64,000 bases of DNA from a bacterium (lineage in GTDB: Bacteria > Verrucomicrobiota > Verrucomicrobiia > Limisphaerales > UBA11358). The notes under the pieces are model-generated. The model saw nothing but the letters and a program-made list of their open reading frames with translations. It was not told the origin of the DNA and did no database searches. This document shows, piece after piece, positions 1 to 64,000 of this stretch (positions within the stretch are counted from its first letter, which is position 1; each line of letters starts with the position of its first letter). Location of the stretch: positions 45,358 through 109,357 of the forward strand of contig JAJXXW010000028.1 of NCBI GenBank assembly GCA_021780905.1, in the 5' to 3' direction. A program made the position numbers and the translations under genes.

Positions 1-522
1 GATCTCGAAACGATTTCCGTGCAACGACAGGGCCAGCAAGGTATCGAGCCGGGCCAGCCGGAAGCCGCACTGTGAATCCGGCAGCTCCGCGCCGGTCAGA
101 TGGGAGATGCGCCGGGACATCCAACGATTCACCCAGCGCCGAATGACCGGCATGGCTTCCGGGTTTTGCATTCGGTTGCCAACGATTAGCGCGGCTCCGC
201 TTTGTTCCGCCTGTTTGAAAAAGTTCGGAATTTCCTGCGCATCATGCTGGCCATCGCCATCCAGCATCAAGGCCCAGTTGCAACCCAGCTGGCGGGCCTG
301 TTGCCAGCCATGGCGCAGAGCGATGCCCTTGCCGGAATTTTTGGGAAGCGACAACACCATTGCACCGGATCGCCGGGCCGTTTCAACGGTCGCATCGGTG
401 GAACCGTCGTCCACCACGATGACGGTGGCGAGATGTTGACGGGCTTTTTCAACCACGCGTCCGAGGTGCAGTGCCTCGTTGAAGCATGGGATGATGACCG
501 CGCACCGTTGATTCCAGTCCAT
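1..522 (-). CDS. Glycosyltransferase family 2 (DPM1-like), runs off the window edge
   Basis: Hand translation from ATG at 522: MDWNQRCAVIIPCFNE...VIVVDDGSTD...NSGKGIAL...MLDGDGQH...DSQCGFR, which are GT2 motifs. Not in the ORF track because the stop lies outside the window. Confidence 0.9.
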   Translation of the reverse strand, partial: MDWNQRCAVIIPCFNEALHLGRVVEKARQHLATVIVVDDGSTDATVETARRSGAMVLSLPKNSGKGIALRHGWQQARQLGCNWALMLDGDGQHDAQEIPNFFKQAEQSGAALIVGNRMQNPEAMPVIRRWVNRWMSRRISHLTGAELPDSQCGFRLARLDTLLALSLHGNRFEI

Positions 523-530
523 GCAGGGAA

Positions 531-1100
531 TCATTCCAAGCGGCTCGGGTGCAGGTCGGCCTTGAGAATGGACCCGTCCGTGGCGGAGATGTGAACGACA
601 CCGATGTCAGCCATGTCTTCCGGGTGTTTGAGTTTCGCCGCCCAGAGTTTGACTTTCCATTCCGGTCCGGTCGCACCATGACCGAGCTGGAGTTGCGTGG
701 CCTTAAGGGCGAGTGATTTGACGAGCGGATGGTCCGTGGCGATGGCCTGGGCCTTGTCAGAATCAATCTTCAATTTGTCGGCATCCAGTATTTTATCGTC
801 GCCAGTGATCGGCTCCAGCAGGCGCAGCGGATGCGAAACATCCAACTTTTCGCCCGCGCCAAATTTCACCTCGACGGCTTTGAGCGTGGCATCGGGATCG
901 TAATACACCACATACCAGATGTTCGGGGTGAGGCCACCGAGGGATTTCTCCGAGCGGATTTGGACGACCTTGTCTTTGCTCTGCACGCCTACGTATTCAT
1001 TCCCGCGTTTGACCAATTGGAAGGCGGTCAGATCTTTGGCGTCTGCCGTAGTGACGATGCAGACTGCCAGTAGCACGAAAGCGAAATATTTTATTTTCAT
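531..1100 (-). CDS. Secreted hypothetical protein
   Basis: ORF 531..1172; likely start MKIKYFAFVLLAVCIVTTADA (signal peptide) at 1100. Confidence 0.75.
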   Translation of the reverse strand: MKIKYFAFVLLAVCIVTTADAKDLTAFQLVKRGNEYVGVQSKDKVVQIRSEKSLGGLTPNIWYVVYYDPDATLKAVEVKFGAGEKLDVSHPLRLLEPITGDDKILDADKLKIDSDKAQAIATDHPLVKSLALKATQLQLGHGATGPEWKVKLWAAKLKHPEDMADIGVVHISATDGSILKADLHPSRLE

Positions 1101-1201
1101 AGTCTGGCCGCAATCTAGTCGCTGCCGGCCAAAGCGCAATGGATTTTTTTCAGCGCAGAAAATGCGTTGCACTGGACCCGGTCGCGATTTTTAATAGGGC
1201 T

Positions 1202-2233
1202 GTGCCGGATAAATATTATTTTCCAAGCGCCATTGATCTGGCTGTCCAAGGGACAAAACAGGCTGCGTTTCACGAACGGGCGACCGGCGTCACTCGCGGG
1301 AGATTCGGCACGTCGGTCTTTGTGCGTGCTGTGGTCGAGGTTTCCAACTTCTGCCGGGAGAACTGCACCTATTGCGGGATGCGGCGCGACAACCGCGCGT
1401 TGAAGCGTGTCCGCGCCCGGCACGAGTCGCTGGCGGAAATGCTCATCCAGCACCGGCCTGCCAGTGTCACGGACATCAACATCCAGGCCGGTGAAGATCC
1501 CGTGGCCGTGCGTGAAGTGGTGCTGCCGCTCATCCGCGCGCTCCGGCGTGAAACTTCCCTCGGCATCAGCGTTTGTCTCGGCACGTTGCCCACGGAATTA
1601 TACGCGGAACTGCAATCCGCCGGTGCCAGCATCTACATCATCAAGTTCGAGATCGGCGGGGCCGCCCAATACGAACAGTTTGCCGCGCCCGGCACATTGG
1701 CTGAACGTCTGCGTCATGTTCGATTGCTTGCGGATGCCGGATGGAATGTCAGTTCCGGCTTCATCTCCGGCCTGCCCGGTCAGACCGTCGATGACCTGAT
1801 ACATAATTTCAAGATTGCCAGCGAGCTTCCCCTGAACGGTTGCAGCGTCAGTCCATTCATTCCCGGAAATGAGACGCCGCTTTCCGACGGCCAGCCGGGA
1901 CGTTCGGATTGGACTTTGAATTCGATCGCCGCGCTCCGGCTGATGCGGCCGGACTGGATCATTCCCGCCATCAGCGCGTTGAACCTCATGGAGTCGGACG
2001 GTTATCGTCATGGCTTGCGCGCGGGCGCGAACTTGGTGACGATGAACCTGACCCCGGAAGAAGTGCGTGGCGATTATGTCATTTACAAACGCGACCGGTT
2101 CATCATGACCGAGGAACGTGTTCTGGACGCCATCGCCGCCGAGGGTTTGCAGCCATCCGTCGGCGGACTGGCGGAACACTATCGCCATCAGGCCGAGCGG
2201 CAGCCACAACCCCGGACCGCCCTGCCGGTTTAA
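1202..2233 (+). CDS. Radical SAM protein, HydE-like (BioB/HydE/PylB group)
   Basis: RAVVEVSNFCRENCTYCGMRRDN (CxxxCxxC), QAGEDP, SPFIP..TPL, GANLVTMNLTP..DYVIY. Start uncertain (GTG 1202 or ATG 1139). Confidence 0.85.
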   Translation: MPDKYYFPSAIDLAVQGTKQAAFHERATGVTRGRFGTSVFVRAVVEVSNFCRENCTYCGMRRDNRALKRVRARHESLAEMLIQHRPASVTDINIQAGEDPVAVREVVLPLIRALRRETSLGISVCLGTLPTELYAELQSAGASIYIIKFEIGGAAQYEQFAAPGTLAERLRHVRLLADAGWNVSSGFISGLPGQTVDDLIHNFKIASELPLNGCSVSPFIPGNETPLSDGQPGRSDWTLNSIAALRLMRPDWIIPAISALNLMESDGYRHGLRAGANLVTMNLTPEEVRGDYVIYKRDRFIMTEERVLDAIAAEGLQPSVGGLAEHYRHQAERQPQPRTALPV

Positions 2234-2239
2234 TATTTT

Positions 2240-3481
2240 GTGCTCTTTCCGCTCACAAAAAAAACCGAAAGCGCCAACCGCGTTGTGGTGACCGGCGCTG
2301 GTGTCATCACCGCGCTCGGCGCGGGGTGGGAGATCAACGCCGCCGGTTTCCGCGCGGGCCGGAACGCCTTTCGACCCGTAACGCTGTTCGACGCTTCCCA
2401 TCAACGCGCCAAGATCGCGGCGGAGATCGACTTGCCCGGAGAATTTCCCGCCACGCGGCTGCCGACAAAATATTATCGCCGGCTCGATCGCGCGGCGCGG
2501 ATGTTGTTGCTGGCTGCGCACGAAGCATGGACGCAAAGCGGCTGGCAAGGCAGCGAAAATCTGCCGGTGGTTTTGGGAACGACCAGCGGAGAGATGTCGC
2601 TCGGTCAGGCTTACCTGCGTCAGGCCATCAACTCACCGCGGCAATTTCACCGGCAGGCCACGCGCGTGGCTTACTATCAGATGCAGCGCCAGGCACTGGA
2701 TTTGTGCGAGGCATTCGGTTTTAACGGGCCGGTCACCATCATCTCCAACGCCTGTGCCTCCGGGTCCAACGCCATCGGCCACGCATGGGAATTGTTGCGC
2801 GATGGCCGTGCGGAAAGAGTGTTGACGGGTGGCTACGACGCCTTGTGCCAGCTCACCTTTGCGGGTTTCGATTCGTTGCAAGCGCTCGCGCCCACGGCCT
2901 GCCGGCCATTCGACGCGACGCGCAACGGGCTGACGCTTGGCGAAGGGGCGGCAGTTTTTACTTTGGAAACCCTTGCCGGTGCGCAGAAACGCGCCGCGCC
3001 GATCCTTGGAGAGATCATCGGCTACGGTGCGACCACCGATGTGCATCATCTCACCCAGCCGCATCCCGAAGGCGATGCCGCCCTCGCGGCGATGAACGCC
3101 GCCTGCGCCGCGGCCGGCATCACGGCCGCCCAAGTGGACTACGTGAATGCCCACGGCACGGCCACGCCGCAGAATGACGCCACCGAAGCCGTCGCTATCA
3201 ACCGTTGGGCCGGCGAACATGCCCGGAATATTTCTGTGAGTTCCACCAAGGCGTGCATCGGGCATCTGCTCGGTGCGGCGGGTGCAGTCGAGGCGGCGGT
3301 TTGCCTGATGGCATTGCGCGGACAATGGCTGCCGCCGGAAGTTTTGCTTGAACAGGTGGATCCCGTGTGTCGTTTCTCTATCGTGCGCCAGCCCACGGAC
3401 AAAAAAATCAAGATCGCGCTGTCGAACTCCTTCGGCTTCGGCGGTGCCAATGCCTCGCTCATCTTCCGGAGGTGGGCGTGA
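2240..3481 (+). CDS. Beta-ketoacyl-ACP synthase (FabF-like KAS II / type II PKS KS)
   Basis: Catalytic Cys-His-His motifs: NACASG, NAHGTAT, KACIGHLLGAAG; C-terminal SNSFGFGGAN. Confidence 0.93.
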   Translation: MLFPLTKKTESANRVVVTGAGVITALGAGWEINAAGFRAGRNAFRPVTLFDASHQRAKIAAEIDLPGEFPATRLPTKYYRRLDRAARMLLLAAHEAWTQSGWQGSENLPVVLGTTSGEMSLGQAYLRQAINSPRQFHRQATRVAYYQMQRQALDLCEAFGFNGPVTIISNACASGSNAIGHAWELLRDGRAERVLTGGYDALCQLTFAGFDSLQALAPTACRPFDATRNGLTLGEGAAVFTLETLAGAQKRAAPILGEIIGYGATTDVHHLTQPHPEGDAALAAMNAACAAAGITAAQVDYVNAHGTATPQNDATEAVAINRWAGEHARNISVSSTKACIGHLLGAAGAVEAAVCLMALRGQWLPPEVLLEQVDPVCRFSIVRQPTDKKIKIALSNSFGFGGANASLIFRRWA

Positions 3482-4476
3482 GCCGGATTTTCATCCATGG
3501 CACTGGTGCGGTTTCCCCGGCGGGTTGGGGCGTCGCGGCTTTATGCGAGGCTGTGAAGCAGGGCGTGCCGTTGCCGTGTCAGGATGTCCAACGTCCGGGT
3601 TGGGATGAACTGCTGGCTGTGCGTCTGGTTCCGGCACCGGCAGTCCGGTCGGCATTTCTCGCGCATCCCCGGCTGCGCCGGGCCGGGGCGATGGCGCAAC
3701 ACACTGTTGGCGCGGTGCTGGAGGCGCTGGGTGACGATGTGGCTCGTGTGCAATCCGGCGAACTGCGCTTAGGTATCATCGTGTGCATGATGGCCGGTGG
3801 CGTGACCTATTCGCGGCGGTTTTACGAGGAAGTGATGAAGGCACCGGAAACGGCCAGTCCGTTAATTTTTCCCGAGACGGTCTTCAATGCGCCAGCCAGC
3901 CATGTCGGTGCGTATCTCGGCTCCAAGACGATCAATTACACGCTCGTGGGCGACAACGGAACGGTTCTGCAAGGTCTTGCGCTTGGCGCCGGCTGGCTGG
4001 ACAGCGGCCGGGCCGATGCCTGTGTGGTGATCGGCACCGAGGAAGTGGACTGGGTGGTGGCCGATGCCTTGAGATTGTTCCAGCCGCGCACAATTTACAG
4101 CGGTGGTGCTGGCGCGGTGTATTTGAAGAAGGCGGTTTCCGACGTGGAGCTAAAGGCCGTCACGGATTCGTTTGTTTTCACCCGCCAGCAGGATTGCGTT
4201 GTGGCAGCGCGACTGGTGCGGGCGCAATTGCCGTCTGGATCTGCCGGGGAATTATTGTGTGATTGCGGCAGCCGCTTCGCGGATTGGACTGGCTGGCCAG
4301 GACAACGACTGACTTTAAAGCCAGTTCTCGGTGAAGCCTTTGACGCCTCGGCCGCATGGCAATGTGTGGTGGCTGCCCACACATTGCACGCAAAGGAATT
4401 TTCAGCGGCGAACATCAGTGTGGCCGGCGTAAACCAGCAGGCGATCGGCGCGCGGTTTGCCAGAAACGATTTATGA
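3478..4476 (+). CDS. Ketosynthase chain-length-factor-like protein
   Basis: GTG at 3478 overlaps the KAS stop (GTGA). Begins IFIHGTGAVSPAG, contains ASPLIFPETVFNAPASH, and has no Cys at the expected catalytic position. Confidence 0.8.
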   Translation: MSRIFIHGTGAVSPAGWGVAALCEAVKQGVPLPCQDVQRPGWDELLAVRLVPAPAVRSAFLAHPRLRRAGAMAQHTVGAVLEALGDDVARVQSGELRLGIIVCMMAGGVTYSRRFYEEVMKAPETASPLIFPETVFNAPASHVGAYLGSKTINYTLVGDNGTVLQGLALGAGWLDSGRADACVVIGTEEVDWVVADALRLFQPRTIYSGGAGAVYLKKAVSDVELKAVTDSFVFTRQQDCVVAARLVRAQLPSGSAGELLCDCGSRFADWTGWPGQRLTLKPVLGEAFDASAAWQCVVAAHTLHAKEFSAANISVAGVNQQAIGARFARNDL

Positions 4477-5204
4477 GTCAACGGATCATTCTCATCACGG
4501 GCGCGAACGGCGCGCTGGGACAGGCGGTGGCCCGGGCATTTTTGGATGAATCGCCTGGCAACCACGTGTGGCTTGGAGTCCATCAGCGGCGCGATCGGGC
4601 GGATGCGCTCGCTGCCGCAGAGGCCGGACGCTGCCGGGTCGTGTCGTTGAACGTGGCCGAGGCCGCCTCGTGGAAAAACGCCGTGGCCGAAATCCTTTCC
4701 GCGCATGATCGTCTGGATGCGCTCGTGAACAACGCCGGCACGCATGACGACGTCCTGCTCGCCCAGATGAAGCCGGAGTCGTGGCATGGGGTTCTCTCCG
4801 TGAATCTAGACGGGGTTTTTCATGGCTGTCAGACCGTGTTGCCGACGATGATTTCCCAACACCATGGGCGAATCATCAACATTTCGTCCTTGAGCGCCAT
4901 CTACGCGCCGGCCGGGCAGACGAACTACGCTGCCGCAAAGGCGGGCGTAGTGGCGCTGACGCAATCGCTGGCGAAGGAGGTCGCGCGGCTGGGCATCACA
5001 GTCAACGCCGTGTGCCCCGGCTATCTTGAGACCGAGATGCTGGATAAAATGGATTCGGCCACCCGTCAACGAGTGATGATGCAGGTGCCCATGCGCCGTT
5101 TTGGGAAGCCGGCGGAAGTTGCCGAAGCAGTTAGATTTCTGGCTTGCCCCGGTGCAAGTTACATCACAGGCTCTGTGCTAAAAATTGACGGCGGAATTTT
5201 TTAA
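4473..5204 (+). CDS. 3-oxoacyl-ACP reductase (FabG-like SDR)
   Basis: TGANGALG, LVNNAG, GQTNYAAAK, VNAVCPG, YITGSVLKIDGG; ATGA overlap with the upstream gene. Confidence 0.92.
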   Translation: MSQRIILITGANGALGQAVARAFLDESPGNHVWLGVHQRRDRADALAAAEAGRCRVVSLNVAEAASWKNAVAEILSAHDRLDALVNNAGTHDDVLLAQMKPESWHGVLSVNLDGVFHGCQTVLPTMISQHHGRIINISSLSAIYAPAGQTNYAAAKAGVVALTQSLAKEVARLGITVNAVCPGYLETEMLDKMDSATRQRVMMQVPMRRFGKPAEVAEAVRFLACPGASYITGSVLKIDGGIF

Positions 5205-5207
5205 GCA

Positions 5208-5462
5208 ATGAGCGATTCAATACAACTCAAAAGCGAGATCAAACGCATGTTGGTGGAGAACCTGATGCTGCAGATCAGCGCGGAAGAAATCGGCGACGAC
5301 CAGCCGCTGTTTGGGCCAGACAGTCTCGGCTTGGACTCCGTGGATGCATTGCAGCTGGTGGTGGCTTTGGAAAAAAATTTCGGTTTGAAGCTCTCTGATC
5401 CAGAAGTGGCCCGCGGAGTTTTGCGAAACGTAAACTCCATTGCTGCAGCCTTGCAATCCTAA
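5208..5462 (+). CDS. Acyl carrier protein
   Basis: 84 aa acidic protein with the LGLDSVDAL phosphopantetheine attachment motif. Confidence 0.93.
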   Translation: MSDSIQLKSEIKRMLVENLMLQISAEEIGDDQPLFGPDSLGLDSVDALQLVVALEKNFGLKLSDPEVARGVLRNVNSIAAALQS

Positions 5463-6456
5463 ACCAGCACCTTTCGGTGTGCGGCGTGATTCGAAGTTTT
5501 GGACCAGTTAAATCGGAATACTCCATGCCATTAGGCTGACTCGGAAGTTTACATGTCCATATGCCGTCCGAGGTGTGGCACGGGTGCTCAGCGCGCGCGA
5601 GCGTAACTCGCGTGAACTGCTGTTGATATTGGTGACAACCGATTCTCACCCTATTGATGACCCGCTGGGCTCAGTAGAACGAAAGTTCGCGCTCTGCAAG
5701 CTCGCTGATCATAAGGTAAATACAAACGCGCTAGTGGCCCGCGGAAATGGTGCCACTCCGGAAGGAGCTTCGCTCGCAGGCCGGCATGCAGCTCGTGACA
5801 GTTGCTCGGCAGTGCGCCTCGCACCTGTCACTATGGCTTCTTCTCTGCCGCCGTGCTGGCACTTCGCTTCGGATACCGCTCCGCCTGCGCAGGGTGTCTC
5901 GGACAAAAGCTTTTGCGTATTGCGCCAGTTCCGCTGTGCGATCCTGGCGTTTCGGCATCATCTTCTGCAAAAACTGGTCGCGGGTGACGGGGTATTCCCC
6001 GGTTGGCAAAAAGGGATCTTCGACAGAATCTGAACCACTCCGGGTTTTATCCCAAACCCATTGACTGTTTTGCATCCCCACTTCGTCAACAAAATCGGCG
6101 AGAAAGATCCTTTTCCGGGCCGCCAGTCATAGACTCATGGCTATTTCCGCAAGACGGTCATGATTTTCGTTCGAGATTCGCGCCAAAGTGGCAGTGATCA
6201 AGGCAATCCATCCGGCAACACGCCTCTGTCAAAAGCTGAAAATCCTCATGCGAAGCTTTCGAGCACACCTTCGCAAACTCATTCTGCTATCACTGAAAAG
6301 ACCGCCGGGAAAAGTTGCCATTAAATTTGCCTTTAAGCGGTTTTTGTGGCAACTATCTGCACTCCAGTTCACTCACCTGCACTTTGAAGAAATCCGCCAA
6401 AAATCAACACTCCCCTTTATCCATAGCCTTCTTTTTGATTTTCCAATGAAAAGAAG

Positions 6457-6532
6457 TGGTGGGTTGGCGGGGACTCGAACCCCGGACCAATGCCTTAAAA
6501 GGGCACTGCTCTACCAACTGAGCTACCAACCC
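6457..6532 (-). tRNA. tRNA-Lys (anticodon UUU)
   Basis: Reverse complement GGGTTGGTAGCTCAGTTGGTAGAGCAGTGCCCTTTTAAGGCATTGGTCCGGGGTTCGAGTCCCCGCCAACCCACCA: 76-nt cloverleaf, TTCGA T-loop, encoded CCA. Confidence 0.97.
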
Positions 6533-6732
6533 ATCCGATTTTTATTCGGCGTTGAAGACATCACCTTGCAACCTCATAGAACTTCAAATCATCGGCAGGT
6601 ATTATACCTTGGCTTGCTTGAGGGGCAAGTCGTTTCACGGTGACTCTTCACGCCGCCGTCCTTCCCATCACTTTCCCTTGCCGAAGAATACGGCCAGGGG
6701 CGTTGCTCGAAAACCATCTTTCCCCTCCGGAC

Positions 6733-8334
6733 TCAACTCCCGCGCCGCACCACGGAATCGCGCTGCGACCAGGCTGGGTTCGCCCCGGGGAAATCCAGAT
6801 TGTAATTCAGTCCGCGGCTTTCGGGACGCTGCAAGGCGCAATGCACAATCAATTCGGCCACCATCGCGATGTTACGCAGTTCCAGCAAATCGGCGGTCAC
6901 GATGAAATTCCAGTAATACTCCTGAATTTCCTGCTGCAAGTTCGCCAGCCGTTTTTGTGCGCGTTGCAGCCGCTTGTTCGTCCGCACGATGCCGACGTAA
7001 TCCCACATCAGCCGCCGGATCTCGTCCCAGTTGTGCGCGACGACGACCATTTCATCCGCGTTCGTCGCGCTGCCGGATTGCCACACCGGGATTTTGAAAT
7101 CGGATTTCGGCAGCGGCGCGGAAAGAATCTTTTCCGCCGCCCGATGCGCGCAGACGAGCGCCTCCAGCAGCGAATTGCTCGCCAGCCGGTTCGCGCCGTG
7201 CAGGCCGGTGCAGGCGACTTCGCCGACGGCGAACAGCCCGGCGATGTCCGTCCCGCCGTCCAGGTTCGTCACCACGCCGCCGCACTGGTAATGCGCCGCC
7301 GGCACCACGGGAATCGGCTCGCGCGTGATGTCAATGCCGTAGCGCAGGCACGTCTGGTGGATGTTCGGAAACCGCTCGATGATGAATTTCGCCGACTTGT
7401 GCGTGATGTCCAGATGCACGCAGTCCGCGCCGGTCTTTTTCATCTCGCTGTCAATCGCGCGGGCCACGATGTCGCGCGGAGCGAGTGATTTCAGCGGATG
7501 CACGGCGTCCATGAATTCCCGACCGTCGAGCGTTTTCAAAATGCCGCCTTCACCGCGCACGGCTTCGCTGATGAGAAATGATTTCGCCTTCGGATGGTAA
7601 AGGCACGTCGGATGAAACTGGACGAACTCCATGTTCGCGATGCTCGCGCCAGCGCGAAACGCCATCGCCACGCCGTCGCCGGTCGCGATGTCGGGATTCG
7701 TCGTGTAGAGATAAACCTTGCCGCAACCGCCCGTCGCCAGCACCGTCACCGGCGCGGCGAACGTCCAGACGCGGTTGCCCTTTTTGTCGAAAACGTAAGC
7801 ACCAAGACAGCGGTTCTCGCCGACGTAGCCGAGCTTCTGGCTCGTGATCAAATCAATCGCGATGTGGTTCTCAAAAATCTCGATGTTCGGCTGACGCGAA
7901 ATGGCGTCGAGCAGCGCGCGCTCGATTTCGCGGCCGGTCACGTCCTTCGCGTGCAGAATCCGGCGCTCGGAATGACCGCCTTCGCGGCCGAGGTCGAGCT
8001 GTTTGCCGCCGTCTTTGCTGGGCGCGGCACTTTCGGAAAATTTCATCCCGAGCGCGATCAGCTCCGCGATGCGCGCCGGTCCTTCCCCGACAATCGTGCG
8101 CACGACGCTTTCCTTGCACAGCCCCGCGCCCGCCGTGAGCGTATCTTGAACGTGCGACTCGAAGGAATCCGTCTTGCTCGTGACCGACGCGATGCCGCCC
8201 TGCGCGTAGTTGGTGTTCGACTCTGCGCGGTCTTTTTTGGTGACGATGGCCACGCGCCCGCGCGGCGCGACCTTGAGCGCGAACGTCAGTCCAGCGATGC
8301 CGCTGCCGAGAATGAGAAAATCAAAATGTTTCAC
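6733..8334 (-). CDS. nadB: L-aspartate oxidase
   Basis: GSGIAG FAD motif, [46 protein letters not shown]. Confidence 0.96.
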
Positions 8335-8509
8335 CGGACAAAAGCATTAACGCAAAGACCCGGAAGGGCAAAGCCGCAAATGTTTTGAAGTTTCAAACTT
8401 TCCGTCCTGAATTGACAATTTGCATCTGCGGAACAGCGGCGGTAGCGGCCCACGTTGCAACTTCGGCCTTGTTTTTTGTCGCCACTTCTAGGCCACCCTC
8501 TCCGGGTCT

Positions 8510-10933
8510 TCAAGATATGCCTTTATTCCCGCCCCACTGGTAGGTTTCACCCTTCTTGATTTCCACGGCCTTGGTCGCCGAGCCGTAACGCAGCACGGCG
8601 CGATTGCCATTTAGCGAGCGAATGGCCGCTTTCGTCAGTTTTCCATTTTGCCAGGCGATGTCCACCTCGAAGCCGCCGCGAGCGCGCAGGCCTTTGACGC
8701 TGCCGGTCGGCCACGCTTGCGGCAGCGCAGGCAGGAGCTGGAGTTCGCCGTTCTGGCTTTGCAGCAACATTTCCGTGATCCCGGAAGCGCCGCCGAAGTT
8801 ACCGTCAATCTGGAACGGCGGGCAGGAGTCGAAGAGGTCGGGATACGTGCAGCGCGGACTGATGAGGTCTTGCAAGATCCCGAACGCATGGTCGCCATCA
8901 CGCAGTCGCGCCCAGAGGTTGATGCGCCAGGCCGTGCCCCAGCCGGTCGCCTGGTCGCCGCGAATCTCCAAGGATTTTTTTACGGCGGCGGCGAGTTCGG
9001 GCGTGGTGCGCAGGTCGATTTGTGCGCTGGGATAAAGTCCATAGAGATGTGACACGTGACGGTGATGCAACTCGTGTGAGTTAAGATCCAAATCCTGCAA
9101 CCATTCCTGCAACTGGCCGGCGGAGCCAATCTGCAACGGCGCGAGCCGTGCGCGGGCGGCGGCAACCTGCGCGGCAAATTTTTGGTCCGTGCCAAAAATT
9201 TCCGAGGCGCGGATGCAGTTCGCGAACAAGTCGCGGAGAATTTCCAGATCCATTGTCGGGCCGGCGCAGATGCTGGTGCCTTTCGCCGCAGGGTTGCGGT
9301 TCTCCGGCGAGAGCGACGGACAGGTGACCAGATTCGCGGGGGCGGGCAGGTTCGGATCTGCAACCAGCGTGTCGAGGAAGAACTGCGCCGCGCCTTTCAT
9401 GGCGGGATAAATCCGGCGCAAATAGCTTTCATCATCGGTGAACAGGTAATGTTCCCACAAATTCTGGAGCAGCCATGCGCCGCCCAGCGGCCACATGCCG
9501 GAATTCGGCCCGTCAATCGGCGCGGTCGCGCGCCACAAATCCAGATTGTGATGCGCCACCCAGCCGTGCGCGCCATACATCACCTGCGCGGTGCGCTGGC
9601 CGGTCTCGGCCGCCTCCAAAACCATTTGCGTGAGCGGCTCGACGCATTCGGAAAGGTTGTCCGGCTCGGCGGGCCAGTAATTCATCTCGGTGTTGATGTT
9701 GATGGTGTATTTGCTGTCCCACGGCGGCTTCATGGAATTGTTCCACAAGCCCTGCAACGTCGCTGGCTGGCTGCCGGGCCGCGAGCAGGAAATCAGCAGG
9801 TAGCGCGCAAACTGGAAATACAGCGCGGCCAGCTGCGGGTCGCGGCCGTCGGCAAAATGTTGAATGCGCTCGTCGGTCGGCAATTTCATTGCCTCCGACT
9901 CGCCGAGATTCAGTTCCACCCGGCGGAAAAGTCTTTGGTAATCGGCGCAGTGCGCCGCGCGCAAAGCGGCGAAGGTTTTTTTGCCGGCGGCGGCAAGCTG
10001 TTTTTTGACGATGGCTTCGGGATCGCCGCTGACGTCGTGATAATTTCTAAAACTCGTCGCGGCGGCAAGGAACAGCGTGGCCTCGTCCGCATTGGCAACC
10101 CGGATGGAATCCGGACCGGTGAACAGTGTTCCGCCGTGCGCTTGGATGCCGATCCGCGCCTGAAATTTCAGCGCGCCCGGGATGCCGCGCGCCTCACTGT
10201 TGACGCCGCGCAAGACCAGTTGCGAGGGAAATTCGGATCCAGCCGGCAGTTTTCCAATCGCATTTGGCGTTCCGAACATTTCCGTCTTCATCACGGCTTT
10301 CTGCGGTGTCGTCATTCCGGCCGTGAACGAGATTTTTCCCGGCTGATCCGCCGTCAGCCGGATGACAATAACCTGATCCACCGCGCTGGAGAAAATTTCG
10401 CGTTTGAAATGCACGCCGTTCGCCGTGTAGCTGACCGTTGCGACGGCGGTATCCAAATCCAAATCGCGGCGATAGTTTTCCATCGCGGGCGACGGCAAAT
10501 CATGCAGCCGGTCATCTTCGTTCGTCGTGGTTCTGGGCAAATCCAGCCACAAATCGCCCAGCGTCTGATACGGCAACTGGCGGAGCGGCACGGCCATCAT
10601 TTTATCGCTGATCAATTTGGCCGCCTCGTCATATTTGCCGGCGAACACCAGCCGGCGGACTTCCGGCAGCGCGGCGAACGCGTTGGTGTTGTTCGGGTCG
10701 TAAGGCCCGCCGGCCCAGAGTGTGCCTTCGTTCAGTTGCAGATGTTCGCGCTCCACACCACCGAAAATCATCGCGCCCAGCCGGCCGTTGCCGATGGGCA
10801 GCGCCTCGGTCCAGGCCTTGGCCGGTTGTTGATACCACAGCGTCAGCGGCGACGCGGCGCTGCCGGCATGGCTGGATTGAAAAAGAGAAATCGCCGTGAG
10901 CGCGGCAAAAAAGCTGCGGGAGATGGCTGCCAT
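8510..10933 (-). CDS. Glycoside hydrolase family 95 (alpha-1,2-L-fucosidase-like)
   Basis: [56 protein letters not shown]; start at MAAISRSFF (signal peptide). Confidence 0.93.
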
Positions 10934-10980
10934 CAAAACATTTTCGCCGGCCCCGCCCCGCAAACAAGCGCAAAATGGAA

Positions 10981-13911
10981 TCACGGCACGCTCGGGCGGG
11001 ACGTGCAGGGCTGCGAGGCGATCGTCGCCGTCGCGGCGGTCAGACCGTCCGCACTCGCGTTCAGTTTGATTTCGCCGGCATCCTTGGTGGATTGCACGAT
11101 GATTTGCGCCAGGCCGTTGAACAAGCTGCGCGAACACAGCGGCGCAACCGGCCGGCCGATAATTTCCACGTTCACGTCCGGACTCAGGCCGCCATCACCC
11201 TCGTCATTTTTCACCCCCACCGCGATAACATTGTCGCCGGCATGCAGCGTCTGTTTGAGGTCAAATACCGGCGCGGCTTGCCAGTTGTGCGATTCGCCGA
11301 TCCGCTCGTTGTTCACGAAGACCCAGCCGTGATCGTCAATCGAGCCAAACCGGATTTGCGCGCCGGGGTTGTTCAGGTCTTGCGCCGTCAACGGGAGATG
11401 CGCGCGGAAAACAGCCGTCTCGCCTGGCTGCAAAACCATGCCGCGCTTGGTGTCGCCTTGGGATTTGATGGTGTTCCACGCCGAGTCGTCGAACTCCGGC
11501 GCGTATTCCGGCGCCAACGCGCCCTTCGCGGGCAGCTTGGCGAGTTGCCAGCGCCAGGCGTTCACCGGCAACGTTTTCTCCGCCGGCAGCGCGACGAACG
11601 TGTCCGGTTCGTGGCAGCTTGGGTCGCCGTTGCCGACGCCGATAATTTTCCCCGCGCCTCCGATGACAAAATTGATTTTATTCTGCGCCACCGGCACCAC
11701 ACGGCCCTGCGCGTCCCGCACGGCCACGGTGAATATGCTGACGTCCGTGCCGTCGGCGTTGATTGTCTTACGGTCTGGCGTGAGCTGGATTTGTGTCGCC
11801 GAGCCGGTCGTCTCGACTTGCGTCTCGGCGATGACATTGCCGGCGGCGTCAAACCCTTTCGCGCTCAACGTGCCCGGCGCGTAGGTCACTTTCCACGTCA
11901 GCTTGGAATTCGGCTTCATGTCCTGTTTGCCAAGCGATGCGCCGTTCAGAAAGAGTTCCACGGATTTGCAGTTGCTCAACGCGTCCACGCGGATTTCCTG
12001 GCCTTCCTTGCCGGGCCAGTTCCAGTGCGGCAGCAGATGCAAAACAATGTTGGTCGTCCACCAGGATTGGTAGTAATAAAAATTGTCCTTGGGGAAACCG
12101 CACATGTCGAGCACGCCGAAATGCGAGCTGATGCACGGCCACGAATACGGCGTCGGCTCGCCGCGATAATCAAAGCCCGTCCAGATAAACCCGCCGCTCA
12201 ACCACGGGCGGTCCGCGAAAAACTTCCACCAGCGCTCCGCCGTCTGCGTGCCGCGATCATCATAGGCGCGGACGTAGCCGCGCTGGGCGTCATCCTGGTA
12301 AATGCCGCGGGTGCAAACGGTGCTGGCCTGTTCCGTGCCGACGTTTGGCTGGTCGGGATGCTGGGCGTGATACTTATCCATGTCCGGGCCGGGATAATAA
12401 TTCCAGCCGCGCACCTCGATGACGGAGTTGACGCCCTTGAAAACATCGCCTTCCGGCGCAGCATAAGTTACCGGCCGCGTCGGGTCGAGCTGCTTGGCCA
12501 GGTTTTGCATGGAGCACGCGACGTTGGCGGCCTGCGGCGTGTCTTGCACGGTAAACTCCTCGTTGCCGATGCTCCAGAGGGCGACGCTCGGATGATTGCG
12601 GTCGCGGCGGATCTGGTCGTCCCACTTTTTAAGATTTTCCGAATCGCTGCCGAGCAAGCGGCTCTCGTCCATGACGATCATGCCGAGTCGGTCACAGGCG
12701 TCGAGCAATTCCGGCGTGGGCGGATTGTGCGAGGTGCGGATGGCGTTGCAGCCAAATTCCTTCAACTTTTTCACGCGGAAATCCTGCAACGCATCTGGCA
12801 GCGCCGCGCCGACACCGGCCATGTCCTGATGATTGCACGTGCCGTAAAGTTCGTAAGGCTGGCCGTTCAGAAGAAAGCCTTTGTCCTTGTCAAAAGCGAA
12901 CGTGCGGATGCCGAACTCGGTTTCAACGCGGTCAACGACACTGTTGCTGATAATAACTGTCGTGATGAGCTTGTAGAGTTTTGGTGTTTCGGGAGACCAA
13001 AGTTCAGGAACAGGAACTTCAAGGAAATCCCTCACCATATGGCCGCCAAATTTATCTCGTCGGGTATACGTCTCAATCCAAGATTGAAGACTTTCATATT
13101 TATCTTTTTTTTCAAAAATAATTTCACCTTTTGGACCAAGGATTTTTTGCGCCAGAAGAACCAGAACATCGTTTGTCAAATAATTCAACAAGTTAATATC
13201 TGTTTGTATTAACGCAGTGCTTTGTTCCTTAGTGGTTGTCGAACCAACGACTCCATGATCGAAATAGGAGCTTACAAACACCCCGTCCGGCGCGATGGCT
13301 ACCGGCGCGGTTTTGTCCAGCCAGACATGGCGGTAGATGCCCGCGCCCTCGTAAAACCAGCCCTCGAACTTGCTTGCGTCCACGCGCACGGCAATCACGT
13401 TCTGGCCGCCGAACTTCACCACGTCCGTAATGTCTTCGCGAAATGGATAGTAGCCGCCCTCATGCCGCTTCACGAGCCAGCCGTTCACCCACACCGTCGC
13501 GTCGTGCATCACGCCGTCGAACGTCAGCCAGATGCGCCGGCCGGCATCCTCCGCCGGTAAATCAAACTTCCGACGATACCAACCGAGACTATTCGTCGGA
13601 AAGCCCGGCCCGACCGGCTTAAAGCCGTGGTTCCGGTCGGCGCTGGCGTCAAACGGCAGTTCAACCGCCCAGTCGTGCGGCAGGTCGAGGGTGCGCCAGG
13701 CGGTGTCGTTGAAATTTTCCGCCGCCGGCCCGCCGCTCTTGCCGGCTTTTTCGAGATTCAGCGCATTCGGCCAGTCGTCACCGAGGTGAAATTTCCAGTT
13801 CGCGTCGAGCGAAAGATGTTCGCGGGGCGAAGCGGCGGCGGCGGCGCGCAGGCTGGGATGAAAGGCGGCGACGGACCACACAAGCCAGCCAAGGACGCAG
13901 GCGGATTTCAT
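10981..13911 (-). CDS. Glycoside hydrolase family 2 (beta-galactosidase GalA-like)
   Basis: [54 protein letters not shown]; signal peptide from MKSACVLG. Confidence 0.93.
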
Positions 13912-14010
13912 GCGGACAATTTGGGCACCCGTGCGGCGCGTGGCAATTTTATTCCCCAATCTTTCAGCGCGGCGGCAGGCTGCCGGCAGAGTGGCCGGAT
14001 GAAATGGCCG

Positions 14011-15582
14011 CTATTTCCAATAGTTCCAGTTCGCGTCGGGGAAAAGATTGTCGCGCGCCTCGATTTCGCGGAGCCATTTCGCGTCCACCTTCGTCCGCGT
14101 GAGCTGCTCGTGCAGCGCAATGAACCGGAGCAGATGATCCTTCACGCGGCGGCGCGCGTAGTCGGGACTGGTGCCGGCGCGCAGGATGAACGGCCAGTCG
14201 CTCGCCTGCGCGAGCAGGAGTTCGCGCGCGGCCTGCTTGAGCGCGCGCGCCTTGAGGCCGGTGGCGGCGGGAAACTTGTTCGCCAGCTCGGTCATCCGCT
14301 CCTGCGCGATTTGCAGATGCGGATAAATCCACTCGTTGGTCTCGTTGAGCCACACGCGCCAGTAGCCTTCCTCGCCCCAGCTCGACGCGCCGGGCGTGGC
14401 GACCTGGTTGGTCGGATGGCGCTGCAAGTATTCGCCGGGGGTGATGAGGGAAATGTCCTTCTGCTCGTGGCACAGTTTCCGCGCGAGAAAATCCAAGAAC
14501 TCCGGCCCTTCATACCACCAGTGCCCGAACAGCTCCGCGTCATACGGCGCGACGATGATGGGCGGCCGGTCGAGCAGCGGCGCAATCTGTTTCGCCTGCG
14601 CCACCCGTTCGTCAAGAAAATGCCGCGCGTGTTCGCTGGCCGCCGCAAGCGCGTGGTCGCGCTCATAGACCTGCTTCTCGCCGGTGCCGGTGATGCGGTA
14701 GTATTTGATGCCGGTGAAGCCGCGATTGTCCGGCGACGGCAGATGCGGCTTCACATAATCAAAATCGAGATCGAAGCCGATGTCGCGGTAGAAGTCGCGG
14801 TAGCGCGGGTCGCCGGGATAACCCTCGTGCTGGCTCCAGACCTGCCGCGAGGAATCGTAGTCGCGCCCGAACGCGGCGACGCCATTCGGCGTGAAGATGG
14901 GCGCGAACGTGCCGAAGCGCGGACGCGGCTTGGCGTGCAAAATGCCGTGCGTGTCGAGGATGAACCAGCGGATGTTCGCCTCCTGCAAAAACTTTTCGAC
15001 GCCCTCGGCGTAGGCGCATTCCGGCAGCCAGATGCCGCGCGGTTCGCGTCCGAAACAACTTTGGTAGTGGTCGCGCGCGGTGAGGATTTGCCCGCGAATG
15101 CTCGGCGCATGAGCGGACATGAGCGGCAATAATCCGTGCGTCGCGGCGGTGGTGATAATTTCAAGCTGACCCTCGTCCTGAAACTGGCGGAAGGCGGAAA
15201 TCAGATTTCCATCGTAATGACGCCATGTTTCGCGCGCCTGGCAGAATTTATGGTGATACATCCACGCGAGGTCGCGATAGGCGCGATCCCAGTGTGTGCG
15301 ATGAATTTCCTTTTCCGCCAAATCAATCAAGCCGTCGAGATGTTTGGCGTAGCGGTCGCGCAGCAGCGGGTCGAGCAGCATCGCGCACAGCGTGGGCGAA
15401 AGCGAGAGCGTGAAACGCGCGGGCGATTGGTCGCGCCGCCAGCTTTGAATGACCTGAATGAGCGGCAGGTAGGTTTCGGTGACGGCCTCGAACAGCCAGC
15501 TTTCTTCCAGAAATTTTTGATGTTCCGGGTGCCGCACAAACGGCAGGTGTGCGTGGAGGACGATGGAAAGGTAGCCGGACAT
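14011..15582 (-). CDS. GH57 1,4-alpha-glucan branching enzyme (DUF1957)
   Basis: LHAHLPFVRH, ETYLP, GIWLPEC, YDAELFGHWWYEG, ARELLLAQASDW. Confidence 0.93.
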   Translation of the reverse strand: MSGYLSIVLHAHLPFVRHPEHQKFLEESWLFEAVTETYLPLIQVIQSWRRDQSPARFTLSLSPTLCAMLLDPLLRDRYAKHLDGLIDLAEKEIHRTHWDRAYRDLAWMYHHKFCQARETWRHYDGNLISAFRQFQDEGQLEIITTAATHGLLPLMSAHAPSIRGQILTARDHYQSCFGREPRGIWLPECAYAEGVEKFLQEANIRWFILDTHGILHAKPRPRFGTFAPIFTPNGVAAFGRDYDSSRQVWSQHEGYPGDPRYRDFYRDIGFDLDFDYVKPHLPSPDNRGFTGIKYYRITGTGEKQVYERDHALAAASEHARHFLDERVAQAKQIAPLLDRPPIIVAPYDAELFGHWWYEGPEFLDFLARKLCHEQKDISLITPGEYLQRHPTNQVATPGASSWGEEGYWRVWLNETNEWIYPHLQIAQERMTELANKFPAATGLKARALKQAARELLLAQASDWPFILRAGTSPDYARRRVKDHLLRFIALHEQLTRTKVDAKWLREIEARDNLFPDANWNYWK

Positions 15583-15589
15583 ATCCCTA

Positions 15590-16100
15590 TAAGACCGTCA
15601 GAATACTCGTTTTTGGGGAAAGTCGTGTAGATCGGGGTGGTGTGCTGGATAACGAGTGAACGAAAAGTGAAGAATGAATTGACATACGCTTGCGAATCCG
15701 GCGGCTCATTTTAAGCGCCGGTTCAGTTGGGGCGCGAAAATCGCCATCTGCGAAACCAGCCTCACGGATGCCCAATGGGCATGCCTCCAACCGATGCTTC
15801 CCAAACCCGCCGAACGCGGCCGTCCGCCCACTGACTTTCCCCCGTGGGTCAAAGGTCTCCGTCCCAAACTGGCGGTCGGGGTCACTCAACGCTCGGGCAC
15901 GACCACGGGCTTCAAAGTCTTGGCGTGCCGCTGGGGGGGAGGGCGCACCTCCGGCTGGTTGATGCCCCAGCGCCGACTCGTGCGCGATTACGAAACCACC
16001 GAGCCCGGCGCCGTGGCGTGGACCTATATCGCGATGCTCCGCATTCAACGCCGCCGACCGGCTTGATTCCTCAGCTTTCATGATATTTCAGACGCACTCT
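15590..16100 (+). mobile_element. Internally deleted IS5-family relic
   Basis: N-terminal SLTDAQW..LQPMLPKPAERGRPP joined to C-terminal GFKVLACRW..RTSGWL..RRLVRDYET..AWTYIAMLRI. Degenerate ends AAGACCGTCAGAATA and TATTTCAGACGCACTCT. Confidence 0.75.
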
Positions 16101-16122
16101 CAAACTCCAGGGCCTTCACGCC

Positions 16123-19100
16123 TCAAGACACCAACTTCTCGGACGAACCATCTTCCGCGAACAAATACTCCAAATCCATCGCCGTGAGGCTGCGGGCGAA
16201 ACCTTCCTCGCCGAGCACGTCGGCGATCGTCTTGGCCTTGGCCTGCTGGAGTTCCCAGATTTTTTCCTCCACCGTGCCGGGCGCGATGAGCCGGTAGGCG
16301 TTCACGGTCTGCGTTTGGCCGATGCGGTGCGAGCGGTCAATCGCCTGCGCCTCCACGGCGGGATTCCACCACGGATCGTAGAGCACCACATAGCTGGCAT
16401 TAGTCAAATTCAATCCGGTTCCCGCCGCGCGCAAACTCAACAGGAATACGCCCGCGCCGTTGTCGGCTTGAAAAGCATTGACGACCGACTGCCGGTCCTT
16501 CGTCTGACCGGTGAGCATGTGGGTCGGAATATTTCGCGCCTGACATTCCTTTTCGAGAATCTGCAGCATCTGTACGAACTGCGAAAACACCAAAACCTTT
16601 TGTCCGTCGGCCACCAGCGGGTCGAGCAGTTCAAACAGCGTGTCGGTCTTGCCGCTGGCGGTGTCATTGCCAACGAGCGACGGATGACAGCATACCTGCC
16701 GCAACCGCGTGAGCGCGGCGAGCACGTGCATTTTGCTTTTGTTGAGGCCCTGTTCGGCGACGGCGGTCTGGATCTGTTCGCGGCTGCGGCGCAGTTCGGC
16801 GAGATACAATTTCCGCTGCTCGTCGCCGAGCGGACAATCGCGGCGTTCCTCGATGCGGTCGGGCAGATCCTTCGCGACGTGTTTTTTCAGCCGGCGCAGC
16901 AGCAGCGGCCGGAGCTTGGCGGAAAGCCGTTTGCGGGCGATGCGCTGTTCGCTTTCAGCGTTTTCGCCGCGCGGCTCGTAGGCTTCCAAAAATTGCTCCT
17001 GATTGCCGAGGTAGCCGGGCTGGATGAAATCCACGATGCTCCACAAATCCAGCAGCCGGTTTTCCAGCGGCGTGCCGGTGAGCGCGATTTTGTGCTCGCA
17101 CTTCAACTGCTTCACCGACTGCGTGACCTGCGCACCGGGATTCTTGATGAACTGCGCTTCGTCCAAGATGACCGCCCGGAATGCGAATTTGTGAAACTCC
17201 TCCAGATCGCGCCGCAACAGCGCGTAGTTGGTGACGATAAGGTCGTGCTCCGGAATCTGCCGGCGCAAATTGTGCCGGGCGGCGCCGCTTTCGAGCACGA
17301 GCACCTCCATGTCCGGCGTGAATTTCTCCGCCTCGCGCCGCCAGTTGTGCAGCACCGACGCGGGACAAATCACCAGCGACGGCTTGGGATTTTTTTTGTT
17401 CTGCTCCTTGAGCCACGCCAGCCACGTCAAGGTCTGGAGCGTTTTGCCGAGGCCCATGTCGTCGGCCAGAATGCCGCCGAGTTTCACCCGCACCAGATGC
17501 GCGAGGAAATCAAAGCCGTCTTTCTGATAGGGCCGCAGTTCGGCGTTGAGTGATTTTGGCAATTCGGCGGACGGCACACCCTTGAAATCCTTGACCCGCT
17601 CGCGCAGCGCCAGCGCTTCCGGCGAATCCACAAAGCGCCCCAGTTCTTCCTCGTCCAGATGCGCGACGTGTTCAAGACCAACTTTTTGCGGCACGGCAAT
17701 GAGACCCTCCACGCCCATGTCGGCCATCACCTCGTGCGCGCCCTGCACGGCGGCGGTGTCGAGTTCCACCCAGCCGGAGTTCGGCAGCTTGACAAAGCGA
17801 CCGGTCGCGGCCGCGAGCCGTTCGAGGTCGGCTTTGGAAAGTTTCATGCCTTCCGCCTCCCACTCGGCGGAGACGGCGAGCCAGTCAATGCCGCTGCCCT
17901 TGACGACGAGGCGCGGCGTGAGCCGGTGCGGCGTGAGGAACAACCGGTGAAACGCCGCGTTGCCGAGAAATTCAGCCGCCGCCGGCCGCGTGGCCCACGC
18001 CTCGGCGAGCGCGCCGAGGAAATTTTCATTCGCCTCGCCGATCCACAGGCCCGGTTCCTGCATGAACCAGTCGAGCTTGCGCAGCCATTGCACGGTGGGT
18101 TCGAGGCGCGGATCGTCAAGAATCTCCGGCTTCTCGCCGCGTGGCGACGACGCCCTCGTCGCAAATTGGGCCGGCGACGAGACGTCGCCGCCACGAATCC
18201 ATTCGTGGCCGTTCCAGAACCAGGTGCTCTGGTCGCGCGCGCTCTTTGCCAGCAAGCGCAGGCGAACCGTGTCGTCGAGTAATTCAAAGACAAACTGCGG
18301 CGCGGCCGGATGCGCGACGCACAACTGTTCCCAGTCCACGCCGTGATTCGCCTGCGACTTGCGCAGGTGCAGCAGCAGCCGGTGGCCCAACTTGCGCACC
18401 GGCACGGATGGTTTCTGCGCGAGATATTTCAGCACGCCGGCGGGCGGGGCGTTGCGCAGCAGGAAAAATTCATTGCCCACGAGAGCCACGGGCGACTGGC
18501 GGTTGAAAAACTTCGCGTCCGCAACGGAATGATGGCTGCCGTCCGGCAGCAAAATGCGGTGGGTGAAGGACAGCTCCTTGTCGCCATTCTCCAGATGCGG
18601 TGTCAGCGCGATGATGTGGCCGTGGAAAAAAATGGGCCGGCCGTTGGCGGCCGATTCCAGCCGGTTCGTGTGGCCCCAGCGCGCGAGCCACTGGAGCAGT
18701 TCCGCGTCGGACAACAGCAGCGTGGTGGCATGGCCGGCGCGTTCGCGGTGCGTGTCGTAGATCCACTGGACGAATTCCCAGTCCCACGGCGTGAACAATT
18801 CCTGCTCATGCGCGGCGCGGACAACCAGGTCCACGAGGTCGTGCAGCGAACGCGCCTTCTCGCCGGTGCGCGGGCGGAGCAGAAGAAACTGCACGGCCAG
18901 CCGGAAGCGCGACGGTTCCGGTTCGTCCGGCTGCGGCTTGCAGACGACGCGCAACGTGGCGCGCGGCGTGTCGAGATGCAGCGGCGCGGGCGGCGAGAGC
19001 CAGTTTTCCAGCTCCTTCACCAGCCGAATTTCCTGCTCGGCTTCCTCGGCCCGGGCGAAACGGTCGGGGCTGGCGTGCGCCGACAATTCCGGCGGCACGG

Positions 19101-19470
19101 ACCGCTTGGCGCGCAGAAACAAAAACGCCAGTTCCTCCAGCCGCGCCTTGCCGGTGGCGGCGAGCATTTTCGGCCACCAGTCGGTCGCGGGGAAATCGCG
19201 GCGCGAGAGCGAAAGCTTTTCAAAATAATCCTCCAGCGCCAGCCACGCACGCTGGGAATCCGGACAGGTGGCGAAGCTCTTCAGGAGGTCCTCGCGCCCG
19301 TTGACCGTGGTCGTCGAGTCGGACAATTCGCGGCGCAGGTCGGCGAACGCGCCGTAAGTCTGCGACAAAACCTTGTGGTGCGCGTCGTATTTGTTCGCGC
19401 CCGTGCGCGGCGTCCCGTTCCCGTTTCTGATTGGCGTTCTCGGCATCTGGGCAAAATTACTATGTTCCAT
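16123..19470 (-). CDS. SNF2-family (DEAD/DEAH) helicase
   Basis: LRPYQ, GILADDMGLGKT, DEAQ, LTGTPLEN, GTGLNLT, DPWWNPAVEAQAIDRSHRIGQ; start approximate. Confidence 0.93.
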   Translation of the reverse strand: MEHSNFAQMPRTPIRNGNGTPRTGANKYDAHHKVLSQTYGAFADLRRELSDSTTTVNGREDLLKSFATCPDSQRAWLALEDYFEKLSLSRRDFPATDWWPKMLAATGKARLEELAFLFLRAKRSVPPELSAHASPDRFARAEEAEQEIRLVKELENWLSPPAPLHLDTPRATLRVVCKPQPDEPEPSRFRLAVQFLLLRPRTGEKARSLHDLVDLVVRAAHEQELFTPWDWEFVQWIYDTHRERAGHATTLLLSDAELLQWLARWGHTNRLESAANGRPIFFHGHIIALTPHLENGDKELSFTHRILLPDGSHHSVADAKFFNRQSPVALVGNEFFLLRNAPPAGVLKYLAQKPSVPVRKLGHRLLLHLRKSQANHGVDWEQLCVAHPAAPQFVFELLDDTVRLRLLAKSARDQSTWFWNGHEWIRGGDVSSPAQFATRASSPRGEKPEILDDPRLEPTVQWLRKLDWFMQEPGLWIGEANENFLGALAEAWATRPAAAEFLGNAAFHRLFLTPHRLTPRLVVKGSGIDWLAVSAEWEAEGMKLSKADLERLAAATGRFVKLPNSGWVELDTAAVQGAHEVMADMGVEGLIAVPQKVGLEHVAHLDEEELGRFVDSPEALALRERVKDFKGVPSAELPKSLNAELRPYQKDGFDFLAHLVRVKLGGILADDMGLGKTLQTLTWLAWLKEQNKKNPKPSLVICPASVLHNWRREAEKFTPDMEVLVLESGAARHNLRRQIPEHDLIVTNYALLRRDLEEFHKFAFRAVILDEAQFIKNPGAQVTQSVKQLKCEHKIALTGTPLENRLLDLWSIVDFIQPGYLGNQEQFLEAYEPRGENAESEQRIARKRLSAKLRPLLLRRLKKHVAKDLPDRIEERRDCPLGDEQRKLYLAELRRSREQIQTAVAEQGLNKSKMHVLAALTRLRQVCCHPSLVGNDTASGKTDTLFELLDPLVADGQKVLVFSQFVQMLQILEKECQARNIPTHMLTGQTKDRQSVVNAFQADNGAGVFLLSLRAAGTGLNLTNASYVVLYDPWWNPAVEAQAIDRSHRIGQTQTVNAYRLIAPGTVEEKIWELQQAKAKTIADVLGEEGFARSLTAMDLEYLFAEDGSSEKLVS
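18140..18195. repeat. REP-like inverted doublet inside the SNF2 gene
   Basis: CGTGGCGACGACGCCCTCGTCGC (18140-18162) versus the reverse complement of 18174-18195, CGTGGCGGCGACGTCTCGTCGC. Confidence 0.8.
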
Positions 19471-19727
19471 CATTTCGACAGAACCCGCCTTGCCGGTCAA
19501 TCGCAAAGCGAAAGATTTTTGGGCGTGCAGTGGAACCGGGATTGACAAGGGCCGGAGAAATTCCCGCCGTTGCCGAAGGCGTGGCGATATTTAAACAAGC
19601 CGTTTCGCAACCGATGAAGGCGCGTCAACTTTCGCCAAACCCGCCTCGACATTCCTTAAATCCACATCGTCAGTCGTTAACTCCGTGTCAACTGGCGATA
19701 AATGACCGCCGACAAGTGTTTATTACG

Positions 19728-19915
19728 GGGCCTATCCGAGATTTTTGTGTGTGAGGCATACCCAGAAAGACAAAGTGCATTACGTCAGGTGCCAAGTTCT
19801 GGCTCCCAGTGATGACCGAGATCAAGAACCGGGGCGTGCAGGACACCCTGATCGCCGTGGTGGATGGCCTGAAGTCTTTCCTGGTGCCAGCAACGCGGTG
19901 TTCCCCAAAACCGGC
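19728..19915 (+). mobile_element. IS256-family relic (left end plus short internal fragment)
   Basis: End-like GGGCCTATCCGAGATTTTTGTGT, followed by KFWLPVMTEIKNRGVQDTLIAVVDGLK, typical of IS256 transposases. Confidence 0.75.
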
Positions 19916-19961
19916 CAGATTGACACCCTGCAATCAGCCACTACACTCCGCCAACAACATT

Positions 19962-21836
19962 ATGAAGAAACCGACCATCGTAATAACGACCTTGCTCACT
20001 GCCTTGCTGACGGTAGCGCCGGCGGCAACGAACCCCAAGCTAGAGCGCGGCAAGGATCTCATCGAGGTGCCAGCGATTGGCAACGGGCTGTGTCTGCACA
20101 ACTTGTTTCAGTCGGACATGGTGCTGCAGCGCGACAAACCGATTCGGATCTGGGGCTGGGCGGCACCGGGCGAGTCGGTGATGGTTTCCTTCGCCGGCCA
20201 GACGCAGACGGCGAAAGCCGCCGCTGACCGTTCGTGGCAAGTCACCTTTTCCGCCCTGCCCGCCAATGCCGCGCCGCAGGAGATGGTGGTCCAAGGCGGG
20301 AACCAGACGCTGACTCTGACGAATATCCTAGTCGGCGACGTCTGGGTGCTGGGCGGCCAGAGCAACATGGAGTTTCCCATCGCCAATGTGGATAACGGCG
20401 ATCTGGAAGTGGTCTCGGCAAATTTCCCGAACATCCGCCTGCTGACGATCCCGCAGCAAAACGGTCCTGACGCCAAGGTGTCGTTTCCGCGCTGGTATCG
20501 GTGGAGCGACTGGTCCGGCACCCACTTTCGCCAGGGCTACTGGGACGTCTGCTCGCCGGCGACCGTGCGCGAGATGTCGGCCATCGGTTACGTCTTCGCC
20601 CGGCGGCTGCACATGGCAACGCAGATTCCCATCGGCGTCATCAATGCGTCCCGGGGCGGAACCTGTATTGAGACGTGGATGCCTTTGGAGGTGCTCAAGT
20701 CCATCCATACGCCGGAGGTGAAAGCCAAACTTGCCGAATGGGACGAGAAAGTCGCCGAGTTTGATCCGCAAAAAGACCTGGAGGCGAGAATCAAAAAGTT
20801 CAATGAACGCACGGCGCAAATGAAGGAGAAAGGTGACGATGTCTCCGGGCGCACGCCGCCCGCCGACTTACAGCCCGGGCCGGCCCTCGATATGAACCGT
20901 CCCGGCAACTGCTACGCCAGCGAGATCGCGCCGATGGCCGGGCTGGCCGTCAAAGGCGCCATCTGGCATCAGGGCTACAACAACGCTTTGGAACCCAATG
21001 GCCACGTCATGTATTACCAGCTCTTCGCCCCGATGATCAAGGCCTGGCGGACGGCTTTCAACGATCCGAACATGGCTTTCGGCATCATCGCGCAGGAAAC
21101 CGACGGCGAGCCGCAGGACTTGGATAATTTTCTGTCCCGGACGGTGGATGAAGGGATTTATATCCGTGAAGTGCATTACCAGACGTTCTTGGACTTGCAG
21201 AAAGCCGGCGATAAAAACATCGGCTTTGCCAGCAGTTTTGACCAGCGCCGCAACTGGTATCATCCCCAGATCAAGATTCCGGTGGGCGAACGCATTGCCC
21301 GCTGGGCCTTGGCTACGCAATACGGGATGAAAATCCGGTGGCAGCCGCCGACCATCGAAGAGATGCAGGTCGAGAACGGCAAGCTCGTGCTGACGTTCGA
21401 TGAGGACGTCGCCCCCTACAATGACGGCCCGATTTTGGGCTTTGCCATCGCCGGCCAGGATGGGAAGTTTCAACCCGCCAACGCCGAGTTCCTAAGCAAA
21501 GGCAAGGACGGTCGCAACCGGACTAAATCTGACAAGCAGGTGATCATCCTTTCCAGTCCGCTGGTGCCGGTGCCGGTCCATTATCGCTATGGCTGGTGCC
21601 GGAATCCGTTGGCCAACCTGAAATCCACCGACCATACGGACATTCCACTGACACCCCAACGCAGTGATAGCTGGTCCATGGCCGACCAGTATGAAGCCTA
21701 CACCGGGAAAAAATGCGCCACGCCCGGCGTATTGAATGGCAAGGAAATTCGCGAACTGATCGCCGCGCTCCGCGCGGCCGACCAGGAACGACGCATCGCT
21801 GAAGCCCGGTCGTTGCTTGAGGAAAATAAGAAATAA
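19962..21836 (+). CDS. Sialate O-acetylesterase (SASA) family protein
   Basis: LFQSDMVLQRD, GDVWVLGGQSNME, GGTCIETW, GAIWHQG; signal peptide MKKPTIVI at 19962. Confidence 0.88.
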   Translation: MKKPTIVITTLLTALLTVAPAATNPKLERGKDLIEVPAIGNGLCLHNLFQSDMVLQRDKPIRIWGWAAPGESVMVSFAGQTQTAKAAADRSWQVTFSALPANAAPQEMVVQGGNQTLTLTNILVGDVWVLGGQSNMEFPIANVDNGDLEVVSANFPNIRLLTIPQQNGPDAKVSFPRWYRWSDWSGTHFRQGYWDVCSPATVREMSAIGYVFARRLHMATQIPIGVINASRGGTCIETWMPLEVLKSIHTPEVKAKLAEWDEKVAEFDPQKDLEARIKKFNERTAQMKEKGDDVSGRTPPADLQPGPALDMNRPGNCYASEIAPMAGLAVKGAIWHQGYNNALEPNGHVMYYQLFAPMIKAWRTAFNDPNMAFGIIAQETDGEPQDLDNFLSRTVDEGIYIREVHYQTFLDLQKAGDKNIGFASSFDQRRNWYHPQIKIPVGERIARWALATQYGMKIRWQPPTIEEMQVENGKLVLTFDEDVAPYNDGPILGFAIAGQDGKFQPANAEFLSKGKDGRNRTKSDKQVIILSSPLVPVPVHYRYGWCRNPLANLKSTDHTDIPLTPQRSDSWSMADQYEAYTGKKCATPGVLNGKEIRELIAALRAADQERRIAEARSLLEENKK

Positions 21837-22118
21837 CAGCGCCGGCTGTCGAGAATAGCTCGACCATGATTTGATTCGACCGGCGGCTGTGGCTATTCTC
21901 AATCTTTGGCCGGTCCGCTGCCGCAAGACTTCGGGAATTGATCAAAAAGGATCTACCAATCAGATCAGGCTTGCGATTGTGCTCGAAGCGATCTGCAAAG
22001 AACCGCCGAAACCCAACAGCTTCCCGCTTAAAGTTTGGCGCATCCCAGACCACCCGGAGCGTTCACCTAATTTCAAAACCCGCCCGGCAAATTGATTTGA
22101 TTTCGCGGGCGGCGGCTT

Positions 22119-22850
22119 TCAGCGCCAATACCCGCGCTCGCAGTGCCAGCCACGATCGTCTTGCCAGTTGCGACCGGACATCCAGACGTGATAGCCATAG
22201 GGTGGATGGCCCCAATAACCAGCCCGCCAGACCCAGCCGCCACCGGCCCAATCCCATTCGCCGCCGATCCAGACGTAATCCGGCCCCGGCGCGACCACGA
22301 CGGTTTCCGCCGGTGCCGGCGGCGGAGCTTGCGGCACGATGACTTCGCTGGTGGTAGTGGTGTTGGCCCCCACCGTGGCCGGGGTGTCAATCATGTAATT
22401 GACCACCCGGTCGCTCACGCCGCAATCGCGCAGGTCAATAATGTCCGCCGCGCTCAAATGATAAACCGTCCGGGAGGATTTGATCTGGCTGATGATCACA
22501 TCCTCGCTGATACCGGCCTTGGCGAGCGCCTTCACATCCGCCACGGCCAGCGGCTGACCCTGCTCCACTTTGACATAAGTCTGCGGAGCCTGGGCGCGCA
22601 ACCGTGCCCGCTGCTCTTGATCCGCTGAATTGCCAATCAAGCCGCCCACCAGCGCGCCTGCCGCCGCCCCGATCAGCGTATCCTGCCCGCCGTTACAGTA
22701 GCCGCCGAGGGCCGCGCCCGTCAGGGCGCCAAAAGCGCCGCCAATCAGCGCGCCCGTGCCCGTGTTGTTCTGCGAACCGTCCGGATTGACGCAGCCGGAA
22801 AGCAGCATCGCCGAACCCGCGAGGATCAAAGTCAATTTGTTGGTTTTCAT
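22119..22850 (-). CDS. Glycine-zipper lipoprotein with YXWGXW repeats
   Basis: Lipobox LLSGC; GALIGGAFGALTGA zipper; C-terminal PGPDYVWIGGEW..WVWRAGYW. Confidence 0.85.
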   Translation of the reverse strand: MKTNKLTLILAGSAMLLSGCVNPDGSQNNTGTGALIGGAFGALTGAALGGYCNGGQDTLIGAAAGALVGGLIGNSADQEQRARLRAQAPQTYVKVEQGQPLAVADVKALAKAGISEDVIISQIKSSRTVYHLSAADIIDLRDCGVSDRVVNYMIDTPATVGANTTTTSEVIVPQAPPPAPAETVVVAPGPDYVWIGGEWDWAGGGWVWRAGYWGHPPYGYHVWMSGRNWQDDRGWHCERGYWR

Positions 22851-22996
22851 GCTCATTTGTTCAACAGTCACTTTTATGTAACTCGACAACTACAAGGTAG
22901 ATTAGTTCAATCCAAAATCAACATTTTTCATAGTCCCGCCGCAGTCGCCGGACGGAAACATTTGCTTTGTGGCACCGTTGCCGCTTCAATGATCGC

Positions 22997-23782
22997 GTGA
23001 TTGCCAAACGTGTCATCCCCTGCCTTGATGTCCATGCCGGACAGGTGACCCGCGGTGTCCAGTTCGGTGTCGCCGAAAAGGGTGGCCTGCGCAACGTCGG
23101 CGACCCGGTCGAACTCGCGCTCCGCTACAACGAGCAAGGCGCGGATGAAATGGTCTTCTTCGACATCACCGCCACAGCACACGGTCGGACCACGATGGTG
23201 GACGTCATCGAGCGCGCCGCCGACCAATGCTTCATGCCACTGACCGTCGGCGGTGGCATCAGGTCCGTGGACGACATGTTCACGATGCTCCGCGCCGGGG
23301 CGGATAAGATATCCATCAACTCCAGTGCCATCGCCGATCCCGAACTCATCCGGCAGGGCGCGGAAAAATTCGGCAGCCAGTGCATCGTCGTCTCGATTGA
23401 TGCCAAGAAAATCGCGCCGGACCAATGGGGCGTGTTCTCGCACGGCGGACGCAAGGCCACCGGCCTCAACGCGATTGAATGGGCCAAACGCGCCGTGGCA
23501 CTCGGCGCGGGTGAAATCGTGTTGAACTCCATTGACGCCGACGGCACCCAGGCCGGGTTTGACCTCGTCATCACGCGGCGCGTGAGCGAAGCCGTGGGTG
23601 TGCCGGTGGTGGCCAGCGGCGGCGCGGGCACGCTGGAGCACATGGCCGAAGTGCTGCTCGCCGGCAACGCCGATGCCGTCCTTGCCGCGAGCATTTTCCA
23701 TTTTGGCACCCACACCGTCGGCGATGTGAAGCGGTTTTTGAGGGAGAAGAGGATTCCCGTGCGTCTGCTGGAATCTACCTAG
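22997..23782 (+). CDS. hisF: Imidazole glycerol phosphate synthase cyclase subunit
   Basis: [56 protein letters not shown]. Confidence 0.97.
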
Positions 23783-24377
23783 CCCGGATATATCCTAGTG
23801 GGATTGAACCAAAAAGGGGTGAGCGGGTCAGAAGGCTTGAAAACATTGAGCCAAATGAAAACGCCACTCACCGCTGCTGCGCCGACAGACTGTCGAGAAC
23901 TGCCCTGGCTCTTTCCAGACCCCGGTTCCCGAAAAGTCGCGACTGATTTTTCCGGGGGAACCCTTTCCAGCGCTGGCGGGGTGTTGTTGTGGCGTCAGGC
24001 GGACGCCGGCTTGGGCGTCACGGCGGTGCTGGCGCGGGCGACGGCGGGCAGTGTCCGGGTCAAGCTGTTGAAAGTAGCGGGCAAGTGCGCGTGAGGGTGC
24101 GCCGGGTCGATGTGCCGTTGAGCCGCGCCTATCCGCTGCAAGCCTTGTTCCGCCACTGCCAGCAGCGACGCAAACCGCTGGCTCCCGCCAGCGGTTGAGC
24201 CGGCCTTTTTCTGGAAAGCAAAGTCCCCCCTGCCGGAGGTGTCGTCAAAAACGGTCGGCGGCGAGCCTTTCGGCGTCACAACGGTCGTTGGGCTTCCCAT
24301 TTTTCCCCAACCAGCCGTCAGAGACCGCCTCCGCACCGCCTTTTCCCAAAATCAAATACCACTATGAAATGTCCGGG
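23783..24377 (+). mobile_element. Internally deleted IS1380-family element (595 bp)
   Basis: Terminal inverted repeats CCCGGATATATCCTA and TATGAAATGTCCGGG, flanked by CTAG and TTAG. N-terminal DFSGGTLSSAGGVLL fused to C-terminal VRVKLLKVAG..VRVRRV. Confidence 0.85.
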
Positions 24378-24482
24378 TTAGGCAGTTGACGACGCCAGAA
24401 GGACTGACCCGGCGAGCGGCGGCATTCAATTCGGCTGGAAACACGCTTGCCGCTGTGCGCGTCCTGGCGCAAGCTTTCCAAG

Positions 24483-25499
24483 ATGTCCGAACGTCCCGTC
24501 ACCAATTTAAACAAACCCGACGCCGCGCTGGAAATGACGCTGCGGCCGGCGCTTTTCTCCGATTTCACCGGCCAGCCGAAGGTGAAGGAGCGGCTGGAAA
24601 TTTCCGTCGCCGCCGCCCGGCAACGCGGCGAGGCGCTGGACCACATTCTGTTGAGCGGCCCGCCTGGCCTCGGTAAAACCACCATCGCAAATATTTTGGC
24701 GAAGGCGATGGGCGCAAATGTCAAAGCGACCAGCGGCCCGACGATTGAAAAGGCCAGCGACCTCGCCGGCTTGCTGACCAATCTCGAAGAAGGCGACGTG
24801 CTGTTCATTGACGAAATCCACCGCCTGCAAAAAACCATCGAGGAATATCTTTATCCCGCGATGGAGGATTTCAAACTGGACATCATTATTGACCAAGGGC
24901 CGAACGCGCGCAGCGTGCGGCTGAACCTGCCGCGCTTCACGCTCATCGGCGCGACGACGCGCAGCGGTTTGTTGAGCGCGCCGCTGCTCACGCGCTTCGG
25001 TATGCGCGAGCGGCTGGATTATTATTGCGCGGCGGATTTGGACAAAATTGTTCTCCGCTCGGCGAATTTGCTGGCGGTGGAAATTGATCCCGCCGGCGCA
25101 CACGAAATCGCCCGCCGCAGCCGCGGCACGCCGCGCATCGCGAACAATCTGCTCCGCCGCGTCCGCGATTATGCGCAGGTGCGGCACGACGGCCGTATCA
25201 CGAGGGAAGTCGCCGACAAAGCACTGGCGATGCTGGAGATTGACGAAAACGGTCTGGACGAAATGGATAAAAGAATTCTTGAAGCCGTCATCGTGAAATT
25301 CGGCGGCGGACCGGTCGGCGTGAATTCGCTCGCCGTCGCCGTCGGCGAGGAGCCGGACACGATTGAGGAAGTCTATGAGCCGTATCTCATCATGGAAGGC
25401 TATCTCAACCGCACGCCGCAAGGCCGCGTCGCCACCGAGTCGAGCTACCAAAAGCTCGGCCTGAAACCGGCGGCGGGCGGGCAGTCCAAACTCTTCTAG
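24483..25499 (+). CDS. ruvB: Holliday junction branch migration helicase
   Basis: [55 protein letters not shown]. Confidence 0.97.
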
Positions 25500-25504
25500 C
25501 CAAG

Positions 25505-27391
25505 ATGAAGTCTGTCCGGCTTTGGATTTTGGTCTGCGCTCTGGCCAATCTGGCTGGCTGGAGTTTGTCGGCGGTCGGCCAATTGAACCGGTTTGGCTAC
25601 GCCGTCTTTTTTGCCCTCGCGGCCGCCGTTTTTTTTCTTTGCCGAAAAAGATTGGGCTTCCACCTCATCGAAGGTTGGGCTGTCTGGAAAAAAACCTTCC
25701 GCCGCTGTCGTCGGCCGCTGCCGGGCGCGTTTGCGGCGCTGGCGCTGCTGGTGTTTGCCGGCGGCGCGATTGATCCGCCGAGCAATTACACCGGCCTGAA
25801 CTATCATCTGGCGCGCGTCCTGCAATGGCTCGCCCACGGCCAGTGGTGCTGGCTTCACACGCCCATCGTCCGCATGAACTACAGCGGCCTGGCGTTTGAA
25901 TGGCTGACCACGCCGGTCGTGCTGTTCACCCAATCCGACCGCGCGCTATTTCTGGTCAACTTCCTTCCGTTTCTGCTGCTGCCCGGTTTGATTTTCAGCA
26001 CGTTCACGCGGCTGGGCGTGAATGCCCGAGTGGCGCGGGTCTGGATGTGGCTGCTGCCGGCCGGCTACAATTTTTTGCTCCAAGCGGGCAGCATCGGGAA
26101 CGACTTTTTTGGCGCCTTTTTCGCCCTGGCGGCGATTGATTTTGGTGGTCGCGCCTGGGCGTCCCGCCGCGCCGGCGATTTGTGGTGCTCCCTTCTCGCC
26201 ATCGCCCTGATGACGGGCACCAAACCCGTGAGCCTACCGCTGCTGCTGCCGTGGCTGGTCTTGATTTTTCCGCTGGTTCCGCTGCTGCGGCGCAACGGGT
26301 TGGCGACCCTGGCCGTGGTTGCCTGGGCCGGGATCGTTTCCTTTTTGTCCCTGGCCGGATTGAACCAAATTTATTGCGGCGACTGGCTGGGGCGGACGGT
26401 CGAACCGGGCCGATTTGAAATCCACCAGCCGTGGATTGGCATCATGGGCAATGTGTTTCAATTGTTGCTGGCGAACTTGGTGCCGCCGGTTTTCCCGCCC
26501 GCCGGCTGGTGGAATCAGCACGCGCCACTGATGCTTCCGCCCGCCATCGTGCAGACGGTCAAAACCAATTTTGACACCGGTTTTTTTTCCGTGGGCGAAC
26601 TGCCGACCGAGGATTGGGCGGGCCTCGGCTTTGGCCTCAGTGTTTTGCTGGCCATATCGGTTTTGGCTTCAGGCTGGCCGCGCGGAATCAACCAACCGAC
26701 ACCGGGCAGACAGTCCATACCGATCTGGCTTGGACGATCCGTGCTCGTCGCGGTTTGGCTTGCGCTGCTGGTCTTTTTCGCAAAATCCGGATTGACCACG
26801 GCCGCCCGGCTGATCGCGCCGTATTATCTGCTGCTGGTGCCGCTGCTGCTTCTGGGAACGGGGCAATCCCGAATTATTCGCCGGCGTTGGTGGCGCGGGC
26901 TGGCGGGTGCCACGTTGGTTTTGGCTTGCGTCGTGCTGGTCTTGTCGCCAGATCGCCCGCTCTGGCCGGCCAAAACAATTTTATCCAATCTACAGACACG
27001 CCTTCCGGAGCAACCGGCCATCGCCCGCGCGCTCAAGGTTTACACCGTTTATTCGCAGCGGAACGACGCGCTCGCCGGCGTGCGCCAATTTTTCCCGCCG
27101 GACGTAAGGGTGGTCGGCTTCATCGGCGATACGGATGACTGCGACCTCTCGCTATGGCGGCCGTTCGGCTCCCGGCGGGTGGAGCATTTTCTGTTGAGCG
27201 ATTCACCGGAGTTCATCCGCCAGCGGGCGCAGATTGTCGTTGTGGGCGGATTCAATTTGCAATCGCACGGCCAGACGATTGACGGCTGGCTCGCGGCCAG
27301 CCACGCCGAACTCATTGGCATTACAAATGTCGTCCTGAAAATCAGCGAAGGCGCACAGCCGTGGTATGTCGCGCGGTTAAGGTCGGAGTGA
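25505..27391 (+). CDS. Polytopic membrane protein (possible GT-C glycosyltransferase)
   Basis: 628 aa with many transmembrane segments; YHLARVL..W motif, GND, GTK. Confidence 0.7.
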   Translation: MKSVRLWILVCALANLAGWSLSAVGQLNRFGYAVFFALAAAVFFLCRKRLGFHLIEGWAVWKKTFRRCRRPLPGAFAALALLVFAGGAIDPPSNYTGLNYHLARVLQWLAHGQWCWLHTPIVRMNYSGLAFEWLTTPVVLFTQSDRALFLVNFLPFLLLPGLIFSTFTRLGVNARVARVWMWLLPAGYNFLLQAGSIGNDFFGAFFALAAIDFGGRAWASRRAGDLWCSLLAIALMTGTKPVSLPLLLPWLVLIFPLVPLLRRNGLATLAVVAWAGIVSFLSLAGLNQIYCGDWLGRTVEPGRFEIHQPWIGIMGNVFQLLLANLVPPVFPPAGWWNQHAPLMLPPAIVQTVKTNFDTGFFSVGELPTEDWAGLGFGLSVLLAISVLASGWPRGINQPTPGRQSIPIWLGRSVLVAVWLALLVFFAKSGLTTAARLIAPYYLLLVPLLLLGTGQSRIIRRRWWRGLAGATLVLACVVLVLSPDRPLWPAKTILSNLQTRLPEQPAIARALKVYTVYSQRNDALAGVRQFFPPDVRVVGFIGDTDDCDLSLWRPFGSRRVEHFLLSDSPEFIRQRAQIVVVGGFNLQSHGQTIDGWLAASHAELIGITNVVLKISEGAQPWYVARLRSE

Positions 27392-27613
27392 GACTACCCC
27401 GACGGGGGACGCGGCGTTGCCACCGGCGCTTCCGCAACTTTTTGCTTGAACGCTTCGAGTTTCTTCTTCACTCCCTGGCCGGGTTGCAGGCTATCCAAAA
27501 TCTTTTCCCACTCGCCGGCTTGCTTTTCATTTAGGTTTTTTTGCCAGAGGCAATAGTCCGCCAGCTCGTCGCCATTGAAAATGATCTGGCCGAAATGCGC
27601 TCTTTGAAATTCG

Positions 27614-27909
27614 GCGGCGGAAGTCTTCACCATCGAAATCATCGCCCCGCTGGCGGAGCGTGCCGCCGCCAGCTTGCAGCGGCTCGGCTGTTCCAACGGG
27701 CATCTGCGTGGCGGCGATGGTCACGCGGGCTGACCCGAAGCGGCACCGTTCGACGCCGTCATCGCGACCTGCGCGCCGGAAAAATTCCGCTGGGGCCGCT
27801 GGAAAATCAGGAACTGAAAATTTTCGAGAAGCGCGCCGACCGGCTGGTCGATATAATCGTTGTGCCGGTGCACTTCGTGCCGATGACCGGCACCGTTGAA
27901 AGGATTTGA
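27614..27909 (+). pseudogene. pcm: Protein-L-isoaspartate O-methyltransferase remnant
   Basis: EVFTIEIIAPLAERAAASLQRLG..GDGHAG*PEAAPFDAVIATCAPEK with TGA at 27731, then a frame change to IPLG..VPVHFVPM. N-terminus absent. Confidence 0.8.
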
Positions 27910-27930
27910 ACGGTCCGCAATGATTTTTCT

Positions 27931-29094
27931 TCAATAAGCCGTCGTGCTCTCTTCCGCGTAAATCGAGGAACCCAGCATGGCCGAAGAGAGCGTGAATTTC
28001 GTGTGGCCGTCGCCGGCCTTCACGCCTTTGGCGACGATCTGGTAGGTGACGGCCTGCTTCGCCGCGAGCGTCGGCACCACCGGCAGCGTGACGGTTTGCC
28101 CGTCAATCGTGCCTTCGCTGGCGCTGACCGGCACCAGTTCCGGCGCGATGTTCACGACGACTTGCACATTGGCGTCGTCTGCCGTGCCCTGGTTGGTGAC
28201 CTTGACGGTGTAAGTGGTGGTGAAACCAATCGAGACCGGATCGGGATCGTCGCTCTTTTCCAGCAGGATGGCCGGGATGCCGAGCACGGTGGTTTCACAG
28301 GAACTTTGCACGGGCGCAACCGCCGGACTGGCAACCGAGGAATTGAACGCCAGCGAGCCGGGCTGAATCGTCTTCAGTCGCGTGCAAACCTGTTTGGCCG
28401 AGTCCGGCGACAAATCGGGAATCCGCCACACCACCGAATTGTTCGTGCCGACGCCGCCGTCGGTCGTCGCGATGACCGCGACATTTTCCGGCAGTTGCAG
28501 GGTGGCGACCGCGTTGGTGGAACGGATGTTGCCGGTGTTGTGAACGGTCAGGCAGACTTCCAGTTTCCGGCCGGCGATGATTTTGTCCGGCACACTGCAA
28601 TCCACCGCCAGCCCGGCCTTTGGTTCCGGGCCGAGGTCTTCGACAAAAAAATTGCTGCACGGTTTCGGCGTCACGCAGCGGTAGCGTTCGCCCTTGGAGG
28701 TGAAATAAAAGGCGTAGGCGGAAATCGGTGCCGCGCCCGCCCAAGTCACATTCCGCAGACAAATGGGCTTGCCGTCCTCGCGCGAGGACATGAACGGCAT
28801 GGTTTCGCCCACCGGAATCTGCCATTCGATGATTTCATTCGTCAGTCCGGCGGCATAGAAATCGTCCACGTCGCCGGGCCAGCCCCACTGGTGCAAAATC
28901 TCGGCAAAGTCGGGGCGCAGTTTTTCATCGCTGAACCGCGCGCGCAAATCAGCCGGCGAATACATCGTGGGCGCGAAGCGCGTGGCGGGGTTGCCGAGAT
29001 GCGTGGCGCGGTGATGTTCGGCCTGGGCGTTGACGGCAAAGGCAAACGTCAAAGCCAGCGACCGGACGAAGCGGCGGGAGAAATAATGGTGCAT
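27931..29094 (-). CDS. Secreted DUF11-domain protein with OmcB-like C-terminus
   Basis: Signal peptide; C-terminal LLEKSDDPDPVSIG..TYTVKVTNQG..EESTTAY, paralogous to the neighbouring gene. Confidence 0.8.
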   Translation of the reverse strand: MHHYFSRRFVRSLALTFAFAVNAQAEHHRATHLGNPATRFAPTMYSPADLRARFSDEKLRPDFAEILHQWGWPGDVDDFYAAGLTNEIIEWQIPVGETMPFMSSREDGKPICLRNVTWAGAAPISAYAFYFTSKGERYRCVTPKPCSNFFVEDLGPEPKAGLAVDCSVPDKIIAGRKLEVCLTVHNTGNIRSTNAVATLQLPENVAVIATTDGGVGTNNSVVWRIPDLSPDSAKQVCTRLKTIQPGSLAFNSSVASPAVAPVQSSCETTVLGIPAILLEKSDDPDPVSIGFTTTYTVKVTNQGTADDANVQVVVNIAPELVPVSASEGTIDGQTVTLPVVPTLAAKQAVTYQIVAKGVKAGDGHTKFTLSSAMLGSSIYAEESTTAY

Positions 29095-29165
29095 AAGCTA
29101 ACTCTGGTTAAAAACCGGGCGCACGCCAATGTTTTTTTACGCGGGCGCACGGCGGGTTGACCAAT

Positions 29166-29196
29166 AAAAAAGGCCGCCAAATTTCTTTGGCGGCCT
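29166..29196 (-). terminator. Rho-independent terminator
   Basis: Stem AGGCCGCCAAA / TTTGGCGGCCT with a 4-nt loop and an A-tract on the left (U-tract on the minus strand), just after the stop at 29213. Confidence 0.8.
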
Positions 29197-29212
29197 GGTG
29201 ACAAAAATCAGA

Positions 29213-30823
29213 TCAATAGACCGTGGTGCTCTCCTCGGCGGTGATCGGCGAGGTCAGCATGTCAGACTTGAGCGAGAACTTGGTCACCGCGCCGCCGGCC
29301 TTCACGCCCTTGGCAACGATGGTGTAGGTCACCGCGTCTTTCGGCGCAAGCGTCGGCACAACCGGGAAGTCAATGACCTGCCCGTTGATGGTGCCAGCGG
29401 AAGCGCTGACCGGAACGAGTTCGTCGTCCACCGTCACGGTCACATGCACATTGGAATCATTCGCCGAACCTTGGTTGGTGACTTTGACCGTGTAGGTCGT
29501 GGTGTCGCCGACGGCCACCGGATCCGGATCATCCTTCTTTTCCAGCAGGATGGCCGCGACGCCGACGACCTTGGTTTCGCAACTGGTCGTGGCTGCCGCC
29601 GCACAGGTGCCTTTGGTCGTGCCCGTAAAGCTGTAGGTGCCAGCCGCCGCGCCCACAAAGGTGGCGCAAACATTCTGGGAAGCTCCGGCGTCAATGCTGC
29701 CGAGATCGTAAACAATGTTGCCGTCCTTGACCTGGCCGTTGCCGGTGGTGTTGACGACGTTCAGTCCAGCGGGAATCGCAACCGCGAGCGTCGCGCCAGC
29801 CGCCGCCGCGTCGCCGGAGTTGGCCACCGTGTAGCAGACATCAAATTTGCGGCCCAAGAATGACTGATCGGCCGCTTTGCAGGTGACCGCCAGGACCGGC
29901 TGGTGAACCGTGGTGGTGGCGGACGCCTCGGCGGACACGCCTTGAGCCGAAGTCACCTTTGCCGAGTTGACCAGCTTGCCGGTGGTGGAAGCGGCGGCGT
30001 TATACTTGATTTCCTTGCTCTCACCGGGAGCCAGATTGCCAACATCAAAGGTCAAGGCGCTCTTGCCGTCGCTGGTCATGCCGGCGGGCAAGGTGTCGGT
30101 GATCTGCACGCCACTGAGCGCGCTGCTGCCGGTGTTTTTCACGTCGAGCACGACGGGAATCGGGTCGCAAATATTCTCATCCGCCGGCTCGGTCTTGGTC
30201 AGCGCGATGTTGGCCTTCACGACGTGAATGTCCTGGCAGGCGACCGGGTTGTAGGTGGCCGTGCCGCAGGTGGTCACAACGCCTTCATCCGGACTGGAGC
30301 CATTCACGACGATGGTCTTGACTTCCTTCGGCCCGAAAGTGCCGAGGTTCCAGGACGCCTTGCCGTCGGCCATGCTGTCGGCTTTCGGGGTGGAATCCGT
30401 GGCCGAAAAATCGCTGCTCACGCGGTCATTGACCACGACATTCTCCAGCGTTGCATCAGTCAGGTTGCTGACCTTGTAGGAGTATTGGTAGGGCTGGCCG
30501 GCGATGACTTCTGCCGGGGCAAACTTTTGGAGCAGAATGCCGCTGCCGCAGGCGTTGCCGCTAGGGAAATAGGCTGACGAACTGGCGGACTTCATGGGTG
30601 CAGCGGCTGGTATTTCCGCCGGAGCCGGAGCCGGAGCCGGTGCCGCGTCCAATTTACGACCAAAAGTATCATAACCGGCCTGGACTTCAGCGGTGCTGGA
30701 GCCAGACTGGTAATTGCTCGGATGGTCCGGTGTGGAAGCCACTGGAGATGTCGAGGTGCAACCGGCCAGCAGCGCAGTGCAACCCAATACGGAAACAATT
30801 TGTTTTATGTGTATTTTTTTCAT
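29213..30823 (-). CDS. Multi-DUF11 lipoprotein, OmcB-like
   Basis: Lipobox LLAGC, PA-rich linker, four Ig-like DUF11 repeats with scattered Cys residues. Confidence 0.85.
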   Translation of the reverse strand: MKKIHIKQIVSVLGCTALLAGCTSTSPVASTPDHPSNYQSGSSTAEVQAGYDTFGRKLDAAPAPAPAPAEIPAAAPMKSASSSAYFPSGNACGSGILLQKFAPAEVIAGQPYQYSYKVSNLTDATLENVVVNDRVSSDFSATDSTPKADSMADGKASWNLGTFGPKEVKTIVVNGSSPDEGVVTTCGTATYNPVACQDIHVVKANIALTKTEPADENICDPIPVVLDVKNTGSSALSGVQITDTLPAGMTSDGKSALTFDVGNLAPGESKEIKYNAAASTTGKLVNSAKVTSAQGVSAEASATTTVHQPVLAVTCKAADQSFLGRKFDVCYTVANSGDAAAAGATLAVAIPAGLNVVNTTGNGQVKDGNIVYDLGSIDAGASQNVCATFVGAAAGTYSFTGTTKGTCAAAATTSCETKVVGVAAILLEKKDDPDPVAVGDTTTYTVKVTNQGSANDSNVHVTVTVDDELVPVSASAGTINGQVIDFPVVPTLAPKDAVTYTIVAKGVKAGGAVTKFSLKSDMLTSPITAEESTTVY

Positions 30824-31055
30824 AGCCGATTATTTTTGAGTTTATTGGTCTGTTAATGCTTTTTCAAAAAGCAGGAAAAAGCTCCAATGACAACAGTTTA
30901 CCCTAAATCGAGACCTTGGCAAGGGGATTTTCATTTCTGGATGTGCCGTTGAGCGGTCCTGCTGCGCCCGCGCAAGTTTTTTGTTTTATTTCGTCCCATT
31001 TCCGTGTTCAATCTGTGGCCGTTTGAACCAACGATTTCGCCGCGCCGCGCCGCTC

Positions 31056-31090
31056 AATCGTAAATCAAAAATCACGAATCTAAAATTTCT
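31056..31090 (+). repeat. Heptamer tandem repeat before the carB start
   Basis: AATCGTA AATCAAA AATCACG AATCTAA AATTTCT. Confidence 0.75.
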
Positions 31091-31092
31091 CA

Positions 31093-32598
31093 ATGCCCAA
31101 GCGCACCGACATCCACAGCGTCCTCATCATCGGCGCCGGCCCGATCATCATCGGCCAGGCGTGCGAGTTCGATTACTCCGGCACGCAGGCGTGCAAAGCC
31201 CTCAAGGAGGAAGGCTACCGCGTCATCCTCATCAACTCCAACCCGGCCACCATCATGACCGACCCGGAGTTCGCCGACCGCACTTACATCGAGCCGATCA
31301 CGCCCGAGTGCGTGGAGAAAATTCTCATCCGCGAAAAAGCGGAAATGAAGAAACTCGGCGCGCAGGGCAAACTCGTTTTGCTGCCCACGCTCGGCGGCCA
31401 GACGGCTTTGAACACCGCGATGGCGCTGCATAAAAACGGCGCATTGGAACGCCACGACGTGGAGATGATCGGCGCAAAACCGGAAGCGATTCACAAAGGC
31501 GAAGACCGGCTGGCATTCAAAGATTTGATGCTATCCATTGGGCTCGACGTGCCGATTTCCGGCGTGGCGCACAACATGGACGAGGCCCGCGCCGTGGCGG
31601 ACAAAATCGGCAAGTTCCCGCTCATCATCCGGCCCGCGTTCACGCTCGGCGGCACCGGCGGCGGCATCGGTTACAACCGCGACGAGTTCGAGGAGATTGC
31701 CAAACGCGGCATCGAACTTTCGCCCGTGAACGAAATTCTCATCGAAGAATCCCTCCTCGGCTGGAAGGAATACGAGATGGAAGTCATGCGCGACAAGGCC
31801 GACAACTGCGTCATCATCTGCTCAATCGAGAACTTCGATCCCATGGGCGTCCACACCGGCGACAGCATCACCGTCGCGCCCATCCAGACGCTGACCGACA
31901 AGGAATTTCAGATCATGCGGGACCAGAGCTTCGCCGTCATCCGCGCCGTGGGCGTCGAGACCGGCGGCTCGAACATCCAGTTCGGCGTCAGCCCGGAGAA
32001 TGGCCGCATGGTCATCATCGAAATGAACCCGCGCGTCAGCCGGAGCTCCGCTCTGGCATCAAAAGCCACGGGCTTCCCGATCGCCAAGATCGCCGCCAAA
32101 CTCGCCGTCGGCTACCTGCTCGACGAACTCAAGAACGACATCACGCGCGAAACGCCCGCCAGCTTCGAGCCGAGCATTGATTACGTCGTCACGAAAATTC
32201 CGCGCTTTGCCTTCGAGAAATTCCCGCAGGCCGACCCCACGCTCACCACGCAGATGAAAAGCGTCGGCGAAGCGATGGCAATCGGACGAACCTTCAAAGA
32301 ATCCCTCCAAAAATGTCTCCGCTCACTCGAAATCGGGCGCAGTGGACTCGGCGGTGACGGCAAGCCATGGCGAATTGGAACAGAAGTTTACGGCGACCGC
32401 GACATCCTCCCGCGCGACGTCATCAGCCGCAAACTGAGCGTGCCCAACGCCGAGCGCATCTTCTTCATCCGCCACGCCCTGCGCGCCGGCTTCACCATCG
32501 AGGAGATTTTCAACCTCACGAAGATTGACCGCTGGTTCCTGGTGCAGATCAAGGAGATCGTGGATTTTGAGGAAGAGTTGGCTGGGGCGAAGAATTAA
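31093..32598 (+). CDS. carB: Carbamoyl-phosphate synthase large subunit, N-terminal half only (501 aa)
   Basis: [53 protein letters not shown]; stop after EEELAGAKN. Confidence 0.93.
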
Positions 32599-32618
32599 AT
32601 TATCGAGGAACAAAACAA

Positions 32619-33719
32619 ATGCCAAACACACCTGAACAAGTATTCGTCACAGACGGATTTCCTGATTTAACTTATGTGGGACAAGCTGGTGGACGACTTG
32701 AGACCGAACTGAAAGAAGGTTTGGCCCAAGCCAATAAAATTGTCTCCATCGTTGGTGAATCAAAAACAGGGAAAACAACTCTTTGCGATAAAATTTTCGG
32801 AAAAGAAAGAATTCTCGTAACTGGCGACCGTATTGAAAATGAATACAGCCTTTGGTCAGAGGCGTTTCGACAGCTACAATCACCTGTTACCAGTGGTTAT
32901 GCAAATAATTCTGTTGGTGAAACAATTGACCTGTTAATTCACCGTGGTCTTCCAGTTGTTTTGGATGACTTTCATTATGTGAAACGTGAATTGCAAGGCG
33001 CGATCTGCCGACAAATGAAGAATGCTGCAAGCAGGGGACTACGCTTTGTTGTTTTGAATACCCCCCACCGCGTTGATGATCCTGTTCGTAGCAATCCCGA
33101 CATGAGCGGACGTTTCTTTGAGGTGAACGTTGGCTTTTGGTCTGAAGAAGATCTCGTGCAAATTGGATTGAAGGGGTTCGCCAAGTTGGACTTGAAAGTT
33201 GCAGAAGATGTTATTCGCGTTCTGGCACGCGAAGCGCTCCGCTCGCCGCAGTTAATGCAGACTCTTTGCCTGGAAACCTGTCGGGTTTTATCCGCTGACA
33301 TACCTTTTGAACATCAGGAAGTGACCGCTTTGAACTTTGACTTACAGAAAGTGAAGGATAAAGCCGTTCGGTCATACAACTACAGCACGCCGCTCGATTC
33401 ACTACGAAACGGACCAGAAGAAAGAGGTAGTCCCAGAAATATTTACAGCCTTGCCGATGGAGCTGAGGGTGACGTGTATGAAGTGCTTGTTCGTATCCTT
33501 GCAAGCAACCCTCCGTTTTTGACAATTAGCTTGGACGACTTGAAAGATCGGGCTGCAAAACTTGTTCGTTCATCCCAACAACCGAACATTTTGATGGCAC
33601 TTGGAAATACACCCAAGCTCTTTAATAGCAGACCACCGATACAATGGGATGGAGGAAAAAAGCAGCTTACGGTTGTTGATCCTCATTTTTATTTTTATCT
33701 TCGCTATAAAGGTAAATAG
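32619..33719 (+). CDS. P-loop NTPase (AAA-like), AT-rich
   Basis: Walker A GESKTGKT, Walker B VVLDD; A/T-rich codon usage. Confidence 0.8.
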   Translation: MPNTPEQVFVTDGFPDLTYVGQAGGRLETELKEGLAQANKIVSIVGESKTGKTTLCDKIFGKERILVTGDRIENEYSLWSEAFRQLQSPVTSGYANNSVGETIDLLIHRGLPVVLDDFHYVKRELQGAICRQMKNAASRGLRFVVLNTPHRVDDPVRSNPDMSGRFFEVNVGFWSEEDLVQIGLKGFAKLDLKVAEDVIRVLAREALRSPQLMQTLCLETCRVLSADIPFEHQEVTALNFDLQKVKDKAVRSYNYSTPLDSLRNGPEERGSPRNIYSLADGAEGDVYEVLVRILASNPPFLTISLDDLKDRAAKLVRSSQQPNILMALGNTPKLFNSRPPIQWDGGKKQLTVVDPHFYFYLRYKGK

Positions 33720-33759
33720 ATTTTCGTTTTCGCGGCACTAATGTTTGCGGCCGTCCGAA

Positions 33760-34339
33760 AGCTCCGTCAGGAGCGAAATCTTTGTAGTCATCCGCGCCGG
33801 TTTTCCCCATAACCCTCATCCTGCTTCGCCACCTTCTCCCATTCCCACTGGCGAAGGACACAGCCCCGTCGGAGCGGCATATTCCGGTGCTGGCGCACGG
33901 CCACCAGACTGAGCTTGAAACCTTGTTTGATTTTGGATGCTATAACTATGCCGCTCCTGACGGCGCTGGGCGGATTGAAAATAGCCCAGCCTTTCAAGGC
34001 TGGGTGGTTGGCGCACGATTGGTAAAAGTCCCGCGAGGGACGGCAGAACGTTTCTTTCGTCCCTGACGGGACTTGTTTTGTTTGCGCATGGTGAACCCAG
34101 CCATAAATGGCTGGGCTATTTTCCAAAATCCCAACGGGATTGGATCATTCAGCCCAGCGTTGACGCGCAGCGGCTACACTGGGTCAACGTCCAAACCAAT
34201 TTTCTACCGCAACGCGGTTGCATCACGTTTGCGCCCGATGCAATCCCTTCAGGATTGATTTCATTTTGTGTCGCCACCCGGCGTAGTCCGATTTCATCGG
34301 CCAACGCTGGGCTGAATGATGAAATCCCTTCGGGATATT
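33760..34339. repeat. Stack of palindromic miniature elements
   Basis: Inverted-repeat pairs 33861-33881/33947-33968, 33977-34005/34095-34123 (nested pair 34026-34042/34058-34074), and about 34128-34165/34298-34337. Confidence 0.8.
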
Positions 34340-34400
34340 CCGCGCGGCGCCCTTTGCCCCATTCGTCCACCTCAAACCGCCTTTGGCCGATTCTCCCCAG

Positions 34401-34442
34401 AAAATAAAAGCCCCCCCCGACGTTTTGGCACGCCGGAGGGTT
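34401..34442 (-). terminator. Probable rho-independent terminator
   Basis: Minus strand CCCUCCGGCG-loop-CGUCGGGGGG followed by UUUUAUUUU, just after the stop at 34459. Confidence 0.6.
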
Positions 34443-34458
34443 GTGATTGCCGATTTTT

Positions 34459-35070
34459 TTAACCCGCAAACGTCACGCTGACGATGTCGCTCGGAATGCC
34501 AATCTGGTCATCGCCCCAAAGGCCGAAGGCCTGGTATTCCCGCACCTCGGATTGGCCGGGCACAGCCAGCGGCGTGTGGTCGTCGTAGGGCGAGTTGGTG
34601 TCGCGGGAGACAAACTTCCACGCGATCTGGCCCTTGAGCCGCGAATACAGGTTGATGCCGTCCGCGCCGTTTTTGGTGAACTTGATGCGCACATAGCCGC
34701 TGAAGGCCGTCACGGTGATCTGCGCCTGATAGGTTTCGGGATGGAACGGCGCACTGCCGCTGACAATTTGCAGTTCGGTGGCGATGGCGTCGGTCATGCC
34801 GTCGGTGACTTTCCATTTGGCAATCTCGCCGCGCAGGCCGGCAAGGCTGGTGTCCATCTGGGTTTGCTTGGCCTGGGACGCGGCGAGCCAGACGTTTTTG
34901 GCCTGATCCGCCGTCTGCATGGCCGTGAGCAGCGCCTCACACCAGCCGGTGATGTTGGTCAGCCGTGCCGGCGTGATTTCAAGTTCGGTGACGTGCTTGG
35001 GCACGTCCGTCTTGAGGTTGATGAGCCAGTTTTTCAGGCCGCCATCGGTGGTAGGAACATAGTCTGCCAT
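34459..35070 (-). CDS. Hypothetical protein (helical N-terminus, FN3-like beta-rich C-terminus)
   Basis: 203 aa with normal GC3-rich codon usage; ends EVREYQAFGLWGDDQIGIPSDIVSVTF. Confidence 0.8.
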   Translation of the reverse strand: MADYVPTTDGGLKNWLINLKTDVPKHVTELEITPARLTNITGWCEALLTAMQTADQAKNVWLAASQAKQTQMDTSLAGLRGEIAKWKVTDGMTDAIATELQIVSGSAPFHPETYQAQITVTAFSGYVRIKFTKNGADGINLYSRLKGQIAWKFVSRDTNSPYDDHTPLAVPGQSEVREYQAFGLWGDDQIGIPSDIVSVTFAG

Positions 35071-35295
35071 AGTTTTGCTCCGTTTCTGCTCCGGCCAGTG
35101 GCCGGTTTGGTTTTTGTTTGTCCCGAACCCTCCATTTTGGGCCGGGATGAATTTATTGACACGTCCCGAAGTTATTAGAACTTCTAAAACTATCTAGTAG
35201 TTGCATTTTTCAGTTTGTAATATACAGATGATTAGACAGAAGTGTTTCTAGTTTTGGCGGCAAATTGGGTGGGAAAGCGCCTTGTTTCCGGGTCT

Positions 35296-35576
35296 ATTTC
35301 AGAAATATCTCAGGAAATTTTAGAAAATCCCACGGGCCGGACGGAAGTTGGGCGGGCGGCGGGCGAAATGTCCGGGGATATTTCCGGTTTGCTCCGGGGT
35401 CGCGACAGAAATGGCTCGGGACATTTTGCTCCCCACCGGGGACACGGCGGAAGTTGCCCCGGCAACTTTGCCCGGCGCCCAAGGGTGGAACGGAAATTTC
35501 CCCGGCCACAACGCTCCGCTCCGGGGAGATTTCACTCCCAGCCGAAGACATTTCTCCGCCTGCCCGCCAAACTTCC
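35296..35576. repeat. Degenerate 21-nt periodic array with a 30-bp inverted repeat
   Basis: GAAAT/GAAGT-like at 35302, 35323, 35344, 35365, 35408, 35450, 35493. ATTTC/ACTTC-like at 35296, 35317, 35380, 35423, 35465, 35529, 35550, 35571. Inverted repeat 35343-35372 / 35547-35576 (25/30). Confidence 0.7.
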
Positions 35577-35687
35577 GGCGACGCCATTCACTTTGGGTAT
35601 TCGTATCTGGCTGGGCGATAATCTGCTTTGCCGGCGTAACGATTCATTCGACTTTTAACCTACCGAATGGTAGGATGGCGAGCCTGT

Positions 35688-37022
35688 ATGAAAAAACTGA
35701 CGCTGTTTTCGCTGGTTCTCGGTTTCGCCCTGGGGGTCGCCGCCGCTGACACCAACGCGCCCGCGTGGCTGTCGCGCCCGCTGTCCCTGGCCGACGCGCT
35801 GAACACCGCGCTGACGCAGAACGCGACCATTCTGAAGGCCAAGAACGATCTCGAAGCCTCGCACGGCCTGGTGGTGCAGACGCGCGCGGTGGTGCTACCG
35901 CAACTGCAGGCCAGCGGCAAATATCAGAACCAGGAAATCACCTTGTCTCCCAGCGGCGTGCCCTTCGCGGTGCCGCATCAGAATTGGAATGGCGGCGTCC
36001 AGATCAGCCAGGCCATCTACGAGGGCGGCAAGCTGCGCGCCGCCATCCAAGCCGCGCGGGCGACGGATCAGCAGGCCATCGCGCAATACGACACGGTGGT
36101 GGCCGACACCTTGTTGAACGTGCGGCTGGCGTATTACGACGTGCTGCTGGCCGCGCAGCAAATCATCGTTCACGAGGCCTCGGTAAATCTGCTGCAAAAG
36201 GAGTTGGACGACCAGCAGCGCCGCTATGACGCCGGCACCGTGCCGCATTTCAACGTGCTGCGCGCCGAGGTGGCCGTGGCCAACGAACGGCCGAACCTCA
36301 TTCACGCCCGCAACCAGCATCGCATCGCCAAAAACAATCTCTCCAACCTGCTCGGCTACAATCTGCCGCGCGCGGTCTGGGAAAATCTGCCGCTCAACCT
36401 CACCGACAATTTCGACACCGCGCCGTGGAACGTGGTGCTGCCCGACGCCATCCAGCAGGCGCTGGCGCGGCGCACGGAACTGCTCGCGCTGCGCAAGCAA
36501 ACCGAACTGCAGCAGCTCAACATCGTCAACGCCAAGTCGGGCTACAAGCCGACGGTGCAGGTGTTTGCCGGCTATAACTGGATCAATAATCCGTTCAGCG
36601 CCGATGTAGGCAGCGAACTGGACGGCTGGAACGCCGGCGCGCAGATGAGCTGGGCCATCTTCGACGGGTTGCTGACGCACGGCAAAGTCGTGCAGGCCAA
36701 TGCGCAGTATGCCCACGCCCAGACCGACCTCGCCGACCAGTCCCGCCAGATCGAACTCGCCGTGCGCACGGCGTATTCCGATTTCATCGAGGTGCGGGAG
36801 GTTTTGGATTCACAGGCAAAAGTTCAGGAGGAAGCCGATGAGGCGTTGCGCGAAGCCAACGCCCGCGCCGAGGCTGGCACCGGCACGCAACTCGACGTGC
36901 TGGACGCCGAAACCTCGCTCACGCAGGCGCGCACGACGCAAATCACGGCCCAGCACGATTACGCCGCCGCGCGCGCCCGGCTGGAACGGGCCATCGGCGC
37001 GGATCTGGTGCCGCTGAAATAA
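35688..37022 (+). CDS. TolC-family outer membrane protein
   Basis: Signal peptide, LSLADALNTAL..N, RYDAGT..FNVLRAE, GTGTQLDVLDAE. Confidence 0.9.
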   Translation: MKKLTLFSLVLGFALGVAAADTNAPAWLSRPLSLADALNTALTQNATILKAKNDLEASHGLVVQTRAVVLPQLQASGKYQNQEITLSPSGVPFAVPHQNWNGGVQISQAIYEGGKLRAAIQAARATDQQAIAQYDTVVADTLLNVRLAYYDVLLAAQQIIVHEASVNLLQKELDDQQRRYDAGTVPHFNVLRAEVAVANERPNLIHARNQHRIAKNNLSNLLGYNLPRAVWENLPLNLTDNFDTAPWNVVLPDAIQQALARRTELLALRKQTELQQLNIVNAKSGYKPTVQVFAGYNWINNPFSADVGSELDGWNAGAQMSWAIFDGLLTHGKVVQANAQYAHAQTDLADQSRQIELAVRTAYSDFIEVREVLDSQAKVQEEADEALREANARAEAGTGTQLDVLDAETSLTQARTTQITAQHDYAAARARLERAIGADLVPLK

Positions 37023-37104
37023 TTTCACCGCGCGAACATAAATTGATTTTGAAAAATCAATTTGCCGGTTGCGGTGACGCCGGCTTTCGCGGATTTTATT
37101 GCGC

Positions 37105-38652
37105 GTGAAAATTCAACGCGCCCTGCTTTCGGTTTCCGACAAAACCGGCCTCGTGGCCTTCGCCCAAATCCTCGCCGCCGCCGGCGTCGAACTCATCTCC
37201 ACCGGCGGCACCGCCAAGGCGCTCCGCGAAGCCGGCCTCGCGGTGAAGGACATTAGCGAGCACACCGGCTTTCCCGAAATGCTCGATGGCCGCGTGAAGA
37301 CGCTGCATCCGCTCGTCCACGGCGGCCTGCTCTACATTCGCGGCAACGCCACGCACGAGGCGGCGGTCAAACAGCACGCCATCCAGCCGATTGATCTCGT
37401 CGTCGTGAATCTGTATCCGTTCGAGGCCACCGTCGCCAAGCCGGATGTGAAGCTGCATGACGCGATTGAAAACATTGACATCGGCGGGCCTTCGATGCTT
37501 CGCAGCGCGGCGAAGAATCACGACAGCGTGACGGTCATCGTGGACCCGTTTGATTATGCGGAAGTGGCGAAACAAATTTCCGAAACCGGCAACACCACTT
37601 TGGAACTCCGCCGCAAGCTCTGCGCGAAAGTCTATGCGCGCACCGCCGCCTACGACGCCGCCATCGCCACGCATCTGCAAAGGGAATTTGCCGCCGACAA
37701 GACGGCGCTGCCGCAGGTGCTGACGATTTCCGCCCCGCTGGCGCAGCCGCTGCGCTACGGCGAAAATCCGCACCAGACGGCGGCGCTTTACGGCAAGTTC
37801 CACGACTTTTTCCAGCAGCTCCATGGCAAGGAACTTTCCTACAACAATATTTTGGACCTCACGGCGGCGGCGGCGCTGATCGCAGAATTCAAAAACGACC
37901 GGCCAACCTTGGCGATTTTGAAGCACACGAATCCGTGCGGCGTCGGCCAGGGCGCGAATCTGCGCGAGGCGTGGGACAAAGCTTTTGCGACGGACAAACA
38001 GGCACCGTTTGGCGGCATCATCGCGGTGAACCAGACGCTCGACGGCGCTTGCGCGGAGGCGATCTCGGAAATCTTCAGCGAGGTCATCGTCGCGCCGGAA
38101 TTCTCGGCGGCGGCGCTGGAGATTTTGCAGAAGAAAAAAAATCTCCGGCTGCTGCAAATCCAGAAATGCCCGCTGTCGGCGCAGCCGTGGGACCTGCGCA
38201 GTGTCGGCGCGGATTCCTTCCTGCTCCAGCAGCGCGATTTGAAGGTGACGAAAGCGGCGGATTTGAAAATCGTCACGAAGCGGCAGCCGACGGAAGCGGA
38301 ATTGAAAGCGATGACCTTCGGCTGGCGTGTGGTGAAACACTTGAAATCAAACGCGATTCTCTACGTCGGCGATGGCCGGACGCTCGGCACCGGCGCGGGC
38401 CAGATGAGCCGCGTGGACAGCAGCCGCATCGCCGTCTGGAAAGCGGGCGAGGCCAAACTGCCGCTCGCCGGCAGTGTGGTTTGCAGCGACGCGTTTTTCC
38501 CGTTCCCCGATGGTCTCCTCGCGGCGGCGGACGCGGGCGCGACGGCGGCGATCCAGCCGGGCGGCTCGGTGAAGGACGCGGAGGTCATTGCGGCGGCGGA
38601 CGCGCGCGGGATGGCGATGGCGTTCACCGGCGCGCGGCATTTCCGGCATTGA
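37105..38652 (+). CDS. purH: Bifunctional AICAR transformylase/IMP cyclohydrolase
   Basis: [62 protein letters not shown]. Confidence 0.97.
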
Positions 38653-38657
38653 AATCC

Positions 38658-38682
38658 GGCCCGCGAGGACGCCCGTCCCACC
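38658..38682 (-). repeat. Single REP-like element between convergent genes
   Basis: Minus strand GGTGGGACGGGCGTCCTCGCGGGCC. Confidence 0.5.
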
Positions 38683-38721
38683 CATTCATTTCAACCACGC
38701 GAAATCAATGCGCGTGGTTTT

Positions 38722-39111
38722 TTATTTCAGCAACCGGTAGATCAGGAAGAACTGGAAAGCTGTAATGCCGGCGAGCAGGAGCCAGACGGAAAATTCGCGC
38801 AGGCGGAGTCCGCGCTGGAGCGGCGCGGCGAGCCAGAACTGGATTTTGGCGGAGCCAAAGGCGATGACGTCGCCGTTGCGCAGGCGGGCGGATTGTTCCG
38901 GCTCCGCATTGATGGTGGCGCAGGCGTCTGGCGCGGCGTGGAGCCGAAAGCCTGCCGACGGGTCGAATTCCAAGGTTAGGTGCTGGTCCCAGACGCCGGG
39001 AGCTTCGAGACGCAAATCATTTTCCGGCGCGCGGCCGATGCGGAAAGGGAAACGGCGGACGACTAGAGTGTCACCCGCCGTCTGTCCGGAGAGAATTTTC
39101 AGTTGAATCAT
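38722..39111 (-). CDS. FHA-domain protein with C-terminal transmembrane helix
   Basis: FRIGRAPENDL, LRNGDVIAFG, hydrophobic C-terminus; TGATG coupling to wza. Confidence 0.8.
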   Translation of the reverse strand: MIQLKILSGQTAGDTLVVRRFPFRIGRAPENDLRLEAPGVWDQHLTLEFDPSAGFRLHAAPDACATINAEPEQSARLRNGDVIAFGSAKIQFWLAAPLQRGLRLREFSVWLLLAGITAFQFFLIYRLLK

Positions 39112-39740
39112 CAGAAAATCCGGCGGCTCACTTCAATCTGGTCGCCGGGATAAACGGGCGGGTCGGGATCCTTGCCTTCGAGGATGCGGTTGACATTGAG
39201 CTTGAACCGGTCGCCGTTGACGCGGATCAGCCAGACCTTGCTGCGTTTGGCAAAGTCGGTAAAGTCGCCAGCGGAGGTGATGGCCTTGCTCACGGTGATC
39301 GGCCCGGCGTAAATCAGGCGGCCGGGCGACCGGACCTCGCCGCGAATATAATAGACGCGGTCGCTGCTCGTCGTCACGGTGACGTTCAGGTGCAGATAAA
39401 TTTTCGGAACGTAAAGGTCGTGGATGGTGTCTTCGAGTTCGCCGATGGTTTTGCCGGCGGCTTTGACGTCACCAATGTCCGGCATCGAGATGGTGCCGTC
39501 TTCCTTGATGGGCTTGTTCAACGGTTCCAACGGGGTCGGCAGACCGGAAAAGCTGATGGAAACTATGTCGCCAACGTGCAGGCGGGGAACATTGGCTTCG
39601 CCGGGATTGCTGACAAAGCGTGGCGGAGCCATCGGATCCGGCTTGCTGGCGGACGTGGAACAACCGGCCAAAGCCAGTGTCAACACAGGCAGCAACCAAA
39701 GAAATTGGCATGCGGAGAAAACGGATTTTGGTTTCATCAA
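39111..39740 (-). CDS. Polysaccharide export lipoprotein (Wza/SLBB)
   Basis: Lipobox LAGC, GDIVSI, DGTISMP.IG, GEVRSPG, AGDFT, YPGDQI. Confidence 0.88.
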   Translation of the reverse strand: MMKPKSVFSACQFLWLLPVLTLALAGCSTSASKPDPMAPPRFVSNPGEANVPRLHVGDIVSISFSGLPTPLEPLNKPIKEDGTISMPDIGDVKAAGKTIGELEDTIHDLYVPKIYLHLNVTVTTSSDRVYYIRGEVRSPGRLIYAGPITVSKAITSAGDFTDFAKRSKVWLIRVNGDRFKLNVNRILEGKDPDPPVYPGDQIEVSRRIF

Positions 39741-39773
39741 ATAAAAAATTTCAGCATCGCGGCGGAAGGGAGG

Positions 39774-41939
39774 TCAGTATTTTTGCTTGATCTCGGTGTC
39801 GCCGGCGGGAGTTTGAGCGGCCTTGGCGTCGGCTTCCTGCTCGCTGGGGTTGCGGGAGTAGTAATAATCGTGATAGTAGCCGCTGTAGTAGTAATAGCCC
39901 TCGTCCTGCGACATATTGATGTTGTTGAGAACGATGCCGACAAAATTGCCGCCGACCTTCTCGATCATCTGCTTGGCGCGGATGGTCATCGGCTGCGGAT
40001 AGCGGCGGTATTGGATCACCTGCATCACTAGGTCCACTTCGCTGGCGAGAATGGATGCGTCGCTGACGCCAAGAATCGGCGGTGAATCGAAGAAGATGAA
40101 ATCGTAACGTTGCTTCAGCTCGGCGATCATCTCCTTCATCTGGCCCGAACCCAAAATGCCCATGGAGCTGTTTGGCAGCTTGCCGCTGGCCATGAAATCC
40201 AGATTAGGCACGTTGGTCGTCTGGACAATTTCCGCAATGGTGTTTTGCTTGAGCAGGTAGTTGGTCAACCCCAGATTGTTGGTCACCTTTAACAATTTGT
40301 GCAGCGTCGGGCGGCGCAAATCGGAGTCCACGATAAGCACGCGGCTGCCGGCCTGGGCAAATACGGTGGCCAAATTGATGCCGGTGGTGGACTTGCCCTC
40401 GCCCGCGCCGGCGCTGACGATGACGATGGTGTTGAGCGTTTCCTCCTTTCGGGTGAACAGTAGATTGGTCCGCAGCACGCGGTAGGCTTCGGCGTGCTTG
40501 CTCTCGGAACCCTCGTCCATGAGATAGCCGATATTTTGCGGGATGACGCCCAGCACGGGCGCCTGGAACGTCCGCTCCACGTCGTCAATCGTCTTGACGC
40601 TGGTGTCAAGATATTCAATGAAGAACGCCAGACCGATGCCCATGACCAGGCCGAAGACCAAGCCGAGAGCGATGTTGACCGGCTTGTTGGGCTTGACGGG
40701 CGTTGTCGGGATTTCGGCCGGGTCGGTGACCCGCACCATGGTGGTTTTGGGAATCACCGCCTCAAGTTTTTCTGCTTCAATTTTCGTGTAAAGCAGATTG
40801 TGCATACTGCGCAACTGCTCAAGGTCGCGCTTGGCATTGTAGTAAGGCTGGCGCTGGGCCGATTCATTCATGTCCCTCGCTTTGGCGCCATCCACTGACC
40901 TGGTCAGCGCGTCCAGCGCGGCTTTTTTGGAGCTGACCTGGCTGTCCAGGCTGGAAAGAATGCCGGCGATGCGGTCGTCAATCTGCCGGTTCAAAGTGTC
41001 AATCAGGGACTGAACCCGGGTCACGTTGAGGTTGTTCGTCGGATAATCCACTTTCAGCGTGCCAATTTGTTGTTGCGCATCGTGCAGTTTGGCCAGGAGA
41101 TCAACCAGGGCGCCGTCGTTGACCACGTTGGGCAGCACGTCCCGCAGCTTGTTGTTGTCAAAAGACTTCAACTGGGCGAGCTGGTTGGACTGATCCACGT
41201 AGGCGGTTTCGTTCTGGATCATCTGCTGGTGCAACGACTGAAGCATTTCGGTGGTCAGCGAAGGCGTGTAGCCCTGGGCGTCGGCCTGATCCATGGTGAT
41301 CCCCAAGCTGCGCCGGAGGACATCAATCTGCTGCTGCGCCTGTTGAATCTGGTTGGACTCGTCAAGATACTGGTTCTCCAGAACCTCAATGCCCTTCTCC
41401 GAGATTTCCCGGCGCGTATTGATCCGGTAGCTTTTGTAGGCGTCGGCCACGGCATTGGCCAGCCGGGCCGCCTCTTTGGGATCGTCGCTGTAAACCGTGA
41501 TGGAAATGATCTTGGTGTTGCGCACCGGTGCGAGGGCCAGCCGTCCACGCAGAATATTCATGGTCTCCGTGGTCTTGAGTGTCTCGCCGTTGAAATATTT
41601 TTTGCCCCATTCGACGTTCAGATTGAGCGACTGGATCACGTTGCTCAAGATGAGGGTCGAATTCATGATTTCAAAGGTGGTCTGGATGAAGTAAGGGTCG
41701 TAGCCGGCTTGCGCCGGCGTGGGAGCGAGGCCGCCGGCCGTGTCGTTGACCTCGTTTTCCACCCAGATCTTGCAGGTGCTGGAGTAGGATTCCGGCAGGA
41801 TGAACGTGACCGCCGTGGCGATGATGGCGGTGATGAGAAAAACCGTGATGATGATTGCCTTGCGGATCCGGATCACGCGCCAGTAATCCAGAAAATGCAG
41901 CTTGGCCTCGGGCGACGCGGTGGGGTTCGGTGAATCCAT
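39774..41939 (-). CDS. Polysaccharide co-polymerase / tyrosine autokinase (Wzc-like)
   Basis: Two transmembrane segments, AEAYRVLRTN, Walker A SAGAGEGKST, DSDLRRP, DSPP, C-terminal Tyr cluster GYYYYSGYYHDYYY. Confidence 0.93.
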   Translation of the reverse strand: MDSPNPTASPEAKLHFLDYWRVIRIRKAIIITVFLITAIIATAVTFILPESYSSTCKIWVENEVNDTAGGLAPTPAQAGYDPYFIQTTFEIMNSTLILSNVIQSLNLNVEWGKKYFNGETLKTTETMNILRGRLALAPVRNTKIISITVYSDDPKEAARLANAVADAYKSYRINTRREISEKGIEVLENQYLDESNQIQQAQQQIDVLRRSLGITMDQADAQGYTPSLTTEMLQSLHQQMIQNETAYVDQSNQLAQLKSFDNNKLRDVLPNVVNDGALVDLLAKLHDAQQQIGTLKVDYPTNNLNVTRVQSLIDTLNRQIDDRIAGILSSLDSQVSSKKAALDALTRSVDGAKARDMNESAQRQPYYNAKRDLEQLRSMHNLLYTKIEAEKLEAVIPKTTMVRVTDPAEIPTTPVKPNKPVNIALGLVFGLVMGIGLAFFIEYLDTSVKTIDDVERTFQAPVLGVIPQNIGYLMDEGSESKHAEAYRVLRTNLLFTRKEETLNTIVIVSAGAGEGKSTTGINLATVFAQAGSRVLIVDSDLRRPTLHKLLKVTNNLGLTNYLLKQNTIAEIVQTTNVPNLDFMASGKLPNSSMGILGSGQMKEMIAELKQRYDFIFFDSPPILGVSDASILASEVDLVMQVIQYRRYPQPMTIRAKQMIEKVGGNFVGIVLNNINMSQDEGYYYYSGYYHDYYYSRNPSEQEADAKAAQTPAGDTEIKQKY

Positions 41940-42025
41940 AACTTAAAACTTAAAAGTAAAACGAACCCGTCAGGGATTTCGGCTCCCCGGCGGGACTAAA
42001 CGGAGATTTCAGTCATCAACCACGC

Positions 42026-43324
42026 TCAATAAGTCGCCTCCAACCCGAGGTAGACCACATTGCGACTGAAGCCGCGCTGATCAACGGTGGATAACAGGTC
42101 GGTGAAGTCATAACCGGCGTTCGCGGAAAAATGCTGGTTGATCATGTAATCAAAATGAATCCCCGCGCCAACGGTGGTTTCACTCACATTGTTAAACTGA
42201 CCACCTTGAAAGACGGAGTATTGATAGGTGCCGACCAGGGAACCGGACAATTTCGAGGTGATTTGGTGGTTTAAATCCAGGTAAAGGGTGGAGCTTTCCT
42301 GATATAGCGTCAACTGACCGTTAGACGCGACTCCGGCAACATCCGTGGCGTTCTGATCCTGGGTAAAACCAGCCTGCAAGTAGCAGCCTGGCAGATAAGT
42401 GTAGGTCAAATTGAGGTTGGCATAAGGCGCAAGCGTATTTTGCGTGGCGACCGGATCGTTATACGCGTCCGTCAAGGAGGCGCCGACGCGAAAGCTGCCG
42501 CTCAAATTGGGGCTGAAAGTTTTGGACAAGCCCACATAGGCATAATGCGTGTAGTAATTTCGGGCATCGCTGTAGTAATTGATCACCTTTGGTGGATTGG
42601 GCGGATTATTGAGGAGATATGGCGGCGAAATCAAATCATTGACCGTATAATTGACCCATGTGAAATCATAGCCAATAAAGGCAATCGTCTCCGGCTGGAT
42701 TGTCCATTGAAAATCTATCCCAACATCTTGTTGCACCCGGTTCAAAAGGGCGGCAATGCTGGGATTGTTGGGGGTGCTGACGGGGCTATTGTTGTAATCT
42801 ATAAAATTATTGCCGTAGTGCGTCGCCGTGCTGAACTGACGTGTCCACTCCGAATTCAAGGTGACCGTCGCAATGTTGTTCACGTTGTCGCCGTTCACCC
42901 GGACCACCGCCCCGCCTTGCACCAACTGGGGATCCTGCCCGATGACCAGCGAATCAGAAATCGTCAACTTTTGGCGCTCGTTAAACGAATGGTCCAGCCA
43001 TAAATCGCCCTGATGGGTATAGTCCAACGGGTCTTGGCCGGTATCCTGCCGCTGCTGGTAGTAATACATCCCGAAAGTGTATTTCACACCAAGATCGGTC
43101 TGCTGCCTCGCCAAGTTCGCGGATATGGAAGGCGACAGTTCCATGCCAAAGCTGCCAACCTTGTTTGGGGTAACCAAGTAATTGTCGTCGTAGAACCCGC
43201 GCAGATTCGCCGACACATTCCAGGTTTTGGGGGGGATTCCGGTGTCCAAGGCCTGCGCAACGGCGGACTGAATGCCGGTGGCACCAACCGCCGCGAGTCC
43301 GACCGAAATAAAGGTTTTTTTCAT
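42026..43324 (-). CDS. Outer membrane beta-barrel protein (EPS-associated)
   Basis: Signal peptide, GFYDDN motif, alternating beta strands, terminal aromatic residue (LEATY). Confidence 0.8.
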   Translation of the reverse strand: MKKTFISVGLAAVGATGIQSAVAQALDTGIPPKTWNVSANLRGFYDDNYLVTPNKVGSFGMELSPSISANLARQQTDLGVKYTFGMYYYQQRQDTGQDPLDYTHQGDLWLDHSFNERQKLTISDSLVIGQDPQLVQGGAVVRVNGDNVNNIATVTLNSEWTRQFSTATHYGNNFIDYNNSPVSTPNNPSIAALLNRVQQDVGIDFQWTIQPETIAFIGYDFTWVNYTVNDLISPPYLLNNPPNPPKVINYYSDARNYYTHYAYVGLSKTFSPNLSGSFRVGASLTDAYNDPVATQNTLAPYANLNLTYTYLPGCYLQAGFTQDQNATDVAGVASNGQLTLYQESSTLYLDLNHQITSKLSGSLVGTYQYSVFQGGQFNNVSETTVGAGIHFDYMINQHFSANAGYDFTDLLSTVDQRGFSRNVVYLGLEATY

Positions 43325-43496
43325 TTTGGCACTCCAGTTCTGACCGCCGACAACCCTTTCGTATTCAAAAAGTTTTCCAACGGCCGATTGCCTGTCAAAT
43401 CTATCAGGTTGGCCAGTGCCGCGTCAAAACAAATTTACCCGAATTATTCACCGCCAGAAACGCCGGTTTTCCCTTCAATTACGGCCGCTGACAGCG

Positions 43497-45254
43497 TCAA
43501 GCCATTTGCCTGTAACGCTTTTGTTTCAATTGCGATTGCAGTTGCGCGAGCGGCAGCGCATTCACAACCTCGGTTTTTTCCAGCCAGCCCTTCCGCGCCA
43601 CGCCCGCGCCCAGCCGCAAGAATCCCGCGTGTTCGTTGCGGTGCGCGTCGGGATTGATGACGCATTTCACGCCTTTCGATTGGGCATAAGGCCAGTGCCG
43701 CCAGTCCAGATCCAGCCGATACGGATTGCAGTTCAGCTCAATCCAAGTGCCGGTAGCGGCGCAAGCGTCAATTACCGCGTGGATATTGACTGGATACGGC
43801 TCGCGCTCCAGCAACAGCCGGCCGGTCAGGTGGCCTAGAATATGCACGAATGGATTTTCCGCCGCGCGAATCAGCCGCTTGGTGTTTTCCGCCTCGCTGC
43901 TGCTCGGCACATGCAAACTGGCGACCACTACTTCCAGTTCCGCCAGCAACTCGTCGTCAAAATCCAGCCGGTCTTTCAAAATATCCACCTCGCTGCCGGT
44001 CAATAATCGAAAATCACTGCCGCCCGCCGCGATTTTCTCGTTCACCATTCTTATTGCCAACATCTGTTCTCGCAGTCGTTTTGCATCCAGCCCATTCGCC
44101 TGATACGAAGCCTTCGAATGGTCTGTGATCGCCCAGTATTCCAGCCCCAAGTCTTCCATGTAGTCCGCGATTTCTTTCAGCGTGTTGTGGCCGTCGCTCC
44201 AGTTTGAGTGATTGTGCAGCGCGCCTTTCAAATCCGTCCACTCGACCGGCTTCGGCAAAGCGCTTTTCTCCGCCGCTGAAAATTCGCCGTGGTCTTCGCG
44301 CAGCTCCGGCGGCACCCACGCCAAGTCCAGCTTGGCGAAAATCTCCTCCTCGGTTTTGCACGCCACCAGCAATTTCGCGTCGCGCGTTTCCTCCCTCGAC
44401 TTGAACAGGCCGTATTCATTCAGCCGCAAGCCGCGCTGGATGGCCCGCTGCCGCATGACGATGTTGTGCTCCTTGCTGCCGGTGAAATACGCCAGCGCAA
44501 ACGGAAACTCCGCGTCGCTCACCACGCGCAAATCGCACTGGATGCCGCCGTCCAGAATCACGCTCGCCTTGGTTTCGCCCTTGGCCAGCACTCTGACGAT
44601 GCCCGGCTGCGAAACGAAAAATTCAATCACCGCCAATGGCTTTTTCGACGACGCCAGCAAATCAATGTCGCCAATCACTTCCTTGAACCGCCGCAAGCTG
44701 CCCGCCGTGCTGCACCGGATGACCTCGGGATGTTGCCGCAGGTTTTCCAGCAACGGCTCCGCCGCCAGCCAGGCGTCGCTGAGCAAATGTTTGCTCGCGT
44801 AAGTCCGCTTCAGCGCGATGCCTTCCAGAATATTCGCCTGCGTTTTCTCGCCGAAACCGTCCAATTCCGCCACCTTGCCGGCCTTGCACGCGGCTTCCAG
44901 TTTTTCAATCGAATCAATGCCGAGCCTCTTGTTCAGCGCCTGGATTTTCTTCGGGCCGAGGCCGGAAATCTCCAGCATTTCCAACAGTCCCGGCGGAAGC
45001 GAAGCTTTGAGTTCTTCGTAATATTTCAGCCTTCCGGTTTCGACCAGCTCGGTGATTTTTTGTTCCAGCGCCGCGCCGATGCCTTTGATTTCGCCGAGCC
45101 GTTTTTCGGCGACGATTTTCGCCAGCGGCTCGGCCAAGCCTTCGATGGTCCGCGCCCCGTTGGCGTAGGCGCGCGTCTTGAACGGATTTTCGCCCTTCAA
45201 TTCCAACAGCGTGCCAATCTCGACGAGCATCTCGGCAACCTTGTCTTTGTCCAT
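43497..45254 (-). CDS. polX: DNA polymerase/3'-5' exonuclease PolX
   Basis: GENPFKTRAY, GLGPKK, AGSLRR..IGDID, FTGSKEHN, LNEYGL; PHP domain HNHSNWSDG, TDHS, DAH. Confidence 0.95.
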   Translation of the reverse strand: MDKDKVAEMLVEIGTLLELKGENPFKTRAYANGARTIEGLAEPLAKIVAEKRLGEIKGIGAALEQKITELVETGRLKYYEELKASLPPGLLEMLEISGLGPKKIQALNKRLGIDSIEKLEAACKAGKVAELDGFGEKTQANILEGIALKRTYASKHLLSDAWLAAEPLLENLRQHPEVIRCSTAGSLRRFKEVIGDIDLLASSKKPLAVIEFFVSQPGIVRVLAKGETKASVILDGGIQCDLRVVSDAEFPFALAYFTGSKEHNIVMRQRAIQRGLRLNEYGLFKSREETRDAKLLVACKTEEEIFAKLDLAWVPPELREDHGEFSAAEKSALPKPVEWTDLKGALHNHSNWSDGHNTLKEIADYMEDLGLEYWAITDHSKASYQANGLDAKRLREQMLAIRMVNEKIAAGGSDFRLLTGSEVDILKDRLDFDDELLAELEVVVASLHVPSSSEAENTKRLIRAAENPFVHILGHLTGRLLLEREPYPVNIHAVIDACAATGTWIELNCNPYRLDLDWRHWPYAQSKGVKCVINPDAHRNEHAGFLRLGAGVARKGWLEKTEVVNALPLAQLQSQLKQKRYRQMA

Positions 45255-45349
45255 GCCGCCCACTGTAACCGCAGATTTCACGGATTAAAAGTCTGCGTTC
45301 TTCAGCGAAAGCTGCGGACAACTCCGTGCCTTTGCGTTAATTTTTGAAA

Positions 45350-46153
45350 ATGTCTGCGAGAAAAACTTTGCCGGTGGCTTTGACCATCGCCGGCTCCGAC
45401 AGCGGCGGCGGCGCCGGCGTGCAGGCCGACCTGAAAACCTTCGCCGCCCTCGGCGTCCACGGCACCAGTGCCATCGCCTGCCTCACCGCGCAAAATCCCA
45501 AACGCGTTTTGGCGGTGGAATCGTGCTCGCCCCAAATGCTGCGCCAGCAAATTGAAGCCGTGTTCGAGGAATTTAATCCGGCGGCGGTGAAAACCGGAAT
45601 GCTGTATTCCGCGCCAAACATCCGCGTCGTCGCGGAGTTTTTTGGCAGCTCAAAACTCAAAACAAAAAGCTTAAAACTGGTCGTTGACCCCATGATGGTT
45701 TCCACCAGCGGCGCGCGACTGCTACAGCCGGCGGCGGAAAAAATTCTGCGCGAACAACTGCTGCCGCTCGCCGCGCTCGTCACGCCCAATTTGGACGAGG
45801 CGGAAATTTTAACCGGCCGGAAACCGGCCTCCATCGAGGAAATGCGGGCGGCGGCGCGGGAAATCCATTCGCGCTTCGGCTGCGCCGCGCTCGTCAAAGG
45901 CGGCCATTTGCGCGGCGTTTCGGAGGCCGTGGACATTTTCTTCGATGGAAAGACGGAACTGCTTCTGTCCGCGCCGTTCGTGAAAGGGGTTCGCACGCAC
46001 GGCACCGGCTGCACTTATTCGGCGGCCATTTGCGCGGCACTGGCGCTCGAACACGATCTGCCACGCGCGGTGGAAATCGGGAAAGATTTCATCACGGCGG
46101 CGATTGCCGGCAGCCACCGCATTGGAAACCATTTCGTGCTCGGATGCTTTTAA
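45350..46153 (+). CDS. thiD: Hydroxymethylpyrimidine/phosphomethylpyrimidine kinase
   Basis: ALTIAGSDSGGGAGVQADLKT, VKTGML, TPNLDEA, VKGGH, THGTGCT. Confidence 0.96.
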   Translation: MSARKTLPVALTIAGSDSGGGAGVQADLKTFAALGVHGTSAIACLTAQNPKRVLAVESCSPQMLRQQIEAVFEEFNPAAVKTGMLYSAPNIRVVAEFFGSSKLKTKSLKLVVDPMMVSTSGARLLQPAAEKILREQLLPLAALVTPNLDEAEILTGRKPASIEEMRAAAREIHSRFGCAALVKGGHLRGVSEAVDIFFDGKTELLLSAPFVKGVRTHGTGCTYSAAICAALALEHDLPRAVEIGKDFITAAIAGSHRIGNHFVLGCF

Positions 46154-47766
46154 GGCCGCCAGAGCCGGAAAAATTGCGCCGCGTTCGGCGCGTTCAACCG
46201 GACGGCGTTTTGATGGTTCGTCACAATCGGCGCCGGGTTGTTCGTGCTCCAAGTCACCGGCGGAACAAGATTGGTCGTCGCTTGAAGAACGAATCCGTCC
46301 GGATAAACCGGCCACGAAAGCGAAACATTCCCGTCGGCTCCGGCCACCGTCAGCCGTTCCGAGAAAAATTCCCATGCCAGCGCGTAGGTTTCCGAATCGC
46401 TGACCGTGCTGTTTGCGCCGGCCTTCCAGACCTGCAAATCATAACGGCCCTGCGGCAGCGCGGGCAGAAAAATGTGCTGGATGTTGTCCACCAGGCTGGT
46501 GCTGCACGCGACCAAATTGCTGTCGGCGCAGTTGTAGAGAAACAGAGCCAGATTGTTGATATTGGTTTGACCTTGCTGGCGGTTCCAGACCAGCGTCGCA
46601 GTGAGAGTGAAATTCGCATTGCCGTCCCCGTTGGTCGCATTGAAATCGTAATCGTTCACCGCGTCGTAAGCCGGATGCCCCAGACTGCTCAAGGCGTTGA
46701 AATCCCAGCCGCTCAACCCAGCGACCGCGTTGGTCGTGGCCGCCGGCGGGTGCGCGCCGCCCGTCGGGATCCACTGGTGATCAATGTAAACTTGACGGCC
46801 TCCGGCGAGTTGTTCGTAGGAGTTGAACACGTTCAACACGCCCGCGCCATAGCGGGTGTCAAGCGGGGACGGCGGGGTGTTCGTCCAATCGGCCGGCTTG
46901 ACCGCGCCGTTGAGCAGCAGCGCCTTCACCGTGCGGATGTCAGCAGCGGCGTTGGTGTCGTTGCCGCCGTCGCCGCGCAAAGCGGCCTGCATCAGCAATG
47001 CCGCCGCGCCAGCAACTTGCGGCGTGGAGTCACTGGTTACGCTGGCGGGCGCGGTGATGTCCGGCTTGCAGCGGCCGTTGTCCAAGGTCGGACCGACACT
47101 GGAACTGCCGCCGAAAGCCGCCACGCCAATGCTGTTGTAAGCCGTGCCGGGCGGGCTGACGGAACCGCCGTTGTTAACCGCCGAGATGAACAGCGTGCCA
47201 TAGTTCGCGGCGTAATTGTCGTAAAGCAAGTCAACGGCCTGCTGGTCGCTGACCGCCAGATCGTTGGTCGGCGTCGGAATGTTCGTGGACACGTTGCCGA
47301 AGGTGAAACTCTGGTTCACCACGCTGTCGGCCAGCGCGACCAGATTACTGACGAGGTAATAATTGATGAAATAATCGGCGTCAAAATTATCAACGTGCGC
47401 CACGTTGGTGGCGACGCCGCTGCCGGTGCGGCCGTAAAAAATTGCCGCGACGCCGTCGGCGTGGCCGGATTCGTTGCCGACGGCATTGGTGAAACCGGTG
47501 GCCGTTCCCAACGCCGAGGCGTAGGTGAACAGGTTCGACGGTTGATTGACTGCCGCCGGATTGACTTCAAACGCGCTGGGATCGTTGGTGTTGCTGTCCG
47601 TGTTCGCCTCCGGTTGCGCGGCCCCAATGCCGGAGCCGTCCACATTCGTCGTCATGGCCCGCAACAACGTCACGCCAATCTGGTCGAGGTTTTGCGCCTG
47701 GGCCAGCCAGCCGCTCGCCCACAATGCCGCCAGAAAAACAATTTGGCAAAACGGACGGTTCATCAT
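46150..47766 (-). CDS. S8 (subtilisin-like) serine peptidase, secreted
   Basis: SGHADGVA, KPDITAP, TSDSTPQVAGAAALL, KALLLNGA, YGAGVLN; C-terminal LQATTNL..W..QFFRL tail. Confidence 0.85.
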   Translation of the reverse strand: MMNRPFCQIVFLAALWASGWLAQAQNLDQIGVTLLRAMTTNVDGSGIGAAQPEANTDSNTNDPSAFEVNPAAVNQPSNLFTYASALGTATGFTNAVGNESGHADGVAAIFYGRTGSGVATNVAHVDNFDADYFINYYLVSNLVALADSVVNQSFTFGNVSTNIPTPTNDLAVSDQQAVDLLYDNYAANYGTLFISAVNNGGSVSPPGTAYNSIGVAAFGGSSSVGPTLDNGRCKPDITAPASVTSDSTPQVAGAAALLMQAALRGDGGNDTNAAADIRTVKALLLNGAVKPADWTNTPPSPLDTRYGAGVLNVFNSYEQLAGGRQVYIDHQWIPTGGAHPPAATTNAVAGLSGWDFNALSSLGHPAYDAVNDYDFNATNGDGNANFTLTATLVWNRQQGQTNINNLALFLYNCADSNLVACSTSLVDNIQHIFLPALPQGRYDLQVWKAGANSTVSDSETYALAWEFFSERLTVAGADGNVSLSWPVYPDGFVLQATTNLVPPVTWSTNNPAPIVTNHQNAVRLNAPNAAQFFRLWRP

Positions 47767-47873
47767 CAGCGTTCTTAACGGGTTTGCCGAAAAATAATCC
47801 AGCCGGCGACAAAATGCCACCCGAATTACGCAATGGCATTTCCCTTTTGACCGGGCTGGACTAGAATGCCGGC

Positions 47874-48617
47874 GTGTCCGAAACGCTCGTCGTCAACGAA
47901 ATCTATCTAAGCCTGCAGGGCGAAAGCACCTTCGCCGGGCTGCCGTGCATTTTCATCCGCCTCACCGGCTGCGATCTGCGTTGCTCGTATTGCGACACCG
48001 CCTATGCCTTCACCGAAGGAAAAAAACAGACGCTGGCGGACGTGTTGAAAAAAGTCCGCGCACTGGCCGCGCCGTTTGAGAATTTCAAATCTCAAATTTC
48101 AAATCTCAAATTGCCGCTCGTCGAGCTGACCGGCGGCGAGCCGTTGCTCCAAAAAAATTCCCGGCCGCTGATGCAGACGCTCGGCGACGACGGCTTCACC
48201 GTGCTGATTGAGACGAGCGGCGCGCACGATATTTCCCAGATTGACCCGCGCGTCCACCGCATCATGGATTTGAAATGTCCGTCCAGCGGCGAGGCGGCGC
48301 GGAACCGTTTTGAAAATATCGCGCATTTGCGGGCCACCGACGAAATCAAGTTCGTCATCGGCACGCGGGAAGATTACGAATGGGCGAAGACGCAGATCAC
48401 CGCCCACCGGCTCGCAGCGATTTGCCCGCTGCTGTTTTCCTGGGTGCATCCGCTCGCGCCGGCGCAGCAGACCCTGGTGCTGAAGCAAGTGCCCGCCGGC
48501 CTCACGCCAATTTCGCGAAAGGAACTCGCGGAAAAAATCATCGCCGACGCGCTGCCGGTGCGGTTCCAAATCCAGCAGCACAAAATCATCTGGCCGCCGG
48601 CGCAGCGCGGCGTCTGA
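47874..48617 (+). CDS. queE: 7-carboxy-7-deazaguanine synthase (radical SAM)
   Basis: EIYLSLQGE, FIRLTGCDLRCSYCDT, TGGEPLLQ, ETSG, DEIKFV, QQHKIIW. Confidence 0.9.
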   Translation: MSETLVVNEIYLSLQGESTFAGLPCIFIRLTGCDLRCSYCDTAYAFTEGKKQTLADVLKKVRALAAPFENFKSQISNLKLPLVELTGGEPLLQKNSRPLMQTLGDDGFTVLIETSGAHDISQIDPRVHRIMDLKCPSSGEAARNRFENIAHLRATDEIKFVIGTREDYEWAKTQITAHRLAAICPLLFSWVHPLAPAQQTLVLKQVPAGLTPISRKELAEKIIADALPVRFQIQQHKIIWPPAQRGV

Positions 48618-48619
48618 CC

Positions 48620-49540
48620 ATGCAAACCTTCGCCATTGACGTCCGCGGCGTGACGAAAAAATTCGGCGCACGCACGGTCGTCAACAACATCGCCATGCAG
48701 GTGCGGCCCGGCGAGATTTACGGCTTTCTCGGCCCCAACGGCAGCGGCAAGACTACCTTTCTGCGGATGCTCTGCGGCCTGCTCCGGCCCGACGGCGGCG
48801 AAGGCACCTGTCTCGGACTCGATTTTCGCACCCAGTCCGCCGAAATTAAAAAGCGCGTCGGCTACATGACGCAGCGGTTCAGTTTTTACGAGGATTTGAC
48901 CATCGAGGAAAATCTGGACTTCATCGCGCGGCTTTATGGAATGCCGGATCGCCGCGCCGCCGTGCAAAAAAGTCTGGCACGCCTCGGCATGATCGGGCGG
49001 CGGCGGCAGCTCGCGGGCACGTTGTCCGGCGGTTGGAAAAAGCGGCTCGCGCTCGCGGCGTGTTTGATTCACGGGCCGCAACTGTTGCTGCTCGACGAGC
49101 CGACGGCGGGCGTGGACCCGAAAGCGCGGCGCGATTTTTGGGAGGAGATTCACAAGCTCTCGGCGGCAGGGCTGACGTTTTTGATCACCACGCATTACAT
49201 GGACGAAGCGGCGCGCTGTCATCGGCTCGGCTACATTGCCTATGGCAATCTGCTTTCACACGGCAGGGTGGACGAAGTGGTGCAAGCCGCCAAACTGACG
49301 ACATGGGAGGTGACCGGTGAACATCTTTGGGTGCTGGCGGACAAAATCCGCGGCCGGCCGGGCGTGGAACAAGTTGTGGCGTTCGGCCTGACGCTGCACG
49401 TCAGCGGACGCGACGCGGAAAAATTGCACGCGAGCATCACGCCATTGCAAACCGACGATCATCAGTGGTCCAAAATTGAACCGGGATTGGAAGACGTGTT
49501 CATCAGCCTGATGGAAACCGCGAAGGACAATTTCTCTTGA
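48620..49540 (+). CDS. ABC transporter ATP-binding protein
   Basis: GPNGSGKT, LSGGW, LLLDEPTAGVD, TTH. Confidence 0.93.
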   Translation: MQTFAIDVRGVTKKFGARTVVNNIAMQVRPGEIYGFLGPNGSGKTTFLRMLCGLLRPDGGEGTCLGLDFRTQSAEIKKRVGYMTQRFSFYEDLTIEENLDFIARLYGMPDRRAAVQKSLARLGMIGRRRQLAGTLSGGWKKRLALAACLIHGPQLLLLDEPTAGVDPKARRDFWEEIHKLSAAGLTFLITTHYMDEAARCHRLGYIAYGNLLSHGRVDEVVQAAKLTTWEVTGEHLWVLADKIRGRPGVEQVVAFGLTLHVSGRDAEKLHASITPLQTDDHQWSKIEPGLEDVFISLMETAKDNFS

Positions 49541-49550
49541 GGCAATGGAA

Positions 49551-49646
49551 AACATTCAACATCCGACCTTCAAAATCGGACCCCCAACTCTGCGCCGGTC
49601 AAATATTTATTGCATCGTGAGCGTTGAATGTTGGATGTTGAACGTT
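49551..49646. repeat. Inverted pair of heptamer arrays
   Basis: AACATTC AACATCC GACCTTC AAAATCG GACCCCC ... GAGCGTT GAATGTT GGATGTT GAACGTT (the second array is the reverse complement of the same unit). Confidence 0.75.
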
Positions 49647-49663
49647 TGCGAAAGGAGTTTTTC

Positions 49664-50794
49664 ATGAGCTTCTGCTTCCCGCGGTTCTGGGCCATCGTCG
49701 TCAAGGAGTTCATCCAGATGCGGCGCGACCGGCTGACCTTCGGCATGATGGTCGGCATTCCGATGATCCAGCTCATCTTGTTCGGCTACGCCATCAACTC
49801 GAATCCCAAGCACCTGCCCACGGCGGTTTATGCGGCGGACAACAGTCCGTTCTCGCGCACCCTTGTCTGGGGCTTGCGCAACAGCAGTTATTTCGACCTC
49901 ACGCGCGAGGCGCACAGCGCGGCGGAAATCCAGAAAATGCTGGCCGAAGGCGAAGTGCAGTTTGCCGTGACCGTGCCGGTGGATTTCTCGCGGAAATTGT
50001 CGCGTGGCGAAAAACCGGAGGTGCTGCTGGAGGCCGACGCCACCGATCCCTCTGCCGTCGGGTTTGCGATGGCGGCGGTAAACCAGCTCGCCACTACCGT
50101 CATCAATCGCGACCTGACCGGACCGCTGGCGAAATTGCAGGCGTCCGCGCCGCCGTTCAACATCGTCGCGCACCAGCATTACAACCCCGAAAGCATCAGC
50201 CAATACAACATCGTTCCCGGCCTGATGGGCGTGATGCTGACGATGACGATGATCATCATCACCGGCCTGGCCATCACGCGCGAACGCGAGCGCGGCACGA
50301 TGGAAAATCTGCTCTCGACGCCGGCGCATCCGGGCGAGGTCATCGTCGGCAAAATCATTCCCTACATCATGGTCGGCTACGTGCAGGTGGCGCTGATTCT
50401 GCTGGCGTCGAGGTTTCTGTTCAACGTGCCGTTCATCGGCAGCGTGCCGCTGCTGGTCGGGCTGACGTTTTTGTTCATCGTGGCGAACCTCGCCGTGGGC
50501 ATCACGTTTTCGACCATCGCCAAAAACCAGTTGCAGGCGGTGCAGATGGCTTTTTTCTTTTTCCTGCCCTCGCTGCTGCTGTCGGGTTATATGTTTCCAT
50601 TCCGCGGGATGCCCGGTTGGGCGCAAGCCATCGGCGAATGCCTGCCGCTCACGCATTTCTTGCGCGTCGTGCGCGGCATTTTACTTAAGGGCAATGGCCT
50701 GACCGAATGCGTGCCGGACCTGTGGCCCATCGCGCTGTTCGTCGCGGTGATGCTGGTCATCGGCATCAAACGCTACCGGCAGACCCTGGATTAA
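49664..50794 (+). CDS. ABC-2 type permease (YbhR/S-like)
   Basis: KEFIQMRRD, LFGYA, ITRERERGTMENLL.TP, LSGYMFP..MP.W, PLTHF. Confidence 0.93.
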   Translation: MSFCFPRFWAIVVKEFIQMRRDRLTFGMMVGIPMIQLILFGYAINSNPKHLPTAVYAADNSPFSRTLVWGLRNSSYFDLTREAHSAAEIQKMLAEGEVQFAVTVPVDFSRKLSRGEKPEVLLEADATDPSAVGFAMAAVNQLATTVINRDLTGPLAKLQASAPPFNIVAHQHYNPESISQYNIVPGLMGVMLTMTMIIITGLAITRERERGTMENLLSTPAHPGEVIVGKIIPYIMVGYVQVALILLASRFLFNVPFIGSVPLLVGLTFLFIVANLAVGITFSTIAKNQLQAVQMAFFFFLPSLLLSGYMFPFRGMPGWAQAIGECLPLTHFLRVVRGILLKGNGLTECVPDLWPIALFVAVMLVIGIKRYRQTLD

Positions 50795-50955
50795 AGCCCG
50801 TGTTGGCTGCCGATTCACCCGGGGCAGCATAACGGGGCTGCGGCCTGCAGCCCAGGGTTGGCGGGCAGGCTCGCCGAGCCGAGCGCGCCGCCATGTCCGT
50901 GAGCGTCTGCCCCAACTCTGATTCCACCGAAGACAGCGGGGAACCTCAAGGCCTT

Positions 50956-52458
50956 TTAAGCCGCAGTCGCCTTGGCGCTGGCAAGGTCATTGCGTCGTTG
51001 TTTAAGGCTCTTGAAAAACTCGAAGCCTTCACGCGTCCGACGCACGAGCACGTCCTTGTCTTGCAGCATGGATTTCAAAATTCGCCACGACGGAGAACGC
51101 GGAATGAGCAACGAGCGTTTCTTGCCGAGGAAATGGAAGCTTCGCTTGTCGAAATAGTATCTGTGATAAAATTCCTCCAGAGATTCAAAAATTTCCTCTT
51201 TTGATGCCGTCGGATATTCCAAAGTGCTTTGCTGAAAGCCGTCACCTTCAACCAAATCGGTCTTGTCTTTCTTGACGAACCAGCCGTTGAGCTTGGCCTG
51301 TTCGTAAAGTTCCGTGCCCGGATATGGCGCGGCGAGCGAAACCTGCAGGCTGAAAACGTCCAACTCCTTCGCGAAATTGATCGTTTGCTCAATCGTTTTC
51401 TTCGTCTCGACTGGCAAACCGAGGATGAACGTCCCGTGAATCACCACGCCGGCCTGATGACAATCCTTTGTGAACTTCCGCATTTCGTCCGTGGTCACGC
51501 CCTTTTTGATGCGCGTGAGCGTCTCGTCGTTGCCGCTTTCGTAGCCGACGAGGAACAGGCGCAGGCCGTTGTCCTTGAAACTTTTGATCGTATCATAATC
51601 AAGATTCGCACGGCTGTTGCAACTCCAGTCCACACCGAGCGGACCGAGCTTCTTCGCGATTTCGCGCGCGCGCGGGAGGTTTGCGGTGAACGTGTCATCA
51701 TCGAAGAAGAATTCGCGCACCTGCGGAAAAATCTTCTTCATGTAGGCCATCTCGTCCGCGACGTTCTGCGGCGAGCGCACGCGATACTTGTGCCCGCCAA
51801 TCGTCTGCGGCCAGAGACAAAAGCTGCACTGCGCCGGGCAGCCGCGGCCGGTATACATCGAGACGTAAGGATGCTGGAGGTAGCCGATGAAATATTTTTC
51901 AATCTCCAAGTCGCGCTTGTAGACATCGGCAACCCACGGGAGCTGGTCCATGTCGGCGATCATTTCGCGCTCGGGATTGTGGATGATCTTGCCGTCCTTA
52001 TTTTTGTAGGACAAACCGGCAATGGTCGAAAGGTCGCGGTCTTCGGCGACTTCCTTGCAGGTGTAATCAAATTCCTTGCGGCCGACCCAGTCAATCGCCC
52101 ACGACGCCTTGAGCGTCTCGGTCGGCAACACCATCGTGTGCGCGCCGACAAAACCGATTTTGGTGTCCGGCCGTTGCTGTTTGATAGCTTCGGCCACTTT
52201 GCAATCGTTCTTCAACGACGGCGTGGAGGTGTTGATGATGACGTGATCGTAGTCCTTGGCGATGGCGAGGCATTTGGCGACGTCGATGTTGTGCGGCGGG
52301 CAGTCGAGCAGGCGCGAGTTGGGCGTGAGCGCGGCCGGTTGCGCGAGCCAGGTCGGATACCAATAGCTGGTGACTTCGCGCCGCGCCTGATACCGCGCGC
52401 CGGCGCCGCCGTCAAAGCCGTCAAAACTCGGTGGTGAAAGATAAAGGGTTCTGCTCAT
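50956..52458 (-). CDS. hpnJ: Hopanoid biosynthesis-associated radical SAM protein
   Basis: PPSFDGFDGGAGARYQ, WYPTWLAQPAA, GRGCPAQCSFCLWPQTIGGH, FFFDDDTFT. Confidence 0.92.
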   Translation of the reverse strand: MSRTLYLSPPSFDGFDGGAGARYQARREVTSYWYPTWLAQPAALTPNSRLLDCPPHNIDVAKCLAIAKDYDHVIINTSTPSLKNDCKVAEAIKQQRPDTKIGFVGAHTMVLPTETLKASWAIDWVGRKEFDYTCKEVAEDRDLSTIAGLSYKNKDGKIIHNPEREMIADMDQLPWVADVYKRDLEIEKYFIGYLQHPYVSMYTGRGCPAQCSFCLWPQTIGGHKYRVRSPQNVADEMAYMKKIFPQVREFFFDDDTFTANLPRAREIAKKLGPLGVDWSCNSRANLDYDTIKSFKDNGLRLFLVGYESGNDETLTRIKKGVTTDEMRKFTKDCHQAGVVIHGTFILGLPVETKKTIEQTINFAKELDVFSLQVSLAAPYPGTELYEQAKLNGWFVKKDKTDLVEGDGFQQSTLEYPTASKEEIFESLEEFYHRYYFDKRSFHFLGKKRSLLIPRSPSWRILKSMLQDKDVLVRRTREGFEFFKSLKQRRNDLASAKATAA

Positions 52459-52477
52459 GAAAAACTGGTTTTAATGC

Positions 52478-53911
52478 TTATTCCGCCTTTTTGGTGTCTT
52501 GGATTTTCTCCAGCAACGCGTCGCGTTCCGCAGTGTCGGTCGTGCCGCAGTGGCTGCCGACATGCGCCGGGTGGCCGTTGGAGCCGGGATCGCCTTCTTT
52601 GCGGCTGAAAGCCCCACGGGCACTCGCCGCTGGCGAGTTGATGATGGCCTTGGCCTCGGCCAGGTGGCCTTTGCCGATGGTCGCGCCGTTGAACGCGCGT
52701 TTCGCCAATTCCGGCGACGCCGGATAAGGCTTCGGTTTCGCGCCGAAGTTGTATTTGAAATTTTTCCAGTTGTCGCCGGACTGGTAATTCGTGCCCAGCG
52801 CGCCGCTGGGATCGTAACCGCAATGCACCATGCAATGTTCGCAGCGCGGATCGCGCGCCTTGCCGTCCACGACGCCGTATTTTTCCCACGGCACCTTGGC
52901 GAGCATTTCCTGATAACCAGGATAGTGGCCGTCCGTCATCAAGTAACAAGGGGCTTTCCAGCCCTTGACGTTGTAGGTCGGGATCGCCCAGGCGGTGCAG
53001 GTCAGCTCGCGCTTGCCGGCGAGAAACTCCTGGTAAACCGGCGTGCCGAAAATCGTGAAGGCCTGGCCCCACTGCTCAATCTTCGCAAACTTTTGGCGCG
53101 TCATGTCGCGCGTGAGGAAAAATTGTTTCGGATCCTTGCCGAGGCGCGAAACCATGTCCTTTTTCGCCGCGTCGTAATCGTAGCCGGGCGAAATCGTGTG
53201 GCCATCCACTTCGAGCGACGAGAGGTATTTGAACATGTCTTCGATTTCCGCCACATCGGTCTCGCGATAAACCGTCGTGTTCGTCGCAACTTGATAGCCG
53301 CAAATCTTCGCCATCTTGATGGCCTCGACACATTCCTTGAACACGCCTTCGCGCTCGACGATCAAATCGTGCGTAAATTCCAAGCCGTCCACGTGAACGT
53401 TCCAATACATCCATTGCGTGGGGCGGATAACGGCTTTTTTCTTCGCCGTGTCATCGGATTGGCGGATGACTTCGGCTTCTTTTTCAGTAATCAATTTTCC
53501 GGCGAGCAGCTTCTGCAGCATCGGCTCAATGGCCGGCGAATAAATTGCCGCGAGATAGTCGCGCATTTTTTTGCGCATGAACATGCCGTTCGTGCAGACG
53601 TAAATCACCCGGCCCTGTTCCAGCAGGCCGTTGATCAGATCTTCGATCTTCGGATAAATGAGCGGTTCGCCGCCGCAGATGGAGACCATCGGGGCGTCGC
53701 ATTCCGCCGCCGCCGCCAGGCATTGCTCCAGGGGCACCATGTCCTTGAGGGACGTGGAGTATTCGCGAATGCGGCCGCAGCCGGTGCAGGTCAGGTTGCA
53801 GGTGTGCAGCGGTTCGAGCTGCAAAACCATCGCAAATTTTGGGGTTTTGCGCAGTTTGTGCTTGATGATGTGACTGGCGATTTTTTTCGTCAGCGCGAAT
53901 GGGAAACGCAT
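52478..53911 (-). CDS. hpnH: Adenosylhopane synthase-type radical SAM protein (DUF3463)
   Basis: LEPLHTCNLTCTGCGRI, APMVSICGGEPL, YVCTNG, PCYL, DPRCEHCMVHCGY. Confidence 0.88.
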   Translation of the reverse strand: MRFPFALTKKIASHIIKHKLRKTPKFAMVLQLEPLHTCNLTCTGCGRIREYSTSLKDMVPLEQCLAAAAECDAPMVSICGGEPLIYPKIEDLINGLLEQGRVIYVCTNGMFMRKKMRDYLAAIYSPAIEPMLQKLLAGKLITEKEAEVIRQSDDTAKKKAVIRPTQWMYWNVHVDGLEFTHDLIVEREGVFKECVEAIKMAKICGYQVATNTTVYRETDVAEIEDMFKYLSSLEVDGHTISPGYDYDAAKKDMVSRLGKDPKQFFLTRDMTRQKFAKIEQWGQAFTIFGTPVYQEFLAGKRELTCTAWAIPTYNVKGWKAPCYLMTDGHYPGYQEMLAKVPWEKYGVVDGKARDPRCEHCMVHCGYDPSGALGTNYQSGDNWKNFKYNFGAKPKPYPASPELAKRAFNGATIGKGHLAEAKAIINSPAASARGAFSRKEGDPGSNGHPAHVGSHCGTTDTAERDALLEKIQDTKKAE

Positions 53912-53914
53912 AGT

Positions 53915-54115
53915 TTATTTGGCGGAGGCGATTTCACTGGAAACGGCCGGGGTCAGATTCGTCGGCTCGGCCGGCGCGTCATTTTTCAAAAAGCCTGGCA
54001 GGAAAAAACTGCCCGGAGAAACGCTCTGGCTGGCATTGATGCCGCTGCAACCGGCGGCGGCCAGCGGCAACGCCGCCGCCAGAGCCAATCGCACAAAATT
54101 CCAGCTTAATCTCAC
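53915..54115 (-). CDS. Small lipoprotein
   Basis: GTG start; RLALAAALPLAAAGC lipobox, then SGINASQSVSPGSFFLPG; ends 3 bp before the hpnH start. Confidence 0.65.
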   Translation of the reverse strand: MRLSWNFVRLALAAALPLAAAGCSGINASQSVSPGSFFLPGFLKNDAPAEPTNLTPAVSSEIASAK

Positions 54116-54167
54116 TTGCCGAGTATAATTTACTTCGTCACGATGGCAACTGCTAATTGATTCCATC

Positions 54168-54923
54168 ATGCCACTGAAACCCCTTTTCCAAAGGATTTTG
54201 ACTGCGGCCGGCCTGCTGATGGCGGCAGCGGTCTCGGCGGCCCCGGCCACCAACCCGGTATTTACAGCCCGGGCCAAGGCCGCCTTTGCGCAGGCCGAGA
54301 AAAAATTTCTGGCCGATACCAATTCTTCCGCCGCCGCCGGCGACCTGGCCCGCACCAGTTTTGATCTCGCGGACTTGGCGATCAATGAAACGCAGCGCGC
54401 GGTATTTGCCCGGCGCGGCATCGGCGTCTGCCGCCCCTGGCTGGCGCGCGAACCGAAATCCGCCCCGGCGCATTATTATCTGGCCATGAATCTTGGCGAA
54501 CTGGCGCAGGCCGAGGCGCCGTCCCTCGCCGCCTACCGGCTGGTGCACGAGGTGGAACGGGAATTCAAAACGGCGGCGGAACTGGACGTGAACTTGGATT
54601 ACGCCGGGCCAGCGCGCAATCTGGGCGAACTCTATTTTCAAGCACCCGGCTGGCCGTTCAGCATCGGCAGCAAGTGGAAGGCGCGCGAATGGTTGGCGCG
54701 CGCCGCCGCTCTCGCTCCGGAGTATCCTGAAAATCTCCTCAACCTCGCCGAGGCGCAGCTGCAATGGTCGGAACCCAAATCATTCGCCGCGACGATTAAA
54801 AACCTGGACGCCCGCTGGCCCGCCGCCCGCACCAATTTTGCCGGCGCGGCCTGGGAGCGGAGCTGGCTTGATTGGAACGCCCGCCGGGCGGCCCTCCTCC
54901 CGGCACCGAAGCGCGCCCCGTGA
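54168..54923 (+). CDS. Secreted TPR-like protein
   Basis: Signal peptide; helical repeats AHYYLAMNLG, AGPARNLGELY..APGWP.SIG. Confidence 0.75.
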   Translation: MPLKPLFQRILTAAGLLMAAAVSAAPATNPVFTARAKAAFAQAEKKFLADTNSSAAAGDLARTSFDLADLAINETQRAVFARRGIGVCRPWLAREPKSAPAHYYLAMNLGELAQAEAPSLAAYRLVHEVEREFKTAAELDVNLDYAGPARNLGELYFQAPGWPFSIGSKWKAREWLARAAALAPEYPENLLNLAEAQLQWSEPKSFAATIKNLDARWPAARTNFAGAAWERSWLDWNARRAALLPAPKRAP

Positions 54924-54989
54924 GGGCGGCTTTTTCGTTCGTGCAAAAGCGGTCGGATGAATTATGCTGGCATCAAAGACCGCCGAAAC

Positions 54990-55574
54990 ATGGCCAAAAA
55001 AATCATCGCCGCGTTAAGCGACTCGACGCTGTTCCTGCGCGAATGGCTCGTGAACCCGCAGCGCACCGGCTCGGTCGCGCCGAGTTCGCCGCAGCTTGGC
55101 GCCGCGATGGCCCGCTGGCTCCCGCGCAACCCCGAAAGTTTTGTCCTCGAACTCGGCCCCGGCACCGGGGCGGTTACCGACGCCCTGCTCAAATACGGCC
55201 TGCGCGAAGACCGGCTGATCGCCATTGAGCACAATGACACGCTGGCCCGGCTGCTTCAGAAAAAATACCCGCGCGCCACGATCATCGCCGGCGACGCCTG
55301 GGAGCTCGACAAACTGCTCGCCACCTTGCCGGAGCCGGTCACGACGGTCGGCGCGGTTATTTCCAGCCTGCCGCTGCTGAATTTTCCCAAGGCCCAGGCG
55401 GACAGGCTTGCGCACAAAATCCGCGCCATCCTCGAACCGCGCGGCCGTCTGGTGCAATACAGCTATCACCTCGTCAAGGACCGCAGCCGGGGCACGGACG
55501 ACTTCCGGCTGCTCGCCTCCAAAATCGTCTGGTGGAACCTGCCGCCCGCGCGCGTCCACGTTTTCCAGAAGTAA
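54990..55574 (+). CDS. Phospholipid N-methyltransferase (PmtA-like)
   Basis: GSVAPSS, VLELGPGTG, ISSLPL, VQYSY, NLPPARV. Confidence 0.85.
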   Translation: MAKKIIAALSDSTLFLREWLVNPQRTGSVAPSSPQLGAAMARWLPRNPESFVLELGPGTGAVTDALLKYGLREDRLIAIEHNDTLARLLQKKYPRATIIAGDAWELDKLLATLPEPVTTVGAVISSLPLLNFPKAQADRLAHKIRAILEPRGRLVQYSYHLVKDRSRGTDDFRLLASKIVWWNLPPARVHVFQK

Positions 55575-55581
55575 CAAAAAT

Positions 55582-55830
55582 GGTTTTCCGCTGTTTCCGG
55601 TGGAATTTGAATTGGGGCGGGCGAAGCTTGCCGGCGGTGAAGTAAAGCATGGCGATGAGGTGGGTGTTGGAACGATAGCCCGGGCTTTGCGTTTGGTGGC
55701 GCTGAAGACCCTGTTTAAGCCTTCCATAAACGCATGGGTCACACCCCACTTCCAGTGCGCCGGAAGAGCCACCGCAGCACCTCGTTGCGCTCGCGATATG
55801 GCAGGAGTTTTTTGGAGCGTTTCCACTTTT
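55582..55830 (-). mobile_element. ISL3-family right-end relic
   Basis: FMEGLNRVFSATKRKAR / GYRS..LIAMLYFTAGKL (frameshifted); end GGTTTTCCGCTGTTTCCGGTGGAA. Confidence 0.75.
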
Positions 55831-55833
55831 CAT

Positions 55834-55940
55834 GTAGCGCCGTCCGTCCCGGCGGCGGGTTGAAAGCACCGTCCCGATGACTTGGGGAGACCGGGCGGCG
55901 AGACGCCGCCGCAACGTGCCGGCGCGGACGCCTGCGCTAC
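55834..55940. repeat. GTAG-type REP doublet
   Basis: GTAGCGC...GCGCTAC ends with an internal hairpin GCGGCG-AGA-CGCCGC. Confidence 0.7.
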
Positions 55941-55958
55941 CTCATTTTCGGAAACGCT

Positions 55959-56729
55959 CTAACTGACAAACTTCGGCTCAAAAACCGGACCGAGGTTGTG
56001 TTTGCGGAGCAACTCGCAGAATTTCGCGATGGCGCACTTTTCGTCCGCGCCGAGGTGAAACTGGATGTGCCACTCGAAATAATCGCGCCGGAAATCCGCG
56101 TCAAACTCCGCGCGCGTCTCGATGATGTGATCCAGCGTCTCCATGCCGAAGCGTTTGGCCTGCCGCAGTTCGCGGCGCAGTTCCGTGTTTTCGACGCCGC
56201 GCCGCAGCGCCCAGACCGCATAAACAAAGGGCAGATTCGTCAGCTCCGACCAAGCGTAGCCGAGGTCGAAAATCTCGTGCCGGTGCGCGGAGCGCTGGAA
56301 TTCAATCGCGGGGTCGCCGATGAGCAGGACAAAATCTTTTTCCCGCGCGGCAGCGTAGTTCGCCAGCGGCTTGAATTCGGGGAAAAGATTTTTTTCCGCC
56401 AGCAGCACTTTCAGCAGGTTGACGCTGGTGAGCGACGCGGGGTCGCAGAAAATCTCCTTCGCCTCGGCCAGCGGCTTTTGGTGAGCCAGAATCACGCTGT
56501 AAACCTCGCCGAGCGAACCGATGGCCACGCCGTCGAGAATGTCGTAGCGGTCGTGGAGCAATACTTCGGTGATGCTGACGAGCGCGGCGTCCAGTTCGTC
56601 GCGCCGGAGCATTTCGGCCAGTCTGGCGGGCGTGGCCAGAATCAATTCGCTGTCCAGATCGCGTGTGAGCGGCGCGGCGTTGAGATAGGGCACGGAGCCG
56701 ATGCGGAATTTTTTTTTGTCGCCGGCCAT
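55959..56729 (-). CDS. mqnA: Chorismate dehydratase (futalosine pathway)
   Basis: RIGSVPYLNAAPL, GEVYSV, SLTSVNL, LLIGD.A, DLG..W..LTNLPFVYAVW. Confidence 0.88.
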   Translation of the reverse strand: MAGDKKKFRIGSVPYLNAAPLTRDLDSELILATPARLAEMLRRDELDAALVSITEVLLHDRYDILDGVAIGSLGEVYSVILAHQKPLAEAKEIFCDPASLTSVNLLKVLLAEKNLFPEFKPLANYAAAREKDFVLLIGDPAIEFQRSAHRHEIFDLGYAWSELTNLPFVYAVWALRRGVENTELRRELRQAKRFGMETLDHIIETRAEFDADFRRDYFEWHIQFHLGADEKCAIAKFCELLRKHNLGPVFEPKFVS

Positions 56730-56734
56730 GATGC

Positions 56735-58228
56735 TCACTTGGCCTTGATCTCGAGGTTGTCGCGCTGGAGCGAGCTGCCCTCGGCGGCGGCGAGGCTGGC
56801 GAGCGACTGGTTGTAATTGGCGAGGGCGCGGATTTCCTGCGAACGCGCCGTGGTCAGCGCGCTTTGCAGTTGGAGCACGACAAAGATGGTGCTTTTGCCG
56901 ACGGCGTATTTTCCCTCTTCGGCCTTGAGCGCGGCCTCGGCGTAGAGGCGCGCCTGCCGGGTGGCGTCCACGCTTTCCCACGCGGATTCGGCATTTTTCA
57001 CCGCGTTGTCAATCTGCACCATGATGTTTTGCTCCAGTTGCTTGAGCTGGAGCAACAGTTGTTTCTCGTTCGCCTTGCCGGCCTTCAACTGGTTGCGCGG
57101 GCCGATGTTGCTCAACGGCATCGTCAACTGTCCGCCGTAGGAATAATAGGGCCGGTTGCCGTCGCCCATCTCATTGAATGAGTCGCGGTATTGGTTGCCG
57201 TCGCCGTTGAAGCCGTAGCTGCCGGTCAAATCCAGTTGGGGGAAAAGCTGGTTGCGATAAAATTTCAACTGGATGCCCTGCTGTTCAACATTCAGCCGCG
57301 CCTGCACCAGATCCGGCCGGCCGGTCATGCCTTTGCCCCAACTGTCCTGTAGGTCGAAAAAATGCCGTTCCGCGGTCATCGCCAGGGTGGGTTCAAGCAC
57401 CACGTCGTGCCATTGGGAATAATTGTCCGTCAGCAGGGTTTTCAAAGTGTTTTGATCCACGGCCAGCGTGTTTTGGGCGGCGATGAGGTTGGCGCGGCTC
57501 TGCGCCGCCTGCGCCTCGTCCTGCTCAATGGTCCCACCGCGTTCGGCCACCGTTCCGACGACCATCCGCTGCTTGTCATCGCCAAGCTGGGTTTCGGCCA
57601 GCGCCAGCGCGTCCCGCTGCACCTGGACGTTTTCACGGGCATAGATGAGTTCGTAATACGCATTCTCCACGGCGGTGACGGTGGTGATGATCTGCTGGCG
57701 CAAACCTTGTTCCGAGTATTTCAGCCGGTTTTTGGCGACCAGAATCGTGAGGCGGTTGTTGTCAATCCAGAAGTTTTTCAGCAGCGGCTGGGTCAGGGTG
57801 ATCCCGAAGGAACCGCCGGAGCTGCTGGTGTAATTGGTGCCGATGGCAATGTGCTGATCTGAAATGTTGCCGCTGGCATCGTAGTTCATGCCCCACGGGG
57901 TGAGTCCGCTGATTCCGGAGCTGAAAGTGTTATTGTTTTCAATCGTGGGAGGGAAAATCTGGCCATACTGGAACAAGGCCCCTTGGTCATTGTAGTTGTG
58001 CGTCCCCCCCAGGTTGAACTGCGGATCAAAGCCGCCGTAAGCCCCTTTCAAATTATAGAGCGATATCTCCGGCACGGTCCGCTCAATCTGCACGTCGAGG
58101 TTGTGCTGGAGCGCCTCGGCAAAGCAATCCTGTAATGACAGCGGGCGCGTTGCCGGCGCGTTGGTCTGCGCGGATGCGAGCGCGCCGAGGCCGGCCAAAA
58201 AAATCAAACTGGCGATAATCTTTTCCAT
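56735..58228 (-). CDS. TolC-family outer membrane protein
   Basis: LSLQDCFAEALQHN, LTQPLLKN, VENAYYEL, YAVGKST..VLQLQ. Confidence 0.88.
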   Translation of the reverse strand: MEKIIASLIFLAGLGALASAQTNAPATRPLSLQDCFAEALQHNLDVQIERTVPEISLYNLKGAYGGFDPQFNLGGTHNYNDQGALFQYGQIFPPTIENNNTFSSGISGLTPWGMNYDASGNISDQHIAIGTNYTSSSGGSFGITLTQPLLKNFWIDNNRLTILVAKNRLKYSEQGLRQQIITTVTAVENAYYELIYARENVQVQRDALALAETQLGDDKQRMVVGTVAERGGTIEQDEAQAAQSRANLIAAQNTLAVDQNTLKTLLTDNYSQWHDVVLEPTLAMTAERHFFDLQDSWGKGMTGRPDLVQARLNVEQQGIQLKFYRNQLFPQLDLTGSYGFNGDGNQYRDSFNEMGDGNRPYYSYGGQLTMPLSNIGPRNQLKAGKANEKQLLLQLKQLEQNIMVQIDNAVKNAESAWESVDATRQARLYAEAALKAEEGKYAVGKSTIFVVLQLQSALTTARSQEIRALANYNQSLASLAAAEGSSLQRDNLEIKAK

Positions 58229-58270
58229 CGGAAACCAGACGCCGGTTCCGGCCAGAAAGTAACCAAAAGG

Positions 58271-59581
58271 TTACTTGGCCGCCGCCGCTTCTGAGAGGGT
58301 GGCGCTTTTTTCCAGCAACTCCAGCACTTTTTCGTGCAGCACCTGCTCGTAAAGCTCGTTCACGCCGTTCCGCTTCTGGAGATCCTTGAGAAACTGGTCG
58401 AAGGGCATCTGATACATCACCGCCAGTTGCTGCGCGCGCCGGAGCACGTCCTCCTGCGTGGCCTGGATTTTTTCCTGCTCGGCAATCCGGCCCACGAGGA
58501 ACGCCAGCTTGACGCGCTCCCGGGCGTTGCCCGCCGCCGCCGCGTAGATCTCGTCCTTCTGCTGCTCGATCAGTTCGCGCGCGATGCCGCGCTGCGTGTT
58601 CTGGCGGACGAGGTCATAAACCACGTTGCGCGTCTCCTGCGCCACCGCCGTCTCCGGCAGGTCAAAATTCACCCGGCTCAACAGTTCGCGGACCACCTGG
58701 CCGCGCACGGCCTTCGAGCGCGAATACTTCAACTCGTTCTCCAGGTCCGTGCGGACCCCGGTCTTGAGCGCCGCCAGATTTTCGGCGCCGAACTTTTTGG
58801 CCAGTTCGTCGTCGAGCGGCGGCAGAACTTTTTCCTTCACCTCGACCAGTTCAACTTCGTAGGTGCCTTTCTTGCCCTGCAATTCCTTCGTGACGAAATC
58901 CGCTGGAAAATCCACATGCACCGTGCGCCGGTCGCCGGCGTTTGCGCCAATTAGTTGCGCGGCAAAACCGGGGATGAACGAACCGTCGTTCGTCTCCACC
59001 CAGAAATTTTTCTGCTCGGTCAAACCCTTCGCCGTCGGCGCGAGTTCGGTGATCGGCTTGCCGTCGCAGGTGCCGGCGTAGTTGACCACCGCGATGTCGC
59101 CGCTGGCGAGCGGGCGGGCGACGGTGTGGTGGCTGGCGTGCTGGCCGCGCAGCAGATCGAGCGCTTTTTCCACGTCCGCATCCGTCACGGTTTTCGCGTC
59201 GAGCGTGGCGGGCAGTCCTTTGTATTCCGGCAGTTGGAATTCCGGCGCGGTCTCGACCGTGGCGGTGAACTGCAAGCTCTGGCCGCGGCCGAACTGCACT
59301 TCCTCGATGTCGGGATGGCCGACCACGGAAATTTTCTGGTCGGCGATGGCCTGGCGGTAGGCGTCGCCGATGAGCTTGCGCTTGGCTTCGTCCTTGATTT
59401 CCGCATCGTATTTTTTCACGACCATCGGCAGCGGCGCCTTGCCCGGCCGGAAGCCCGGCAGCACGGCCTGCTTCTGGTAGTCCTTCGTGACGGCGGCCAA
59501 CGCCGCGTCCACGGCGGTTGCGTCGAGTTCCACCCGCACGAGTTTTTTGCACGGGGCCAAATTTTCAATCGATACGTTCAC
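58271..59581 (-). CDS. tig: Trigger factor
   Basis: PGFRPGKAP ribosome-binding motif, FIPGF, FPADF..LQGK; GTG start at VNVSIE. Confidence 0.95.
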   Translation of the reverse strand: MNVSIENLAPCKKLVRVELDATAVDAALAAVTKDYQKQAVLPGFRPGKAPLPMVVKKYDAEIKDEAKRKLIGDAYRQAIADQKISVVGHPDIEEVQFGRGQSLQFTATVETAPEFQLPEYKGLPATLDAKTVTDADVEKALDLLRGQHASHHTVARPLASGDIAVVNYAGTCDGKPITELAPTAKGLTEQKNFWVETNDGSFIPGFAAQLIGANAGDRRTVHVDFPADFVTKELQGKKGTYEVELVEVKEKVLPPLDDELAKKFGAENLAALKTGVRTDLENELKYSRSKAVRGQVVRELLSRVNFDLPETAVAQETRNVVYDLVRQNTQRGIARELIEQQKDEIYAAAAGNARERVKLAFLVGRIAEQEKIQATQEDVLRRAQQLAVMYQMPFDQFLKDLQKRNGVNELYEQVLHEKVLELLEKSATLSEAAAAK

Positions 59582-59685
59582 GGTAAAATAAAGGTTAAAC
59601 GAGCCGCGCAGGATATATTGTTTGGACAACGAAGGCAAATTGTTTTGATGGCGCAAAGCGGATGATTCCGCTTTCATGTCCGCCG

Positions 59686-60354
59686 ATGCGGCGAACCCTG
59701 TTCATCACCGGCACCGACACCGGCGCGGGCAAAACCGTTCTGACCGCGCTGCTGGCGGCGTTTTTGCGCTCGCAAAAAATCCGCGTGGTCGCGTTCAAGC
59801 CCGTCTGCTCGGGCGATCGCGACGACGCGGAAAAAATCTTCGCCGCGCTCGGCGGCGCGCTGACGCTGGACGAAATCAACCCGTGGCATTTCCGCGCCGC
59901 CATTGCGCCGGCGCTCGCGGCCAGGCGAGAGAAAAAATCCGTCACGCTCGCCCAAGCGCTCGCGCACGTCCGCGCAACGCAAAAGGATTTCGCCGTGACG
60001 CTCGTGGAGGGCGCGGGCGGTCTGCTGGCCCCCCTCGGCGAACAGTTCGATTCGCGCGATTTGATGACCGCCCTGCGCGCGACGCCCGTCATCGTCGCCC
60101 CCAACCGGCTCGGGGTGGTGAACCACGTTTTGCTGACGCTGGAGGCGCTGCCGAAAAGTCTCCGTGCGCGGGCGAGGGTGGTTTTGATGTCGCCGGCCAG
60201 GCCAGATGCCGCGACGGCGACCAACGCCAAATTGCTCGGTGATTTTTTCCCGGCCGAAAAAATCTTCAGGCTGCCGTGGCTCGGCCAGATGTTCTCGCCG
60301 TCCCAGGCCTTGAAGCACGCGGCGGTGCGGCGAACCCTCGCGCAACTGCTTTGA
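59686..60354 (+). CDS. bioD: Dethiobiotin synthase
   Basis: FITGTDTGAGKT, FKPV, VEGAGG, LGVVNH. Confidence 0.94.
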   Translation: MRRTLFITGTDTGAGKTVLTALLAAFLRSQKIRVVAFKPVCSGDRDDAEKIFAALGGALTLDEINPWHFRAAIAPALAARREKKSVTLAQALAHVRATQKDFAVTLVEGAGGLLAPLGEQFDSRDLMTALRATPVIVAPNRLGVVNHVLLTLEALPKSLRARARVVLMSPARPDAATATNAKLLGDFFPAEKIFRLPWLGQMFSPSQALKHAAVRRTLAQLL

Positions 60355-60404
60355 TCGCGACTCGCATTCCAAAGGGACAAGCGCCGCGAACTTCCGCCAA
60401 AAAA

Positions 60405-62426
60405 TCAGGGGCCCGTGGCGCTGGTCGCTGCGGATTTCGCCGGCGCGTTGGTGGCCGCGAAGGACTCCCGCCAGGGCTGGTGGTTTTGGTAGAGCGCCAG
60501 CCGGTGCTGGATGGACTCCACATCTTTCTGTTTCAGCGCGGCGGCCACGGTGAGCGCGGTTTGCGCGGCCGTTTGCGCCTCATCAAAGCTGCCCATTTCG
60601 GCGCAGGCCATGCCCAGCGTGTCCAGCACGTCCGGCCGGCGGCCACTCGTCAGGAGGTTGGCCTTGGCGGCGAAGGTGAAGGCGCTCTGGCCGTTGCGGG
60701 TGGCGGGATTTTCGGAGCTGGCCAGCACCCGCGCGGTGAAGGTGAGAAACTCAATGTTATTTGGATCCCGCCGCAGCGCGGCCCGCAATTCAGCGAGCGC
60801 CTCGGGGTCGCGATGTTCGCGCAGGAAAATCTTGGCCGTTTCAAAATGCGGCCAGGCGTAGTGCGCGTCCAGCTGCGCGGCCCGGGCAAACTCCTGGATC
60901 GCCTCGTCATCCCGGCCGGCGGTGGCGAGCGCCAGGCCCAGCACGTTGTGGAGAAACGGCACGGCGGGGCCGAGGCGCACGGCGGCGCGATGTTCGGCCA
61001 GTGCTTCCGCCGGCCGGCCCAAATGATCCAGCGCGTTCGCCAGGTTGTGGTGGCCCTGATAGCGGTCGGGTTCGACGCGCACGGCGGCGCGGTATTGCCC
61101 GGCCGCCGCCGCGAGCCGGCCCTGCTGTTCGAGGGCCACGCCGAGGTTGTTGCGGGCAACGTCATTGTCGGTCGTCACCGCGAGTGCGTGCCGGAAGAGC
61201 GTGACGCTGTTGCGCCAGTGCCAAAGCTGATTTTCCATCGTCACCACGGTGGCGGCCAGAATGGCAACCGAAATTCCCGCGAGCATGATTTTGGGAATCC
61301 GCCACCGCGCCGCCAGATCGGCGACGGCAAACACGCACGCAAACAACAAACCGACGGACGGCAGATAGCTGTAGCGGTCGGCGATCTCGGCGCCGCCGAC
61401 CTGCACGAGGCCGATGACCGGCACGAGCATACCCAGAAACCACAGCCAGCCGGTCAGCCCATACGGTGCGGGCCGGCGCAGCTGCCAGGCGGCCAAGGTG
61501 ATCGCCAGCAGCACCGCGACCGCCAGCGCGACGGCGGCGAGCGGAATTTTTTCGGGCAGCGGATAAAAAATCGCCAGTTTGGCCGGCCAGAAAGTTTTTT
61601 CGAGATAATCGAGGTAGGCGACCGGCACGCTTTTGAGCCGGTAATGCAGCGGCACCGTCGCCAGCGAGACGACGGCGTTGCTGCTGCGCTGCGATTGCGC
61701 GAGCAGCGTGATGGCGCACGCGGCGGCGCTGATCGCAAAGAATGGCAGCTTTTCCAAAAGCAACACGCCAAAGGCACGCAGATTTGAAATTTGAAATTTG
61801 AAATTTGGAATGCGTTGCAGCGGCCAGTAGTCCAGCAGCAGCAGCACGCACGGCAGCGTCACGAGCATGGGTTTGGCCATCAGACCAAGCGCAAATGTCG
61901 CCAGGCTCCCGGCCAGATGAACTTTGGACCGGGGACTTTGAACTTTGGATTCCTCGACGTAACGCGTGTAGTTCCAGAGCGCGAGCAGCGCGAAAAATGT
62001 GCTCAACACATCCTTGCGTTCGGAAATCCAGGCGACCGACTCGACGTGCAGCGGATGCCAGGCGAACAGCGCGGCAACGAAGGCCGGGGGCCAAATTTTA
62101 TCAGTGAGCCGGCACAGCCAGACCAACAGCAGGGCCGCATTCGCCGAATGAATCAAGGCGTTGACGAGATGCGGCCCGGCGGGATTGAGGCCGAAGACGC
62201 CGCAGTCAATCATGTGCGAGAGCCAGGTGAGCGGATGCCAGTTGCTGGCCGCCATCGTGGTGAACGCCCATTTGACGCCGGCCCATGTCACGCCGGCCTG
62301 CACGACGGGATTTTCAGTGACGTAAAGGCCGTCGTCATAGACGCAAAAGCTGAACCACGCCACCGGCAGATACAGTGCGAAGGTGGCGACGGCGAGCAGC
62401 CCGGCAAGGCGGCGCGGTTGCAACAT
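60405..62426 (-). CDS. TMTC-like membrane protein with C-terminal TPRs
   Basis: YDD..YV, NWHPLTWLSH, HPLHVESVAWISERKD, ADRYSYLP, C-terminal TPRs. Confidence 0.88.
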   Translation of the reverse strand: MLQPRRLAGLLAVATFALYLPVAWFSFCVYDDGLYVTENPVVQAGVTWAGVKWAFTTMAASNWHPLTWLSHMIDCGVFGLNPAGPHLVNALIHSANAALLLVWLCRLTDKIWPPAFVAALFAWHPLHVESVAWISERKDVLSTFFALLALWNYTRYVEESKVQSPRSKVHLAGSLATFALGLMAKPMLVTLPCVLLLLDYWPLQRIPNFKFQISNLRAFGVLLLEKLPFFAISAAACAITLLAQSQRSSNAVVSLATVPLHYRLKSVPVAYLDYLEKTFWPAKLAIFYPLPEKIPLAAVALAVAVLLAITLAAWQLRRPAPYGLTGWLWFLGMLVPVIGLVQVGGAEIADRYSYLPSVGLLFACVFAVADLAARWRIPKIMLAGISVAILAATVVTMENQLWHWRNSVTLFRHALAVTTDNDVARNNLGVALEQQGRLAAAAGQYRAAVRVEPDRYQGHHNLANALDHLGRPAEALAEHRAAVRLGPAVPFLHNVLGLALATAGRDDEAIQEFARAAQLDAHYAWPHFETAKIFLREHRDPEALAELRAALRRDPNNIEFLTFTARVLASSENPATRNGQSAFTFAAKANLLTSGRRPDVLDTLGMACAEMGSFDEAQTAAQTALTVAAALKQKDVESIQHRLALYQNHQPWRESFAATNAPAKSAATSATGP

Positions 62427-62590
62427 GCGTTTCTTGTAAGCGATTTTGCGGCCGGGGCAAAGCGGATTCATTTTGCTCAAAAATGTTTTTGCAATTTCCA
62501 CCCCGCGCATTGATAATCCGCCCGGCGGATCAATGCTCACGCACCCGCCGCTTGGCCCAAACCGGTTCCTCACCAGCAAGTTTGAATTTT

Positions 62591-63316
62591 ATGAGCGGGT
62601 TACCTTTTGCACTAATCGCGGCAGCCTCGGACCAGACCGAACTGCTTTATATCTGGGACAAGGCGACGGTCGAAGCCAAGGTCATCATCGCCTTGCTCTT
62701 GGTCTTTTCCATCGCCGCGTGGTTCGTGATGTTGTCCAAAATCCTCCAGATGCGGCGGGCGCGGAAATTGAATCTTTATTTCGGCGAGGAATTCACCGCG
62801 CAAAAAACCGTGCTGGAGATGTATGACCGCAAGCTCCAGGTCGAAGGCTGTCCGCTCTACGCCGTCTATCAGGCCGGCTGCTCGCAGCTTGACGCGCGGC
62901 TGCGCGGGCCGGACGGCGACCGCGCCCGGCAGAACATCAGCCTCAAAAACATGGAGCACATCAAACGCGCCATCGAAAACGTCGTCGCCAAGGAATCGCT
63001 GAAACTGGAATCCGGCCTGATCCTGCTCGCCATCGCGGTGAGCGGCGCGCCGTTCATGGGGCTGCTGGGCACGGTCTGGGGCGTGATGAGCACGTTCGCC
63101 GGCATCGCGCAGCAGGGCGCGGCCACGATGGCGGCGATGGCACCGGGCGTTTCCGCCGCGCTCGTCACGACGGTCGCCGGCCTGCTGGTGGCGATCCCCT
63201 CGATGTTCGGCTATAACTGGCTGGTCCACAATCTGCGCGCGTTCACCGTCGAGCTGGACAACTTCGCGCAGGAACTGGTTTCCAAGATGGAGACGGAATT
63301 TTTGGCGGAAGAATAA
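62591..63316 (+). CDS. MotA/TolQ/ExbB proton channel
   Basis: APFMGLLGTVWGVM..F, APGVSAALVTTVAGLLVAIP. Confidence 0.93.
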   Translation: MSGLPFALIAAASDQTELLYIWDKATVEAKVIIALLLVFSIAAWFVMLSKILQMRRARKLNLYFGEEFTAQKTVLEMYDRKLQVEGCPLYAVYQAGCSQLDARLRGPDGDRARQNISLKNMEHIKRAIENVVAKESLKLESGLILLAIAVSGAPFMGLLGTVWGVMSTFAGIAQQGAATMAAMAPGVSAALVTTVAGLLVAIPSMFGYNWLVHNLRAFTVELDNFAQELVSKMETEFLAEE

Positions 63317-63324
63317 TAACTTTC

Positions 63325-63741
63325 ATGCGCCGCTTCTCCCAACGCAGTCATCTGGTGACGTTGAGCGAAATCAACATCACACCGCTGCTGGATCTGGCGT
63401 TCGTGCTGCTCATCATCTTCGTCATCACCACGCCGCTGCTGGAACAGAGCATCAACCTGAAACTGCCGCGCGGCGGCTCGCGCGAAACCAAGCTGAACAA
63501 ATCCGACATCCGCACGGTCGAAATCTCCAACACGGGCTATTACGCGCTCAACAAACGGAAAATGCAACTGCCGCAGATTATTTTGCAACTCGCCAACGAA
63601 TCGCGCGCGAACCAGAATCTTGTGGTTTATATCCGCGCCGACAAGGATTGCCGCTACGATTTGGTGGCACAGATCATTGACGGCTGCCAGAAAAACGGCA
63701 TCACGCGCTATTCGCTGCGCACCGACCCGACGCCCAAATGA
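63325..63741 (+). CDS. ExbD/TolR family protein
   Basis: EINITPLLDLAFVLLIIFVITTP, IRADK. Confidence 0.93.
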   Translation: MRRFSQRSHLVTLSEINITPLLDLAFVLLIIFVITTPLLEQSINLKLPRGGSRETKLNKSDIRTVEISNTGYYALNKRKMQLPQIILQLANESRANQNLVVYIRADKDCRYDLVAQIIDGCQKNGITRYSLRTDPTPK

Positions 63742-64000
63742 GCCGCCTGCAAAAAAAATGCCTCATCGCCACCGTGGGTTTGCACCTGCTGCTGGTGTTG
63801 ACGGTGGTTTTTGGTGCGGCGTTTTTCACGAGCCGGCCCAAGCCGGACGACACCCAGGTGCTGGATGTGATTCCGGCGAACCTGATTGACGCGGCGTTCA
63901 ACAGCGGCGTCCAGGCCGCGCCGCCGCCCGCGCCGACCCCGGTTGTCAAACCGCCGGAGCCAACTCCGCCGCCGGCACCGGTAAAACCCGTCGTCTCGCC
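63738..64000 (+). CDS. TonB/TolA-like proline-rich protein, runs off the window edge
   Basis: ATGA overlap with the exbD-like gene; MSRLQKKCLIATVGLHLLLV transmembrane segment with His, then PPPAPTPVVKPPEP. Confidence 0.8.
   Translation, partial: MSRLQKKCLIATVGLHLLLVLTVVFGAAFFTSRPKPDDTQVLDVIPANLIDAAFNSGVQAAPPPAPTPVVKPPEPTPPPAPVKPVVS

Follow-up and report, generated by a model that had tools for sequence, protein, structure and literature searches.

Few reactions are known for radical S-adenosylmethionine (SAM) enzymes of the HydE class: HydE itself serves in H-cluster assembly, and the wider fold class includes PylB (methylornithine synthase) and BioB (biotin synthase), both of which perform radical reactions on small molecules within a closed barrel. 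To our knowledge HydE, PylB, BioB, HydG, ThiH, MqnE and NosL all act on free small molecules, and none of the characterised enzymes with this fold is known to us to use a substrate bound to a carrier protein. In Gram-negative bacteria, aryl-polyene (APE), flexirubin and xanthomonadin clusters combine a beta-ketoacyl-ACP synthase (KS) and a Cys-less partner with KR, DH, ACP, AMP-ligase and methyltransferase genes, without an enoyl reductase (ER), and with GT2, LPLAT, LolA-like, MMPL-type exporter and halogenase-like flavoenzyme genes. We know of no radical SAM enzyme in APE clusters, or in the type II PKS-like cispentacin system (AmcB, AmcE, AmcF-AmcG, AmcH), in which an AMP-ligase reportedly puts a small acid on the ACP. 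The candidate ladderane/PUFA-type clusters of anammox bacteria and Desulfotalea, by contrast, do contain such genes: according to the gene table in the accessible part of PMC4790861, Kuenenia kuste3335-3352 encodes a glycosyltransferase, SAM methylases, FabZ, ACPs, FabG, two SAM-radical enzymes, an aryl-acid-CoA-ligase-like protein and FabFs, one of them non-canonical.

The window analysed here, a 64-kb stretch of verrucomicrobial DNA, contains an operon in which a HydE-like radical SAM gene (rSAM) precedes genes for a KS, a CLF-like protein, FabG and an ACP (Table 1). The five genes are tightly packed on one strand, with a 6-bp gap between rSAM and KS, 4-bp overlaps at the KS/CLF-like and CLF-like/FabG junctions and a 3-bp gap before the ACP gene; these coordinates agree with the arrangement given in an earlier, sequence-only reading of this DNA (five co-oriented genes, gaps of 6 bp or less or 4-bp overlaps). 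The secreted-protein and GT2 genes that it described as divergently transcribed were also found, overlapping each other by 4 bp; GT2 crosses the left window edge, the full gene (238 aa) lying at 18176-18892 of locus L008. Beyond the ACP gene there are only the tRNA-Lys gene and nadB on the other strand. Between 400 and 6700, promoter-like sites (3 observed, 2.5 expected) and terminator-like sites (10 observed, 7.9 expected) occur close to the expected numbers.

Table 1. Features at the left end of the window (positions in the 64-kb stretch)
Feature	Coordinates	Strand	Basis or remark
GT2, N-terminal part (polyprenyl-phosphate sugar synthase-like)	1..534	-	PF00535
Secreted protein, no known family	531..1172	-	signal-peptide-like N-terminus by eye
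HydE-family radical SAM (rSAM)	1139 (ATG) or 1202 (GTG)..2233	+	Radical_SAM match; best NCBIfam HydE
FabF-like beta-ketoacyl-ACP synthase (KS)	2240..3481	+	PF00109 + PF02801
CLF-like KS partner, 332 aa	3478..4476	+	weak FabF N-terminal matches
FabG-like KR (3-oxoacyl-ACP reductase)	4473..5204	+	adh_short_C2, TIGR01830
ACP, final gene of the operon	5208..5462	+	PP-binding domain
tRNA-Lys	6457..6532	-	downstream of ACP

The rSAM protein resembles HydE without reaching the threshold for that family. It scores 184.2 bits against HydE (TIGR03956; equivalog cut-off 254.6), with relatives from other genomes at 187-202 bits, and falls further short of PylB (TIGR03910; 116.6 bits, cut-off 348.2) and BioB (TIGR00433; 64.3 bits, cut-off 225). 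The match to the TmHydE sequence has E = 3.7e-48 at approximately 30% identity, and the predicted model (pLDDT 77.7) has the complete (beta-alpha)8 barrel common to the T. maritima HydE structures (3ciw, 5few, 7o1o), with TM 0.76-0.80 to TmHydE, compared with 0.70 for PylB 3t7v (E = 2.1e-17) and 0.67 for BioB 1r30; the structural relatives found were HydE, PylB, BioB, HydG, ThiH, MqnE and NosL. The HydE-type motifs first noticed in this gene can be read in its translation (RAVVEVSNFCRENCTYCGMRRDN, GEDP and DYVIY), and CX3CX2C...GxRRDN, GEDP, GLPGQT and the C-terminal YxxY are common to rSAM and HydE. Across the 15 family members on which invariance was judged, CX3CX2C (C72, C76, C79), GEDP and GLPGQT are invariant, which, together with the agreement between the model and TmHydE, argues for a catalytically competent enzyme. 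By eye, rSAM has no C-terminal Cys triad of the kind that holds the auxiliary cluster of HydE, and of the BioB auxiliary-cluster cysteines only what we take to be Cys146 seems to be kept. According to the accessible text of PMC10114646, HydE handles the Fe(CO)2CN intermediate with two conserved residues, Met224 and Met291; rSAM has Gly234 and Thr301 at the aligned positions, and both replacements are kept in 15/15 family members.

The genomic context also differs from that of HydE, rSAM lying in a lipid cluster of a genome in which no HydA, HydF or HydG was found. None of hydA, hydF and hydG occurs in the window, as first reported, and in the whole assembly (3.89 Mb, 90.6% complete) there is no match to Fe_hyd_lg_C (HydA), whilst the best matches to HydG (182 bits, cut-off 312) and HydF (94 bits, cut-off 325.6) are under threshold. 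HydE is the best family and structure match of rSAM and public annotation (JGI) names its homologues 'biotin synthase'; nevertheless, with all three cut-offs missed, both methionines replaced, no hydrogenase partners found and a separate true BioB encoded elsewhere (C37; 370.4 bits against TIGR00433), we attach a negligible probability to rSAM serving as HydE proper or as the biotin synthase of this organism, a reading that cut-offs, residues and genome content refute as far as sequence can tell. 'Biotin synthase' is a mislabel for this family, and the evidence above supports the original proposal of a HydE-class paralog that has taken on a role other than hydrogenase maturation.

The remaining operon genes encode the components of a type II system. 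The KS matches FabF at 357 bits (cut-off 493.75) and has FabF 1j3n (283.8 bits) as its best PDB match; its translation contains NACASG, HGTAT and GH, so that as read it has an intact Cys-His-His and is of the active type. The CLF-like protein lacks the active-site Cys and matches FabF (35.7 bits) and PF00109 (18.2 bits) weakly; the closest fold matches of its predicted model are the CLF chains of AntDE, Iga11/12 and actinorhodin, which we treat as supportive only because model confidence is low (pLDDT 61.8). PDB 9s5h, the best sequence match of the CLF-like protein (29 bits) and the third best of the KS (250 bits), may be the anammox amxFabF heterodimer, although no PDB code appears in the text of the preprint. 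FabG matches adh_short_C2 (187 bits) and, under cut-off, TIGR01830 (253.4 bits, cut-off 297.75) and FlxB (209.5 bits); the ACP matches PP-binding (40.2 bits) and, also under cut-off, PRK09184 (43 bits). GT2 matches PF00535 at 82.6 bits, with PpgS (90.5 bits, under cut-off) as best NCBIfam family. The secreted protein likely starts at an internal ATG near 1100 (MKIKYF...), which would give the signal-peptide-like N-terminus seen by eye in the translation (MKIKYFAFVLLAVCIVTTADA); like u242 and u175, it has no match in Pfam or NCBIfam at a threshold as permissive as E <= 1, and its homologues are present in 8/20 loci of related clusters.

Upstream of the operon lie export and anchoring genes of the kind found in APE-like and kuste3335-3352-like clusters. 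In addition to a FabZ-like DH, an acid-AMP ligase, a methyltransferase, a LolA-like carrier and a halogenase-like flavoenzyme, the cluster encodes an LPLAT (Lip_A_acyltrans) fused to an MMPL/HpnN-like exporter; no ER was annotated between L008 6869 and window position 5462, and none of the cluster's genes was recognisable as encoding a starter-making enzyme, although an AMP-ligase is present. The assignment to an APE-like type was upheld, since both the core set (KS with Cys-less partner, KR, DH, ACP and acid-AMP ligase, no ER) and the export and anchoring set (LPLAT, GT2, LolA-like and MMPL/RND-like) are present, and the cluster has matches, both under cut-off, to FlxB and LolA2_flexi. It differs from APE clusters in having one DH and one ACP rather than two, in its MMPL-LPLAT fusion and in a KS nearer to FabF than to PDB 7f27/7f28 (185-191 bits), which we take to be APE ketosynthases, although the entry titles are silent on APE. 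Resemblance to the cispentacin system extends to KS-AmcF (209 bits), ACP-AmcB (41 bits) and DH-AmcE (35 bits) matches, all under the respective cut-offs of 325, 80 and 140. By the gene table in the accessible part of PMC4790861, the candidate ladderane/PUFA-type cluster kuste3335-3352 is an equally close parallel, since it too combines FAS II genes and a non-canonical FabF partner with methylase, glycosyltransferase and aryl-acid ligase genes. However, no phytoene-desaturase-like gene was seen here, and the source genome, with its HydE-class enzyme, has no match to TIGR04072 ('rSAM_ladder_B12') at E <= 1e-60; the products ascribed to all these clusters are putative. Our literature search found no radical SAM enzyme in APE clusters, no paper on a HydE-class member in such KS/CLF clusters, in line with the initial remark that none was known from APE-like clusters, and nothing relevant for HydE-like, homolog or paralog; in the accessible parts of the ladderane literature the radical enzymes named are of the B12 or 'SAM radical' kind, with no HydE/BioB-like one among them, whilst the supplements may hold finer annotation.

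The rSAM-headed lipid operon occurs in soil and freshwater Verrucomicrobia. Across 150 genomes of the order, rSAM was found in 63 and the CLF in 71, with 52 genomes containing both, 11 rSAM only, 19 CLF only and 68 neither, counts that overstate independence because the genomes of one order are related. The KS active-site motif was detected in 41/80 rSAM-centred loci scanned for it, in 24 of them directly downstream of rSAM, at a distance of 536-635 nt from where the rSAM match ends (555 nt for the operon in the window), and at 0/18 loci around HydE-like matches from other classes of the phylum. GT2 is the most constant neighbour of rSAM, lying divergently beside it in 11/18 order-level loci, and in the closest relatives rSAM is fused into the KS operon. 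In a genome of another order (L071), rSAM (55% identity) is divergent from KS-CLF-ACP in a locus that also contains flavoenzyme, LPLAT, DH, GT2 and AMP-ligase genes. The linkage that had been noted in this one window is thus supported as conserved, together with KR and GT2, across one order and into a second.

The association is not strict: rSAM is an optional gene of the cluster, and is not essential to the core pathway because 19/71 CLF-positive genomes are without it. The 11 genomes with rSAM but no CLF appeared to signal independence from the cluster, a reading weakened by a cluster-type KS (52-67% identity) in three of the five checked, and at least 55/63 rSAM-positive genomes carry the cluster's CLF or KS. 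The other two genomes checked, G331 (92% complete) and G347 (84%), hold only a housekeeping-like FabF. G329 keeps rSAM 336 kb away from the KS operon; L068 and L069 have methyltransferase, GT2, rSAM, flavoenzyme-like and secreted-protein genes as a module apart from KS/CLF; and isolated copies (L062, L066) adjoin a hemQ-like gene, SMC, NusA and YebC.

Clusters without the HydE-like gene have two B12 radical SAM genes in the same slot, one of them the 'ladderane-type' TIGR04072. In G247 the pair lies between GT2 and KS (TIGR04072 at 388.5 bits, cut-off 360), whereas in G334, L086 and L090 the HydE-like gene is itself followed immediately by TIGR04072, and in G334 then by a second B12 radical SAM gene and KS; in all four TIGR04072 is above cut-off. 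The 71 CLF-positive genomes divide into 45 with the HydE-like kind only, 15 with the B12 kind only, 7 with both and 4 with neither, so that at least one kind is present in 67/71. Because seven genomes keep both, the two kinds are not simple substitutes. This sharing of a slot is new here; like the kuste3335-3352 parallel and the optional nature of rSAM, it had gone unnoticed in the earlier, sequence-only reading.

Taken together, these data make it probable that rSAM is a competent HydE/PylB/BioB-class enzyme, optional and cluster-dedicated in an ER-less type II FAS/PKS-like pathway and unconnected to hydrogenase maturation. In this pathway the KS/CLF heterodimer, KR, FabZ-like DH and ACP would elongate a chain without ER, the product probably being an unsaturated acyl or polyene chain that would be placed on a lipid or glycolipid anchor and exported to the outer membrane. 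The substrate, reaction and product of rSAM we infer from its fold class and setting, and the starter-making or chain-modifying role with a (glyco)lipid product that the earlier reading proposed is equally hypothetical. Because every characterised member of the class known to us acts on small molecules, we tentatively favour, at somewhat short of an even chance, conversion of a small free carboxylate or amino-acid-like molecule into an unusual starter acid: the substrate would sit inside the (beta-alpha)8 barrel, the 5'-deoxyadenosyl radical would turn it into the acid by rearrangement or by forming a C-C or C-S bond, the AMP-ligase would load it on the ACP and KS/CLF would extend it. This choice is favoured by the presence of an AMP-ligase in a cluster with no recognised starter-making enzyme, and by retention of rSAM far from the KS operon in G329. 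The pathway assignment and this mechanism, considered as one explanation, have in our estimate even odds.

The position of rSAM at the head of the KS operon, 6 bp upstream of KS in an arrangement that recurs in 24/80 loci, and the B12 pair found in its place fit at least as well with tailoring of the chain itself, the main alternative to a starter acid. Here the substrate of rSAM would be a (poly)enoyl or beta-functionalised chain still tethered to the ACP, and its reaction perhaps 5'-deoxyadenosyl addition to C=C, cyclisation or cross-linking, a job analogous or complementary to that of the ladderane-type B12 pair; the G247 pair, the HydE-like-TIGR04072 tandems and the 67/71 genomes with at least one kind point the same way, as does the reaction of HydE, described in the accessible text of PMC10114646 as radical addition instead of H-abstraction. 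However, the two kinds co-occur in seven genomes, their complementary distribution runs along clade lines and may reflect phylogeny, and such a substrate would be a departure from what is known of the fold class; we regard chain tailoring as possible but unlikely. The constancy of GT2 as immediate neighbour could instead point to head-group chemistry, with rSAM, the divergent GT2 and a methyltransferase acting on a sugar or lipid anchor, and the L068 and L069 modules would suit this. Yet the closest relatives have rSAM within the KS operon itself, and GT2 and KS are adjacent in G336, which has no rSAM, so that GT2 adjacency may reflect cluster layout only; we consider this role distinctly improbable. 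Very unlikely, finally, is an unrelated housekeeping enzyme (e.g. of cofactor synthesis) whose frequent proximity to the cluster would be incidental: the isolated copies and the lack of a detected cluster-type KS in G331 and G347 would be consistent with it, but presence in only 63/150 genomes is odd for housekeeping, at least 55 of those genomes hold the cluster's CLF or KS, and the linkage survives rearrangements and reaches a second order.

The integration of a large, conserved rSAM clade in a lipid pathway implies radical chemistry of a new kind. Sharing of the slot with TIGR04072 connects a widespread Verrucomicrobia cluster to the radical SAM steps of ladderane- and Desulfotalea-type FAS clusters, to which, as far as we know, nobody has assigned a reaction. 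With little confidence we extend this to a radical-enzyme slot at the head of the KS operon, filled by the HydE-class enzyme, the ladderane-type B12 pair or both, where the HydE-class enzyme might act on a polyene or acyl precursor of the lipid by radical chemistry not seen before (adenosyl-radical addition, or a C-C or C-S ring or cross-link) and tied to TIGR04072 function; were this so, the chemistry of ladderane-type clusters could be approached in more tractable, non-anammox bacteria, some of them culturable. The 45/15/7/4 distribution itself provides natural 'swap' variants for comparative lipidomics.

The HydE-like radical SAM gene heads five co-oriented genes, continuing with a ketosynthase (KS), a KS-like partner (CLF), a FabG-type reductase (KR) and an ACP, to all of which it is operonically coupled. 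Both this tight spacing and the divergent secreted protein and GT2, as proposed by a sequence-only reading, are borne out by the coordinates (table), and the identities of the five operon genes by Pfam/NCBIfam assignments. Only tRNA-Lys and nadB, the latter on the opposite strand, lie 3' of the ACP gene, so the operon stops there. The KS retains its Cys-His-His residues, as read from the translation, and scores higher against solved FabF structures (283.8 bits) than against ishigamide Iga11 (197.5) or 7f27/7f28 (185-191). The CLF sequence lacks the active-site Cys and gives only weak N-terminal FabF matches (35.7 bits in NCBIfam; PF00109, 18.2 bits); its low-confidence model (pLDDT 61.8) best matches the chain-length-factor subunits of AntDE, the ishigamide pair and actinorhodin. 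Elsewhere in the window, one segment has a G+C of 0.50 against about 0.60 in the rest, possibly as a foreign or AT-rich insertion.

Positions of the operon, its flanking genes and other features discussed in the text
Feature	Sequence	Position	Strand	Remark
GT2	window	1-534	-	extends beyond left end; divergent from operon
Secreted protein without known family	window	531-1172	-	co-transcribed with GT2; divergent from operon
Radical SAM (HydE-like)	window	1139 (ATG) or 1202 (GTG) to 2233	+	operon gene 1
KS	window	2240-3481	+	6-bp gap after radical SAM gene
CLF	window	3478-4476	+	4-bp overlap with KS
KR	window	4473-5204	+	4-bp overlap with CLF
ACP	window	5208-5462	+	3-bp gap after KR
tRNA-Lys	window	6457-6532		beyond ACP
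Low-G+C segment	window	32001-34000
Na+/H+ exchanger	L008 (contig left of window)	13825-15375	-	upstream cluster region
HydG-matching paralog	G000 (window's genome), C94	1680-2588	-
HydG-matching paralog	G000, C74	13805-14638	+
HydG-matching paralog	G000, C29	51826-52704	-
HydE-like gene after hemQ-family gene	L062 (G230)	8385-10543
Na+/H+ exchanger	L071 (another order)	10573-11847	+
HydE-like paralog and neighbours	L072 (G243:C2:1057700-1077600)	7096-10552
KS-CLF-KR and neighbours	L154 (G349)	8463-15445
KS-CLF-KR and neighbours	L156 (G213)	4953-11932

The HydE-type motifs noticed earlier in the first gene are all present in its translation (RAVVEVSNFCRENCTYCGMRRDN, GEDP and DYVIY), and its nearest solved structure by sequence is T. 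maritima HydE (E = 3.7e-48), followed by PylB (8.7e-18) and BioB (2.2e-06). A model built from 15 family members (pLDDT 77.7) likewise gives TM scores of 0.76-0.80 to TmHydE, 0.70 to PylB and 0.67 to BioB. HydE is also the best NCBIfam family, at 184.2 bits under a curated cut-off of 254.6, with PylB (116.6 bits; cut-off 348.2) and BioB (64.3; 225) behind it. The search for hydA, hydF and hydG that the sequence-only reading had suggested turned up neither the [FeFe]-hydrogenase large-subunit domain nor a HydG or HydF above cut-off in the 3.89-Mb assembly (96 contigs, 90.6% complete), and a separate BioB gene (370 bits) is present in the same genome. Given these sub-cut-off scores, the failure to find the partners in that assembly and the separate BioB, we reject a true HydE or BioB with near certainty. 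In a structural review (PMC10114646), Met224 and Met291 are described as conserved HydE residues handling the Fe(CO)2CN intermediate; in a sequence alignment to TmHydE they correspond to Gly234 and Thr301, and neither residue varies across the 15 members, among them a copy from another order and a paralog, each 51% identical. Nor is there any variation in GEDP, GLPGQT or the radical SAM cysteines, so that the protein looks like an active member of the HydE fold class, its radical SAM motifs intact and its pocket predicted to be remodelled. Beyond CX3CX2C the only conserved cysteines in the family are Cys146 and Cys235; no auxiliary-cluster Cys triad was seen by eye, and of the BioB auxiliary-cluster Cys positions only Cys146 seems retained, the others being judged absent. 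The same hydrogenase-free genome carries three paralogous radical SAM genes (401-403 aa) matching HydG at about 176-182 bits (cut-off 312), which may be ThiH-like tyrosine lyases or other enzymes; a triple copy is unusual.

Verrucomicrobiota metagenome bins contain many close homologues, often called 'biotin synthase' in JGI annotation (66-87% identity in the 120 best matches listed), with public labels of Limisphaerales, Pedosphaera and subdivision 3. Several bins with this Verrucomicrobia-type gene (L076, L077, L127, L140, L152 and others) bear labels of other taxa (Bifidobacteriaceae, Akkermansia muciniphila, Chitinophaga pinensis, Methylomirabilota, Haliangiales, Terriglobia) and are probably mislabelled or mis-binned. 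Among 150 genomes of the order (radical SAM threshold E <= 1e-60), 52 had both the radical SAM and CLF genes, 11 the former only, 19 the latter only and 68 neither. Three of five checked 'radical SAM only' genomes hold a cluster-type KS (52-67% identity), indicating that the CLF search had missed these; the other two genomes, 92% and 84% complete, offer nothing closer than a FabF of 37% identity. The neighbourhood set comprised 20 loci of about 20 kb (18 order-level orthologs, one locus from another order and one paralog), and KS/CLF/KR lay within 10 kb of the radical SAM gene in eight of the 18. In a second set of 80 loci from named species-representative bins, partly the same genomes, a degenerate KS active-site motif occurred in 41, a lower bound since several of the remaining 39 end a few hundred bases from the radical SAM gene; it was downstream on the same strand in 40 of the 41, at 536-635 nt past the end of the radical SAM match in 24 loci (555 nt in the window). 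All 18 loci surrounding HydE-like matches from other classes of the phylum lacked the motif. The linkage, whose conservation had been put forward as a check, thus holds in 52 of 63 radical SAM-positive genomes, in 41 of 80 loci and in another order, where L071 has the gene divergent from KS-CLF-ACP with a flavoenzyme, LPLAT, DH, GT2 and AMP-ligase; these counts come from related, non-independent genomes and carry no statistical claim. The radical SAM gene is a conserved but optional cluster member. A second, 55%-identical paralog (L072) lies in another lipid-transport context, adjoining a 771-aa MlaA-domain lipoprotein fusion, an SRPBCC (polyketide-cyclase-like) protein and a two-component system; the Kuenenia cluster likewise ends with a VacJ/MlaA-like gene.

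New here, besides the Met224/Met291 test of HydE identity, are a slot shared with B12-binding radical SAM genes, the complementary distribution of the two kinds and operons holding three radical SAM genes. Four CLF-positive genomes without the HydE-like gene were inspected. In G247 the exact interval between GT2 and KS is occupied by two B12-binding radical SAM genes, one matching TIGR04072 (rSAM_ladder_B12, 'lipid biosynthesis B12-binding/radical SAM protein'; 388.5 bits, cut-off 360) and one HpnJ/BchE-like under every cut-off; in G336 GT2 directly abuts KS, and in G349 and G213 the neighbours of KS-CLF-KR are type II secretion genes and a squalene-hopene cyclase. The sister species G334 combines both kinds in the order HydE-like, TIGR04072 (394 bits), second B12 radical SAM, KS, CLF, KR, ACP, and in two further loci (L086, L090) the next gene downstream after the HydE-like one is of the TIGR04072 type. 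TIGR04072 matches at E <= 1e-60 occur in 26 of the 150 genomes, 18 of them above cut-off, and at that threshold in none of the window genome's proteins. The 71 CLF-positive genomes divide into 45 with the HydE-like gene only, 15 with the B12 type only (within 3 kb of CLF in six), seven with both and four with neither; from this split and the gene orders, very few clusters lack a radical SAM system altogether, and both kinds occupy the same place, at the start of the KS operon. In G349 and G213 (one family), KS-CLF-KR lies apart from other cluster genes, with a TPR protein and the cyclase encoded immediately after it.

The radical SAM protein is probably dedicated to this lipid pathway; all that follows on its chemistry is inferred. 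Our tentative proposal is that it would form or remodel a small free acid, which the AMP-ligase would then load onto the ACP. The structural relatives found with the model (HydE, PylB, BioB, HydG, ThiH, MqnE and NosL) are known to act on small enclosed substrates, no starter-making enzyme was recognised among the annotated cluster genes, and the gene persists even where the KS operon is hundreds of kb away, all of which point to a small acid. The main rival, tailoring of an ACP-bound unsaturated chain as assumed for the B12 enzymes, is favoured by the operon position and by the near-universal presence of one or other radical SAM set; we regard it as possible and somewhat less likely than the small-acid route.

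A part in head-group chemistry with GT2, which lies divergently next to the HydE-like gene in 11 of the 18 order-level loci, seems improbable. Five of these loci have no cluster gene nearby, or the secreted protein alone, with hemQ-like, SMC, NusA, YebC or large surface-protein genes adjoining instead. An unrelated housekeeping role is very improbable. In one locus (L062) the HydE-like gene follows a gene of the hemQ/chlorite-dismutase family (hydrogen-peroxide-dependent heme synthase; 255.9 bits, cut-off 253), with the cluster-type KS on another contig.

The contig runs on for 45 kb left of the window, where further cluster genes encode a halogenase/geranylgeranyl-reductase-like flavoenzyme, proteins of 175 and 242 aa without assigned family, a 1092-aa protein in which an MMPL/HpnN-like transporter (172 bits to hopanoid HpnN, below cut-off) is fused to a lipid-A-type acyltransferase, a LolA-like protein, a FabZ-like dehydratase, a Na+/H+ exchanger, an acid-AMP ligase, a class-I methyltransferase and the GT2 whose gene continues into the window; no enoyl reductase was seen among the annotated cluster genes. 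The aryl-polyene-like type suggested by the sequence-only reading fits, this gene set being the inventory of such clusters, but Kuenenia kuste3335-3352, a candidate ladderane/PUFA-type cluster, is matched equally well. The latter holds a glycosyltransferase, SAM methylases, FabZ, ACPs, FabG, two SAM-radical enzymes, a phenylacetyl-CoA-ligase-like gene and FabFs including a non-canonical one (PMC4790861). In genome-mining work, 'arylpolyene' and 'ladderane' type clusters are already reported in Verrucomicrobia including Pedosphaerales (PMC8692599); the cluster kind is known but still uncharacterised, and the present cluster is a variant of it. In the available portions of the ladderane literature the SAM-radical enzymes discussed are of B12 type or unspecified, and no description of a HydE-class enzyme in such clusters was found in the literature searched, to which paper supplements could add. 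In the locus from another order, an exchanger 39% identical to the window genome's directly follows the HydE-like gene, a recurrence that may be coincidence or may mark a genuine cluster member.
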